Of a stretch of 64,000 nt of DNA, positions 1 to 64,000 are shown piece after piece. Below the pieces are notes generated by a model that saw only the letters and a list, made by a program, of their open reading frames with translations, was not told where the DNA came from and ran no database searches. The position numbers were made by a program, and so were the translations under genes. Origin of the DNA: Macrostomum lignano (Eukaryota); contig NIVC01004003.1 of the NCBI GenBank assembly GCA_002269645.1, positions 1,379-65,378 on the forward strand, in the 5' to 3' direction. Each line of letters opens with the position of its first letter. Position 1 is the stretch's first letter.

Positions 1-757
1 AACAGGTGGTTGTTGAAGTCTTCGGACCGCAGGTCGGCCGCCATGATGACGTCACGGAATATGTTAGTGAAAATGCCGCCAGTTGAACCACTTCGCTCCG
101 ACCCCAGACCCTCGGAAGTGCTGTAGATGTACAGGCAGTCTTCCAGACATTGCACCCGAGTTCGCGGCGCCACAGGCCCACCCACTACTCGGCAAGCTTG
201 GACAATAAAAATCTTCGGCTTGCCACGGAGGCCGGGACACTCGCGCACCTGACTGAACAAAGACTCCAGTTCGATTCTGTGGCCGTCTGTACTGAATATG
301 CAGCCGTTATGGCCGTGGCTCATGACGCACAATACAAAAACATCATGCTGCTGGTATTGTGTCACAGGCCTGTTTATAGCGGGCAGGTAGTGCGTAAAGA
401 AGTGACTTGTCAGGTTGCAGTGAATTTCTACTTCCAGTCCCAACCTCTCGAACGCCTGTGTCAGCCCCGTCTCGTGGCTATCGTTCATTGCTCCATGCCT
501 TCGAGTTAGACTCGCAGTGTTGAAGTTAACATTGTTTATTATAATTGCAATGCCTCTTGTGGGTCTGTCCATGGAGTATCGATTGGGAGGCAGCGGCATT
601 GGCGGTGCGTTGGCGGTAGCGATGGAGGAACGACGGAAGGAGCAGCCGCCGCAGTAGCTTCGCTCCACGGAGCCCCGTTCTCATCTCCAGCCTCAGCAGT
701 GCTCCTCTGGCACTTGTAGCCAATGTTCTAGCGTCGCTTTGGTAACTGTTTGGCATA
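1..757 (-). CDS. Caspase (peptidase C14) catalytic-domain exon, runs off the left edge
   Basis: Manual translation from 599 downward: MPLPPNRYSMDRPTRGIAIIINNVNF...RRHGAMND...VLCVMSHGHNG (His 315-317)...LRGKPKIFIVQACR (Cys 192-194)...DCLYIYSTSEGLGSERSGSTGGIF, with no stop down to base 1. Acceptor TTTTAG at 758-763. The Pro/Ala-rich linker at 600-757 needs about 2 frameshifts to join the domain. Confidence 0.93.
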
Positions 758-1256
758 CTAAAATAAATGTTTTTTTGCATTTATGCTCCAAAATTAATTA
801 GGATTAATTTTCAAATTCGTGAACAATTCTACTAGCTTATTGCTCTGAAATCTTTTATTACGAGCGTACACGTAAATGGGTTCGGGGGCTTACGTTTATT
901 GATGACAGTGGCTACTAAATTGTATCACATTGTCCACTACTAGCGTAGAGACGCTACTGTTCAAATAACTGGTCTTTGCCAGGGGCTTACATGCTTACGA
1001 AGCGGGTTGTACAAAGCGTGAAGTGAAAGAAGTTCCTAATAGTATGAGCGAGTTAGGTAATACTGACCCTATTTATGAAAATTTTCGAATGTCCTTATGA
1101 CAAAAATCACTTAAGTTCGATCTTCTTTCTGCGTAAATCGACTCGAATAATTACATGGCTCGACTTAATGGACTCTTGCAGCCTACGCTCGTAAAAAATT
1201 ACAGTCTAAAATATCCGTGACGCAGTTAAGTTTCCTGGAAGAATTGTTGCATTTAC

Positions 1257-1533
1257 CTCTGTTGGATGAGATCGCAGCAGTCCTGAAATTTATTGAACTT
1301 GGCCCATTCCAACGCTGTCATCTTGTACTCCCCTCGATGAGTCCACTCAAGCTCCGGAACTCGACTCAATTCCTTGATCACTTCCAGGTAATTTCCCCTA
1401 GCGGCCCAAATTAGAGGCGTGTTGTCGCAGAAGTCTTTGGTGTTTGCCTCGGCTCCGATATCGATCAGATGGCCACACAGTTTTGCGACCCCCGCTTGGC
1501 GGCGTGCGCTAGGGCGGTAAGCTTGCACCGGTC
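1257..1533 (-). CDS. Ankyrin-repeat exon (about 3 repeats), one frameshift near 1475
   Basis: Acceptor CTAATAG|GAC gives DRCKLTALAHAAKRGSQNCVAI(L)IDIGAEANTKDFCDNTPLIWAARGNYLEVIKEL...MTALEWAK; donor AG|GTAAAT at 1256 is phase 2 and matches the acceptor at 757. Confidence 0.85.
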
Positions 1534-1623
1534 CTATTAGTAATTTGAGGCGAGGACGCAATAGGCGAGATGGGCCTGGACGCAACTTAAATCATAGTTA
1601 TGTAAGCATCAATAAGTTCTTAC

Positions 1624-2936
1624 CACTTTCTTTACATCGGCTCCCATGCTATGCAGCAACTTCACCGTATCTGGATGGTTATTCGCGGCCGCGTGCATCA
1701 GAGGCGTCGAAAGAGAGTTGTCTGGCTTGTTGACTTCTTCGACCACGTTAAGATGCTTTATATGTGACTTGTTTGTAAAAATTTTAAGTAACTTATTGTT
1801 CCCTTGAGTGCTGGCCATGCAAATCGGCGTCTGTCCAAGTGAATTTTTAGCCCGAATTGAGGCGCCAGCTTTCAATAATTTAACAGCCAGTTCGGGGTCT
1901 GCATCGCTTTTTGCCAATAGCATGAGAGGAGTCTCGTTAGTGCCCGGCTCCACTTCTCATTCAGAACTTTGTCCGGCTCTTCCGCATCGAACAAGCGCTC
2001 GATTTCCTCAGCGGAAATAGATTGCTGTCGTTTAGGAGTACTCGTTTCTTGTTCCGACTCTAGATCGGACTCATCAATTCTGCTTGCCCTTTTTTCTCTT
2101 TCCGAACGAATTTGTTGCAGCGTTAAAGCAAAATTGGATTCTCCTTCTACTCTTTCAGGGTGAATTGAAGATGCTGCACGGATAAGCGGAGTAGTGATAA
2201 AGCATTGCTCTTGTTTTTTCTTCGGATTAATTGACGACACTGGACGATTAGTGAGAGAGTCTTTGTCTGCTTCTTCAGTGTGAGCTGAGGTCGGTGCACC
2301 AATATCACAAAATTCTCTGTCTGATCCTTCAGTGTCAGCAGAAGTCGGCGCACCAATGTCACGAGATTCTTCATCTAATTCTTCAGTGTGAACTGCACTG
2401 TGTGAAGGAAGCAGTTGTCGTTCATTTCCTGATTCTTTAATTGTCTTAAACCGAAAAATCTGTGTTTTCTTCCAAAATCGCTTTCGGGCGGTGTGAAGGA
2501 CCTTGAGGACGAATGCGCTTCTTTATTTTTTCCGTCTCATATTTTAAACTAGTAGCTTCAGAGGATTCAGACTTTCGCAGAATATCTTCCTCATGGACCC
2601 TTCAAGACGTCTTTTAGGAGGCTGCGTCTTCTGGAGTTGCACCATTGAGTACTCAAGGGCTTTGGCTGGAGCTGAGGCAGTAACGATGCTTGTTAAAGAG
2701 TGTCTTGCTTGACTTGCTCTAAAATATTGTGTTTTAGAAGCATGTTTGTTTAATATAATAAATGCCGGAAATTTTACTTTAGTAACGGTTTGACTATATG
2801 AATAACAACGTTTGCGCTGATCGTGAATCATTGGTTCTTCCAGTTGGGTTTCTTTCTCGAATGTTGTAATTCAAAAGCAACATTCAGAGTGTGAATTATT
2901 CAGACTTTGTTAAAAAGTGGTTTCTGTACTAGTTCT
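1624..2936 (-). CDS. Exon with long acidic/low-complexity linker followed by about 3 ankyrin repeats; frameshifted
   Basis: ETPLMLLAK...GASIRAKNSLGQTPICMA...DNSLSTPLMHAAANNHPDTVKLLHSMGADVKKV, donor GTG|GTAAGA at 1623; upstream linker readable in pieces (ORFs 2544-2831, 1872-2240). The 5' boundary (acceptor CTACAG at 2937) is tentative. Confidence 0.7.
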
Positions 2937-3003
2937 CTGTAGCAATTATAGTCTATAGTACTGTTTGATATTTGTTTTTATGCAGGTGACTGCCTGTGGC
3001 CAG

Positions 3004-3170
3004 GATTTTTTATGGGAATGTCTGTGACACGGATGGTCTATGGGAATGTCTGTGACACGGATGGTCTACGGGAATGTCTGTGACACGGATGGTCTATGGG
3101 ACTGTCTGTGACACGGATGGTCTACGGGAATGTCTGTGGCAAGGATGGTCTATGGGACTGTCTGTGACAA
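3004..3170. repeat. 28-bp minisatellite, about 6 copies (GGATGGTCTATGGGAATGTCTGTGACAC)
   Basis: Direct tandem copies visible. Confidence 0.9.
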
Positions 3171-3692
3171 CGTTTGGTTGCCGGTACAGTCACAGTATTT
3201 CTCAGCCTAATAAGTTTTAAATCGGTAAATGACCTTCATGGGTTTTCCGTGCCGTACGCTCGTACGATTCAAGAAAACAATAAAGTAGCTATAGAAAAAG
3301 TAAGCAACTACAGTAGCTAGCTAGTTTCGAGCCTTACCCAGCCACTTCGAAATACGATCTCCCTTCATATCTAAAATGGAGGAAAATAATGCACAAAGTT
3401 AAGAGTAAGAATAAAGTGCATCGATTATCGAAAACAAAAAATAATACTTAATATCTTCAAAAAGTCCTAAGATTTAATTAACAATTCAGATCATTTAAAG
3501 TGCTTTAAAGTCATAAATTGTACAGCCTAGTCCTAAGTTAACCTATTAAAAATGTTTGCTAATGGTACCCTCCAAAACGTATGTTTAGATGTTGGCCGAC
3601 TTCAAATGATCTAGTTTTACTTTAGTAAAACTGCTGCAATCAAGCAACGAAGCTTTAATGAATAATTTTTGATTCCCAAAAATAACTCTCAC

Positions 3693-4157
3693 TGCGAAAG
3701 AAGCTTGACAAGACTGTTCTTTCCGTGCTCAACAGCGAATTTCAGGGCCGTAGAGCTGCTATTGCTCTCAATCGTCCAGTCCGCACCTGCATCCAGAAGC
3801 AGATCAGCAATTGTTACTGACTCGCTGTCCGAGAGTTCTGAGCTGGTTGCCACGCGCATTAAAGCGGTAACGCCGTCTTCAGTTCGCTCGTTCACGTTTA
3901 CTCCTGCGTCAATGAGCGCTTTTATGACTTCTTCGTTGCAAGCAGCTGCTGCCAGCTACGTCGGCACAAGTTGGGTCAGCTTTGCTCATCAGAAGGCGCA
4001 GTAGGGATTCATTGCTCTGGTTATCCTGGACGCACTGCCACAGAATCGTCCTCCCGTGTATATCTGGTAAGTCGCAGTTGCCAATCGTCAATTTTTGTTG
4101 CAGTGCCGATACGTTGTTGGATTGGAAAAGCCGCATAAGCTGGTTTCGAACTTCTCC
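3693..4157 (-). CDS. Ankyrin-repeat exon (about 4 repeats), frameshift near 3945
   Basis: DIHGRTILWQCV...KADPTCADVAGSSCL / ACNEEVIKALIDAGVNVNERTEDGVTALMRVA...LLDAGADWTIESNSSSTALKFAVEHGKNSLVKLL; acceptor CCATAG at 4158, donor CA|GTGAGA at 3692. Confidence 0.8.
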
Positions 4158-4274
4158 CTATGGTTTCATATGAGTTATGTATTGCAAACATAGCATTAAT
4201 AAATGGTCCAAAATAGAGTCTTTTTAGCTAAACTATGAAAAAAACTGGGCAATGAATGCTTTTGGAAAGTGGCG

Positions 4275-4655
4275 TAGAAACTTTTGGTGGGTGCCAATGT
4301 CTCTTGGTGGGCACCCCTCTCTCTTTTGGTGGGTGCCACTGTCTCTTGGTGGGTACCACTGTCTCTTGGTGGGCGCCACTGTCTCCTGGTGGGCACCCCT
4401 CTCTATTTTGGTGGGTGTTACTGTCTCTTGGTGGGCGCCCCTCTCTCTTTTGGTGGGTGCCACTGTCTCTTGATGGGTACCACTGTCTCTTGGTGGGTGC
4501 GACTGTCTCTTGGTGGGCGCCCCTCTCGCTTTTGGTGGGTGCCACTGTCTCTTGATGGGTACCACTGTCTCTTGGTGGGTACCACTGTCTCTTGGTGGGT
4601 ACCACTGTCTCTTGGTGGGTGCGACTGTCTCTTGGTGGGTACCCTTCTCTCTTTT
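4275..4655. repeat. 20-22-bp minisatellite (ACCACTGTCTCTTGGTGGGT), intronic
   Basis: Tandem copies; explains the overlapping spurious ORFs at 4196-4757. Confidence 0.9.
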
Positions 4656-4944
4656 GGTGGGCGCCCACTATTCCTGTCTCTTAGGCCAGTTGCTGCAATG
4701 CTCAAAAGATGGCAAAAGTTAAGCTCCTGTCATTGGTCGAGGTCGGTTACTTTTTAAATTAGTTTTTGGAGAAGTATAACTTTTTGTAGAGTGATTGGAG
4801 GAGCCACTTGGGGGAGGGGCCTCCCCACCATGGACTTCGCTGTGCGTACGCCATTGCGTAGAGTTTGAAGACTCAAACTTGAATTTTAATTTATTCTTTT
4901 TATCTATGTTATCTATTTATTTACGTAACTTTTGTCTGTTTCAG

Positions 4945-5111
4945 GCTAAATGCACCAACCATTGCACAATGAAAAAATCCTATATAGTTAGAGCAGAAGT
5001 TAAGAGATTCACCAATTCATTGCTTATGCAAACGGTTTTAGTAAGCGGGCAGTTCCTCGCCCAAGACACAGTTGCTTGCCATTCACTGGAACGAAATCGT
5101 ATGAAGCAGTT
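4945..5111 (-). pseudogene. Degenerate third SH3-like segment
   Basis: A 64-nt GT-AG intron (5112-5175) joins the ankyrin exon in phase 2 to TASYDFVPVNGKQLCLGRG (ALYDF...EL...G-like); an NGWC motif lies downstream in the same frame but after stops. Confidence 0.5.
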
Positions 5112-5175
5112 CTAAGACTCGCTAAATCGCTTTAATATTTGCTAGACTATTGAAAAATAATTACTCGTAACTTAC

Positions 5176-5687
5176 ATTTCTATTAGATTTCCAATTTCCT
5201 CATTCCCGTTTTCCTTTGCAATATCGAACGCAGTTAAACCGTTTCGATCATTATTTGCAACAAAACCTTTCATTTTATAGTACCTTTGCTGCCGAAACAG
5301 GTGCAGCAGATGCTTCGCGCACTTCCAGTTGCCCAGCCTTGCGGCTTCCATTAGAGGCGTGCGTCCCTGGTCATTTTGCTGCCACTTCCAGTCAAATGGC
5401 ACAGCGGTTACGTGAGTCAGCGCGGTGAGAAATCGAAGGTTGTCACTTTGGGTTGCCAGATGTGCTGCTGTGTTCCCCTTTGCATCTATGGAATACGGGC
5501 AGCATCCTAGGTGTACTAGATAATGTATACACTTAGCGGTCCCTGGGCTGCTGTTTTTTGATTCGGCTGCTAGCATCAATACGTTGCGGCCTTGATCACC
5601 ATGCATCATCATCAGCTCCCTGCTAGCTAGTTGGCGAACTCTTTCGAAATCGCCTTGGATTACGTGTTCAGACAATACAGTCATGAC
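5176..5687 (-). CDS. Ankyrin-repeat exon (about 4 repeats)
   Basis: DQGRNVLMLAAES...DAKGNTAAHLAT...DQGRTPLMEAARLG...DRNGLTAFDIAKENG; acceptor TTGCAG|GTC at 5688, donor AT|GTAAGT at 5175. Confidence 0.9.
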
Positions 5688-6149
5688 CTGCAATTGAAAG
5701 TTGTTTCGAGTATTCTAAAAGCATTTCTTGATTTTATGAGTTTTTACAATGCATGCTTATTATTGCTAAAAACTTTTTGCCATGAAACAAAACTAGACTT
5801 TGGGTGCAATCACAACTTCAATTATTTGAGCTGCTCGTCTGGGCGCCCCAGCTAAATAGCTGTAATCTTCAACCATGCATTGAATTTAGTAGTAGGATAC
5901 TATATCTCAAAATATCGGGATAGATTGTTCAAATTCTAAGGCAGTCAAGTTTAATTTATTGGCATTTGAAAGCTCTAAGGGACTGCAACAATTAGGCGGG
6001 CAGTTGCCACAATGAGACCATTGCCTCACCAGCTGCAGTGTGACGATATGCCAACGAAGGCTTTGTATCAGGGTTGTCCTCCAAGACCCTGTAATACAAT
6101 GCTACTGTTGATGCTATAAGTAACAGTTGCCAAAATGTGTATGATTTAC

Positions 6150-6692
6150 CTTTTTTAATGGCCAAACGTAGTCGCTACAAAAGTAACTTGCCCGTTGACC
6201 ATCGACCTCGCCAATCCACCAGTGACAAGAATCTACATTGTCGGTATGCCTGTAAAGTATCCATACAATCTGTCCCACAGTAAGGGTAAGCTCGTCATCA
6301 TTTGTGGGAGAGTATGAGCCAATCACAACGGCCAAATCATCATCGCGCTCAAAGTAAAACATTTCAATTGGTTGTGTGTGTCTATTTCCATTGCAGTAGA
6401 ACGAGCAACCCGGATGTTGCAAGCTCAGATCAGTAATGAGCGCTTCAGCGCCAGCTCTCAACTGTTTGAAGTTACGGAGCAAGCGAGCTCGGATGCATCG
6501 CTCGAGACAGTTGCTCGAGAACAAGCCCGTCTCAAGCGTCGACTCATTGCGACCTTTGATGTATTCTGTGTCAAACTTAGGCAACTCTGTGGATACGACA
6601 AGGTCTCCTGGACGCAAACTTTGGACTTCGCCATCTTCAGAAGCTGGATGGCTGCGCTTTGCTACGTAAGTGTAGCACTTAGTGTTACTCAT
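6150..6692 (-). CDS. Tandem SH3-SH3 exon
   Basis: YVAKRSHPASEDGEVQSLRPGDLV...YIKGRNESTLETGLFSSNCLE and VIGSYSPTNDDELTLTVGQIVWIL...HWWIGEVDGQRASYFCSDYV; acceptor TTTTTAG just before ATG 6692; donor AAG|GTAAAT at 6149 is phase 0 and matches the acceptor at 5687 (unspliced, it stops at 6114). Confidence 0.88.
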
Positions 6693-8917
6693 GCTAAAAA
6701 AATTAAAAATAGTGGTTAAAGTCCTTTTTTTAGCAAAGCGCATTATCAAATCTAGATTCGGAAAAGACGGCACCCACAAGACTGTGGCGCGCAAAACTAA
6801 TTCCCTAACACAATGGCTAACAGATGGAAAAGGTGGAAAGTCAAAAAATAACCCCAAGAAAAATTTGGAAAATTACTACAATTGTCGAGACGAAGGGCAG
6901 TGAAGAGCCATTGGATAAGCATGGCAAAGGTTGATAGATGCAAAGTGATCTGCTCACAACGTCACGATCGCACGTAGATGTTTGATAAGAGAGTTGATAG
7001 AATTCTAATCAGAAATCCTATTATGAGTTTTTAAATGTCTAAATGCTTGAATTGGAGCAGTAGCATTGAAACTAAATTAAAGGGAATTAATTAACAAAAA
7101 GTGAATAGTTATGCAAGACACTAAATAACTAAATATATTATAATATCATTAATAAATCAGACCAAGTAGAAGCATTTATATTGCTTAAAGTTGCATACAA
7201 CTGCCAAAGTACTTTTATCATATGATATAAATGATAATTAGAAAAATGAAAAATGAACTGAAAATATTAAGCGTTGACTTTGGAACTAAAATATTTGTAA
7301 AAATATACATAAGTTTATTTAGCTAACATGTTCACTTTGAATAAATAGCTTAAAACGCAGACAAAGCAGAATATTATATTTTTAAAGGCTTATACCACTA
7401 GTGAAATAATTATCACATTTATTAGTAACAGTTTTTATTGCGGAAATACATATAAAAACAAGTTTTTAGTGCTGCTATATGCTAAATCACCATCCTACAT
7501 GCATATTACAACTGTGGATACTGTCCATAAAATCAGATACGTAAAGCTAGAATATTTGTTCGTAATGATATTTCACAAACATCGTACTGTAACCTACCAT
7601 TACACTAGCACAAATATAAATCTAATACAGACTGCACTTATAACTTTTTATAGCATATAAATTTTATAATCCTAATTATTCGTGATGTCCGACAGATCTT
7701 TGGAACTGAGGATTTGACTGGCAGATCCTTCCTTGATGTAATTTTATTTGAATCCGCGCTTAGCATACTGATACTATAGAAACGGAAAAAACTTCAGCGA
7801 ATTAAAAAACCTACGGTTTCGTGTTAACCAGTTATAACAAGAAAAATTACTGGTATTAAGATTAAAGTGAAGTTAACTTTGCTGTCTTTTATAAACAAAT
7901 TAAACGACAGTACAAACTTTTAGTCATACATATTAATTTCTTATATTTCTCTCAAAAATGTAAATTAAAGTACACATTTGTTCCGTGACGCAAAAAATAA
8001 GTGTCTATAAGATCTTTGCAAACAGATTCACAGTTGTAATTTTCACAGTCAATGCTTGAAAAAACTCATTCTAAGGCTTTGAATCTTACTTTAATAAGAT
8101 GAAAAGTGTACACTACGAGTTCAAATTCCTAAACGTAACACGCAAATGTACGGCTGTAACTCCATCTAGTCAAGTTTCGCCAAAAATTTTCTCTGCTAAT
8201 TTATTCTCGGCGGTGAAGCATTTTGCCGCTAATTCGGCGACGAGACCGTTATACCCCACAATTGCGTATTTGTATTTTTGTACACATCGAAAGCTCGAAA
8301 ATTAATACGTACAGGTATGTACTCGCTTATGAATTGATAGCTACATGTACGGGAGTAATTATAGCCGAACCATCTGCAGTAACTGAGACGGAGGCCGTGT
8401 TTGCTGTGTAGCCGAAACTCTTACTCTCGACGCGCTGGGCCCACATCTATATATTTATGAGCGCAGAGCTTGACTAGAATCTGTAGCCAATCAGACCGGC
8501 CGGGCGTACACGTTGCATGGGCTAGCATACCGTTCGTACGCACACTACATCTCTCCCCCTTCGAATAGAGACTGCGAGACAAAAAAATCGATTTAAACGT
8601 AACTCGAAAATACAAAACTCGAAACTGCGATCATGCGCATTGAAAACGGATTTTAAAATATTGAGTGTTGCGTGTTTGAATGTATTGGGAGTATTCGCGC
8701 TTGGGGAGACTGTGGGCGCAGCCACACACCCTTTACAAGTATATTTGAGTTTGTCCATAGACAATAATTTATGCATGAATAAGAAACTAAAGCGGCTGGC
8801 TGCCACATTGAGGAAATAAAATACTTGAATCGATTTCAGCAGCGAAAATGCTTAAAAAAACTTTAGTCCGCATATTTCAGGAAAGAGTCAGTTTATGTCA
8901 GTCACTGGATTCAAAAT

Positions 8918-10120
8918 TCAGTCCTTGTAGATTTTCAAGCCGCCCCGAGCATCGCGGGGTGCGGGCGCAGTGCCACCGGGGAGGCGGGTGGGTCTCGGTT
9001 GGCCTCGCCTGGAGCTCTCGGTGCAGCGGTTTGCGGCTGGGCGACGGCGTCGGCCAAGTCGGGGCTGACGACCTTGACCGCCGTTCAGTGCCGCCAGCAG
9101 GTTGAGCCATCGCGGCGTAGCAGCAGCGAGATGCCGCTGGACCGTCCAGGCACCGCTTTCGAACGGCGTCTGCGTCTTGCTGGCACCGACCCGCCGTCGT
9201 AGCACCGTGTCGTCGACCTGGACGCCGTGCCGCCGTGGTCGCCTTTTTACGTCCGCGTGCTGCTTCATGGCCTCTTTAGCGCCGGCGTCCGCGTCTCTCA
9301 GCCGCTGCTCATTGATGCGGACCCGCTGGGACGGCCGGGCGGTGGGAATGACGTCGTTTGGCCGCCGGCCCATCAGCAGCTCGGCTGGTGCGCGCCCGGT
9401 AGCCGTGTGCGGCGTGTTCCTGTAGGCCAGCAGCCACTCATCCAGAGCAGCTCTCCAGTCCCGCCGCTCCTCGTTGGCTGCGAGTACAAATTTGTTGATG
9501 GAGCGGTTCAGCCGCTCCGTCATGCCGTTGGCCGCTGGGTAGTAGGGCGTGATGAGGCGGTGCTTGATCCCGTAGCTCGCCAAGAACCGGCCGAGCTCCT
9601 TGGACGAGAAGGGCGGTCCATTGTCTGTCACGAGCTCCTGCGGGATCCCGAAGCGAGCGAACATCTCTCGTAGGCGGGGAATCAGTGCCTCAGTCGTCGT
9701 CGTCTGCATGAGCTGCACCTCCGGGAACCTCGAGTAGCGGTCCACGCACACCAGCAGCATGTTGTTGTTGATGGGTCCCACGAAGTCGGCGCCGATCGAC
9801 AGCCAGGCGCCCGCGGGGATCGGCGTCGGCTGCTAAGGCGTGGCCCTGACGGCTGGTGTGTGTGTCGTGACGGCGCAGCTGCGGCATCGACTGACGAACT
9901 CCTCCGCTTGAGTTGCCATCCTCGGCCACCAGACCTTGGTGGCGAGCCTCGCGATCGTCGTCTGCGAGCACTGGTGCCCTTGGTGCGCCAGTTCGAGCAT
10001 CTGCTGCCGCAGATCAGCTGGCACGACGATTCGCTGGTGCCGAAGGAGGACCCCGTCACCGCAGACAGCTCCTCTCGCAGCGCATGGAGCGAACGTATCT
10101 CGGCGTTGGAGCAATCCCAC
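8918..10120 (-). pseudogene. Gypsy integrase
   Basis: HHCC zinc finger (AHQGH...CRSC), then VCVDRYSRFPEV, VTDNGPPFSS and TPYYPAANGMTERLNR; split by a stop near 9836. Confidence 0.9.
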
Positions 10121-10249
10121 CGGTCGCCTTGAGTCGCCGCTATCGCCACCCGGATGACTGGGTCGCTGGCAGAGCTCTTGCGGTTGTCCTCGAGCGTCAG
10201 CGCCATCGGCACAGCCGCCTGCGTCACCTCGTTGATGTAGGTCTCCCTC

Positions 10250-11640
10250 CGCTTGTCGCCAAAACTTCCGCCATGCGCGCTTATGGGTTGCCTGCTGAGT
10301 ACGTCTGCAGCATTGGAGGCTCCCGGCTGGTACTCGACCTTAGGTGCTGGATCCTCAGCATCATTCGCTCGACTCGTGGAGGCGGCCGCGACCCAGGCGC
10401 GAACATGGCCGTCAGCGGCTTGTGATCGGAGACCACTGTGAACTTGGGCGATTCATGCAGGTAGTACTCGAACTTCAGGCAGCCGAACTTCACGGCCAGT
10501 GCCAGTATCGCCGCTCGACGTCGGATAGGGCTCGGCTGGCGTATACGACCGGCCTCGAGCTGCCGTCGCGCTGTACCTGCGCCAGGATGGCGCCCAGTCC
10601 GGTCGGCCCCGCGTCCACGATCAGCTGCGTGCACAGCCGCTTGTCGTAGAAAGCCAGCGTTGTCGGCTCCGCGATGCTGCGCTTCAGCTGCTCAAAGGTG
10701 CTGGCTTGGTCGGCGCCCTACTGCCAGTCGACGCCCTTCCTGGTCAGACGCCGCAGCGGTTCCACCACCTTGGCTAGCTGTGGCGTGAACACGGCGAGGT
10801 AGTTTACGAGGCCTAGGAATGAGCGAAGCTGTCAAATCGTCTCGGGCTCCTTGAAGTCTTGAACGGCGGCGACCTTGCTTTCGCTGGCCTGGACTCCTTC
10901 CGCCGTGAGCCGCAATCCCATGAACTCGATGCTGCTGCGCGCCAGTCGGCACCTCCGAGCGTTCAGCGTGATGCCGTGCTACGCCAGGCGGGCCAGACAT
11001 GCCTCGAGGCTGCTGTTGTGCTCCGCCATCGTGCAGTCGAACACGACCACGTCGTCGTGGATCCATTTGACGTTGGGCAGGCCTGCCAGCACTCGACTCA
11101 TCACATTCTGCAGGATCTCCTGGGAGGTGGACAGGCCCATGCACAGCCGGGTGAGACGGCGAAGTCCGCGAGGCGTCGAGAATGTTAGCAGCTTGCGGCA
11201 TTTCTCGGCCACAGGCACCTGGTAGAACGCCTTCGCGATGTCCAGCTCCGAGAACACGGTGCTGCCGGCCATGTCCCCGGTCACCTCCTCGAAAGTCGGA
11301 ATCTGGTGCCGCTCGCGGATGACGTAGCGGTTTACATCGCGGAGGTCCTGTGTGATGCGCACCTCGCCAAGCTCTTTCTTGGGCACGACGACCATCCGAG
11401 CAACCCACGGCGCTGGACCCGAATGATCCCGAGCTGCTCTAGAAGCTGCAGTTCCTTGTCCACCGCGCCTGCCAGGTGGATCGGCACCTTCGAAGGTGCG
11501 TGGCAGACCGGGCGGGCGCTGTCGGTGAGGTGGATGTCGACAGGCGGCCCGGTGAAGCAGCCGACGCCGCTGAACACGCTGGCATACTTGCGCAGCACCC
11601 CGCCGATGTCCTCTACGTGTTCTTGAGGTACTCCCCTGGA
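10250..11640 (-). pseudogene. Gypsy reverse transcriptase and RNase H
   Basis: VVVPKKELGEVRITQDLR, FSELDIAKAFYQ, KWIHDDVVVF, FTVVSDHKPL...RVERMMLRIQ; multiple stops and frameshifts. Confidence 0.88.
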
Positions 11641-11680
11641 TCTCGTGCCGCTGAGGAGGGTGTCGACCGCCGCCTCCGCT

Positions 11681-12871
11681 TCAGCGACCTGCAGCACCTG
11701 CTGGCCGGCAGTCGGAGGTGGTCCGACACGCAGGATGTCCATCTGGGTGGCTGTCTGCCTGCCGATGAGGATGATGTTCTACAACGTGGAACGTGGCGAC
11801 TGCCTGCCGGCCGAAAATGCGAGCGGCCATCGCCGCCTTGCCCAGCAGATGCATCGGCCGGTCTGACCCGTACGCGAACAGCCTGTCCGAGGTGGTCTGC
11901 AGGTGCGGCCGCTGTCTCTGACTCTCGAACGTGGCCCGGTTGATCACATTTCGAGCCGCGCCGCTGTCAATCAACACAGAGAGTCTGGAGCCGTTGATCT
12001 CGGCTACTCTGTGGGCCGACTGCTCTCCCTGGTCGACCTCGAACACGCCGGAGTCCGGGTCGTCCACCTTCTGGTAGCTGGTCTCGCCTTGCAGCGTTGC
12101 GACGGCGTTGGCGCCGCTCTGCGGGGCGTGCTGCCTGGACCTGCAGGGTTGTGCGAAGTGGTCCGGCTTCCCGCACTTTCTGCAGCTCTTGCCCTGCGCT
12201 GCGGTGCACATGGGGTGCCCCGATCTGCTGCAGCGATCGCAGGATACGCGCTGCGTCGGCGCCTGCGGTCTTGGCGGCTGCCAGTCTTTTCTGACTGCTG
12301 CGGTCTGCTGCGGTTCTCCTGATCTGTCGCTCTCCATCGCGGTGGCCTGCTGCTTCGCGATTTCTTTCGCCCTCGCCTTTTTGAGCACATCCGCCAGGGA
12401 GATGTTGTTGGTCTACAAGAAGTCTCTCCTAAGTCTCTCGGACTCGCAGTAGGCGACTATTTTGTCTCGGATCAGAGAGTCTCTGAGGGTCCCAAACTCA
12501 CACGGCTCCGCCGCCTTGCGCAGACGCTGATACCACTGGTCGATCGGCTCGCCAGGCTGCTGTCTGCAGGTCTCAAACTTGAAACGCAGGAACACAATGT
12601 TATTCTTTCCATCCCAGTACGTCTGGATGTTTTTCGCGAGGCTGTTGTGGTCCTCTCCAGAGACAATCTCGTTCTCTTCGACAACAGCCTGCAGCTCCTC
12701 TCCTGCGGCGTACAGCAGCAGCTGCTGCCCTCGAATCTTGTCGGTGATTCCAGCTGCAATGATGTACGTGGCGAAGCGACGAATCCATGCAGCCCAGCGC
12801 TGTGCAGTGGAGTGGCAATCGCTATTGATTGTAAACGGGTCGGGTGGCGTGAGTGTGATTTGCTGAGTCAT
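11681..12871 (-). pseudogene. Gypsy gag (with zinc knuckles) and aspartic protease
   Basis: PPDPF...RWAAWIRRF...LLLYAAG...RQQPGEPIDQWYQRLRKAAEPCEFG; CRKCGKPDHFAQPC; VLIDSGAARNVI; TAG stop at 12448-12450. Confidence 0.88.
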
Positions 12872-13455
12872 GATTTTAAGGGTTCGGTTCTTGCGACGCC
12901 ATTGTAGTATCTGAGACAGAGGCCGTGTTTGCTGTGTAGCCGAAACTCACGAAACTCTTACACTCTCGCCGCGCTGGGCCCACATCTATATATTTATGAG
13001 CGCAGAGCTATAATTGGGGTGGCGGTACCCACCCCGCTCTGTAGCCAATCAGACCTGCCGGACGTACACGTTGGGCTAGCATACCGTGCGTACGCACACT
13101 ACACCATCCAAGTGTTTTAGTAGAGTTTGATTAAATAAATCCTATATCCTAAAAATGAGTTGTCTGTGGGTACATGTAGGTAGGTAGGTATGCGATAGAT
13201 TTCAGAAAAAATGGCTCAACCGATTTTCTTCAAATTTGCACCATTAAATCAGAAATTTTCCTGGGACGGTACATGCATCTTGGCTAAGAATTGTAGCTAA
13301 AAAAGCTATTTCAAATTTTCTAAGAATGAAATTATTATCAATAAATACCGCGAAACTGCTGATATTTAATAGCTCGCATACAAAATTACATTTGATACAC
13401 GAGCTTACAAGTACAACATGTCTTGTAAGTTAGAGTAGACTTCATAAACATGACA

Positions 13456-13986
13456 CAGGGGCGTCATTAACGGGGGGACAGGGGGGACATGTCCCCCCAG
13501 TAAAATATCTTTTATGCGGCGCTAAAATGAGTGCCTGCGGCGCTAAAATGAGTGGCTGCGGCGCCAAAATGTGTGCCTGCGGCGCCAAAATGTGTGCCTG
13601 CAGCGCTAAAATGAGTGCCTGCAGCGCTAAAATGAGTGCCTGCAGCGCTAAAATGAGTGCCTGCAGCACTAAAATGTGTGCCTGCGGCGCTAAAATGAGT
13701 GCCTGCGGCGCCAAAATGAGTGCCTGCGGCGCCAAAATGAGTGCCTGCGGCGCCAAAATGTGTGCCTACAGCGCTAAAATGAGTGCCTGCAGCGCTAAAA
13801 TGAGTGCCTGCAGCGCCAAAATGAGTGCCTGCGGCGCTAGAATGAGTGCCCGCGGCGCCAAAATGAGTGCTGACAACACCGATTCTGAAAATAATGTACA
13901 TGTAGGAATTTAGTCATGTACATGTACATGTATAATTGTTGGCTTTGTCCCCCCCCCCCACCATAAAATCTATGGCGACGCCCCCG
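13456..13986. mobile_element. MITE with internal 21-bp tandem array
   Basis: TIR CAGGGGCGTC / GACGCCCCCG (9 of 10 match); flanks ACATGACA / ACGCGACA (6 of 8, possibly a decayed 8-bp TSD); GCGCTAAAATGAGTGCCTGCG repeats at about 13515-13865. Confidence 0.6.
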
Positions 13987-15174
13987 ACGCGACATATACA
14001 TGCACAATGTACATCGCAGACTAACAAGTATAACTGCTTATCAACCGCGCATTCCACATTTGTTTGTCTGATTGCTTGTTACAGAACGACAGTGGAAAAG
14101 TGGTTCCTCCGACCTTCATACAGAAACCAGCGTGCAACATTCCGACTTCTCCCAAAATGCTATGTAGCTAACTGACAATTTGCTTATTAAGTGTGCTAAG
14201 CAGATATTCATAATTCCGAAAAATTGCGTACATTGCTTGCAGTTTTTATTATCAGTGAAAACGCAGTGAACTTTGCAGTACGCTGAAAAGCTCCACCGAC
14301 ACTTTGCCGCCATTCTGGTGGTTCGAATGGGAATAAGTAGGGAAACTTTACCCTAATTATCGATCGTTACTGGGGGTGGGTGCTGCGGCTGTCCGTTTTC
14401 CATTTGAAAGGAGGCACAGCATTTTACACCACATGGACTAACTATTGCACACAATTGCAAAGCGAGCTTAAGTGTTTATGTAAATGAAATATAAAGATAT
14501 TAACATAATGTTTTATAGACACGATTTAAGAGACGATAGCTATATAAATGTAACATCCTTATAATATTAATTATTTGTCAGTGATCAGGAAATTAAATAT
14601 TAGAAATGAAAAAAAATTCCCACCAAATGTACCATACATGTAAGAGACTCCACAGGACTCAAGAAACTCCCGGTCCATTTAACATTTTTGACCGTCATGA
14701 GGTCGAGTTTTCACAAAATACTAGCTTTTTTAATTTTCATAATGCAATTCAAACTAGAGCAGCTCAGCGGCGACACGTCTGACGTCATGCAGACTATCGA
14801 GGAGAGTCCATATGCTGGGTTTCATTTACAAGTGCGGCAACACATGTGAAGGCACAGAGTGGGCACACGAGAAAGTCAGGGTCGTTGTAACTTGTCAAGT
14901 GAATTAAAACTTTTTGGACCTTCACCAAAGCCAAAACACGCAAAAATGGGGAACGCAAAGTCAGCTAATGCCCCCTTGAACCCATCCAGAAAAATTGGGA
15001 AGTGAAACCACTTCGGGCAGCTTTACTGCACTGCTAAAACTAAACGTATGAACGTCTACAATGTAAGTCGTCTATTAATATAAAAAAACTGTCATGTATT
15101 CCGGCATAATACGAGCGAGCAAGAGTTCGTAACCAATGGCAACGCAATTCAGTTGCTTTATCGACCGGTGCTGT

Positions 15175-15332
15175 TCAACGCGGCTTGAATAGGCTGATGA
15201 GGCCACCGGCGGGACCGCCGCCTCCATCGCCGTCTCCGCCGCCACCGCCAACTCCGCCGCCCATCAGGGCGTTGAGCGCCTTCTCAGCAATCTCCTGTTT
15301 TCGTTTGCGTCTCAGCTCGTCCCTCTGGTCCA
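15175..15332 (-). CDS. STUM: stum homolog, exon 4 (last)
   Basis: Acceptor TTCCAG|TG is phase 1 and matches the exon 3 donor; LDQRDELRRKRKQEIAEKAL...LFKPR*. Confidence 0.75.
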
Positions 15333-16014
15333 CTGGAATGTCAGTTTCCGATCAAAGGGCTCAACGCAGGAGTGTCAAAAAAGAAATGACAATATAAATT
15401 ATACAGACAACCCAGGATTAGGTTAAATGACACGAAATCCTCAGAAAAAGTAGCTAATCAGACAAATATGAGTCTATTATGAATCTACAAACATGAATCT
15501 AGTAGGGCTACCCTCTGCCTGAATCGTGTACTGATCACTCTCTCACCAGTACGTGTAAGGTTGCTTAGCTCGTAAATCAGTTATAAAATAGGTCTGAACC
15601 CATGTGCATTGATTTAAAACTTAGAGAAGACGCTACAAGAAGCTAATATCAAGGACTACTTAAGAAGTGACTTCAGTGGTCCTTGGCAAATATTTTACTA
15701 ATTTCTAAAAGGCCGCTTTGATGCAGTGTTTCTTTGGCTTCCATGTCCTTCTTGTAATTGTTTTCTGAAGGCGCAAAATTTAATGGATTAAAAAAGTACC
15801 CAAAGAAGCGTTCTGTTGTTTTTGTCTCATTAAAACACTTGGGTATTTGGATATTTGGATATTTGCCATTATTCGCTATAATACGTGCAGTGCGTCGGTC
15901 TGTGTTAATATCTTATCCTTGATACATCATGGCATCGCAAGATACGCTGACCAGACATGGTCCCAAGACGTCTAAATCCACGTAAGCCCGGGCACCAATT
16001 TTAAAGAAACTCAC

Positions 16015-16438
16015 AAGCTTTCTGCACCGCGTAGACACCCCAGGCCAGGCTCCAGAACCAGCCAACCAGCAGGAAGGTGACGGTGACCAACTGCGAGATG
16101 CCAACCCAGAAGTTGATGCACACCGGCTTGAAGAAGCCCTGCACTTTCCTGTGCTCCTTGGGCCCGACGCAGAGGTACAGCAAGCCGGACAAGATGGTAC
16201 CAAATCCTGGCAGTAGAACGTTCATAGCCAGCACGAACACGGCTGCTGGAACCGGCAGCACTGGCACCTGTTCCTGTATATAGCTGTCGTTGCTATGGAA
16301 ACGCTTCCTAGGCTGGCCAGATTCGTCATTGTCGGCATTGTCAGGCAGACCGCCGTTGGCGCTGTTCGAGAAGTCGCCGCCGGAGAAATGACTGATCTGG
16401 GAGATGGTCGACAGACGACGACTGCCCTGATTGACGGC
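16015..16438 (-). CDS. STUM: stum/SPEC3-family membrane domain, exon 3
   Basis: PVLPVPAAVFVLAMNVLLPGFGTILSG...NFWVGISQLVTVTFLLVGWFWSLAWG matches the STUM signature; tandem CAGCAG acceptor; donor T|GTGAGT at 16014. Confidence 0.9.
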
Positions 16439-16569
16439 CTGCTGGGTGCACATTTAAGGAAATCATTATTTAATTTTTACGACTGGTTTTGCATACCTAG
16501 TAGAATGTTAGGACATGAAAATAATATGATGATTCTTTTGGAAACCTGTATATAGGTACGTACGGATGT

Positions 16570-16780
16570 TCAGTCCAACGACTGGGGGTCGCCACACACA
16601 CCCTCTGCAATTACCCAAGCTAATGCTGGCACACATTTTACAGCTGGGTGAACTGAAGCAATGCAGGAGTTATGTGTCTTGCTCAAGGACACAAATCAAC
16701 CGCTCCGACTGGGTCCAAAATCGAACCCCCGACCTTCCAGTCGTGAGTCCGACGCTCTTACCACTAGGCTACAAACAAGA
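16570..16780 (-). mobile_element. tRNA-derived SINE with CORE-like body
   Basis: Head GTAGCCTAGTGGTAAGAGCG...GGTTCGA (A and B boxes) followed by TGTGTCCTTGAGCAAGACAC; no acceptor stem. Confidence 0.8.
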
Positions 16781-16979
16781 TCCCATGTGCTAACAAAAGG
16801 ATCCCATGAAAAAAGTTCTAGATGTACTTGCTGCAAATTTGACGCGTTAATCATTCTTTTAAAGCACCTCAGATGAAGATCCTAAAGCAGAGAGTACCCA
16901 GCTACAAGTTACAACAATGGAAAGGTGTACAGTGCTTTCAATGCAGCACCTTTGAGCACCCCAAAAACTCAAGACTGAC

Positions 16980-17345
16980 AGCATTTGGCTGCTGCAGACG
17001 CTCCAAATGCCGGCTGCGAACTTCAATCACTCGCCGGTTCAATGCTCGTTGAACTAGACGACCTAATTGAACTTGCACAAGCTCCAGCTGCTCCTGCTGC
17101 TGCTGCGGTTCCTCCGCAGGCTGCTGCTGCGACACCGTCAAAGAGTTTCCTGAAGTGTCCAAACTGGATGCCGCAGCGCCAGCCTCCAGGGCAGAAGTCG
17201 CAGCCACATGTAGCTGTACTTTTTTTGGCGACGGTGCGGCTGAACGAGATCTTCTGCTGGCGCTTAGCGTTGCTGCCGGGTGGTGTCTTTTCATGGCTGA
17301 CTTCATTGCTGCTTCAAGAAGAAGAAGAAATCTATACACGTTTAG
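16980..17345 (-). CDS. STUM: stum homolog, exon 2 (low complexity)
   Basis: Open frame with acceptor AAACAG at 17346 and donor GCT|GTCAGT at 16979, both phase 0; 5' boundary uncertain. Confidence 0.6.
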
Positions 17346-17719
17346 CTGTTTTGGAAGAGACTGAAGTGCCGAGAGCGAAGGACTGAGCTAGCTATTTTAT
17401 AATGAAAAACCCAGCCAGAAACAATGTTTGTTTTGCGACTAACAGCCATAATAGCATATGGTGATGCAAATCTATATTGCTATATGTGCCTGGGTAGGTT
17501 GCTACCGACTGCTCAATGTGTTATTAATTTCATGACCTCGCTTATAATATGCAGGCCACTGTCTATTGATTAAAGTTTGTCCTAAATCGATTGGTGTGTT
17601 ATCATAAAATTAAATTAAGCAAGATCGATGCAATTTTATTTAGATTTTTTACTGATTATATAGCGGGCTAGTGGTGGAGTCACGTGACAAACCAGATGAA
17701 CGGACACAAATATAGAGAC

Positions 17720-18131
<412 letters not shown>

Positions 18132-18153
18132 CCCATTATCGAACCAAACGCAC

Positions 18154-18870
18154 CGTTCTTCCCCCAGCGTCCTCCAGCGACAGGAAGTCCTTGCTGCCCA
18201 TCACTTTCCGATTGTCGGTCGTAGCGCCGCCGCTCGGCGCGTTGACAGCGGCTGGCGTGGCTGCCGTCTCCGCCGCTGGCGCCGACCCTGGCGGCTTACC
18301 AGCCGCCGCCTTCCCCCCTCCTGGAGTCGCAGGCGCAGCGGCAGCGGCCGGGGTCGTCGCCGTCTCAGACTCGGCCTTGCCACCCGCGGCTGCTGCTCCA
18401 GCTTTCATCCCGGATTTGTCTTTGGCTTCCTTCGACTCGGCGACAAACCCGGCGTTCGCCTTGCCGCCACTGGCAGCCGCCGCCTTCAATTTCTGGGCCA
18501 GGCCGAGAGGCGGCTTCCCGCTGGACTGCGGCCCTCCGGCCAGCGTCACCCGCTTTGCGTTGCCGCCGCCGTTCTGCTGCTGCTGCTGCTGCGACGTTGG
18601 ATTCGGCGAAGGTGTCGGAGGCGGCTGCTGCGGCGGTGGCGGCTTCTTGCCGCTAGCAGCAGATGTCACCAACATCATCTCGATAGCAGAGACGTCGCCG
18701 CCATCCTGATTGTTGCTCGGTTTCGACGGCTCTGTCGGCGGCTGCGGCTGCGGCGGTGGCGGCTGCGGTGGCGGCGGAGGCGGCTCTGCAGCTGCAGTCA
18801 CGGCCGGCTGCTGCTTGTCGGACTTTCCGGCGTTCTTTTCACCCGCCTGCGGGGTGCTTCGTTTCTTCAT
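18154..18870 (-). CDS. STUM: stum homolog, exon 1 (Pro/Gln/Ala/Lys-rich N-terminus)
   Basis: [10 protein letters not shown]... open frame in GC-rich sequence; donor ACG|GTGCGT at 18153; joined model is about 550 aa. Linkage to the stum domain is inferred from splice phase. Confidence 0.6.
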
Positions 18871-19849
18871 GACCTTGAGAGACGCGCTTGCTGCTGAAAC
18901 TCTGCTCTGCTGCAGCCCAACAACTGCAAGCTGCATATATAGCTGGCTGAGTCAAATTTTGATCGCCAGAGCCTGATTCTCTTCCCGCACGGCTCTCAGA
19001 GCCGGTTTTCCTCTCTCACAAAAGAGAGGCTGTGGGAGGCCTCGTGCGCACAAAAGCTCCGAAGCTGCACGAGAATGAAGCGTCAATGAGTTCACAGTCA
19101 TAAGGCTAACCGCATAAAGCATTCCCATAGGGATTGCACAGCTCTGCAGCTACAATGGGCACACGGGATGGGTTGCACAATATACTCAGCCCGTAACCAG
19201 GAAGTTACGGAGAAATCCGTGGCTCTGGGTCAACAGAACTGTGAGCACACGCAGCTGAGCACAGGAGAGGCTATGAAGGAAAAGTTGCAGCGATAGACCC
19301 TGCTATGGTGACAGCTTAACATCTTAATTTTAAGAGCTGAATAGCGATACTCTGCTGCGATCGTGTCGTGAAGACATGACTTCCGGCTTAGCCAGGAGAG
19401 AGCTTAGCAGGAACCAGAGAGCTGCTTTCTATGGTTTTAATTTACTTTTAAGGCGCTCTGTTTCATGGGAGCAGGGCTAAACTTAATTTGTGGTGTTAAT
19501 CGCAACTATTTATAAAAAAACTTGCAGCACTACTTGCAGTAGATAGTTGGTGGATTATATTAGCTTAACAGATAATAACTTGAGTACAAGCGCACTTTTC
19601 CTTTTATTTTCGCACGCTCAATATTGAAGTCGCTCGTTTGATTGACTCAAAACAGTTTTGTTTGCTCAATAGTCACAAACACCAGAGGCCCATGCAGCGC
19701 CACTCCCTTAGTTATGACTTGCAAATTGCACTTTTAAGTGTGTTATCAGTCATAAACAGCTGTTTTCCTTGGTTTCCGGCTACAGTCTACCGGTATGATC
19801 AGAAACTAAAATCTCACTCTGGAAATGAAGGTGCTTAGAGAATGGATAG

Positions 19850-20418
19850 CGAGTGGATAGAGAGTGGATAGAGAGTGGATAGAGAGTGGATAGAGAGTGG
19901 ATAGAGAGTGAATAGAGAGGGGATAGAGAGTGGATAGAGAGTGAATAGAGAGGGGATAGAGAGTGGATAGAGAGTGGATAGAGAGTGGATAGAGAGTGGA
20001 TAGAGAGTGAATAGAGAGTGGATAGAGAGTGGATAGAGAGTGAATAGAGAGTGGATAGAGAGTGGATACAGTGGATAGAGAGTGGATAGAGTGGATAGAG
20101 AGTGGATAGAGAGAGGATAGAGAGTGGATAGAGAGTGGATAGAGAGTGGATAGAGAGTGGATAGAGAGAGGATAGAGAGTGGATAGAGAGTGGATAGAGA
20201 TTAGATAGAGAGAGGATAGAGAGTGGATAGAGATTGGATAGAGAGTGGATAGAGAGTGGATAGAGGGTGGATAGAGAGTGGATAGAGAGAGGATAGAGAG
20301 AGGATAGAGAGTGGATAGAGAGTGGATAGAGAGTGGATAGAGAGTGGATAGAGATTAGATAGAGAGAGGATAGAGATTAGATAGAGAGTGGATAGAGATT
20401 AGATAGAGAGTGGATAGA
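19850..20418. repeat. 11-bp minisatellite (GAGTGGATAGA)n
   Basis: About 50 tandem copies. Confidence 0.97.
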
Positions 20419-20579
20419 TGTCGTTAACATCCTGTATTAATGGTCACATCAAAGAATTGGTTGCCGGTTCGGAGGGCAGGCTCTGCCCTAATCAGGTTGC
20501 AGATACCCGTAATTACGGCAGTGCGTAACCAGAAAAGCAGAGGCTGATTTCATTTATCAACATTGCACGACTTGAAACT

Positions 20580-21581
20580 TCACCTGGTCAAAGAGGAGCA
20601 TCGAAATTCCGTCTGCCTGATGGGCTCCCGCGGCTCCGGCTCCCGCACCTGCCGCTGCTGCAGCTCCCAGACCACCGAGGACGATTGACGAGCAGGCATC
20701 AGCGGCGCCTGGCGCCGTCTGACGGGCAGCTGGGCCGTCAGGGCAGCCCCAGCCGAGGTCGCAGCCGCGCCAGCCGAAGGAGCCCTCCTTCTCGAGTTGA
20801 ACCAGCGGTTTCGAGCGAGATCAGCCGACATCACGAGCGACGCGGCGAAGACCAGGAGGCTGGGCACGGGAGCCTGGACTATGATGACGAGTCTGGTTAG
20901 CAGGCGGCTGGGAGCGAATGCAGCGAAGACTCGAAGTGCGGTGAAGCAGATGCTCAGAGCGGCGCAGGCGCAGAAGCATCTGACGGTGTCGCAGGTTATC
21001 CGGTTGAGTTGTGAGAGATATTCAGGATGATTATTCAAGATATTCAGGATGTACTTTTAGGATTCTCAACTCCTATCAAAAGTGTTCACCCACCTCACGT
21101 AGAGCTTCTTAGTAAACATAGTCCTGGCAGTGAACGGCCACAGGATCACTACGCAGCGGGCCAGGGTGAAGGCAGCGATCCACCAGTTTCTGAGAAACAG
21201 ACCGGCATTCGATGGCGCGAAGGTGGCCACGCAGAGCCACAGGAGAGCCGGTGCAGATTCGTTGTTGACATTTTCCAGCCAACTGTCGTTGCTAAAATCG
21301 GCTGCCGTTACGTTTGCGTCTCCGACGGTCGTCCCGACGACGGAGCCTTCGCACACGCGACTCACCAGGTTGCTCACGGTGAAGGCCAGGTGACTCAAAT
21401 CGAACAAAAACTCGCTAGCGGACAACAGCAGCAGGCCCAGCAGAGATGGAGCTCTGGACGCCAAGAACAGCCGACGGAACAGGTGCACGGCACATAGGTT
21501 GGCGCAGGTGGACACCACGTTAACAACTAGCTGGACACTCAGCCAAGCAGATCGTGAGCTGTCCGAGATTTGCTGCTCCAT
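20580..21581 (-). CDS. Rhodopsin-type orphan GPCR (exons 21581-21094 and 20979-20580)
   Basis: TM1 VVNVVSTCANLCAV, TM2 LLLLSASEFL, TM3 FLRNWWIAAFTLARCVVILWPF, TM4, TM5 QAPVPSLLVFAASLVM; 114-nt intron AG|GTGGGT...TCAG|A in phase 2; TM6 and TM7 not found. Confidence 0.75.
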
Positions 21582-22029
21582 TTCTATTTTCGAATCGAAC
21601 AACACGATAGCTGTTTTCAGGGAAAATTTCTGCTTTAGTCAACCAAGCTTACGTAGATGAAGTTGATTCCAGTTGAATTCGAGCGAGACCTGCTGATTTG
21701 CTCTGTCTTAAAGTCTTGTTAATAACAAGGTTTCTCAAAAGCGGATGAGGAGTTCGAGAAGCTGCATAGAGGCAGCCAATCACGATGCAGTGGCATGGCT
21801 GCTCGGGAGAATTCCCGATTGCGAAAGTAACTGGCAGCCTGGAGACTGTCTTTACGAGTGTATGAGCACTGTATAGTTTCCATGTAGGAGACACTTAGAC
21901 GTGAATAAACGCAGAAACTACCTTTGCAGTTTGGCTTATAGATGACACTCGCAAAATACTGTTTTCGATGCAATTCGAGGCATGGCATGCAGAACCAGCG
22001 AGAGGCATTGCTGCCCGCTCCGCCGACCC

Positions 22030-22307
22030 CCCTGAGCAGACACACAACAAACGCGCGGATACGTACGCAGTCATACGCCCGGGAACACACTCACACAGGA
22101 GTGTACAGCGGCCCTAACTTTATTTATCGTTATAGGCATGAACACTTCACTGTGTTTTGGGGGGAGGCCTTCAAAGGCATTAATTGCAGAAGCAGAGCCA
22201 AAGCCGAGATTCCAATTTAGCCCCAAATTAATGCGACTGCACTTGGAATCGAGCCTGGGCCGATGGTACACCAGAGCGCCGCGCTGGACCACTGCGCTGC
22301 GGCCCCC
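22030..22307 (-). mobile_element. tRNA-derived SINE (family B, copy 1)
   Basis: GCGCAGTGGTCC (A box) and GGCTCGATTCC (B box); homologous to 59925-60135 and 61742-61905. Confidence 0.8.
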
Positions 22308-23187
22308 TCCCAGGTTTTCGATACAAACTATTACCATTAAATCGACAATTTATTAATTAGCAACCGAATTTCTAAATTTTAAAACTGCAGAACCTGGGGT
22401 CCGTTCGGGTGCTGAACCCAAGTGTTATCAAAAGGTACGAACAGGTGTAATGACGCTCCATGTGCACAGTAAGCTAGTTCTAGCTTGATGACGCGATCAG
22501 AACTCGCGTAATTGCGTAATAGACGATGATGAAGCGAGACTATACTAATTATCACTCATCTGAAGCGCCTGCGGTCAAGATATGCCCTTAAAGTCTGCTA
22601 CATTCTCCCCCATAGGAATCTGTCAACGCATGATCAGTCTTTAAAAGAGAGACAGCAGATGTCCGTGGGGCAATCCGATCCGTAAGATGTTCTTCATCAG
22701 TTTTGTGTGCAAAGCTTATTTCTGCCTATTTTCAAAAATACTCTTAGCTTCTGCACCCAGTGCTCAAACCAAATACTATCGTCGACAGATGTTTTCTTTC
22801 TCAGTATTTAGCATAGCTACTATGAGAGGTATACTCTATCTAAATATTTAGTATATAAATTTTTATATGTAGGAAGGACCGCAACACGCAGTACGATCGT
22901 TAACATAAATTTGCGTGCAGGTTAATGAGATGCAAAATGATGAGTCATTGTCAGTTTGCAAGTATGACGCTAATAATGCATTTAGGATCAATTTACTGCG
23001 AGTATTCTTAATAAAGTAAGGATAACTTAAGTATGCCATGTTGAACTACCAAAGTGAGAGGGTGATTGATTTTCCCTGGCAATTTTTGTTGCGCCGGAAC
23101 GGAGCAACGCAAGCAGATGTCAAGAACACAGCCTAACTTTTTGTTGCGCATCCTCTCAAACAGGAATAAAGTCGCCAGGCTTACTGG

Positions 23188-23815
23188 GGTAATTGCTGAG
23201 ATGTTAAGTCTTGGGGGGGGGGGGAATTGCTGAGATGTTAAGTCTTGGGGGGAATTGCTGAGATGTTAAGTCTTGGGGGGGAATTGCTGAGATGTTAAGT
23301 CTTGGGGGGAATTGCTGAGATGTTAAGTCTTGGGGGGAATTGCTGAGATGTTAAGTCTTGGGGGTAATTGCTGAGATGTCAAGTCTTGAGGGGGAATTGC
23401 TGAGATGTCAAGTCTTGGGGGGAATTGCTGAGATGTCAAGTCTTGAGGGGGAATTGCTGAGATGTCAAGTCTTGAGGGGGAATTGCTGAGATGTTAAGTC
23501 TTGGGGGAATTGCTGGGATGTTAAGTCTTGGGGGGATTGCTGAGATGTTAAGTCTTGGGGGGGGGGGAATTGCTGAGATGTCAAGGCTTGGGGGGGAATT
23601 GCTGAGATGTCAAGGCTTGGGGAGGGAATTGCTGAGATGTCAAGGCTTGGGGGGAATTGCTGAGATGTCAAGGCTTGGGGGGGGAATCGCTGAGATGTCA
23701 AGGCTTGGGGGAATTGCTGAGATGTCAAGGCTTGGGGGGGGAATCGCTGAGATGTCAAGGCTTGGGGGAATCGCTGAGATGTCAAGGCTTAGGGAAAATT
23801 GCTGAGATGGCAAGG
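23188..23815. repeat. 27-33-bp minisatellite AATTGCTGAGATGTTAAGTCTT+G(5-10)
   Basis: About 21 copies; three sequence variants are arranged in blocks along the array. Confidence 0.95.
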
Positions 23816-24419
23816 CTTACAAACACAAGGTCAGAACCTATGTGTAGTTTATTTTTTTTTAATTATTACATTCTTTCTTTGCTCCCCAACGAGGGGCGTA
23901 GATCGCTTGTCATACTTCAAATTTTCGGGTTCTAAAAACCTTTTATTATGCAATTAAAAGTGCAATTTGGCGAGGTCAACCTGTCCAAAAGTAAAACAAA
24001 TCTTAGTCCAGACTTATGGGCGTCAGATATATGCATGGCTTCCATCTCGCCTTCTCCCTAATGGCTTGGAATTCCCTCTTTAAACAAAAACAATAATTTC
24101 GGCAGATATAGGTGAAGATAGGCAAGTGAATTCGTAGAAAAAGCATTACCTATGGCCTGGCCATCACGAGGTGTGCAATTTGGACACAGACAGGGTGGTG
24201 ATTAGCTCGGCTCGGCTAATCACCACTTACAACACCTCTTACAAAGCTTGCTTTCATTCACAAGCAATTTGCTTACACGCGAGAAAAGAATAGGACTGAA
24301 TAATGTGCAGCTGAGGGCACAACCATGAGACTTTTGTCTGTCTGTCTGTTTTTGGATTGTACAGAGGGTTCTATAAGGTAGCAGGACATGCTTGAAATGC
24401 ACATTGAAAGGGTAGTCAA

Positions 24420-25420
24420 CGGGTAGACTGGCTGAGTGAGATGCCAGACAGCGGGTAGACTGGCTGAGTGAGATGCCAGACAGCGGGTAGACTGGCTGAG
24501 TGAGATGCCAGACAGCCGGTAGACTGGCTGAGTGAGATGCCAGACAGCGGGTAGACTGGCTGAGTGAGATGCCAGACAGCGGGTGCACTGGCTGAGTGAG
24601 ATGCCAGACAGCCGGTAGACTGGCTGAGTGAGATGCCAGACAGCGGGTAGACTGGCTGAGTGAGATGCCAGACAGCGGGTGCACTGGCTGAGTGAGATGC
24701 CAGACAGCCGGTAGACTGGCTGAGTGAGATGCCAGACAGTGGGTAGACTGGCTGAGATGCCAGACAGCCGGTAGACTGGTTGAGTGAGATGCCAGACAGC
24801 CGGTAGACTGGCTGAGTGAGATGCCAGACAGTGGGTAGACTGGCTGAGATGCCAGACAGCCGGTAGACTGGTTGAGTGAGATGCCAGACAGCGGGTGCAC
24901 TGGCTGAGTGAGATGCCAGACAGCCGGTAGACTGGCTGAGTGAGATGCCAGACAGCGGGTAGACTGGCTGAGTGAGATGCCAGACAGCGGGTGCACTGGC
25001 TGAGTGAGATGCCAGACAGCCGGTAGACTGGCTGAGTGAGATGCCAGACAGCCGGTAGACTGGCTGAGTGAGATGCCAGACAGCGGGTGCACTGGCTGAG
25101 TGAGATGCCAGACAGCGGGTAGACTGGCTGAGTGAGATGCCAGACAGCGGGTAGACTGGCTGAGTGAGATGCCAGACAGCGGGTGCACTGGCTGAGTGAG
25201 ATGCCAGACAGCCGGTAGACTGGCTGAGTGAGATGCCAGACAGTGGGTAGACTGGCTGAGTGAGATGCCAGACAGCCGGTAGACTGGTTGAGTGAGATGC
25301 CAGACAGCCGGTAGACTGGCTAAGTGAGATGCCAGACAACAGGTGGACTGGCTGAGTGAGATGCCAGACAGCGGGTAGACTGGCTGAGTGAGATGCCAGA
25401 CAGCGGGTAGACTGGCTGAG
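24420..25420. repeat. 32-bp minisatellite (GGGTAGACTGGCTGAGTGAGATGCCAGACAGC)
   Basis: About 31 copies; source of the 414-aa repeat ORF. Confidence 0.97.
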
Positions 25421-26225
25421 CTAAGAAGGTAAAGCATATAGAAGAAGTCATATAAAAAATGCACTTAGGTGACTGTCGGCAGTATAAAATGTTTTAACAA
25501 AATGCGACCCACCCTTACCGCCTTCAGTGACTAAAATAATTTTAATTCAATAGAAAGCTTCCGTATAAGATTAATTATAATTGACAAAACTAATTGCTTA
25601 AGCGACTTGTATGTTGTATTGGTCTGAAGCTGATGACAATGCTCAATACGTATTCCTAATGCAACATGGAAAAGCGAATATCTTTCTTTAGCCTTCCGTT
25701 CAAATCTTTTCAATTCATGAGTGCAATTCAGAAATTGAATTCCGGATGGATTAAAGCACTGAATGCTGGTTCAGGATGGCTTGAATAAAATCGGCCATAG
25801 CCAAAAAAAACTCCACATAAGCAAAAACTGAAACAATGCAGGAAGTGGTGACAATTTTCACAAGTTGAATTGCAAGTTTTTTGAAGCAAATTTTTATAAT
25901 ACAATTCCCGGCAGCGCGATGGGCGATTCTCAGGAGTGTGAAGGGCGATTCTCAAGGGTGTGAAGGGCGATTTTCAGGGAGGGGTGTGATGGGCGATTCT
26001 CAGGGAGGGGTGTGATGGGCGATTCTCAGGGAGGTGTGTGATGGGCTATTCTCAGAGGGGGGTGGCCTCAAGGAGTGTTAAAAGGCAGCTAATTAAATCT
26101 AATATACTAACAATTGGATCTAAAGAACCCGTTGCCAACGCGAAACAAGCACCAGACATTAAAAGTGATACAAGATGACAAAATAAGAAGTCACACACAG
26201 TCAGCCAGCATCCAAATCTACTTCA

Positions 26226-26744
26226 TCAGACCTCTTTAACCTGTTGCACCTCGGGATTTCTGTGACTGCCATCGCAATAAGGTGGCGATTTAGTCCGCTT
26301 GCACTGGCACAGCCACACGGCCTTGTCCGCATCTAAGCAGAGTTTAACTGGGCGGTAATTCGGATAGTGGACAGTGTAGTGACCGGCGTCAATCAGCTTA
26401 TTAACCCGCTTGTGATGCCCGTCGCAGAGCGGCTGCGTGTGCGACAGACCGCAGCTGCACCACCAGTAGGTTTTGCCAGCCTTGGCTTCGAACCGGAACG
26501 GCTTGGTCTTCTGGATGGCCGGCGGCCTGCTGGGAGACAGGGACTTGTAGCGGGGAGTCTCCGGGTGCGGGTTTGGCAATCGGTCTCCGGTGTTGACGTC
26601 GAATCGCTGGTGAAATGGCAGGTGCAGCGAGCCGGGCATGAGGTAGCGGCCGTGACGGACAGGCTGGCTGAACAGGCTGTGGCCAGTTCTGCCGCAGCAG
26701 ATTGTAAATGCTTTCTGCATCTGGGCTGCAATCGGTTTGAGCAT
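26226..26744 (-). CDS. CISD3: CDGSH iron-sulfur domain protein 3 (MiNT-like), intronless
   Basis: Two CDGSH motifs: WCSCGLSHTQPLCDGHH and LCQCKRTKSPPYCDGSH; basic N-terminus resembling a mitochondrial presequence. Confidence 0.93.
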   Translation of the reverse strand: MLKPIAAQMQKAFTICCGRTGHSLFSQPVRHGRYLMPGSLHLPFHQRFDVNTGDRLPNPHPETPRYKSLSPSRPPAIQKTKPFRFEAKAGKTYWWCSCGLSHTQPLCDGHHKRVNKLIDAGHYTVHYPNYRPVKLCLDADKAVWLCQCKRTKSPPYCDGSHRNPEVQQVKEV

Positions 26745-26844
26745 TTTTCATTAACTCAAGATAGGGACCCTGAAACTCCTAAAATCCTAAAAATATCAAT
26801 TCAAGATTAGTCGCTATTTGTCAACAAGATTGTTAGGATTCTTG

Positions 26845-28300
26845 AACGCTAACGAGTGCGTCATTGGCAAAAGCACGAGTGCGCGAAGCGCACGAGTGCT
26901 CTTTGCCATAGACGCACGAGTTGGCGTGCATGAATCTCATTCTTATTTGATTCTTCCATTTTAAATTCTGCCCAAAAAAGGAGGTTATAATTGATATTAC
27001 TATAGACATTACCCGCTGCTAGCGGGGTGCGGGGGCAGAGCCCCCGCTGGGGGCGTGGGGGCGAAGCCCCCACATTTTAACCATAGACAAAATCAATCTT
27101 GCACGCTGGAGATGAAGAGGGGAGGGGGTAACGAAAGGAGATTACAATTGAAAGCTAGTTGCCACTATAAAAACATTTGCAACGCTTTCCTTCGATCTGG
27201 AGGAAGAGTGAAGCACTACGATGCTATTGAGAGTGACGACCTGAAGAAGCTCGGTAAATACTTCGATCGGTCGAATCCGGTGCGTCTTCAAGAGGAAGTA
27301 TACTTTAACGTCATTTATTACTATGGGAATAGAGGCCGTGAATGGTTGCGTGGTTTGAGGTTTGATCGGTTTTGTGAGAAGCGGCTCGCCAATGGACTCT
27401 ACGCGATTGAGCTTGTTCAGGGAGATTCAAAGAATCAACATGGTTCTACCAGCGTCGCCGTCATGGTTGACAACAAGCAAGCGTTGATGGTGTCAAAGGG
27501 AGATTCTGCCAAATGCCCAGTTGAGGCGTTCAGACTGTACAAGCAAAAGGTCACCGAAGTTGAAGGATGGAACGGAGTGGACTTCTTTCTGCGACCAAAC
27601 GCTAACTTTCGTTCATCTGGTAAGTGGTACGAGCTCGTACAGCAAGAGTGCAGTAGGAGTCAACACCCTTGGGCCTCTGATGAAGAAAATTTCTACGTCC
27701 GCCGGATTGTCCAAGCCATACACTGCGCATTGTGTGCGTGCAACTGTAATCACAGAACTTCACGACGCTGGATTTAATGTCGAAACTATCGCTAAAGTGA
27801 CTGGCCACAAGCGAGGTGCATCCGTCGAGCGCTACATTCGACGAGGGAATAAACGAGAGCAAGCGATCTGTGCTATGAGCCATCAACTAACGGCTGCCGT
27901 GGAGGTGGCTACTACGGCCGACCCTCAAGTTGTAGGCACTGAGGCAAGTGACCTAGTTGACGTTATCAACGATCCTACGTCGGGCTCGGTGCGCTGTGTG
28001 CGAGTTATTCCGGAAAATCGGAAGAATTTGAAGATTCGAGCCAATGGTGACACCAACGTCATTGAATTTGTATTTGAGTAGCATCTGATCGCAAGCGAAA
28101 AAATAGTAATGATATTAACCAATTTTCACTCGTTGTTTTCTTGTTGTCTAAAAATAAAGTGCAATCCTGCACGTAAGATGCATTAGACCTAAAGGATATT
28201 TTGCCATAGACAACATCAATTCTGCACGCTTGGGCGTGCCAGATCAGCAATCCTGCACGCAGAATCAAATAAGAATGCGATTGTAACTCATAATGCGTCT
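26845..28300 (+). mobile_element. Crypton-like tyrosine-recombinase element, copy 1 (5'-deleted ORF)
   Basis: YYYGNRGREWLR, CPVEAFRLY, YTAHCVRAT, VTGHK, VERY (R-H-R-H-Y catalytic set); frameshift at about 27630; 22-bp inverted repeat AATCTCATTCTTATTTGATTCT (about 26933-26954) / AGAATCAAATAAGAATGCGATT (about 28261-28282). Outer boundaries approximate. Confidence 0.85.
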
Positions 28301-28489
28301 GAAAATACAAGGGGATAAAAAGTGAGAAGCAGACAGAAGGTGCCGTGGAACAAAGAAAGCTGAGAGTAGGGCTGTAATGGAAAGAGAGAAAAAACAAGAA
28401 AAGGGAACAGAGGATAGCTAGGAGAGGGTTGGGGATAAGCGGTAGAGGTTAAGATTAAGGAAAAAAGGAGGAAAGGGGAGAGGAGATGA

Positions 28490-29635
28490 AGGTAGAGGGG
28501 GTGAGATGAGGGTAGAGTGGGGAGGAGGGTGAGATGAGGGTAGAGTGGGTAGGAGGGTGAGATGAGGGTAGAGTGGGGAGGAGGGTGAGATGAGGGTAGA
28601 GTGGGTAGGAGGGTGAGATGAGGGTAGAGTGGCTAGGAGGGTGAGATGAGGGTGGAGTGGGTAGGAGGGTGAGATGAGGGTGGAGTGGGGAGTAGGGTGA
28701 GATGAGGTTGGAGTGGCTAGGAGGGTGAGATGAGGGTGGAGTGGGTAGGAGGGTGAGATGAGGGTGGAGTGGGAGTAGGGTGAGATGAGGTTGGAGTGGC
28801 TAGGAGGGTGAGATGAGGGTGGAGTGGGTAGGAGGGTGAGATGAGGGTGGAGTGGGTAGGAGGGTGAGATGAGGGTGGAGTGGGTAGGAGGGTGAGATGA
28901 GGGTGGAGTGGGTAGGAGGGTGAGATGAGGGTGGAGTGGGTAGGAGGGTGAGATGAGGGTGGAGTGGGTAGGAGGGTGAGATGAGGGTGGAGTGGGTAGG
29001 AGGGTGAGATGAGGGTGGAGTGGGGAGTAGGGTGAGATGAGGTTGGAGTGGCTAGGAGGGTGAGATGAGGGTGGAGTGGGTAGGAGGGTGAGATGAGGGT
29101 GGAGTGGGGAGTAGGGTGAGATGAGGTTGGAGTGGCTAGGAGGGTGAGATGAGGGTGGAGTGGGTAGGAGGGTGAGATGAGGGTGGAGTGGGAGTAGGGT
29201 GAGATGAGGTTGGAGTGGCTAGGAGGGTGAGATGAGGGTGGAGTGGGTAGGAGGGTGAGATGAGGGTGGAGTGGGGAGTAGGGTGAGATGAGGTTGGAGT
29301 GGCTAGGAGGGTGAGATGAGGGTGGAGTGGGTAGGAGGGTGAGATGAGGGTGGAGTGGGGAGTAGGGTGAGATGAGGTTGGAGTGGGTAGGAGGGTGAGA
29401 TGAGGGTGGAGTGGGAGTAGGGTGAGATGAGGGTGGAGTGGGTAGGAGGGTGAGATGAGGGTGGAGTGGGTAGGAGGGTGAGATGAGGGTGGAGTGGGTA
29501 GGAGGGTGAGATGAGGGTGGAGTGGGTAGGAGGCTGAGATGAGGGTGGAGTGGGTAGGAGGGTGAGATGAGGGTGGAGTGGGTAGGAGGCTGAGATGAGG
29601 GTGGAGTGGGTAGGAGGGTGAGATGAGGGTAGAGT
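28490..29635. repeat. 28-bp purine-rich minisatellite (AGGGTGAGATGAGGGTGGAGTGGGTAGG)
   Basis: About 40 copies with strong G/A strand bias. Confidence 0.97.
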
Positions 29636-30269
29636 GGAGAAGCTGTGAGAGGAAGGGAGCAGAAAAAGTGCAGGACAGAGAAGATGAAAGTAGTTCAGAA
29701 AAAGGAAAAAACAGAAATTTTGATAAAAAAAGAAGCCAAGCAATTTACGCAACTATTGCGTTAAGATTCTCCACACGGGCCTGAAAGTTTTACGAGTTTT
29801 TGTTCTGTCAAAAAGGAACGGCTCTCGCGCTCATTAATTTCTACAAAAGAATTTGACCGACATAAAAGTACAATCGAAGCAGCCCAAGACACAAACTGAG
29901 GCAATCCCAGCTAAGAAAGCAGCAATCCGAAATATCGAACCCAGCGCACGCTCCGTTAAAAAGTCAATTTGGGCGCAGCGAAGCAACTGGGCTGCAGCGG
30001 GCTCTGCTAGCGAAATTTGCACAGTTAATTACAAAACCAAAGGCCTTATAAGATGAAGACTGCGGACTGCCCGAGTGGCGCAAGATAGTGAAAGTAATTA
30101 CAGTGATAATCTTGGCAGCAAACTTATACAATATATGCATTATTGTTGATAGATTTCGCTTCCTAAGCCCAAGCCTCTCCACATACCGAAAACTCGCACA
30201 AGCTGACACAAAATCTAAAGTAAATCCCATTTTAGTTCAGGGTTCAACTAATCCCCTAAATGTGCAACT

Positions 30270-30995
30270 GATCATAGCCTAGATTATGCAACTGTTCATA
30301 GCCTAGATTATGCAACTGTTCATAGCCTAGATTATGTAGCTGTTCATAGCCTAGATTATGCAACTATTCACAGCCTAGATTATGCAACTATTCACAGCCT
30401 AGATTATGCAACTGATCATAGCCTAGATTATGCAACTGTTCACAGCCTAGATTATGCAACTATTCACAGCCTAGATTATGCAACTATTCACAGCCTAGAT
30501 TATGCAACTGATCATAGCCTAGATTATGCAACTGTTCACAGCCTAGATTATGCAACTGATCATAGCCTAGATTATGCAACTATTCACAGCCTAGATTATG
30601 CAACTGATCATAGCCTAGATTATGCAACTATTCACAGCCTAGATTATGCAACTGATCATAGCCTAGATTATGCAACTGTTCACAGCCTAGATTATGCAAC
30701 TGTTCATAGCCTAGATTATGCAACTGTTCACAGCCTAGATTATGCAACTGATCATAGCCTAGATTATGCAACTGTTCACAGCCTAGATTATGCAACTGTT
30801 CACAGCCTAGATTATGCAACTGATCATAGCCTAGATTATGCAACTGATCTTAGCCTAGATTATGCAACTGATCATAGCCTAGATTATGCAACTGTTCACA
30901 GCCTAGATTATGCAACTGTTCATAGCCTAGATTATGCAACTGTTCACAGCCTAGATTATGCAACTGTTCACAGCCTAGATTATGTAGCTGTTCAT
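30270..30995. repeat. 24-bp minisatellite (TAGCCTAGATTATGCAACTGATCA)
   Basis: About 30 contiguous copies, no spacers. Confidence 0.97.
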
Positions 30996-31384
30996 AGTAC
31001 ATAGTACATATAGTACAAAGTACATAGTCATATATCCTAAGTGTAAAATATAGAGGCATTAGCGAATACGAAATTGAGACAGTAAATCTTGAATTGAAAC
31101 CGCCTGGATATGTAGTAAACAAGTCAACTAAGGTTAAAGTACATCCTATTGGCAATCAGTATGGAACAGGAATTCAATAGAGAGAACTCAACTTTAATTG
31201 ATATTTGGTAGATTTTTTGCGGCCAAGTCCCGAACTGCAATTTAAAAAAAAAGCATCACACAGCAGCCCATTGACAGTGGGAAACAGCAAATCTAAAGCA
31301 AAAAATGAATCCACCTTTGATGGAAACGGGGTTTCAGAGAAATTGCTAATTACACTAATCCGTTAGCAAGCAAAATCAGCCGAC

Positions 31385-32300
31385 TCAGGATCATAAATGA
31401 CACGACTCAGGATCACAAATGACTCGACTCAGGATCACAAATGACTCGACTCAGGATCACAAATGACTCGAATCAGGATCACAAATGACACGACTTAGGA
31501 TCACAAATGACACAACTCAGGATCACAAATGACTCGAATCAGGATCACAAATGACTCGACTCAGGATCACAAATGACTCGACTCAGGATCACAAATGACT
31601 CGACTCAAGATCACAAATGACTCGACTCAGGATCGCAAATGACTTGACTTAGGATCACAAATGACTGGACTCAAGATCACGAATGAAACGACTCAGGATC
31701 ACAAATGACACGACTTAGGATCACAAATGACACGACTTAGGATCACAAATGACTGGACTCAAGATCACGAATGAAACGACTCAGGATCACAAATGACACG
31801 ACTTAGGATCACAAATGACACGACTTAGGATCACAAATGACACGACTTAGGATCACAAATGACACGACTTAGGATCACAAATGACACGACTCAGGATCAC
31901 AAATGACACGACTCAGGATCACAAATGACACGACTCAGGATCACAAATGACTCGAATCAGGATCACAAATGACACAACTCAGGATCACAAATGACACGAC
32001 TTAGGATCACAAATGACACGACTTAGGATCACAAATGACACGACTCAGGATCACAAATGACTCGAATCAGGATCACAAATGACACAACTCAGGATCACAA
32101 ATGACACGACTTAGGATCACAAATGACACGACTCAGGATCACAAATGACTCGAATCAGGATCACAAATGACACAACTCAGGATCACAAATGACTCGACTC
32201 AGAATCACAAATGACTCGACTTAGGATCACAAATGACTCGACTCAGGATCGCAAATGACTTGACTTAGGATCACAAATGACTCGACTCAGGATCGCAAAC
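31385..32300. repeat. 22-bp minisatellite (TCAGGATCACAAATGACTCGAC)
   Basis: About 41 copies. Confidence 0.97.
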
Positions 32301-33224
32301 GATCCAAAGTACAAGAGCACAAGATGCCTTTAATTTCAGTCTTAGGAACGCGTGTTAGACTGAGATAGCAGTTGTTATCATAATATTAGCCCCAGAGCTA
32401 CTAGACAGCAGCAAAGCTATATTGCACTGAGTATCTCCTGTAATAAATAATGTCAGAAAAATAATCTACAGAGCAGGACAGACATCTCTACAATCCGCTT
32501 TCCCGTCTACCGTTGCAGAATTTCAGTTCAGGGAGATTCAGGGTATTTTTGAGCAGCAAAAATGCAAATCAGGAAGCAGAGAAAGAGGCAACAGCCCATC
32601 TATCTAGCTCATCTGCGGCGGGATAGCTGCGCTGGCGTTGCTATGGGCTCGCCGGGAATTAAAAAGAACTCAAACATCTAACCACAGAATTGAAGTCAGC
32701 CTCCGCTTCATCTGTAGCTCCCTAATTAAGAATAGGGATTTAAGTTTTCATTCTTAGGTAGGCGATCAAAGCAGAGGAAGACAACATGCTGTGCTAATTA
32801 GGATATAAGAACTAAAGGTAAAGTAGAATGAAATGACAGCTTAGACCAAGACAAAGTTCCACCCCAGCCGCCATCCGTTCGCGTCAATAAACTTGTTTAC
32901 AAGTCAACAACAATTTATTTCTCAGAAAACAAGTGCATCAAAACTTGTCAGACGTACCGTTTGCCAGTTTTAGATAGAACATCAGAGGCCACAGTTCAAT
33001 AGATTTCTAATTTAATGTTTTAAACAACAGAGAACAAACGTGGCTTATTATACTACTTATAAGCGGCAGTAAAAGCATTTTTCCTAATAAGAAAACAAGC
33101 TAATATTTGAATAAGCTGTTATCAGTTACTTCAAGTGCCCGTTGTCACGAGTCACAGATCTGAAAAACTTCACTGATTAATGCTAGCTTCTTTTTATTAA
33201 TAATACGACGTACTGCTAATGCGG

Positions 33225-33610
33225 ATTTTTTGACCGGCCTCTCAAAGCCACCACCCAAAATTTCCTAACCCACTTGACCGCTCGCCCTGCAGATTTTTTG
33301 ACCGGCCTCTCAAAGCCACCACCCAAAATTTCCTACCCCACTTGACCGCTCGCCCTGCAGATTTTATGACCGGCCTCACAAAACCACCACCCAAAATTTC
33401 CTACCCCACTTGACCGCTCGCCCTGCAGATTTTATGACCGGCCTCACAAAACCACCATCCTAATTTTCCTACCCTACTTTACCGCTCACCCTGCAGATTT
33501 TATGACCGGCCTCTCAAAGCCACCACCCCAAATTTCCTACCCCACTTGACCGCTCGCCCTGCAGATTTTATGACCGGCCTCTCAAACGCCACCACCCCAA
33601 ATTTCCTACG
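33225..33610. repeat. 68-bp tandem repeat, about 6 copies
   Basis: GATTTT(T/A)TGACCGGCCTC...TTGACCGCTCGCCCTGCA units just downstream of the FARSA stop. Confidence 0.9.
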
Positions 33611-33693
33611 CCACTATACCACGGCCATTCCTCAAGATTGCAGAGTCAAGACGGCGCAAACTAGATGGTTTAAACGAATCAACAACAAATCAG

Positions 33694-34236
33694 TTATTTA
33701 TCCAGCCGACAGATCGGTCCCACACTGACCATCTTCAAATCGACCTTCGGCCCGATCAGATCTCTGATGTTATTAATACCGTACTTGATCATAGTTGGCC
33801 GCTCCAACGACAGGCCCCAGGCGATGACGGACACAGACTCCGGCAGGCCCATGGGCAATAGCATCTCGGGCCTGAACACGCCGGAATTGCCAATTTCAAC
33901 CCACTTGCCCAGACCCTCGTGATAAGAGAAAATCTCCATGCTAGGCTCAGTGTAGGGATTATAAGCCGGCTTGAATCGCAGGCGCCGAATCCCCAGCTTG
34001 TGAAAGAATTCACGAATAATGCCCATGAGATGGCACAGATTCAAATTGTAATCCGCTACTAGGCCCTCAATTTGATGGAACTCGGCCAGGTGCGTAGCGT
34101 CCAGTGACTCGTTGCGGAACACCCGATCGATGCTGAAGTACTTGGTCGGCTGGAACTGGGGCTGCTGGGCCAGCTGGTACAGCATCCGGGCGCTCACTGC
34201 GGTGGTGTGCGTGCGGAGTATGTTCTTCTGGGCCTC
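33694..34236 (-). CDS. FARSA: Phenylalanyl-tRNA synthetase alpha subunit, exon 5 (last)
   Basis: CTCCAG|[19 protein letters not shown]...[27 protein letters not shown]...[14 protein letters not shown]...[16 protein letters not shown]. Confidence 0.97.
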
Positions 34237-34499
34237 CTGGAGTTGGAAAATAGAAAATTATATAAGATGAAGAAAGTTGAACTTATAACATGCCACTTAC
34301 AACATATTTTACACCTTAGGAGTACTCATGAGTATTCAAGTTAAAGTGACTTGTGGAATCAGAGAGTCGGGGAAAGGAGTTTTGGAGACCAACTAGTGGG
34401 ATCGTGGATTACAAATTAATAAGATACTGGAGATCACAGATAGGGGATTATAAATAAGGGAATCATAGATAGGGGACAATAGCTCGTAAATTGGGGTCA

Positions 34500-34700
34500 T
34501 AACTGAGGATCATAAATTGGTGATCATAGGTTGAGGAATCATAAATTGGGGATCACAGGTTGAGGATCATAAATTTGGGATCACAGGTTGAGGATCATAA
34601 ATCGGGGATCACAGGTTGAGGATCATAAATCGGGGATCACAGGTTGAGGATCAAAAATTGGGGATCACAGGTTGAGGATCATAAATTGGTAAATTGGGGA
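34500..34700. repeat. About 28-bp intronic minisatellite (GGGATCACAGGTTGAGGATCATAAAT..)
   Basis: About 6 copies. Confidence 0.85.
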
Positions 34701-34752
34701 TCCCAGGTTGAAAATCAGGGAATTGCGAGCCTCCTAACACCCCCTCACTCAC

Positions 34753-35182
34753 CGACTCTTTCCAATCGTAGTTGTAGCCAATCGAGCCGTAGCCGCCGTT
34801 GCTATGCACAGCCTTGACCCTGGCCAGGTAGCCGTCGGCCTGCTCAGCATCCAGCCGACAGGCGGCCGGCTCAGTTAGGAAGAAGGTGTCGTGAGCGTCC
34901 CTAGCCGGATGCTGCTGTGGCTGGAACAACGCGTCGAAATTCCAGAAGCTACTCTCAACGTACCGATTGGTGGGCATCTCCTGGAAGCCCATCTCCAAGA
35001 AGATCTGTCGGAATTCGGCGCGAACCTTCAGCAGAGGATGCAGATGACCGCAGTCGGGTTGCTGTCCCAGAGCTTTGAAATTGTACGCTTTGAATGTCAG
35101 CGTTTGCCAGACGCCGGTGGCCAGCATCTCGGCGGTGAGTTCGGTTTCCTCCTTGGCCAGGGTTAGGGTGAAGGCTGGGCCT
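34753..35182 (-). CDS. FARSA: FARSA exon 4
   Basis: CACAG|A GGC: [20 protein letters not shown]...[21 protein letters not shown]...[22 protein letters not shown]; donor TCG|GTGAGT. Confidence 0.96.
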
Positions 35183-35304
35183 CTGTGTGGCGGATTTGGT
35201 GAGGCGGTAGTGTTGCTCAGAGTTGGTCGGCTTATAATTTTCGATCTTCAATTCCTTTTCAGTTAGCCTTAACTTTCAGACCGTAAAGGAGTCCAAAAGT
35301 CTAC

Positions 35305-35810
35305 AGTACAGGCTAGACTACATCACACTACAGGCTAGACTACAGCAGGCTACAGGCTAGACTACATCACACTACAGGCTAGACTACATCACACTACAGG
35401 CTAGACTACATCACACTACAGGCTAGACTACATCGCACTACAGGCTAGACTACAGCAGGCTACAGGCTAGACTACATCACACTACAGGCTAGACTACAGC
35501 AGGCTACAGGCTAGACTAAAGCAGGCTACAGGCTAGACTACATCACACTACAGGCTAGACTACATCACACTACAGGCTAGACTACAGCAGGCTACAGGCT
35601 AGACTACAGGCTGGACTACAGCAGGCTACAGGCTAGACTACAGCAAAATACAGCCCTGACTACAGCAAACTACAGCCTAGACTAAAGAAAAATACAGCCT
35701 AAACTACAGCAAACTACAGCCTAGACTAAAGCAAAATACAGCCTAGACTACAGCAAACTACAGACTAGGCTACAGCACAATACAGACTAGACTACAGTCT
35801 ACAGGCTAAC
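35305..35810. repeat. 22-bp intronic minisatellite (CAGGCTAGACTACATCACACTA and variants)
   Basis: Tandem copies. Confidence 0.9.
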
Positions 35811-35860
35811 TAAACCAAACAGTTCCATAGCAACCCGAACAGCAACAGTACTCAGCTCAC

Positions 35861-36072
35861 TTAGCAACCCTATAGACTGTAACCCGGCCCTCCTGCACCA
35901 GTTTGCGCTTCTTGAGCTCGGCTCGCTCCTCGGCTGTCAAGCTGTCAAGGCTAAGAGCGGCAACCATCTGTAGGCAGTGACGGATTCGGTCGGACACGGA
36001 CTCAACTTGGCGATAAACTCGCGGTCCACCCGGAGCAGATTTGTCTAGGCGGATCCATCTGTTAGCCAGGGC
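35861..36072 (-). CDS. FARSA: FARSA exon 3
   Basis: TTGCCAG|ALANRWIRLDK...ELKKRKLV; donor AA|GTGAGC in phase 2. Confidence 0.92.
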
Positions 36073-36319
36073 CTGGCAAAGCCCAGGGGAGAATGTTTCA
36101 AACTTGTAGGGTTCAGAATAATACTTAAAATTACTATATAGAGAACTACACCTCGGATACAAAGTCATGGCCAGCATCCTCTGTCTAAAAGAGAGCTATT
36201 TAAAACCCAAAATAGTACTAAGTTCTATTTATAAGTAGTCTGTACGAGTATAAATGATGTAGATATATTCAAGTCAGGGCTCGGCAAAATCCGGCTTGAG
36301 GGCCAAAAGGTTTGTCTCT

Positions 36320-37250
36320 TCTCAGCTTTCTCCTCTCCTCTCTCCTTACCTTTCTCCTCTCCTCTCTCCTTACCTTTCTCCCCTCCTCTCTCCTTACCTT
36401 TCTCCTCTCTCCTTACCTTTCTCCTCTCCTCTCTCCTTACCTTTCTCCTCTCTCCTTACCTTTCTCCCCTCCTCTCTCCTTACCTTTCTCCTCTCTCCTT
36501 ACCTTTCTTCTCTCTCCTTACCTTTCTCCCCTCCTCTCTCCTTACCTTACTCCTCTCTCCTTACCTTTCTCCCCTCCTCTCTCCTTACCTTTCTCCTCTC
36601 TCCTTACCTTTCTTCTCTCTCCTTACCTTTCTCCCCTCCTCTCTCCTTACCTTTCTCCTCTCTCCTTACCTTTCTCCTCTCTCCTTACCTTTCTCCTCTC
36701 TCCTTACCTTTCTCCTCTCCTCTCTCCTTACCTTTCTCCTCTCCTCTCTCCTTACCTTTCTCCTCTCCTCTCTCCTTACCTTTCTCCTCTCCTCTCTCCT
36801 TACCTTTCTCCCCTCCTATCTCCTTACCTTTCTCCTCTCTCCTTACCTTTCTTCTCTCTCCTTACCTTTCTCCTCTCCTCTCTCCTTACCTTTCTCCTCT
36901 CTCCTTACCTTTCTTCTCTCTCCTTACCTTTCTCCTCTCCTCTCTCCTCACCTTTCTCCCCTCCTATCTCCTTACCTTTCTCCTCTCCTCTCTCCTTACC
37001 TTTCTCCTCTCCTCTCTCCTTACCTTTCTTCTCTCTCCTTACCTTTCTCCTCTCCTCTCTCCTTACCTTTCTCCTCTCCTCTCTCCTTACCTTTCTCCTC
37101 TCCTCTCTCCTTACCTTTCTCCTCTCCTCTCTCCTTACCTTTCTCCTCTCCTCTCCTCTCTCCTTTCTCCTCTCCTCTTTCCTTGCTCCCCTCCTCTCCT
37201 TCTCCCCCCTGTCACCCCCTCTCCCCTTTCGCCTCCTCTCCCCTCTCTTC
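36320..37250. repeat. Polypyrimidine 19/24-bp minisatellite (CTCTCCTTACCTTTCTCCT)
   Basis: About 900 bp almost purely C/T on the plus strand; source of the Leu/Ser/Pro ORFs. Confidence 0.97.
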
Positions 37251-37332
37251 TCTCTTGACCGCAGCCATGCGCTAGATTTCTATATCTGATCCTGTAGTTA
37301 AAAAAGCCAAGTTCAACTTGGGTTAAACAAAC

Positions 37333-37509
37333 CTTGCTAAACCCGATTTTCGCATTGGGCACAGACTTCATCAGCTCGCTCTGCGGTGCGCCATCGCCAG
37401 CTGGCACGCTGGCAAACAGCACAGCCTCGTGGCTGCCATGGTCGGCAACTTGGCGACCCTCATCAGTCAGCTCGAGACGGCTTGTCACCTCTGGCTGAGC
37501 AGAGATGAT
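37333..37509 (-). CDS. FARSA: FARSA exon 2
   Basis: ACGCAG|IISAQPEVTSRLELTDEGRQVADHGSHEAVLF...KIGFSK|GTTTGT. Confidence 0.93.
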
Positions 37510-38795
37510 CTGCGTTAGAGGGGGTGGGCTGGCAAATTTTCATTGTAAACCAGAGACAGGACAAGATTTGGCAATATTTGGCAACATATGCAATAAAACA
37601 GATATGCTTTTATCCTACTAGTATACTTAGTCCTAGTATACTTTTGTATCTAAGAGACGAATACTTATAAACTGATTGTATATATTGCATTTTTTCTATT
37701 GATTTATATCTTTTGAATGAAGAATCCCTTGTACTTCTGTCCTGGTTCCTTAATCTTGGTAGCAACAAACCACTAAGGCTTGGGTAAAAACAAAATCACT
37801 AGGAATAATTCTAAGTCTAAAAATTTGTTGTTATTGCAGATAAGTATAAAGACTGTAAACATAACTTATAACTTATTTTCAATTTTTTGTTTAACTTTTA
37901 TTTTCTTTGCAAATTGTATTATTAAGTTATTATTTTCTGTTTTGTTTCCATATATTTTTATAAAAGCTTTTTTATACACATCTAGACTCTAGTGGCAATC
38001 TTTTAGTGTGCTACATGAATTTTTTTCACACAGAGATCCTCAGAACAGGTGTAATATGAGTAGCAAGCATATTATAAGTGTCAGGTAAGTGTTAGATGAG
38101 TTAATAATATTAGTACTATTGAGCCACCCAGTATAGGAAGTTCTGAAGAATTGAAGACCTTTCCCAGACACTTCTTTGGAAACTGGACATGGAAATAGAA
38201 ACTGAAACCTCTACAAATTGTTGGAAGGCCTAGAAAATTGTCAGGTTGATGCTGATATTAATAAACTTAGCAGTTGTTTTCAGGGACAATGTTTTACAAT
38301 GTTTTCCAATCATTGCAGAGTTGGCAAATTTGCTAAAAAGTTTGAAAAAAAACTAAATAATAATTTAATCCAATAAAATAGGGCTATAGTCAGGATTATA
38401 GCACCCATGTACTAGAACAAATCCTATCAAAAAGTTTTGTTACGCTATACAATGCTGGAACTATTCTTATTCTAATAAGTTTGCCTGCACTGTATGCCAG
38501 ATCTTTTTTTAAAATGAAACAAAAACATAAATCAATATTTTCCACTTGAAAAATACTGGTGAAACTTATATTTGAATCTTTTTTATACAAAATATAATGT
38601 TAATATATTTTAATTAGGCCATCTTATTGATTATGGATCTAGGGCCTTAACTTTGTTAAGCTTGCCTATCTAGCTATACTATATAGTATATACACTATAA
38701 CCTGAAATCAGCTATTTTGTACATTAACTGTGTACACTAATGAATGTTGGACCTAAAATTATTTATACCCAGTATATACCAAGATTGTCACTGAG

Positions 38796-40044
38796 CCCTA
38801 TTGGAATAAGTGGTATTTTCGCGGACGGTGTCCGGCGCACTTTTTCTTTTTCCTCATAGTCATGGCGCATGGCGCGCTACGCGCGCCATGCGCCATGACG
38901 CACAGCAGCTCACAGGTAAGATGCAAGGAGGACATCACGCGCTACATACAGCGCTGCTGAACAAGGATGAGAAGCATGCACAGGAGAAAGTCAGCAGCAC
39001 GGTGGAAATTTAGCAAACTGTAAGTAAAACTTGTTTTTCTAATTTCTATAACTTTGATAATATTGCTATGGGCTATAGTATAGCATATCTCCTATCATAT
39101 GTATTGATTGCTGTGTCATCTAGAATATGCATGCAAGTTAATCGTAAAATTGGAAATTGTAGTTGAAAGATCGCAGCAGAAATGTTCTTTATTGCCTCAT
39201 AAACATTATAACATAGTGCCAAATGCTAATTGCTCTTAATGTTCTCTTATAACGCAGTTGCAAGAAATAAAAAAGTAAACTAAATTCTATTAAAAGTCTC
39301 AACAAATTTTCTGCTTTGTTTAATTATCTTTTTGATTGGTTGCGCGTACATTTATTTATGCTGACATTTAAATGTGAAAATATTCTTCGAAACACCATGC
39401 TAAATAGTTATCAGATTTGATAACCCGACCCGAGCCAAAGTGCTACAACTACTACTGAAAAAGTGTGTGGATAAGGCAAAGACAATTTTGTTTGTTCATG
39501 AACTCTGTGTTGTTCATCACGGAGTTTCTTCATTTTGTATTAACCGATTAGCCAAATTGAAGTAAAGGGTTTCAGTGTTCGTAATTATTTTAAGTACTCA
39601 CTGATGCAATTGCCACACTATTTACATTATTTATTTTTCTTTGAATAGACCAACAATGTAACTTTGTAAGTCAAAAGACGAGTAGACTAAGAATTAAGAA
39701 ATAGATACAACTACAACAGAAGGGGGCAGAAGTACAGTACAGAACAGAGTGCAGTAAAACACAAGTGCGGTAAAACACACAACTTTCTCTCAATCTCTTT
39801 AAATCTCTCAAAAACGAGTGATGCATCATCAGAATGAACATGATAGAGACTGGAGTCATGCACAATATCACCTAAACCTAGAGTGCTATGGCACCCTAGG
39901 ATTTGAAGATTTGAATGACACATCGTCCGTCCATACCACCTTAGGATTTGAAGATTGTCATGACGCACCATCCAGGCCACTTTATGATTGCCATGGCGCA
40001 CTAGATGCACTGTCCACAGTGTCTGAAAACTTATTCCAATAGGG
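38796..40044. mobile_element. Non-autonomous TIR element in FARSA intron 1
   Basis: 15-bp TIR CCCTATTGGAATAAG / CTTATTCCAATAGGG; perfect 8-bp TSD TCACTGAG at 38788-38795 and 40045-40052. Confidence 0.85.
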
Positions 40045-41634
40045 TCACTGAGGGGCAAAATATGCTGGAATTTTCTGGAATAAAGGCCACCTTCTAGACT
40101 ATGGATAGTATATAGTTATATATAAAAATGGGGATATCGCCAAGCTGACTGCATTAAGGATATCACCAACTAGACAAAATTTGACACCAAAGCATCTGAA
40201 TTTGTCACTAAAGTATCTGTAATTGTCCCCAGTGGTTGTATTGTAACCAAAATTTTGGCATTCTTCTCGAATCATTAATTAAACTATTTTTTCAATGTTT
40301 TTTGCATTTTCTCAATTTTAGAAGCGTATTTTAGCATGTTTGGACATCCCTGAAGCTATTAAAACAATAAAATTACCAGCTTTGTTTTTAAGCACTTTTT
40401 ACATCTCTATAGTAGGGCAAAAAAGAAGTGAAGAGCCTAGGCTACAAGTTAAACTTGTATTTACTAACATAACAAACAGGTTAGCTGAAATATCTATGGT
40501 AAATTAACAGCTAGGATTTTCTATGGGAAAGAGCATGGTAGACAAAGGGAGTTGGCTAACTGAAAAGTATGACTCAGCTGAGTTACAAAAAAGAAAGTAA
40601 AATTTTTGAAGGATAAAAACCCAACACATGTTGTCTGGGTTGATGGTCATTTTGTTTGCTACCAGTTTCTGCCATTCTTGTCTGCAAAAATATAATGCAG
40701 TCATTTTCTTTGCATTATAATGCCACAAATATTAAGACTAAGTATGACACCATAAATAAATAATGAAAAAATATCTATATATCTTAAGAAGTACTTAGGC
40801 CTATAGTGAATATAAAGAACTCATTTGGTTAGAAGCACAAGCATAGAATCTAAAAAAAGGTTTTCCTAAGGGAATAGTAATGTACACATATACTAACTTC
40901 TTGTATATGGAATTCGTAAGCTGAATAATTGTTCATAATGAAAATGCATTATTATCATTGGATGAGATTATAATAACAATGCTCATAATAGCCAGCCAAT
41001 CATATTCAACAGTGAACTTTGTATCTGCCTTCAATATTTGTAACTGCAGCAGCTTCCCATCCACAAGTTCTTTTTTCAATGAATGTTGAAAATTAATACT
41101 ATATTTCTTTGAAATATTGCAATAAACAAAATTATACTTAGAAAAACTAATATCCTTTTTGCACGCCTTGCAATATATAATTAGGAAAAAATAGCTTTGC
41201 TAGCTATATAGCTATATCTTAAATTTTTATTCTCAAAAAGTTGTTTCATCTGCCAGCAGACAAAAAGGCAGCAGATGAAATGACTACAATTGTCTGACGT
41301 GGCATTGATACTTGTTGGAAGTGTCTATGGCCCAAAGGGATGAGTTGGTTAGAGGGATGGGAAGTCTGAACACTAAGACTTATGTTCTTTTGGCTAATTA
41401 GTTCTCGCTAAGACCATTAACTAACCATTTAGTCTATCAACACCATGCCAAGAGGCCATCCTCAAATTGTTAGGAATTGTTAGGAATAACGATGGAAAAA
41501 AGTGCTTGAATAAAACAAAGTTGTTACTTTAACTGTTTTAGCTTGAGGAATGTCCAAACATGCTAAAATCAGCTAAAATCATCAGAGAAAATGCGAAAAA
41601 CATTGAAAAAATAGTTTAACAAACAATTCGAGGA

Positions 41635-42298
41635 CCACAGTCAGGAAGGTGGCAGTTTGGTCGGAAAAATCCGGCGCACACAAGCCCTTTTTGGGCACAC
41701 AACGGCGCACAACGGCGCACAGCGGCGCGCCACAACAGCGCACAGCGGCGCACTGGCGCACAGCGGCGCACAACGGCGCACACCAGAGGACACCGGCGCA
41801 TGGCGGCGCGGCGCGGCGGGCGCCGCGCCACATGCAGCGTTACCTTTGTGGCGATCCCATGTAACGATGTAAGTCGTTACTTGTTACAGTACACTATTCA
41901 CTGTTCTATCTAATGTAACACTGCATTCTACCAAAAAATAAAAAATAAAATAAAATATTTTCCTTTTCCTTTTTACCTTTGTTTTTGCCATTTGCTTACT
42001 TTTTATGTTTGTTTTGTTTTAAAAATTAGAAATTTAATTAAAATTTTTTTAAATTTCTATTTTCGGTTTAACGATCTCAATTTCTCATAATATAATATAG
42101 ATAGCCCGTAACCGTCCCGTATATTGGCGCACAAAAATTGTTGCTATGTTGTAAAAAAAGGTCTTTTATTGTCGCAAGGCAGGTAGTGGCGGGCGCACAA
42201 CGGCGCACACGAGGGTTTTTGTGTCGGCGCACGGCGCACAATTTTGGGAGAGGCCAAAATTTGTTCCGGCGCACACTCTGCCACCTTCCTGACTATGG
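41635..42298. mobile_element. MITE in FARSA intron 1
   Basis: 22-bp TIR CCA(C/T)AGTCAGGAAGGTGGCAG; perfect 8-bp TSD TTCGAGGA at 41627-41634 and 42299-42306; subterminal GGCGCAC(A) repeats at both ends. Confidence 0.88.
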
Positions 42299-42475
42299 TT
42301 CGAGGAGAATGACAAAATTTCTTGTCACCAAGCTGACCAGTAACCATCATAGTAAATAACTTGTTAAACAGTCTTTTATTGTATAGACAAGATTATGCCA
42401 ACTCAAACAATAGATAGAAACAAATACAGGTTGGGAAAAATTTATAAAAGAACTTGGTAAGCACCAGAAAATTAC

Positions 42476-42613
42476 CTCTCCAAAGGCAAGAATGCTGTTC
42501 AAGGCTCCTACTATCTTTTGGTGCTCAACATTCATTTCCTTACATAATTCTGTGGACGAACAAGTTTCATGCTTGTCAATATACGCTAGGATATTTGATC
42601 TTAGATCTTCCAT
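42476..42613 (-). CDS. FARSA: FARSA exon 1
   Basis: MEDLRSNILAYI...VEHQKIVGALNSILAFGE|GTAATT; the five exons join without frameshift to 499 aa. Confidence 0.92.
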
Positions 42614-43789
42614 TGCATATATGTTAAGGAGATCTGACTAACTAAATATTAATATTCGCACTACTAATAATCGTTCGAAAATAGCGCATGAATATTTCTT
42701 AGAAAATATCAGTTTTATGTAAAGTAACTGTTATATTTATTGGTAAAACTTTTTTGTAGGTTAGATTAAAGTGTTAGTTTAGTTACAATAATTGTCATTT
42801 AAATAATTAACTCACAGTGAATGTGATAAAAGCTATTTATTTTTGTTTTAATGAACACCTATCGGCGCATGGGCACACCGATAGATTTAGAAAGAAGAAC
42901 TGTATCTGCTACTAGAGCGGCAATTTCTAATCTGAATAGTGGAATTCGACTCAGTTTTCTTTGAATTGATATTCTTTAAGGAAAAAGTCATTTAAAGCCC
43001 TCAGTCCTTTCTGAAACATCCCAGCAATATGTGAAAAAGCTACATGTACCCGTACATGTAAATGTACGGACAGGTATGTGCATGTATATATTGCTAAAAA
43101 ATTTTCAAAAGAGTTGCAAGGAAGCAAAAAGTAATAAATAATTAGAATGTCACTAAAATCGCTTTATACATTGCAAAATACACGTAAAAATAAACCAAAT
43201 GAGTCTTAAAAAATGAAATATTTATACGAGTATAGTGTTGCGTACATGTACGTCCTGAGACAGCAGTAACTTCAGCTATCGTCCTTGGATAATGCATATA
43301 AAGTACAAGTTTATTAAGTATACAATGTAACAGTAACACCGTACATATACATGCGCATGTACATGTACATAGCAACTGCGATAAAGAAAAGATGAATAAT
43401 TTGTATCTCTCTTTTAGATACATTGTATGTCCAGCTCGTTCTTGTTTACAGCTAGTTTTCTCTCTCTGCACGTGTATAAGCTCAATCTGGTATTCTTATA
43501 CCTTTCTCTCCGTCGTCGCTGGGTTTCTTCCAGTCTTAACCTTCTTCAGTTCCGCCTCCATCCTTTCCTACGTGTAGCAACTCACACTCCTCCACTATAA
43601 CATGTTACGTTATGTATGTATATAGATAACATAGACTTTTTTAGAATTTAAATGCACCACAGGCAAGGATTGTCTGTCGGCTGCAATATGGTAGGAATTT
43701 AATCAACTCAAAGGTCTTATGTTAGTCTTTAGTTCACCTTAATTGTTTTATCCCTACAGCAACGCCAACTCTTTTTACAGCAACACCAA

Positions 43790-44690
43790 ACAACAACAGA
43801 TCGGTCTCTTCGACTGTCGCACTGGCGGTTATGTTGTGCCTCAAAAACACAAAAATACGCGGTCAGCGTCACAGGTCACGCCTCAGGGCCAGGTCGCGAA
43901 CGAACGCCACGCCACCGACCGAATCCGGGGCGCCAGCGTAAGCCAGCAGGCAGTCGACGAAGCGCCGAGTTCGGGCCTCCCCCATGCCGATAGGGTGTCT
44001 GCAGCGTCAGCAGAAGTACCTCCTGCACTGGCTCTGGGTAGTACGACTCACCGCGGATGATGTAGCCTGCTAGCTGGAGTCCGCCGACGGCGCAACAGCT
44101 AGGGCACTTGGACAGACCAGGCCGGCGCAGTAATGCAAAGCCGCGTTGGCTACTCGCTCGTAGCCGCGATCTTGAAGGTGGCGCGCAGCTGCAGGCCAGT
44201 GTGAGCTGCGTCAACCTGTTGCTCGAGCAAGTCCGTCATCGTCCAGGTCTCGATCGGCGTTGTACAACAGTAAGGTCTCGATCGCCTGGAACAACGCCGC
44301 CCTCTGGCGGTCGGGTATAAGGCCTCGGACTGCAGGACTTGCCCTCACAGAACGAAAAGCAGGCAAAAGCAAGCCCACGGCGATGCCGGGAACCAGACCG
44401 CCGAGGTAGATGAACTGCTGACAACGCGGAAGCTCTGTCACCTGTCCATCAGCGCCTCGGCACAAATTTGAAGCCTCGGTGTCGTCCGGCACGCAGAGCA
44501 CGACGGTTTTCTGCGTGTTGACCACCAGGCCAACACTCGCCGAAACAGCAACTAGCTTGTCCAGTTGTCGTTGGGCGCCCTCGACAGTTGAAGACAGAAG
44601 GGCGAGATTGTTGGCGTAGCCAAGCACACTGAGCCGCCTCTTTGGTTGACGTCGACCCACGCATCGGCGCAACAGAAACAGTAGGGTCTC
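43790..44690 (-). mobile_element. 5'-truncated LINE (RT C-terminal region), degenerate
   Basis: LGYANNLALLSSTVEGAQRQLDKL...GLVVNTQKT...FIYLGG...ETLLLYNA (YADD decayed to YANN); TTG-rich 3' tail. Confidence 0.8.
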
Positions 44691-44996
44691 GAATTGCAGC
44701 AGGACTGATTTAACACAACAAAAGGCAGCCTTTACTTTAACGACGATGCTGACCTCAATGTCGATCTAATAATTCTATGAATTCATTTCGATCTGGGTGC
44801 AAATGTAAGTTACTCATTTTGCTAAACAAGTCATTCAAACATGCTTCCGAATCCACTTCTTCGAATAGAGTCAGGGGCTATGTGCACCCTGGCGCACTTG
44901 AGGCCACATTGACATATAACTTTAAAAGCGTTTGAAGTTTAAGAAGTGTCTATAAATCACGCGACCTACAACTTGACCATCGACCTACAATTGACC

Positions 44997-47900
44997 ATGG
45001 AGCCACCGGCTAAGCGTTTCTACTATGTAGACTACAAGAAACTGCCAGGAGAAGCCATTTCTGGGTTGTCATCAGGGACAACTAAAACCCTCGGGACGCG
45101 AAACGAGCCAATTCATGGCAAAAAATCTGAGGGGCTCGCTTAAAAGTATTGTTCTATGGCTTTTTCAAGTCTTCTCTGCTATCAGGCATTAACGGTTAGA
45201 TTAAATAGTAAAGCGAGGCAATGTCGAGTATTTAATTTAAGAATAGGAACCAGTGATATAATTACAATGTATTTACAATAAAGTAACCGCCATATCAACA
45301 AAAAACTCCAACGGCAAGAAGATAAAAGATGAAAGCGAAGATGAAACTCCAACGGCAAGAAGATAAAGGATGAAAGCGAAGATGAAACTCCAATGGCAAG
45401 AAGATAGAAGCAAATACGGAACTCCAAGGACAAGACGACACAAACAGTCAGTAGCTCGTACATAAAGGAAACGCTGGAACTTCACCTACTGAGCATCTAA
45501 CTTCCGAAGCTTTCTATCATGGGATGTCGTCGGTATTGGTGGGAGTTTTGACGAGCGTCTTACTAGTCCTTTGAAAAAAAACGTTGGCTAGCCGACGGGA
45601 CACACTGTCCATGCTGAACTGTGTCTTAGTTGGAAAGTAAAAGTCCTTAATAACATAAAACAGCTTCTGCACGCGAGTTGCGCACGTAGGAGAGTGCAGA
45701 ATAAAACTGCTGTAGCAGAGACAGGATAAGTCTAACAGCCATTGTGGAGGATGACAAAGCTTTCCGCGAGATAACTCTTCAGTGAATTCGCTGGCTGGAA
45801 TGCTCGTCTCTGATATCAAATCTGTTCCTTTGATGCCTTCTTTAGTCGCTGTATAACCTGTCAATTTCCAATTAAGCACGGTTTGAATTGTTTTTATGAG
45901 ATTGTGTGTAAAACCTCGTTGTGAATTAAATTTTAATTAATATCAAGCTTACCTGCGATATAGTAGAGCGAAGCCATCTCCGAAATGGAAAGCTCCTCTG
46001 ATTTAGCAGCACAATTATCAATGGTCGCCAGTTCAATTTCATTCAGCTGTTCATTGCAACATTTGCTCCGATCGTGCTTGTAGTCTGCTAATTCAAGGGA
46101 TGCGAATAATTTCATTTGTCGGAGTCGAGCACTGAGCAGCACTTGCTCCACAGATACATAGTAGTTGCCGCCGCTCATTTGGCGATACACGCCAAACTCA
46201 GCCTCAAGTGGATCACTGTGAAAGTCAGCCAGCAGAACGTAGCTGATTCGTGGGTCGGAAAAAAGAACCTCACGCATCTCACAGGCTCCGCGCAGTGAGT
46301 TTACTAGCGCTGACTTGGTCTCGGGCGTCAATGAATGATGGCGAGCTCGGCCTTTTCCACAATGTGTCGAATCAAACGAATCCGCGAGCGCGCTAAGAAA
46401 TTGTATGCTTTCATCTTGAACGGAATAGACTGGTCGCCTGTCCGGATCCCGTAGTCGTGCGTGTAGACCAGGATTTTTACACTTGACAATTTTCCAGAAT
46501 CTCACTATGGTTTTGATAAATTCCGCAGTGTCTGAGTATCCATCACACTTCAATGCAGCGGCAACCCTTTCATCGAGAACTTGGAGAGCGAGACTGACTT
46601 TAGTTTTCTGAATGCTTGTGGGATAACAGGCCTCATGAGTTAGACATGTGCGCTTGACTACGTGGTCTTTCTCCATTTGGTACAGGCGTACCACGTCTGA
46701 CCATTTAGCGGATATTTGTCTGTCAGCGCCAGGAGGTTGAATGCTTAGAATTCCATTCGCTTCAATTTGCCAATTGTTGCGAATGCATTTGATAATGTGA
46801 ACGAAATCGAACAGCATGAAGACTTCCGACTCCTGTGCAGCATCCGTTCCAATCCATGGCTTCTCTCTTCCATCGCTAAATAAAGCAAAACACTTCGAAC
46901 AAAGCAAAGCAAAATTCGAACAGACAGGTCTCCATCTTTATCTAACGTATACAAGTAAACGTCTTCGTTCTGTTCGCCTGTCGGTCCTGGTCTAAAATAA
47001 GAGTAAAAATAAAAGTAAGATAATTGTGAGCGGCAAAATCGATATAGACGCTAAGTGTTGAGCAATCTTTAAGTTACGTACCTTGGTTCTGAACAAAACA
47101 CGAGCTAGGAACTCCGTTAAAAACAGAAGGAGGATTAATTAGCCTTTCGGTAGAGTTTTTCTTGACCATTGGAGCATCGCTTGGCCAATGCTTTACGCAC
47201 ACGCCCATATTGTCAGTCACTCTCTAAAATAATAAATTTTGGGTTTCAGTTGTTTGGACGAGACTGGCATGCAGAATTGAAGCGGAATTATGCAGCAGTA
47301 ATGACAGCAAATGATCTGGTTTCTTACCTGGAGAATATTTGGCAGCGCCTTTCTCCATCGCTCTCGCTCCTGTGGATCTCTGGGAAACGCAAATGTCCGT
47401 GTTCGAACGGCTTCAGAGTTGTAATTTGACGAGCACGGAAATACGCTGCACTTTCTTGGCATTTCATCAAGTAAATAAAAAATGCTTCTCTTGATATAGT
47501 TCAGCTTAGCTTCACTGCTGGCCGCAGCTAAAGCAATTTTAATTTGCTTGATAGCAGAGAAGACTTGAAAAAGCCATAGAACAATACATTTAAGCGAGCC
47601 CCTCAGATTTTTTGCCATGAATTGGCTCGTTTCGCGTCCTGAGGGTTTTAGTTGTCCCTGGTTGTCATCATCACAGATTGACATTCTCCTTCAACAGCAA
47701 ACCGAGGAGCGGTTTATGGAAAAGCAAATAGACGAGCGTCCGGTCGAGCAACCGTCAAATGGAGATGGAGAGTTTGTGCTGCCCGAGGATATTGACCTGG
47801 ATGGCATGTTCGACTGCGTGCCCAACGTTGAAGACCTCGAAAAAGCTATCAACGACCTAGAAGACAGTGTAGCGAGTAACAATACCAGACGACAGACTGA

Positions 47901-49053
47901 TCAGTACGTCAAAAGGCTGTTGGCCTTCATGGATTCAAATCCGTCATTAAAAATTGACCTGCTGACGGCTGAGCCGGAGGATGTCAACCGTGTGCTGCGA
48001 GTGTTCTACGGCACGGCTCGTAAGCCTGACGGCGGATTTTATTCACCCGCGACGCTAATCTGCATTCGTGCGGCCATCTACCGCTACTTGATGCGTGTCA
48101 GGCAACTGAACATCATTGAGGGCGATGCCTTCTATACTGCGAACGCGACTCTGAAGGCTATGGCTCGGAAGTTTATTTTCTAGGGCGGCCGCGCGAAGCA
48201 TATTCAAGCTATTGAACTGGAAGACATGCAAAAGTTATCGCGCTACTTTGACAGGCAGTCTCCAACGACTCTGCTGCAAGAGGTATATTACAACATGATT
48301 TACTATTTCGGTAATCGTGGTCGCGAATGGCTGAGGAACCTGAAGGAAGACAGCTTCGTGTTTGAGACGAGGTCAGATGGTAAGCAAGCAGTGCGCCTGC
48401 TGGCTGGAAAAGTCAAGAATGTTGGCAACGCACTCGGTCGGGACGCCTGTGATGATGTGAAGGAGGCGCTGATGATCGAGACTGCTAAAAACTGCCCCGT
48501 AGTGGCGCTCCGAATGTATCTAGATAAACGGCGCGAGTCTTTGCCTGGAAGTTCGGCTTCAACGTGCACTGCACCGTTTTTCTTGAAACCAAAAACGATC
48601 AGGTGGAAGAACTCGAACTGGTATTGCGCTTCGCAAGCGCTTGGTGTGAACACCCTAGCAACCATGATGACCAAGATATCGGAGGCTGCCAGTTTAAGCA
48701 AGCGCTACACGGCCCATTGTGTCCGTCCGACTGTCATCAAGGAGTTGTCTGATGCTGGTTACTCGAATGCCGATATCTGTAAAGTGACTGGTCACAAGCA
48801 GGTGAAAACAGTCGAACGGTATCTGCAATTAGGAAGTCGACGCACATCCGAGATGCGGTCCATATGCAGCACACTGCATTCATCGCTGTATGGAGCGAAC
48901 TCATTCATGGACGGCACAAATCGAATGGAGACGTCTATGCCAGCAGAGCGCGCTGTGGCTAACAGCGACAACCATGCCGAGCTACGACAGGTAACCTTGA
49001 CACTCAACTTTCATGGGAACGTGAGTGGGTGCACCTTTAATTTGCCAAAATGA
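44997..49053 (+). pseudogene. Crypton-like tyrosine recombinase (DUF3504 type), copy 2, split by a P element and one in-frame TAG
   Basis: Removing 45073-47660 plus one TSD copy joins MEPPAKRFYY...ISGLSS to SQIDILLQQQ in frame; NTRRQT, FYGTARKPDGGFYS, TAG at 48181-48183, then FGNRGREWLR, CPVVALRMY, YTAHCVRPT, VTGHK, VERY. Confidence 0.9.
45073..47660 (-). mobile_element. P element (THAP9-like), internally deleted
   Basis: About 110-bp TIRs starting CAGGGACAACTAAAACCC; 8-bp TSD GTTGTCAT at 45065-45072 and 47661-47668; THAP exons (MPRKCSVFPC...RWRKALP 47462-47328; VCVKHW...PPSVF about 47230-47085); transposase core DFVHIIKCIRNNW...HSDPLEAEFGVYRQMSGGNY (46907-45950) and C-terminal exon (45879-45517). 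Confidence 0.93.
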
Positions 49054-50010
49054 CGGTACCTTTTTTACATCTACTTTAATATGGACAATACGGCGAAAGT
49101 GACGCAGGCCTGTCATACAGGTCTTTGCAGTACTGTTGTTTCGTTAAATTGTTACTGAAAAATACACACTGACAAACCATGTTAAACCCTATGAAAAATT
49201 GGCCCGAATTTTCACCCTTCTCTTCACCCGAAATCGTCAGCACTTTGTGGGTGTAAAAATTGCCGGGCTACTGGCCCGGAATCGTTACGAAAAGTTCGCT
49301 TTTCGGGCGAAACACCCGTGCATGCACCCGCATTTATACCCGAATATTTACGGGCGATTCACCCAGAATTATTCTGCGCCGAAAAATCCGGGCCAGTTAA
49401 CCGATATTTTGCTTTTTAATCCGGCCCGAAGAACTGGTCATATTTCCTGCTTTTGATCTTGCGATAGTGCACGATATTATAGTACGTTTTTTGAGGGAAT
49501 ATAAACTTTACAGTGACTGCCAATTTTCATACTGCAAAACTTGTATGTAGTTGAATAGAAAGATGCATGTAAATGACCCCCCATCAAGAGATACATATCG
49601 AGAAAAAAATAAGGCAATTCTGGAGGGATTCAATAAGAAATTTTTGGACAAAAATGTTTAAACACTTGGCGACATAATAAGAGAAAAGCGTGCGCGATAG
49701 TTTATTTAAATATTTAATGAGTGCATTCAATACGTTCAGTAAGCAAAGGCATTAACATAAAAGTAATAAAAGCAAAGGAGGGTTAAGAAAACAATAGAAA
49801 CAGAAACAAACAAAGTTGTAAAGAAGATAAAACGAAGGGCTTGACGTTGAGAAATGCTGACGAAACCGTAAAAAAGAAAAATAACTAACTGTATTTATAG
49901 GGGATTTGCAGCTCAGAGATAACCAAATATACTAGTATAATGGTTTTATTCCTCGCCCTATTGGCAGTTCTTGAACTGGTATCGTATCGACAAATATTTG
50001 GCTGAATAAT

Positions 50011-51350
50011 TGTAATGTATGTTCGCTCTCTCGATGTACATCGTTGACTTGCATAAATATAGCCATCACTGCCCCACGGGGGCTTCTACACTTTTTTTTT
50101 CTACACTGCCAAAAATACCGCGCGTTACAAGTGGTAGCAGAGCTCAGAATGGCAGAGGGCAGCCACCGCGCAATTCCGAGAACTTTTAGCTCTGGCAACT
50201 TTAGTGAGTGGCTGCAGCGGTTTGAGCTGTGTGCGACAGCCAACAAGTGGACAAACGACAAACACTTGCATCTGTCAATGTTTCTGGATGGCGAGGCTCT
50301 GGCCGTCTTCCTTGAGCTCGGCGACAAGGACAAGAGCGACTACAGTCAGGTGACCAAAGCATTAAGATCTGAGGGCTGCGGTCAGCTCGCTGCAGGCGAC
50401 GGTTCAAGATCTGGCGGCGAAGCTGGGTTCAGATGCTTTGGACTCCTGCGCGTTTCGCAGTGCGAGGAGACGGCGCGAGGTGACCTGCAGGAATTGCAAC
50501 CGTCGCGGCTACATCGCCAGGAACTGCAAGCAGCCGTCGGAAAACGGCACAGCCCGGGGCGGAGCCCGCACCCCTGGCCAGTTCTGAGCGCGGGCCCCAG
50601 CGTGAGCGGACTGTTCCAGAGCGCAGAGGGGGGCGGTGCAGGCGCAGCCAGCTCCAGCGCAGCTGCTGTCGTCATCAGGCCGAACCCGTCGACATCAAAA
50701 CTACAGTGCAAGGTCGGAGGTGCGGAAGTCACGGCGCTGATCGACTCTGGCAGCCAGGTGTCAATCGTGGACAAGCGGGTCCTGCAGAGCATGCAGCCAG
50801 TTCAGCTGGAGAGCGTGCACCTGAAGCTGCGGGCAGTCAACCAGCAGGCAGTGCCGGTGCAGCAGGTGGCCAGCCTGGCGGTGTCGCTCGGCGGCATCGT
50901 GCGGCAGCATCCATTCTACGTGTCGGAAGGCCTGGCAGCCGCTGTCATCATCGGGTTCGACTTCATCAAGTCCTGCAACATTTGCCTGAACTTCAGCGAC
51001 CGCGCAGAGGCGCCACCAAGGAGCTCGTGCGCGATGGACGGCGTGAGCTACCTCGACGCTGACAGCCAGCTGGAGGACCTCGAAGAGAGGCTCGGGTGCT
51101 GTCGGTTGCTGCTGCAGGAGTTCACCTTCACCATCAAGTACATAAACGGTGTCGACAACGTGGAGGCGGACGGGCTGTCGAGGATTGCGAGACGCTGTTG
51201 GAGCGTCGGCAGCAGAGCTGCAGCCGCAGGTGTCCAACCGAGAGATGCGACAGGCGCAGCGGGCTGCTCCGAAGCTCAAGCTGGTCATCGATGCACTTTG
51301 CGGCTGAAAAGAGGCAGATCTAAGGCACGAGAGTGCAAGGAGAGGGGGTG
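50011..51350 (+). mobile_element. Internally deleted Gypsy fragment inside the EnSpm element
   Basis: Candidate 5' LTR TGTAA...TTACA at 50011-50129, PBS TGGTAGCAGAG (iMet type) at 50132, gag (EWLQRFELCATANKW), protease ALIDSGSQVSIV, jump to the RNase H end (LLLQEFTFTIKYINGVDNVEADGLSR), PPT AAGGAGAGGGGG; no matching 3' LTR. Confidence 0.8.
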
Positions 51351-51610
51351 CACACAGAATGCACTTGTGAAATAACTAAGATAGGGAAAATATTAGCGCG
51401 ACCATGTAGAAAGAAGAGAAACGATATGAAGAGAAATAGCAACATTGGGAAAGATAGGAAGAACAGAGATCAGTTATGGGTTCGGGTGCAAAGGTGACTT
51501 AAGATCCCTCCCTCCCAGTCGCAGCCACATTACGAAGCAATGAAAAAGAACAAACAGCTAGTGTAGAACAAAAACAGACGCGATAGAAAGTTCAAAGTTA
51601 GAGTACAGAT

Positions 51611-53141
51611 TTACAACTCATTGAGCGACAGGATGCGATATTGCGCTTGATTGAGCATGCCAGCGGTGTCACTGGTTAGCGTGATGCTGGGTGGCGTAGT
51701 AGCAGAAACTGGCAGCTGAGATTCTGCAGCACCAGTAGGGCTAGCTTGCTGGCCAGCCACTCGAAGCTCTGGAGTATCTGGAGTAGAAGGAGGCGCAGTT
51801 GCAGAAAAGCGTCAATAAAAACTACAAGACTACGTTCTAAACAAGACTACAATACAAAAAATGAAAACATTACCTGCAGGTTTGGTCTTAGTCGCCTTTC
51901 TTGCGACGATGGTCTTTTTCGGTAGCAGGCCCTCTCGGCATCGGGAGTAGGCACGCTGCAGCTCGGATTTTGTGAATTTTACATTTTGCTGGGCGCAAAA
52001 TGACTTTAAAATCGACATTTTTCCGGCGTCCGGTGCCAATGCTTTTCTTCCTGAGAAGTTGCATTTCAACAGCTCATCCTTAGAGAAGAGGGCTCTAACT
52101 AAAGAGCGAAGAAATGCACCACGCTGCTTTGCAGCCTGGGCTGGGGCACAGTTTCTCATCAGATCCAGGCGCAGGTTGACGAGATGGTGCGCAGATCGAG
52201 ACACTCTAGCAGCCATGTGGGAGCTAGACAGGGGCACTGTGTCACAATGGCTAGTCTCATCCTCCAACTCTAAAGCGACCTAAGAAAGGAAAACGACAAA
52301 AAACTTCATCAGTCAAAGCTCTGGAATATGATATCGGGCTCGAATATGAAGAAATTATCTTAAATTAGTACGTGCAATTCTTCAGAACCACAGTCGGAAC
52401 TACTGACCTGAGCTGCATTCTCTTCCAGTCGAGCTGATTCAGCAGCGGTTATTTGGCGACAAATAGAGGCACCTTGCGTTGCCTCTATTTCGTCTTCAGG
52501 AGCCAGTAGATCGACAGCACGAGCTACCAGCCGCCTTGCCTTCGCGTAGCGTTCCGGTTCACAGCTGGCTGATGCAGACTCGGAGCGGAGATGGTCGAGT
52601 TCAGCACGAGTTGCCGAGAGCTGTTCGGTTAACTCCTCCAGACGCTGTCGCAATGAGGTGTCAGTCATTGACAGATGCCCTATTTGCTGACGTGCAGCCT
52701 CTAAAGAATTCTCTGTAAAATGCAGGTATAGACAATATATGTGGTAAAATTTCTTCGTCGCATGGTAAACTCTATTGTCGGGCTGCTTGGCAGTAATGCC
52801 TCATATGCAAATACGAGGTATAATACTTCCAAAAGTATTTTACAAAAAGGTATTAAACTACTTTATAGAATAAATAATACTTTGCAATTTGTTTACATAC
52901 CAAGCTGATGGGTGGCCTGAGCTTGAGTTATCAGCTCGCGCTTTAAATTGACGCAAGACGTGCAGGTAATCGTAGTCGCATCCAAGTCACAATTAGTAGC
53001 TGATGTGGGCTCAGATTCTTTCGTCTTCTTTGGTCTGGTGGTGGAGTTGCAGTTTTTTTTGTTCGAGCGAGTCATGATACTTAACTTAGCTCGTAGCTCT
53101 TGTATCTCTGGAAGTCGGGCATTAATTGTTAAGCATATCAA
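51611..53141 (-). CDS. EnSpm accessory gene: coiled coil plus BEN domain, multi-exon
   Basis: Exon-sized ORFs 53141-52893, 52668-52360 and 52267-51870; FLRSLVRALFSKDELLKCNFSG...PDAGKMSILK fits the BEN pattern; exact splice sites unresolved. Confidence 0.6.
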
Positions 53142-54095
53142 TATAAATGTACTTATAATTATAGAATGACGAACTCTTACATTATCAGCTTCTGGTAAAC
53201 TGATCCTAAATCCGTTTTATCTCACTGTTCAAAATTATAATTTTATTCTAGAATACTTGGTTTTCAATGATTAAAATATAAAGATTACGTTATGTTAAAT
53301 CGGAACCGCAGATTACATTTGTATTTCTGTATATTTCTACAGCAGCACTTTAGGTTGACATCATTATGAAATTTACTGTACATCAAATGTAACAGTACGA
53401 CGATTAATGAGTAAACGAATTAACGCACCGAAGACAGAAGTAAAACATATAACTTATGCAAGACATATATTACTGTACGAACCTTGTGATCCGTGTATGA
53501 GTAAATATGCTACAATAGCTTCATAGCCAGCCATTTCTAAAAAATAAACACAAATGACACTGAACACTTTGCACATGGAATGAAATCCACTCTGTTGGGT
53601 TGGGGATCTAACCACCAGCAACAAATAACAACATGTTGGGTCTAAGTGCTAAGTCAAACACTATGAGAAATCAAACCAGTCCCTTGAGTGTGATTTACTG
53701 TACTTTTTGGTAAAAGAATGGAACCCGACGACTAATTGTAACTTATCACAAAGGACTCCCAGTTAAGTAAGCGTTGGGTTGATCTCTTCGCCTTTTCAGT
53801 TTATTCGACCTTCATAATTATTGGCTGCTGGTGGTTTTGTCCGCAGCTCACAGTTGGGCTTTGTTGTTTACGCGGATTTCCCATTTTGTTGTTTGCTAAT
53901 TGACTCGTTATGTGCGTATTCATAACGAATAAAGGCTTAAGTTCGTTATAGACTGACACTATGAGAAGCAGGTGAATATTTTGTAATTACAAAAATATAT
54001 AAACTTATATAACAAAACAGGAATCTAAACATTACTCTAGCAGAACAAGAAGTGCTCACGGAAGCAAACAATCTTTCTCACAAATCGCACATCGT

Positions 54096-56698
54096 TCATG
54101 AAAACGATAGTTGTGCGTGAGGCATCAGGGCAATATGAGTGTTGCTAATGACACAATTGCCGTCAATGTCACGTAACGCCACAGAGTAGACATGAGAGTC
54201 AAGTTTATTAGCAAACGCATCACATGTTAGGCGTCTAACATGAGCCAGACGGCAACAGCGCACATTAGAATCTTGCGATACGCCTGCTTGTTCGAAAGGT
54301 GTACCAATCTCTAGTTCTTCCACACAGAGATTTTGCAGCATCACTCGAACGTCTCGTTGGATGCGTTCATCCTCAGCGAATGGACCCTGGCAAATCGGAA
54401 ATTGTTTGGATCGGTACCACGCACAGCAACGAAACAGGAAACAGACTTTCGATTCGTACGAATGGCGTTCGCAAACGATTCTACAATGAATCCACTAGAT
54501 AGATGTGCTGCATCCCATTCTTCCGAGCACGCGTTTGCTGTCGCCATCGATCTACGGAGAATCACGTTGTCTGTGGTGCATAGTTCGATTCGCCTTTTTT
54601 GGTCGAGACCTTTGGAATTCGCCTCTATCATCATAGACTGCGCCTGTGCCACGGCAATTTCATTTTCAACGATGTTAGCAATTTCAACGTCAATGTTTCG
54701 CCTTCCTCTGATACGGGCAGCCAGTCGTCCATGCATTGTCTCGAATAACGATGCCGATAGTAAATGTATTGGACCAGCCGATTCCACCGACGAAATCATG
54801 TGCGTACATACATGATGGGCATTATAAGAAAGCGCTCGTTTTGAGTATAACGTATCCATGCTATGGAGAAATTGCTTAAGTGATATTCTTACATGCCGCA
54901 TCTCACTCAGTGGTGCACCGACGAATGACATCCAAAAAACAGCAGACGACAAGAGAACCAGGTGACTGTAGTACTCAGTCGGAAGAAAGTTCTGTAGCGT
55001 CATTGGGCCGAATGCTAAGAGCCACATTTCAAATTCATGGCCACGGAAGTTTGATAATTCTTTTAGATGACGTGGATTACCACGCTGGACACATTGTGGC
55101 ACCCGTATTTCGTTCAGCAAATTACAAATCGAACCGACTTGTCGATAAGTGTCAGGTGTCCTTCTGCATGCTGGGTCAGGTCGTTGAGCAGGTGGTAGCA
55201 GCAATTGCCTTAGAAGGTACCTAAATAAGCCTGAACACAGCTGATGTAAATAGCATGCAGGCGTGCCATTCACAAAATCAAAGCCAGATAATTGAGCCAG
55301 AGGTGACAGAACCTTTACTCCAAGAATATCGGACGTTGTTCGCAATCCTGCATCTCGGTCCTCCTGCCGCTTCGCCAAATGTATGGTGTCTAACATTGTA
55401 CGCAATTCCGGATGGTCACAGCCTTCATTGCGCGCATCTTGAAGCATACCCTGGCTGATTTGCATAGGATAAAAGCGGCCATAACCACCAGGCTGCTTCT
55501 CTGTGCGAATATAGCACTTGTCGCAACCGTAATGGGCATTATACCTCTTAAAGCCTAGAGCGTCTGCTCGTGCAGGGGCATCAAATATTGCAACAAATGG
55601 ATGCAGACGCAGAACTCGTTTCTCTCCAGTTTCGTCGGTATACGTAACTCCTGGGTGCAGTAGGCGGTTAAGCCGTTCAACTACCAAAGGCAAAAAAGCG
55701 ACACTGTGAAGCTTTTCCTTCCCGGCCCAAACACCACAGATCGCCACGAAACGATGCTGGACAGATCGATTGACTTCAATAATTGACAGGTACACTGGAC
55801 ACACTTCGACAGTTGACGTCGTTCGCATCGGAAATCCATCACAGCATATGCTGTATGACAGATCGGAACGCGAGTCAATGTCGATTGTCTGCAAGAAGCG
55901 TCTGTACAGGTTACTATTTGCATAATGAAGGATGCCGGGTTCCAAGCGACGGCAAAGATCAGCAGGAAATTCGACATGTTTCAGCATTCCACCAGCCTCA
56001 ATCATAGTACGCACTTTAGTTTCGATATCTAGGCACCAGAATTGTCCTAGAGAGCTGGCACCGCAGTTCGGACACATTTGCTTCGCTTTAAGCCTGCCCT
56101 CAACTGCACTCAGACAAGATTCGCAAACTATATATGATATGGATGTGCCTTTGGCAGTTTGAAGGACTCCGAATGCAACATCCAGTCTGTGTGTTGTCGT
56201 TGGCAGTCGTGAATTCGGCAAAATTTTGTTGATTAGTGTGAGTAGATCCTGCTTATGAATTTTTGTGAGCCCAGTATCTGTTGCGAATTTTTGTAGCATG
56301 ACTACAGCTTGACCAACGGTAAGACAATGCCCTTCAACAAGTGGCATCTCATTCAGATCAAGCAGGTAGCTGTTCTGATTGGGTTGATCATTTTCGCTGG
56401 CACAATCGGGAACATCTAATTGAGTTCTAATGTCTGACTCCAATAGACTGACATCATTTTCCTCGACTTCAATAAAACAATTGTTTTCGTCATACTTGTC
56501 TTCAGTACCAGAGTTGGCTGAGTTTTCTTCAACAGTTGTTACATCTGTACAATGATGATCTAGTACATTCTTTGATGCACGGTGTCGCATCATTCGCTCG
56601 CTGGCTGTTTGAGCTGGAGTACGTCGCCTAACACCAGTCCTGTAGCGCACGGCATAGTCCCGGCGACGACGCTTAGCAGTCCCAAGGTCATCAGACAT
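54096..56698 (-). CDS. EnSpm/CACTA transposase
   Basis: 785-aa ORF: CxxC...CPNC zinc finger, ICCDG, IFDAPARA...YGCDKC, YNAHHVCTH...GP...LFE; a -1 shift near 54350 continues into VRVMLQNLCVEELEI (to 54096). Confidence 0.9.
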
Positions 56699-58857
56699 TA
56701 ATGGCCAGAGGAAAATTTGGCTGAGGGGTATTTATATAGCATAAATGGCTTAGGAGCATGGTATGATGATGCTGAAAGTCTGGTTATTGAGCAATAAAAT
56801 CTAATAAACCTAAATTAAAAGGCCACTAAATTTATCATCAATAATCTTCCTTAATTACAAGTATAACTGTATAAGTACAGTGCTTTAGAATGTAAATCTG
56901 ATGATGAATGTTTATTCTACAAAACATGTTCAGACTATTGGATCTAAAAAATTCACATAAGAGCTAAAATAATTTTTTCTATATAAGATATAAAGGGCCT
57001 CTATCTCTGGGAATATGTTGAGTTGCAAAACTTTTTAGGTTATTAATTTCTTTGTAAAATGTTAAGTTCTAGGCGTTAAGTTCCTTTAGAATATAATATG
57101 TTAATAAAATTTATATCTATTAAAATATAAAATAAAGCATGCATTGTACAAATATGTAATATTTGAATACACAGCTTTCTAAAAAGTACTATATAGACTA
57201 TACAAACCTAAGTAAATGAATATCATATTAATAATTGTTGCAATTTTATATTTGGACTTCAACATATTTTTAAATTGATTTCTTACTTACACTCTAAAAT
57301 TTCTTACCATACAGCAAGCTCTCTCTGTGCTCATATACAATCACAATATATCTCTACGATAGATGAAATATTTTATTAGGATGAGTTTTCTAAATTATTT
57401 TTCTATTTTTTCTTACTCTTTAAGTTTAAGTAATAAAATAGGCTAATTGCTAGCAATCGACAACACAAATTTATTTAGTTATTTTTCAGTTTATGCATAA
57501 TGCAGACTGATTGATTTCATTATAAAAAACAAATGACATTTTTCTCATCCAAAATTATTATTCAGCCTGTTGAGACTGGACTACTTTAATATTTAACTAT
57601 AATTTACTATAGTGACTGCCAATTCCCGAACCAGGGCAGGGGCAGGGGGTCAGGCCTTGTTATTGACTCATTTAGTGAAATAACTCGCATTGACTATTTC
57701 TGAGGTTAAATAAACTTTGTCCATTAGATTATGATAAATTATACAAAACATGCTTCACGTGCACGATAAAACTCAGAAGTCTGTTGAAACGTGGCGTCTG
57801 AAATTTAAATATTTTCGAGTAACAAAAAAACAAACAAAATAGTTTCCTTTTTTTCATTAGTCAGCACGATGAAAGAGTAAAAAGCACAGCAAATACTTAA
57901 TAAAAAAGCTTTTAGCTTGTGAATAGCAAATTCAGAAAAAGGTATTTAGAGTAAGCGAATAAGTGATTTCGACAATTTTTTTAAAAGATTAATTTTATTT
58001 TCCCATCAGACGATTCAGAGATTCAGATAATTAATTTCCCATCATTGTGATCAAGCAACTGATTGTATAACCGTACTTTTTAAAATAATAAACAATGTAT
58101 TGTTGAATCCTGAAGCCTGGGATTTTCATCCCTACTAGCACAAAAGACCTGCCGGGAAGCGGGAACTCAGTTAGTTGACAGCGATAATTTTACTGAAAAT
58201 AATATATATACATGTACCACTTTAATTGTTTCTAGTTGATTTGGTACGTTACAAGTTTATTTAAAGTGTATAAAAATTGAGGTCCCAAAAACTCATAAAT
58301 TGTACGTATGGGCTTCATGTGTAGGCTTTAATCTCCATTTTCGCACCTAGCTTTCCTACTCCTTTTTAATCAGCATCGTCACGTCAAAGTCCCTCAGGAC
58401 ACGCTTTTAGAAAAAACGGGCTATAGACCCGAACGTCTGGGTTTCTGCTTTCCCCGCTTTCCGGGCGAAAGTCCCGCTTTTTCACCCGATTTAGTTTCAA
58501 CCGTTTTGTCGGCGTGCTTTCCGGGTGAATCGACCGTTTTTTAGTTTTCACCCGAAAAATTTAAAGTTCCGGGCCCAATTGCATATGTTTCCGGGCGAAA
58601 ATTCGGGCCAATTTTTCATAGGGAAGTTTTGCCATAGACATCAATTATTTGCACTCTTTTTTATTATCAGCACGCTTTTTGTATAGACTGATTATAGGAT
58701 TTTACCATAGACATAGGCGTTATCTGTACGCTTGAGCGTTGTACAATGGTAGATTTATCTCTAGCTTTTCGAGCTAACGCGCACTCCAGCCAAGACTATT
58801 TACGCACGAAGGAACCTAGTGATAGATTCATTGATTTATGGGCACATAAATCAAATC

Positions 58858-59640
58858 AGCTACTGACCCAATTCTACCAGAGCTACTGACCCAATTCTAC
58901 CTGAGCTACTGGTCCAATTCTACCTGAGCTACTGGTCAGGTAGAATTGGTAGCTCTACTAGTAGCTCTGGTAGAATTGGGTCAGTAGCTCAGGTAGAATT
59001 GGACCAGTGGCTCAGGTAGAATTGGGTCAGTAGCTCAGGTAGAATTGGGTCAGTAGCTCAGGTAGAATTGGGTCAGTAGCTCAGGTAGAATTGGACCAGT
59101 AGCTCAGGTAGAATTGGGTCAGTAGCTCAGGTAGAGTTGGACCAGTAGCTCAGGTAGAATTGGACCAGTAGCTCAGGTAGAATTGGACCAGTAGCTCAGG
59201 TAGAATTGGGTCAGTAGCTCAGGTAGAATTGGGTCAGTAGCTCTGGTAGAATTGGGTCAGTAGCTCTGGTAGAATTGGGTCAGTAGCTCTGGTAGAATTG
59301 GGTCAGTAGCTCTGGTAGAATTGGGTCAGTAGCTCTGGTAGAATTGGGTCAGTAGCTCTGGTAGAATTGGGTCAGTAGCTCAGGTAGAATTGGGTCAGTA
59401 GCTCTGGTAGAATTGGGTCAGTAGCTCTGGTAGAATTGGGTCAGTAGCTCAGGTAGAATTGGGTCAGTAGCTCTGGTAGAATTGGGTCAGTAGCTCTGGT
59501 AGAATTGGGTCAGTAGCTCTGATAGAATTGGGTCAGTAGCTCTGGTAGAATTGGGTCAGTAGCTCAGGTACTGAGATAGTAGCTTAGGCAGGATTAGCTC
59601 ATTAGCTCAGGTAGAATTAGACCAGTAGCTCAGGTAGACT
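58858..59640. repeat. 23-bp minisatellite (TAGCTCAGGTAGAATTGGGTCAG) with inverted leading block
   Basis: About 3.5 reverse-complement units at 58858-58937, then about 30 forward units. Confidence 0.95.
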
Positions 59641-59924
59641 TAAATAAATTTAATAAGTTGAATACGTGCGGGAATTTACAGCACGGCTTGGGATTTACTG
59701 CACAGTCGCGTTATGGGTGAAGGATTGCTTTTTGGCCATAGACAATGAATAGTGTCAGCAATTTAAGAATGCTTGGCCATATGTCAATGTCTATGGCACT
59801 CGTGCGCTTCGCGCACTCGTGGCCAAGACATTTACGCACTCAAAACTGAATGTCAATCCTGCATATTGTCACACAAACGCGGCGACAGGCATTACTGTCC
59901 ATTCCGCCGACTCCCCTGATCAGG

Positions 59925-60135
59925 CACACAAACGCGCGGATACGTACACGTACATGTAGGCACACACACAGGAGTGTACAGCCTTTGGGGGTTGGCCATC
60001 AAGGGCGTTAGTTTCACGAACAGATCCAACAAGCCGCGATTCAAATCCTAGCTCCAAATAAATGTGATTGCACTTGGAATTGAGCATATAGGCCACTAGT
60101 ATAGGAGCGCTGCGCTTGACCACTAGGCTACGGAC
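59925..60135 (-). mobile_element. tRNA-derived SINE (family B, diverged copy)
   Basis: Homologous to 22030-22307, including the tail ACAAACGCGCGGATACGTAC. Confidence 0.7.
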
Positions 60136-60641
60136 CCTGACGCATGGCCGCGATGCGTTTCAGGACTCTAGAAGCGGCTTCTATCCTGGCTTCTGAAAAT
60201 TTTCACCTAGCATTTCTGAGTCATACTGATGACGCAAAGGCTGTTACACCGGCAGGATTTGCCGGTTGTTAGGTAGCCAATTTTCTGCTCTTGCACAGAC
60301 GATCCCAATTGCGAAGGAAGAGCCAGCTGCACCAATTGCATATGTATTTGCAATTATGCTACCCGTTGAAATGGTCCCTTGCTAAAATGATTTCAGCCTC
60401 TCGGTCACCTGAGCCATCAAACAGCGAGAGGGCATCAAAGTCAAAGAAGTTGCCTTGTGCATGGATGCCAGGTGCAAACATCGGCTTCTTTTGTGCGTCG
60501 ACTTGGCGCACAGGCCAATTTTCAACCGCGGTGCTCTATATAAGACAAAGGCATCGAGCTAAGGGTGGAAATTTCTATCTCGTTCTGAAATCAAGTTCAA
60601 CAGTTCAGAAAATATCAATAGTTCTCCATTGAATCGACATT

Positions 60642-61275
60642 ATGCACCCCCACCAAACGGACAGTCACCGTTGGATTTGGTGGACTCTGGTCGGCCTCCT
60701 TCTGCTTGCTCCGGTACACCGTGAGTATATTAGCAGATATTAACTACAACTAACGGGTTATCGCATCGCACTTTTAAAGGGCCGATCGGCGCAGGACCTT
60801 TTGCGTCCGTCACGCCCATGCAACTTCAGCAGCAGGATATTCAGTTCCGCAGCCATCCCGCATGGTTTTATGACAATATAGTCTCAGTTGCGCTCGCTTG
60901 TACAGTACATTACAGAATTGAGGGCCTCAGCCAGCGATCGATCGGCGTTGTATATAGAAGCAGTCTTTACGACTAAATCAGATATACATGTACTATCTAC
61001 ATGTATGAGCATCAGGTGTAAAATGGTCAACATGAATTTACATGCAATCTTATATTCGAAAAAACATTTCAGAGAGTCATTCTGTTCAAGCCTATCCGGA
61101 GCAGATGGAAGACAAGACGGCCCAGCCAGATGCAGTCGAGGAGCGCAACTTCTTACCTGTTGAAGCTGCTCCAGGTTATCCTGACCAGTTTGTGCAAAAG
61201 GAGATTCTGAGAAACGTTTTTATGCTGGCTATGAAGCGTCGATTTGTGTTCTCGTCCTCGAGGCTTCGCATCTGA
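60642..61275 (+). CDS. Candidate small secreted peptide precursor, 87 aa (exons 60642-60720 and 61091-61275)
   Basis: MHPHQTDSHRWIWWTLVGLLLLAPVH, donor C|GTGAGT, phase-matched acceptor TTCAAG|CC; ends ...FMLAMKRRFVFSSSRLRI*. Confidence 0.5.
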
Positions 61276-61741
61276 CCGCAAAATCGGTGCAAGTAGCTGC
61301 AAGTCGCAGTCGGAGCTGCAGTGTTTGAAGCGCGATCGGCACAATTTTAACAGCTATAGTAGGAGCAAAACTCAGAAAACTGATTTACTGTATTCTTGTT
61401 TTTGTTGTAATTTTTTATTTGAAACCATGAGCATAGACATGGACTCCTGTAGTCCATTGTCTAAAGCATATAAGATTTCACGAGTTAAAATATATTCTGA
61501 AACAAGTTAATATTATAGCATTGGCTTCGCAATCCGATGTTGATAGCATCAGCAGTGTCAGTTTCTTTAAAATTTACAGACTGGTACGGAACAATACCCC
61601 AGTTGTGCAAGAATTGATCAAGGTCCACAACAATCGCTAACTTTAACCCGATGAGTCAGTAGCTCATGAGGTTGCATTCTCAAGCTTAAAAATTCACAAG
61701 CTCGAAATTTCACGAGCGTCTATGCACGTTCTTTAGGGCTT

Positions 61742-61905
61742 GAGGGAGCCGTAGCCCAGTGGTCCAGCGCGGCGCTCTGATGTGCCGGCGACCCAGGCTC
61801 GATTCCCAGTGCAGTCGCATTAATTTGGGGCTAAATTGGAATCTTGGCTTGGCTCTGCTCGTGCAATTAACGTCCTTGAGGGCCAACCCCCAAGGCACAG
61901 GAAGT
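61742..61905 (+). mobile_element. tRNA-derived SINE (family B, copy 3)
   Basis: GTAGCCCAGTGGTCC (A box), GGCTCGATTCCC (B box), shared body. Confidence 0.8.
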
Positions 61906-63240
61906 GTACATGCCTAACGATAAAAAATTTAGGGATTTCTCCACTATTTTTTCAATACAAGAGTGCTTTTATATCCCTTATAACTTGTATCCTTATATAA
62001 CTTATAACTTATATCCCTTCGATTTACATAGAACGCTACCAGTGCATAATAGGAACGCTACCAATAAAGGACGAAAAATCGCAGATATATACTCAGACAG
62101 ATACTACTCAGGCATTACTCAGTCAATTAATTAGATATCTACTAAGAACAACACGCAGTCCTTATTCTAAGATCTATGCTCCAAAGTAAAACCCCCGTAA
62201 CAACTTGGTGGCATTAGTGGAATTTTAGAGGACAAAACTAGGAGCCCTTTGAAGCGTTTAATGAGCGGAGCAACCGGAGGGAGGGGAGAGGCAAAGTCAG
62301 GGATAGAAGCAGACTGGCCAAATATCCGGGATTTTGTCGGCATTTATTAGTGGACCAGCCCAAGGAGAACTTAAACCAGAAGCTGGGAGAAGCAACTCCT
62401 GACCAAAGCTTTTATAGTTTTAGCGCGTAGAGGCGGGCTGGAGTCACTCCTTTGTGGGCTCAGGCTAAACGGAATAAAATTTATGGTTTTGGACCAGAGT
62501 AAATTAGCCTTCCGACATCGAGAGAGAGATGCATCAGCCCGGCAGTAGGCACCTCAGATGGTTGGCTGCTCAAGCGGTATTAACCTCTGTCGTTTAGTAA
62601 TAAGCATTTGCTTTGTAGCTTCATAGGATTTAGCCAGTCATCATGCTAACTGATTAGTTAGGGTATGAATAACTGCCACAGGCAATTCCAATTAGTGCAT
62701 AAAATGTAGTGCAGAGTAGCTTCATATGCAAGCGGATAGATATGGGCAGAGTGTAACAACAGAATGCAGTGTAGGTTGTGTAGCATGGAATGCGACAGAG
62801 TGTAGCTAGCGTAGAATGTAAAATAAATTGTAGCATTTAGCAGAGAGTAAAACGTTGAGTGTAGCACAGAATGTAACATCGAGTGTAGCTCAATGTGTAG
62901 CATTGAGTTTAGCATCGGTGTACTGTATAACATAAGATTTGTAGAGGATATGCTCATACATTTGTATCGCTCGAAATATGCAATTCTATGAAAATAGAAA
63001 TTGTAATAAAAATAGAAATAAAGTCTAAAAAATCAGTAGCTAGGCATAACGGTAGGAAAATTTAAACAATTTGTGCTCAAGACTAGAAAAACTGTACAAG
63101 TACGCTCATTTTTCGCCACTTACTCATTGTGATCGCGGTATCTCAGGGGCTCTTTTGACAGACTGTAAAAGACTGCTTACAACAACATTATATAAATCTC
63201 TGAGTATTTTTGCTGCTTTTTTAATTTTACACAAGGGGGG

Positions 63241-63482
63241 CTACCAGAATTTATCGAACTCAGTTGGTGCTCTGTGCAGCTGCGAAGCATTTTCGACTCT
63301 GTTAAAAGGATATCGACACTTCGGACTTGCTGACTGCACCGTTGTCCGCTTGCAGTTGGATTTCGGTGCTCGGGGTGATTTTTTCGCCGTTCCCGTCAGT
63401 TTCAGCGCTGCCAGTTGGACCAGATGAATGACGAGCTCCAGCACCTCTAGCAGGGTGATGATTGACACTCCGACCCACAGGC
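63241..63482 (-). CDS. DEG/ENaC channel, last exon (TM2 and cytoplasmic tail)
   Basis: AATGCAG|GC CTG: GLWVGVSIITLLEVLEL is the ENaC TM2 with the GxS filter; upstream exons lie beyond the window. Confidence 0.85.
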
Positions 63483-63534
63483 CTGCATTTGGTTGTGGTC
63501 GGAACTTTTCAGCACCAGCCATCTGGAGACAAGC

Positions 63535-63863
63535 ACCACTGTAGTACGTATAGTAGGACGTAAAACTCAAAGATCGTGCAATTTTTAGGAGGCCGATTTC
63601 CCGAAAAAATGCACTGTGGATATAGAAAATTTTCATGGTTTCCTCACAAAATCAATAGTTGCATTTGATCTGGGGCAATCAAGATTACCATTCCCTTAAT
63701 TTAGAATGCACGCATGTTACTCTTTATCACTCGTATTTTATATAGTTGTGCAGTGAAGTTTTCCTTTGTATGCTGTTTCCTTCATGAATCAAGAAAAAGG
63801 AATTTGATTTTTCATGCAATAAAATTGCTTCTTTGAGTTTTACGTCTGTTATACTACAGTGGT
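63535..63863. mobile_element. Possible MITE in the ENaC intron
   Basis: Imperfect about 35-bp inverted ends ACCACTGTAGTA...GACGTAAAACTCAAAGA / TCTTTGAGTTTTACGTC...TACTACAGTGGT; no TSD identified. Confidence 0.5.
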
Positions 63864-64000
63864 ATTTGGGTATAGTTATAATTTCGCATCGACTTAAAAA
63901 CACTGAGTCCAGCTGTGGCCATTTTTATTATTTGAGGCACTGGATGCATACGTAGGATATTTTCTGAACGAAAAGCTCTATGAATAGCAATAGACTCTAA

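Follow-up and report, generated by a model that had tools for sequence, protein, structure and literature searches.

Ankyrin-prodomain (ANK) caspases, known first from Schistosoma, have been described for Platyhelminthes (Genome Biol Evol 2024, PMC11463336). They were reported as confined to parasitic flatworms, a free-living flatworm being said to lack them, and a kinase caspase was placed as their sister, near the DED initiator caspases (PMC11463336). The 64,000-nt stretch of DNA analysed here (the window) comes from the genome of Macrostomum lignano, assembly Mlig_3_7, and carries a gene with the feature of ANK caspases, namely ankyrin repeats N-terminal to a caspase in one polypeptide. As in the described proteins, an ankyrin prodomain replaces CARD or DED, the lineage is that of flatworms and the C-terminal caspase is related to the DED-caspase side of the tree. 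On the other hand, the host is free-living, the protein is much longer, with three ankyrin blocks and an acidic linker, and it bears SH3 domains, which have not been reported for the parasite proteins. As a whole, the data are best explained by an SH3-SH3-ankyrin initiator-type caspase gene whose copy in the window was broken mostly by consensus-error deletions, an explanation that we consider likely.

The M. lignano assembly is redundant and the animal is a neopolyploid. The window carries one of four copies of the gene, which are about 97-98% identical to each other, and this copy sits at the end of a 65-kb (65,378-bp) contig. The others are referred to as C1302 (about 97% identical to the window copy), C70 and C713. 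When the exons of the GenBank model P0001 were transferred to C1302, all seven introns joined phase-matched and the eight exons gave a single open frame of 1299 aa with no stops. Apart from two residues this product is identical to GenBank PAA69672.1, an RNA-seq-based model, and an intact copy of the gene is thus already deposited; the GenBank annotation of M. lignano was built from RNA-seq with StringTie, TACO and TBONE (PMC5730564).

In the window the gene lies on the minus strand, from position 6692 to 1 and for another 124 nt past the window start, so that the last 41 codons fall outside. It encodes, in order, an SH3-like domain, an SH3 domain, two ankyrin blocks, an acidic linker, a third ankyrin block, a proline-rich spacer and the caspase. 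Exon 1 (6150..6692; 543 nt, ending in phase 0) opens with the start codon ATG at 6692-6690 and contains the SH3-like domain (aa ~6-63), a conserved spacer of about 55 aa and unknown fold, and the SH3 domain (aa 121-178); per-exon alignment found it undamaged in the window copy. Exon 2 (5176..5687; 512 nt, ending in phase 2), with the junction letters cag/GTCATG and AAAT/gtaagt, does not differ at all from C1302 and holds ankyrin block 1, of some four to five repeats (Pfam Ank_2, 1e-18). Both GenBank models P0001 and P0294 include two mini-exons: exon 3 (5013..5085; 73 nt), encoding the 24 residues (I)EWQATVSWARNCPLTKTVCISNEL, and exon 5 (3338..3370; 33 nt), encoding (Q)YEGRSYFEVAG, whose boundaries map as tag/ATATGA..GCTGG/gtaagg. 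By tblastn, the ORF holding exon 3 has no counterpart in the two paralogs of the gene. Between them lies exon 4 (3693..4157; entry phase 0, end phase 2), with the roughly four repeats of ankyrin block 2; it measures 465 nt here versus 485 nt in intact copies, and the continuous 162-aa ORF of C1302 and C70 is replaced in the window copy by two overlapping frames.

Exon 6 (1624..2718; 1095 nt here versus 1099 nt intact) encodes the acidic Ser/Glu-rich linker of about 260 aa, which is not conserved in the paralogs, and the start of ankyrin block 3; it forms one 421-aa ORF in C1302 and C70 but is spread over three or four in the window. The block continues (DRCKLTALAHAAKRG..) in exon 7 (1257..1533; 277 nt here versus 278 nt intact; end phase 2; Pfam Ank_2). 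Exon 8 (1..757, plus 124 nt outside the window that end with the stop codon) encodes an Ala/Pro-rich spacer with the motif PLPPNR, followed by the caspase domain. Altogether there are about 13 ankyrin repeats in three blocks interrupted by the acidic linker, and the 1299-aa model matches Ank_2 at 4e-72. Intron 3 contains a minisatellite (4281..4665, no strand assigned; 20-bp unit, 124-bp higher-order unit; Tandem Repeats Finder) that has no stop in any of the three frames, which creates spurious ORFs at 4228-4757. Its length varies among the copies, with a 40-bp difference from C1302.

The first-pass annotation had proposed a single gene in the order SH3-SH3-ANK-ANK-linker-ANK-caspase, made of blocks on the same strand. 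The intact C1302 frame bears this out, and Pfam finds SH3, Ank and Peptidase_C14 matches on the minus strand. Of its five splice junctions, given as first and last intron bases, all are GT..AG, and three (6149/5688, 1623/1534 and 1256/758) agree with the RNA-seq-based GenBank models. The remaining two were misplaced: for 5175/5112 the acceptor is at 5086, which yields the 73-nt exon 5085..5013, and for 3692/2937 the path runs by 3692/3371 into the 33-nt exon 3370..3338 and by 3337/2719 into exon 2718..1624. The junction into 4157, which had been left open, is 5012/4158, in phase 0. A third SH3 domain suggested at 4980-5111 was rejected: only 24 residues of that segment are exonic (5085..5013), they give no SH3 signal, and the full model has no Pfam match there.

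The second SH3 domain is, judged by its sequence, a canonical CIN85/CD2AP-like SH3. It exceeds the Pfam cut-offs for SH3_2 (25.1 bits, cut-off 21.8) and SH3_1 (24.6 bits, cut-off 22.9) and also matches SH3_9; in a profile search of the PDB its top matches were all SH3 domains, the closest solved structures being those of the adaptors CIN85/SH3KBP1 and CD2AP (CIN85/SH3KBP1 SH3 at 5e-7). These adaptors differ from the present protein in having neither ankyrin repeats nor a caspase, and identity to them is just 33-43%. The first, divergent SH3-like domain has no Pfam match and only five PDB matches by profile search, all SH3 and all weak (E 0.12-2.2). It aligns to an SH3 profile by hhalign with a probability of 87% (E 3.7e-6) and matches a canonical SH3 exon of the same genome (E 1e-4). 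Moreover, both SH3 halves match, in the same order, one CIN85/CD2AP-like gene of M. lignano. An AlphaFold2 model of the N-terminal module had a pLDDT of 34, that is, no usable fold. By analogy with CIN85, the SH3 pair may bind Px(P/A)xxR ligands. The PLPPNR motif of exon 8, a candidate ligand of CIN85-type SH3 domains, is not kept in the paralogs.

At the other end of the protein, Peptidase_C14 matches the window at 5e-27 and the intact model at 2e-29, the latter along the entire profile (positions 1-233 of 233). PDB matches to caspase-3 and caspase-8 reach 1e-20, with the caspase-3 alignment spanning 225 residues, so that a complete p20 plus p10 caspase fold is predicted. The catalytic dyad is intact, as the first-pass annotation had noted: its His, encoded at 315-317 within SHG, and its Cys, at 192-194 within QACR, line up with the corresponding residues of caspase-3 and -8. 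The codons of the S1-pocket arginines are at 498-500 and 93-95, and the pocket residues Arg, Gln and Arg, in RHG, QACR and SER, align to RNG, QACRG and SWR of caspase-3. All three paralogs retain the dyad and the complete set of S1-pocket residues. The active-site pentapeptide is QACRV in this gene versus QACRG, and QACRV/E/L across the paralogs; the inter-subunit linker is unusually short and lacks a conserved Asp. As also proposed from the first reading, the prodomain is free of death-fold domains: neither the 1299-aa model nor any of P0002, P0003 and P0005 had a Pfam match to CARD, DED, Death or PYD (threshold E <= 0.1).

The window gene stands last in a tandem cluster of three genes for ankyrin-prodomain caspases; the other two share with it 45-55% amino acid identity and the exon order. 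In the tree the three SH3 paralogs form a group (100/96) nested in an M. lignano clade (100/99) with kinase-ANK caspases. The closest caspase domain outside the cluster is that of the kinase-prodomain caspase PAA89054.1 / P0122 (40% identity, E 9e-46), a member of the same 100/99 clade in which ankyrin repeats also precede the caspase; it differs in carrying an N-terminal kinase and a degenerate second caspase-like domain in place of the two SH3 domains. No parasite ANK caspase was among the best 150 HMMER matches, and word-based searches gave only M. lignano sequences. The tie to the parasite clade is thus an indirect one, suggested by the kinase caspase, which groups with our gene at 100/99 and is sister to that clade in PMC11463336. 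Proteins with the same Ank plus Peptidase_C14 pair occur in a tick (LOC144147094), the jellyfish Sanderia malayensis, the annelid A. virens and a bacterial metagenome, but they lack SH3 domains and the tree shows no relationship of their caspase domains to that of the window gene; they are probably independent fusions.

We infer from these features that the protein is an initiator-type caspase. A speculative mode of activation would have the ankyrin blocks and the two SH3 domains stand in for CARD or DED and dock the caspase on partners that are proline-rich or of another kind; caspase domains brought together on such a scaffold would dimerise and become active, linker cleavage being unnecessary. 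This induced-proximity model is borrowed by analogy from the DED initiators caspase-8 and -10, which likewise have a long recruitment prodomain; the domain described here scores equally against caspase-8 p18 and caspase-3. The DED initiators differ in possessing a DED and a much longer inter-subunit linker with a conserved Asp cleavage site. The deviating pentapeptide and the very short linker without this Asp could instead point to a protein that is not an apoptotic initiator but a protease tethered to a scaffold and acting outside cell death, in signalling or, as the first-pass annotation had suggested, in innate defence or remodelling, or else to a largely regulatory protein with narrowed or lost caspase activity. 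Caspase-like loci number at least 133 in M. lignano, and the varied N-terminal modules of its ANK caspases, including a kinase, a marginal Mab-21-like match and LRAT, suggest diversified, perhaps defence-type, inputs, in line with such a role. However, the dyad and the S1 pocket are fully kept in the three paralogs, and related caspases stand beside the DED initiators in the published phylogeny (PMC11463336); we regard this alternative as unlikely, though it fares best among those considered.

The first-pass annotation treated the window copy as a readable gene and overlooked that it is out of frame at nine places relative to the intact copy. The four-copy alignment and CDS translation show a 20-bp deletion in exon 4, on the minus strand between 3939 and 3940, where GCATGCGGCGGTGCGTAAAG is missing; part of one ankyrin repeat (..SSCLHAAVRKGNEEV..) is lost, and the shifted frame runs into a stop at residue 459, the first of 36 stops in the spliced CDS versus none in C1302. 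Per-exon alignment to C1302 revealed eight 1-bp deletions, near 2592, 2453, 2438 and 1946 in exon 6, 1470 in exon 7, and 704, 609 and -87 in exon 8. The four in exon 6 split it into four frames, and those near 704 and 609 shift the first 50 codons of exon 8 out of the caspase frame, so that junction 1256/758 leads here into a different frame. Over the whole aligned span, 22 substitutions and fourteen 1-bp deletions are private to the window copy, which has no private 1-bp insertion, and 13 of the 14 deletions lie within the 40% of the span nearest the contig end (binomial P = 6e-5). Since all are losses and they concentrate towards the end of the contig, the eight single-base deletions are probably errors of the long-read consensus.

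A true decaying duplicate, a pseudogene left by the recent genome duplication of M. lignano and carrying real mutations, is considered unlikely. The 20-bp deletion is atypical of consensus error, and this exon 4 site has lost 4 bp in C713; C70 and C713 bear further frameshifts of their own; codon differences between C1302 and C70 are 13 nonsynonymous to 4 synonymous, which indicates no clear constraint between them; and the redundancy of four copies would permit loss. Against this reading stand the one-sided, end-clustered indels described above and an exon 6 with four deletions and zero substitutions relative to C1302, the latter a pattern that neutral decay would hardly produce. Exons are also still 4-6 times less diverged than introns, although RNA-seq polishing could be part of the cause. 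Moreover, the assembly is known to be error-rich: it was built from PacBio reads with Canu and polished with Pilon, with just 64% error-free bases by REAPR and 180 Mb in blocks duplicated at 95% identity or more (PMC5730564).

The deletions also bear on the annotation of the contig. Its sole recorded CDS is a 240-aa caspase (P0293; 1..599, minus strand), which starts at window position 599, at an internal Met of ..PPMPLPPNRY.., and is the longest frame left open by the deletions; GenBank thus annotates only the caspase because this copy is broken. The RNA-seq-derived models P0001 and P0294 extend from the exon for the SH3 domains into that for the caspase, and P0121 connects ankyrin and caspase exons in a paralog. 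That the locus holds two genes, an SH3-ankyrin adaptor and a short caspase without prodomain, the long models being read-through or polycistronic pre-mRNA artefacts, is highly improbable: the contig record does list just the 240-aa caspase, and multi-gene precursors make up about 7% of the assembled M. lignano transcripts (PMC5730564), but the seven introns join phase-matched into one frame on C1302, the reading frame continues across the ankyrin-caspase junction in each of the three paralogs as well as in five models (P0294, P0001, P0121, P0002 and P0003), and the 240-aa CDS begins directly downstream of two 1-bp deletions.

The architecture had been put forward as possibly new, its wide occurrence in databases being named as the finding that would tell against this. 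By that standard the claim largely fails: ANK caspases are described in PMC11463336, and Ank plus Peptidase_C14 entries for M. lignano are present in GenBank and UniProt. In the searchable literature we found no description of a tandem SH3 module in an ankyrin caspase, nor of a radiation of ankyrin caspases in a free-living flatworm. Thus, the pairing of ankyrin repeats with a caspase is known, and within the architecture of this M. lignano protein it is the SH3 pair alone that had not been described.

In an ORF and domain search of the window, minus-strand stop-to-stop ORFs carrying SH3 (6114-6872), ankyrin-repeat (5172-5714, 3689-3955, 1609-1956 and 1253-1591) and Peptidase_C14 sequences (3-680, E 5e-27) form a chain with the appearance of spliced exons, and the caspase ORF extends off the window to a stop codon 41 codons further on in the contig. 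The first-pass annotation had joined this chain into one gene through five junctions, each of which is flanked by GT..AG, its numbers being the first and last intron bases. Three more copies of the 9-kb locus, about 97-98% identical over exons and introns, lie on contigs C1302, C70 and C713. The exon model was obtained by mapping the RNA-seq-based protein PAA91848.1 (P0001, 951 aa) exactly on C70 and carrying the result to the other copies. Transferred in this way, the minus-strand exons in the window are E1 (6692..6150), E2 (5687..5176), E3 (5085..5013), E4 (4157..3693), E5 (3370..3338), E6 (2718..1624), E7 (1533..1257) and E8 (757..1, continuing outside the window). In the C1302 copy the same eight exons give a single open frame of 1299 aa, which corresponds to GenBank PAA69672.1 (BOX15_Mlig016621g1, 1297 aa, from a 176,443-bp contig) except for the first two residues.

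Against this model, junctions 6149/5688, 1623/1534 and 1256/758 were placed correctly. Junction 5175/5112 should read 5175/5086, and 3692/2937 is mistaken, since between its donor and the large exon, which begins at 2718, lies a further exon of 33 nt; acceptors 5112 and 2937 were rejected, as they gave the wrong frame or met a stop. The entry into 4157, for which no junction had been proposed, is made from donor 5012, with phase 0, and the supposed third SH3 domain turned out to be a mini-exon of 24 residues. The linker is genuine coding sequence that runs on into the third ankyrin block. Reading the linker ORF as an intron, in view of paralogs without the linker, was rejected, since in both C1302 and C70 it shares one continuous ORF with ankyrin block 3, and the RNA-based models include it.

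Spliced like C1302, the window copy meets a stop at residue 459. Compared with C1302 on the minus strand, it lacks 20 bp in E4 (after 3940, within an ankyrin repeat) and single bases in E6 (near 2592, 2453, 2438 and 1946), E7 (near 1470) and E8 (near 704, 609 and -87). These deletions produce the overlapping frames 3909-4157 and 3689-3955, split E6 into three ORFs and cause junction 1256/758 to lead into a frame other than that of the caspase. As a consequence of the frameshifts, the only product on record for the window's contig, C4003, is a 240-aa caspase-only protein from an internal Met at window 599 (window 1-599), an annotation artefact that would mislead surveys of domain architecture. 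C4003 is 65,378 bp long, and the window spans its bases 1379-65378.

In a four-way alignment of the copies, 22 substitutions, fourteen 1-bp deletions and zero 1-bp insertions are private to C4003, and five substitutions and one 1-bp deletion are private to C1302. All but one of the 14 single-base deletions of C4003 fall within the 40% of the aligned span nearest to the contig end (binomial P about 6e-5), and E6 of the window copy has four deletions and zero substitutions relative to C1302. The Mlig_3_7 assembly comprises 764 Mb in 5269 contigs. It was built from PacBio reads with Canu and then Pilon-polished; REAPR scored only 64% of the bases as error-free, and its GenBank annotation derives from a genome-guided RNA-seq transcriptome (StringTie, TACO and TBONE) (Wudarski et al. 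2017, PMC5730564). Because of the clustering at the contig end, the lack of substitutions in E6 and the known error-rich state of the assembly, the single-base deletions are probably errors, bearing the signature of a thinly supported long-read consensus.

We consider it unlikely that the window copy is a true pseudogene, reflecting real decay of a redundant copy. The 20-bp deletion does differ in kind from the single-base ones, and at the same spot in exon 4 (window 3939-3940), where C1302 and C70 are intact, C713 has a deletion of 4 bp. There are also more frameshifts in C70 and C713, and C1302 and C70 differ in only a few codons, with 13 nonsynonymous to 4 synonymous differences. However, exon divergence is 4-6 times below intron divergence in every pair of copies, a ratio to which RNA-seq polishing may contribute, and decay would hardly account for the contig-end position of nearly all single-base deletions or for an E6 free of substitutions. 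The two different deletions at this spot of exon 4 may be real alleles, or may stem from a hotspot of mutation or a consensus problem common to both copies. The window copy is a defective and probably mis-assembled version of a gene of which the assembly has an intact copy elsewhere. As a practical warning, contig ends in Mlig_3_7 probably carry deletion errors that fragment gene models.

The remainder of the window is rich in repeats. Remnants of transposable elements are abundant (8918-12900, 45933-46937, 47569-49053 and 49975-51375) and include a retroviral-type integrase with a GC-rich body (about 64%), a P-element/THAP9-like transposase domain (TNP-like GBD), a Crypton-like tyrosine recombinase (QRICH1, DUF3504 and Phage_integrase) and a retroviral aspartyl protease. 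A dozen unrelated minisatellite arrays, with units of 4-68 bp and 0.3-1.1 kb each, occupy much of 13-37 kb (13515-13870, 17716-18128, 19836-20418, 23186-23818, 24420-25420, 28491-29637, 30263-30997, 31381-32299, 33220-33615, 35303-35797, 36315-37205, and further on 58960-59638) and generate extreme GC skews, of +0.71 at 28-30 kb and -0.53 at 36-38 kb. An intronless minus-strand ORF of 796 aa (54341-56731), unmatched in Pfam, is one of a very large family in the genome (677 first-look candidates, of which the 57 scored have 35-48% identity), mostly intact ORFs of 800-950 aa, and could encode a transposon protein or a member of an expanded lineage-specific gene family.

In the 1299-aa model, Pfam returned many ankyrin matches (Ank_2, 4e-72), a marginal SH3 at 121-167 and Peptidase_C14 at 1076-1289 with the full profile covered, and no death-fold domain was found. 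The second SH3 domain is well supported: a three-paralog profile searched against the PDB matched CIN85/SH3KBP1 SH3 structures (5e-7), and the top matches were all SH3. The first is a divergent candidate, its sole PDB matches being weak (E 0.12-2.2), all to SH3 domains and aligned across the full domain; in hhalign it matched an SH3 profile with 87% probability (E 3.7e-6). An AlphaFold2 model of exon 1 (181 aa, three-sequence alignment) reached a pLDDT of only 34. When the genome was searched, both SH3 halves matched, in order, the two canonical SH3 exons of a CIN85/CD2AP-like gene on contig C441, the nearest genomic relative of the caspase SH3 pair. This adaptor gene (loci L013/L014, C441:159.6-162.3 kb, also on C525 and C2064) encodes, besides the SH3 exons, proline-rich stretches and a coiled coil. 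It may have been the source of the SH3 module through exon shuffling. Downstream, about 11-13 recognisable ankyrin repeats are arranged in three blocks, and a Ser/Glu-rich linker of roughly 260 aa, wholly different among the paralogs, separates blocks 2 and 3. An intronic minisatellite at 4281-4665, with a 20-bp unit and a length polymorphic between copies, is open in three frames on both strands and gives rise to pseudo-ORFs of 100-160 aa rich in PTKRQW/GTHQET.

The caspase domain aligns with caspase-3 and caspase-8 at about 1e-20 and conserves the His, the Cys, the Gln and both S1 arginines, with the pentapeptide QACRV. About 17 residues make up the inter-subunit linker, in which no Asp is common to the paralogs. 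After QACRVV (window 176-178) the window copy has Gly where C1302 and C70 have Asp (RVVD|G); this is the sole Asp in the short linker, and the paralogs have none there. Directly upstream of the domain lies an Ala/Pro-rich spacer with the sequence PLPPNR. The ligand motif of CIN85-type SH3 domains is Px(P/A)xxR, which PLPPNR fits as a candidate site. As this motif is missing from the two tandem paralogs, a self-interaction between the SH3 domains and PLPPNR is left as speculation.

Three tandem paralogs, of which this gene is the last, share the domain order SH3-SH3-ANK-caspase at C1302:137-176 kb, C70:487-537 kb and C713:245-296 kb, with 45-57% amino acid identity and a spacing of about 15 kb; the middle one corresponds to UniProt A0A1I8G013 and A0A1I8G2I6 and to GenBank PAA77988.1. 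The assembly holds three copies of the complete cluster and four of its last gene (window 1-6692 included), at about 97-98% identity. This repetition fits a redundant neopolyploid assembly; in Mlig_3_7, 180 Mb of non-repetitive blocks are duplicated at 95% identity or more owing to extra chromosomes in the sequenced line (PMC5730564).

In a HMMER scan of 1.8 billion representative proteins, the nearest caspase domains were all from M. lignano: the closest belong to protein-kinase, ankyrin and caspase proteins (PAA89054.1, 40% identity) and the next to ankyrin-caspases whose Mab-21-like N-terminus is marginal. Matches outside flatworms were far weaker even at best. When long proteins with the caspase region in common were sought by a word-based search, a single M. 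lignano paralog was the only match; with the M. lignano protein P0005 as query, the matches were all from M. lignano but for one tick protein. In a maximum-likelihood tree built without the parasite ANK caspases, a clade on a long stem (100/99) unites the three SH3 paralogs (100/96) with the kinase and Mab-21-like groups, and a second M. lignano clade holds more ankyrin-caspases plus LRAT-caspases. Ankyrin-caspases with other N-terminal modules are encoded on other contigs (P0122/P0123, P0140, P0144, P0276, P0005 and P0282-P0290), and at least 133 caspase-like loci were counted in the genome, redundant copies included. The kinase caspase PAA89054.1 (P0122/P0123) bears ankyrin repeats too, as well as a degenerate second caspase-like domain in which FIIGCGS and VQTHR replace SHG and QACR. 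The Mab-21_C match in Pfam is marginal (22-25 bits), and a PDB sequence search gave no support to the Mab-21-like N-terminus of P0144.

The single-gene interpretation of the first-pass annotation holds, and its claim of a new architecture largely fails: ankyrin-prodomain caspases are already known from flatworms, and GenBank already lists this very protein, as a hypothetical one. The published survey confined these ANK caspases to parasitic flatworms and described them as missing from free-living ones, listed for M. lignano a single caspase of this kind of interest, with a kinase-like prodomain and in sister position to the ANK caspases, and found no other unexpected prodomains in platyhelminths (Genome Biol Evol 2024, PMC11463336). 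In the searchable literature we found no mention of Mlig016621, Mlig003046 or Mlig004809, no prodomain combining SH3 and ankyrin with a caspase, and no recognition of M. lignano as holder of many ankyrin-caspases, the kinase one included. The tandem SH3 pair, closest to those of CIN85/CD2AP, ahead of an ankyrin-caspase is thus undescribed there, as is an ankyrin-caspase radiation with varied N-terminal modules in a free-living, early-branching flatworm, in contrast to the parasite restriction of the 2024 survey. Both points are relevant to research on the evolution of cell death.

Caspases with long prodomains become active when they are recruited and made to dimerise. The related caspase clade adjoins the DED initiators, and FADD was lost in flatworms (PMC11463336). 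Since these observations coincide with a short linker without conserved Asp, which argues against activation via upstream cleavage, we infer that the protein is probably an initiator-type caspase. In place of the death fold, the SH3 pair and the ankyrin blocks would provide the surfaces for docking, and the protease would be switched on by clustering. A non-apoptotic role, scaffold-tethered or related to defence, is a live alternative to the initiator reading. As M. lignano is a transgenic model amenable to RNAi, these genes offer a practical test of caspase activation without a death-fold domain.

A broader and rather doubtful proposal is that in M. lignano, and perhaps in flatworms at large, signalling through death folds has given way to a modular family whose members have an ankyrin-caspase core in common. 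Swappable N-terminal input modules, such as the SH3 pair, the protein kinase with its pseudo-caspase and possibly a Mab-21/cGAS-like domain, may wire different signals straight into caspase activation. FADD has been lost in flatworms, and DED caspases in the parasites. If it is true, the gene in the window would be the SH3-input member of the family, and the ankyrin prodomain would be older than parasitism, contrary to the published view.
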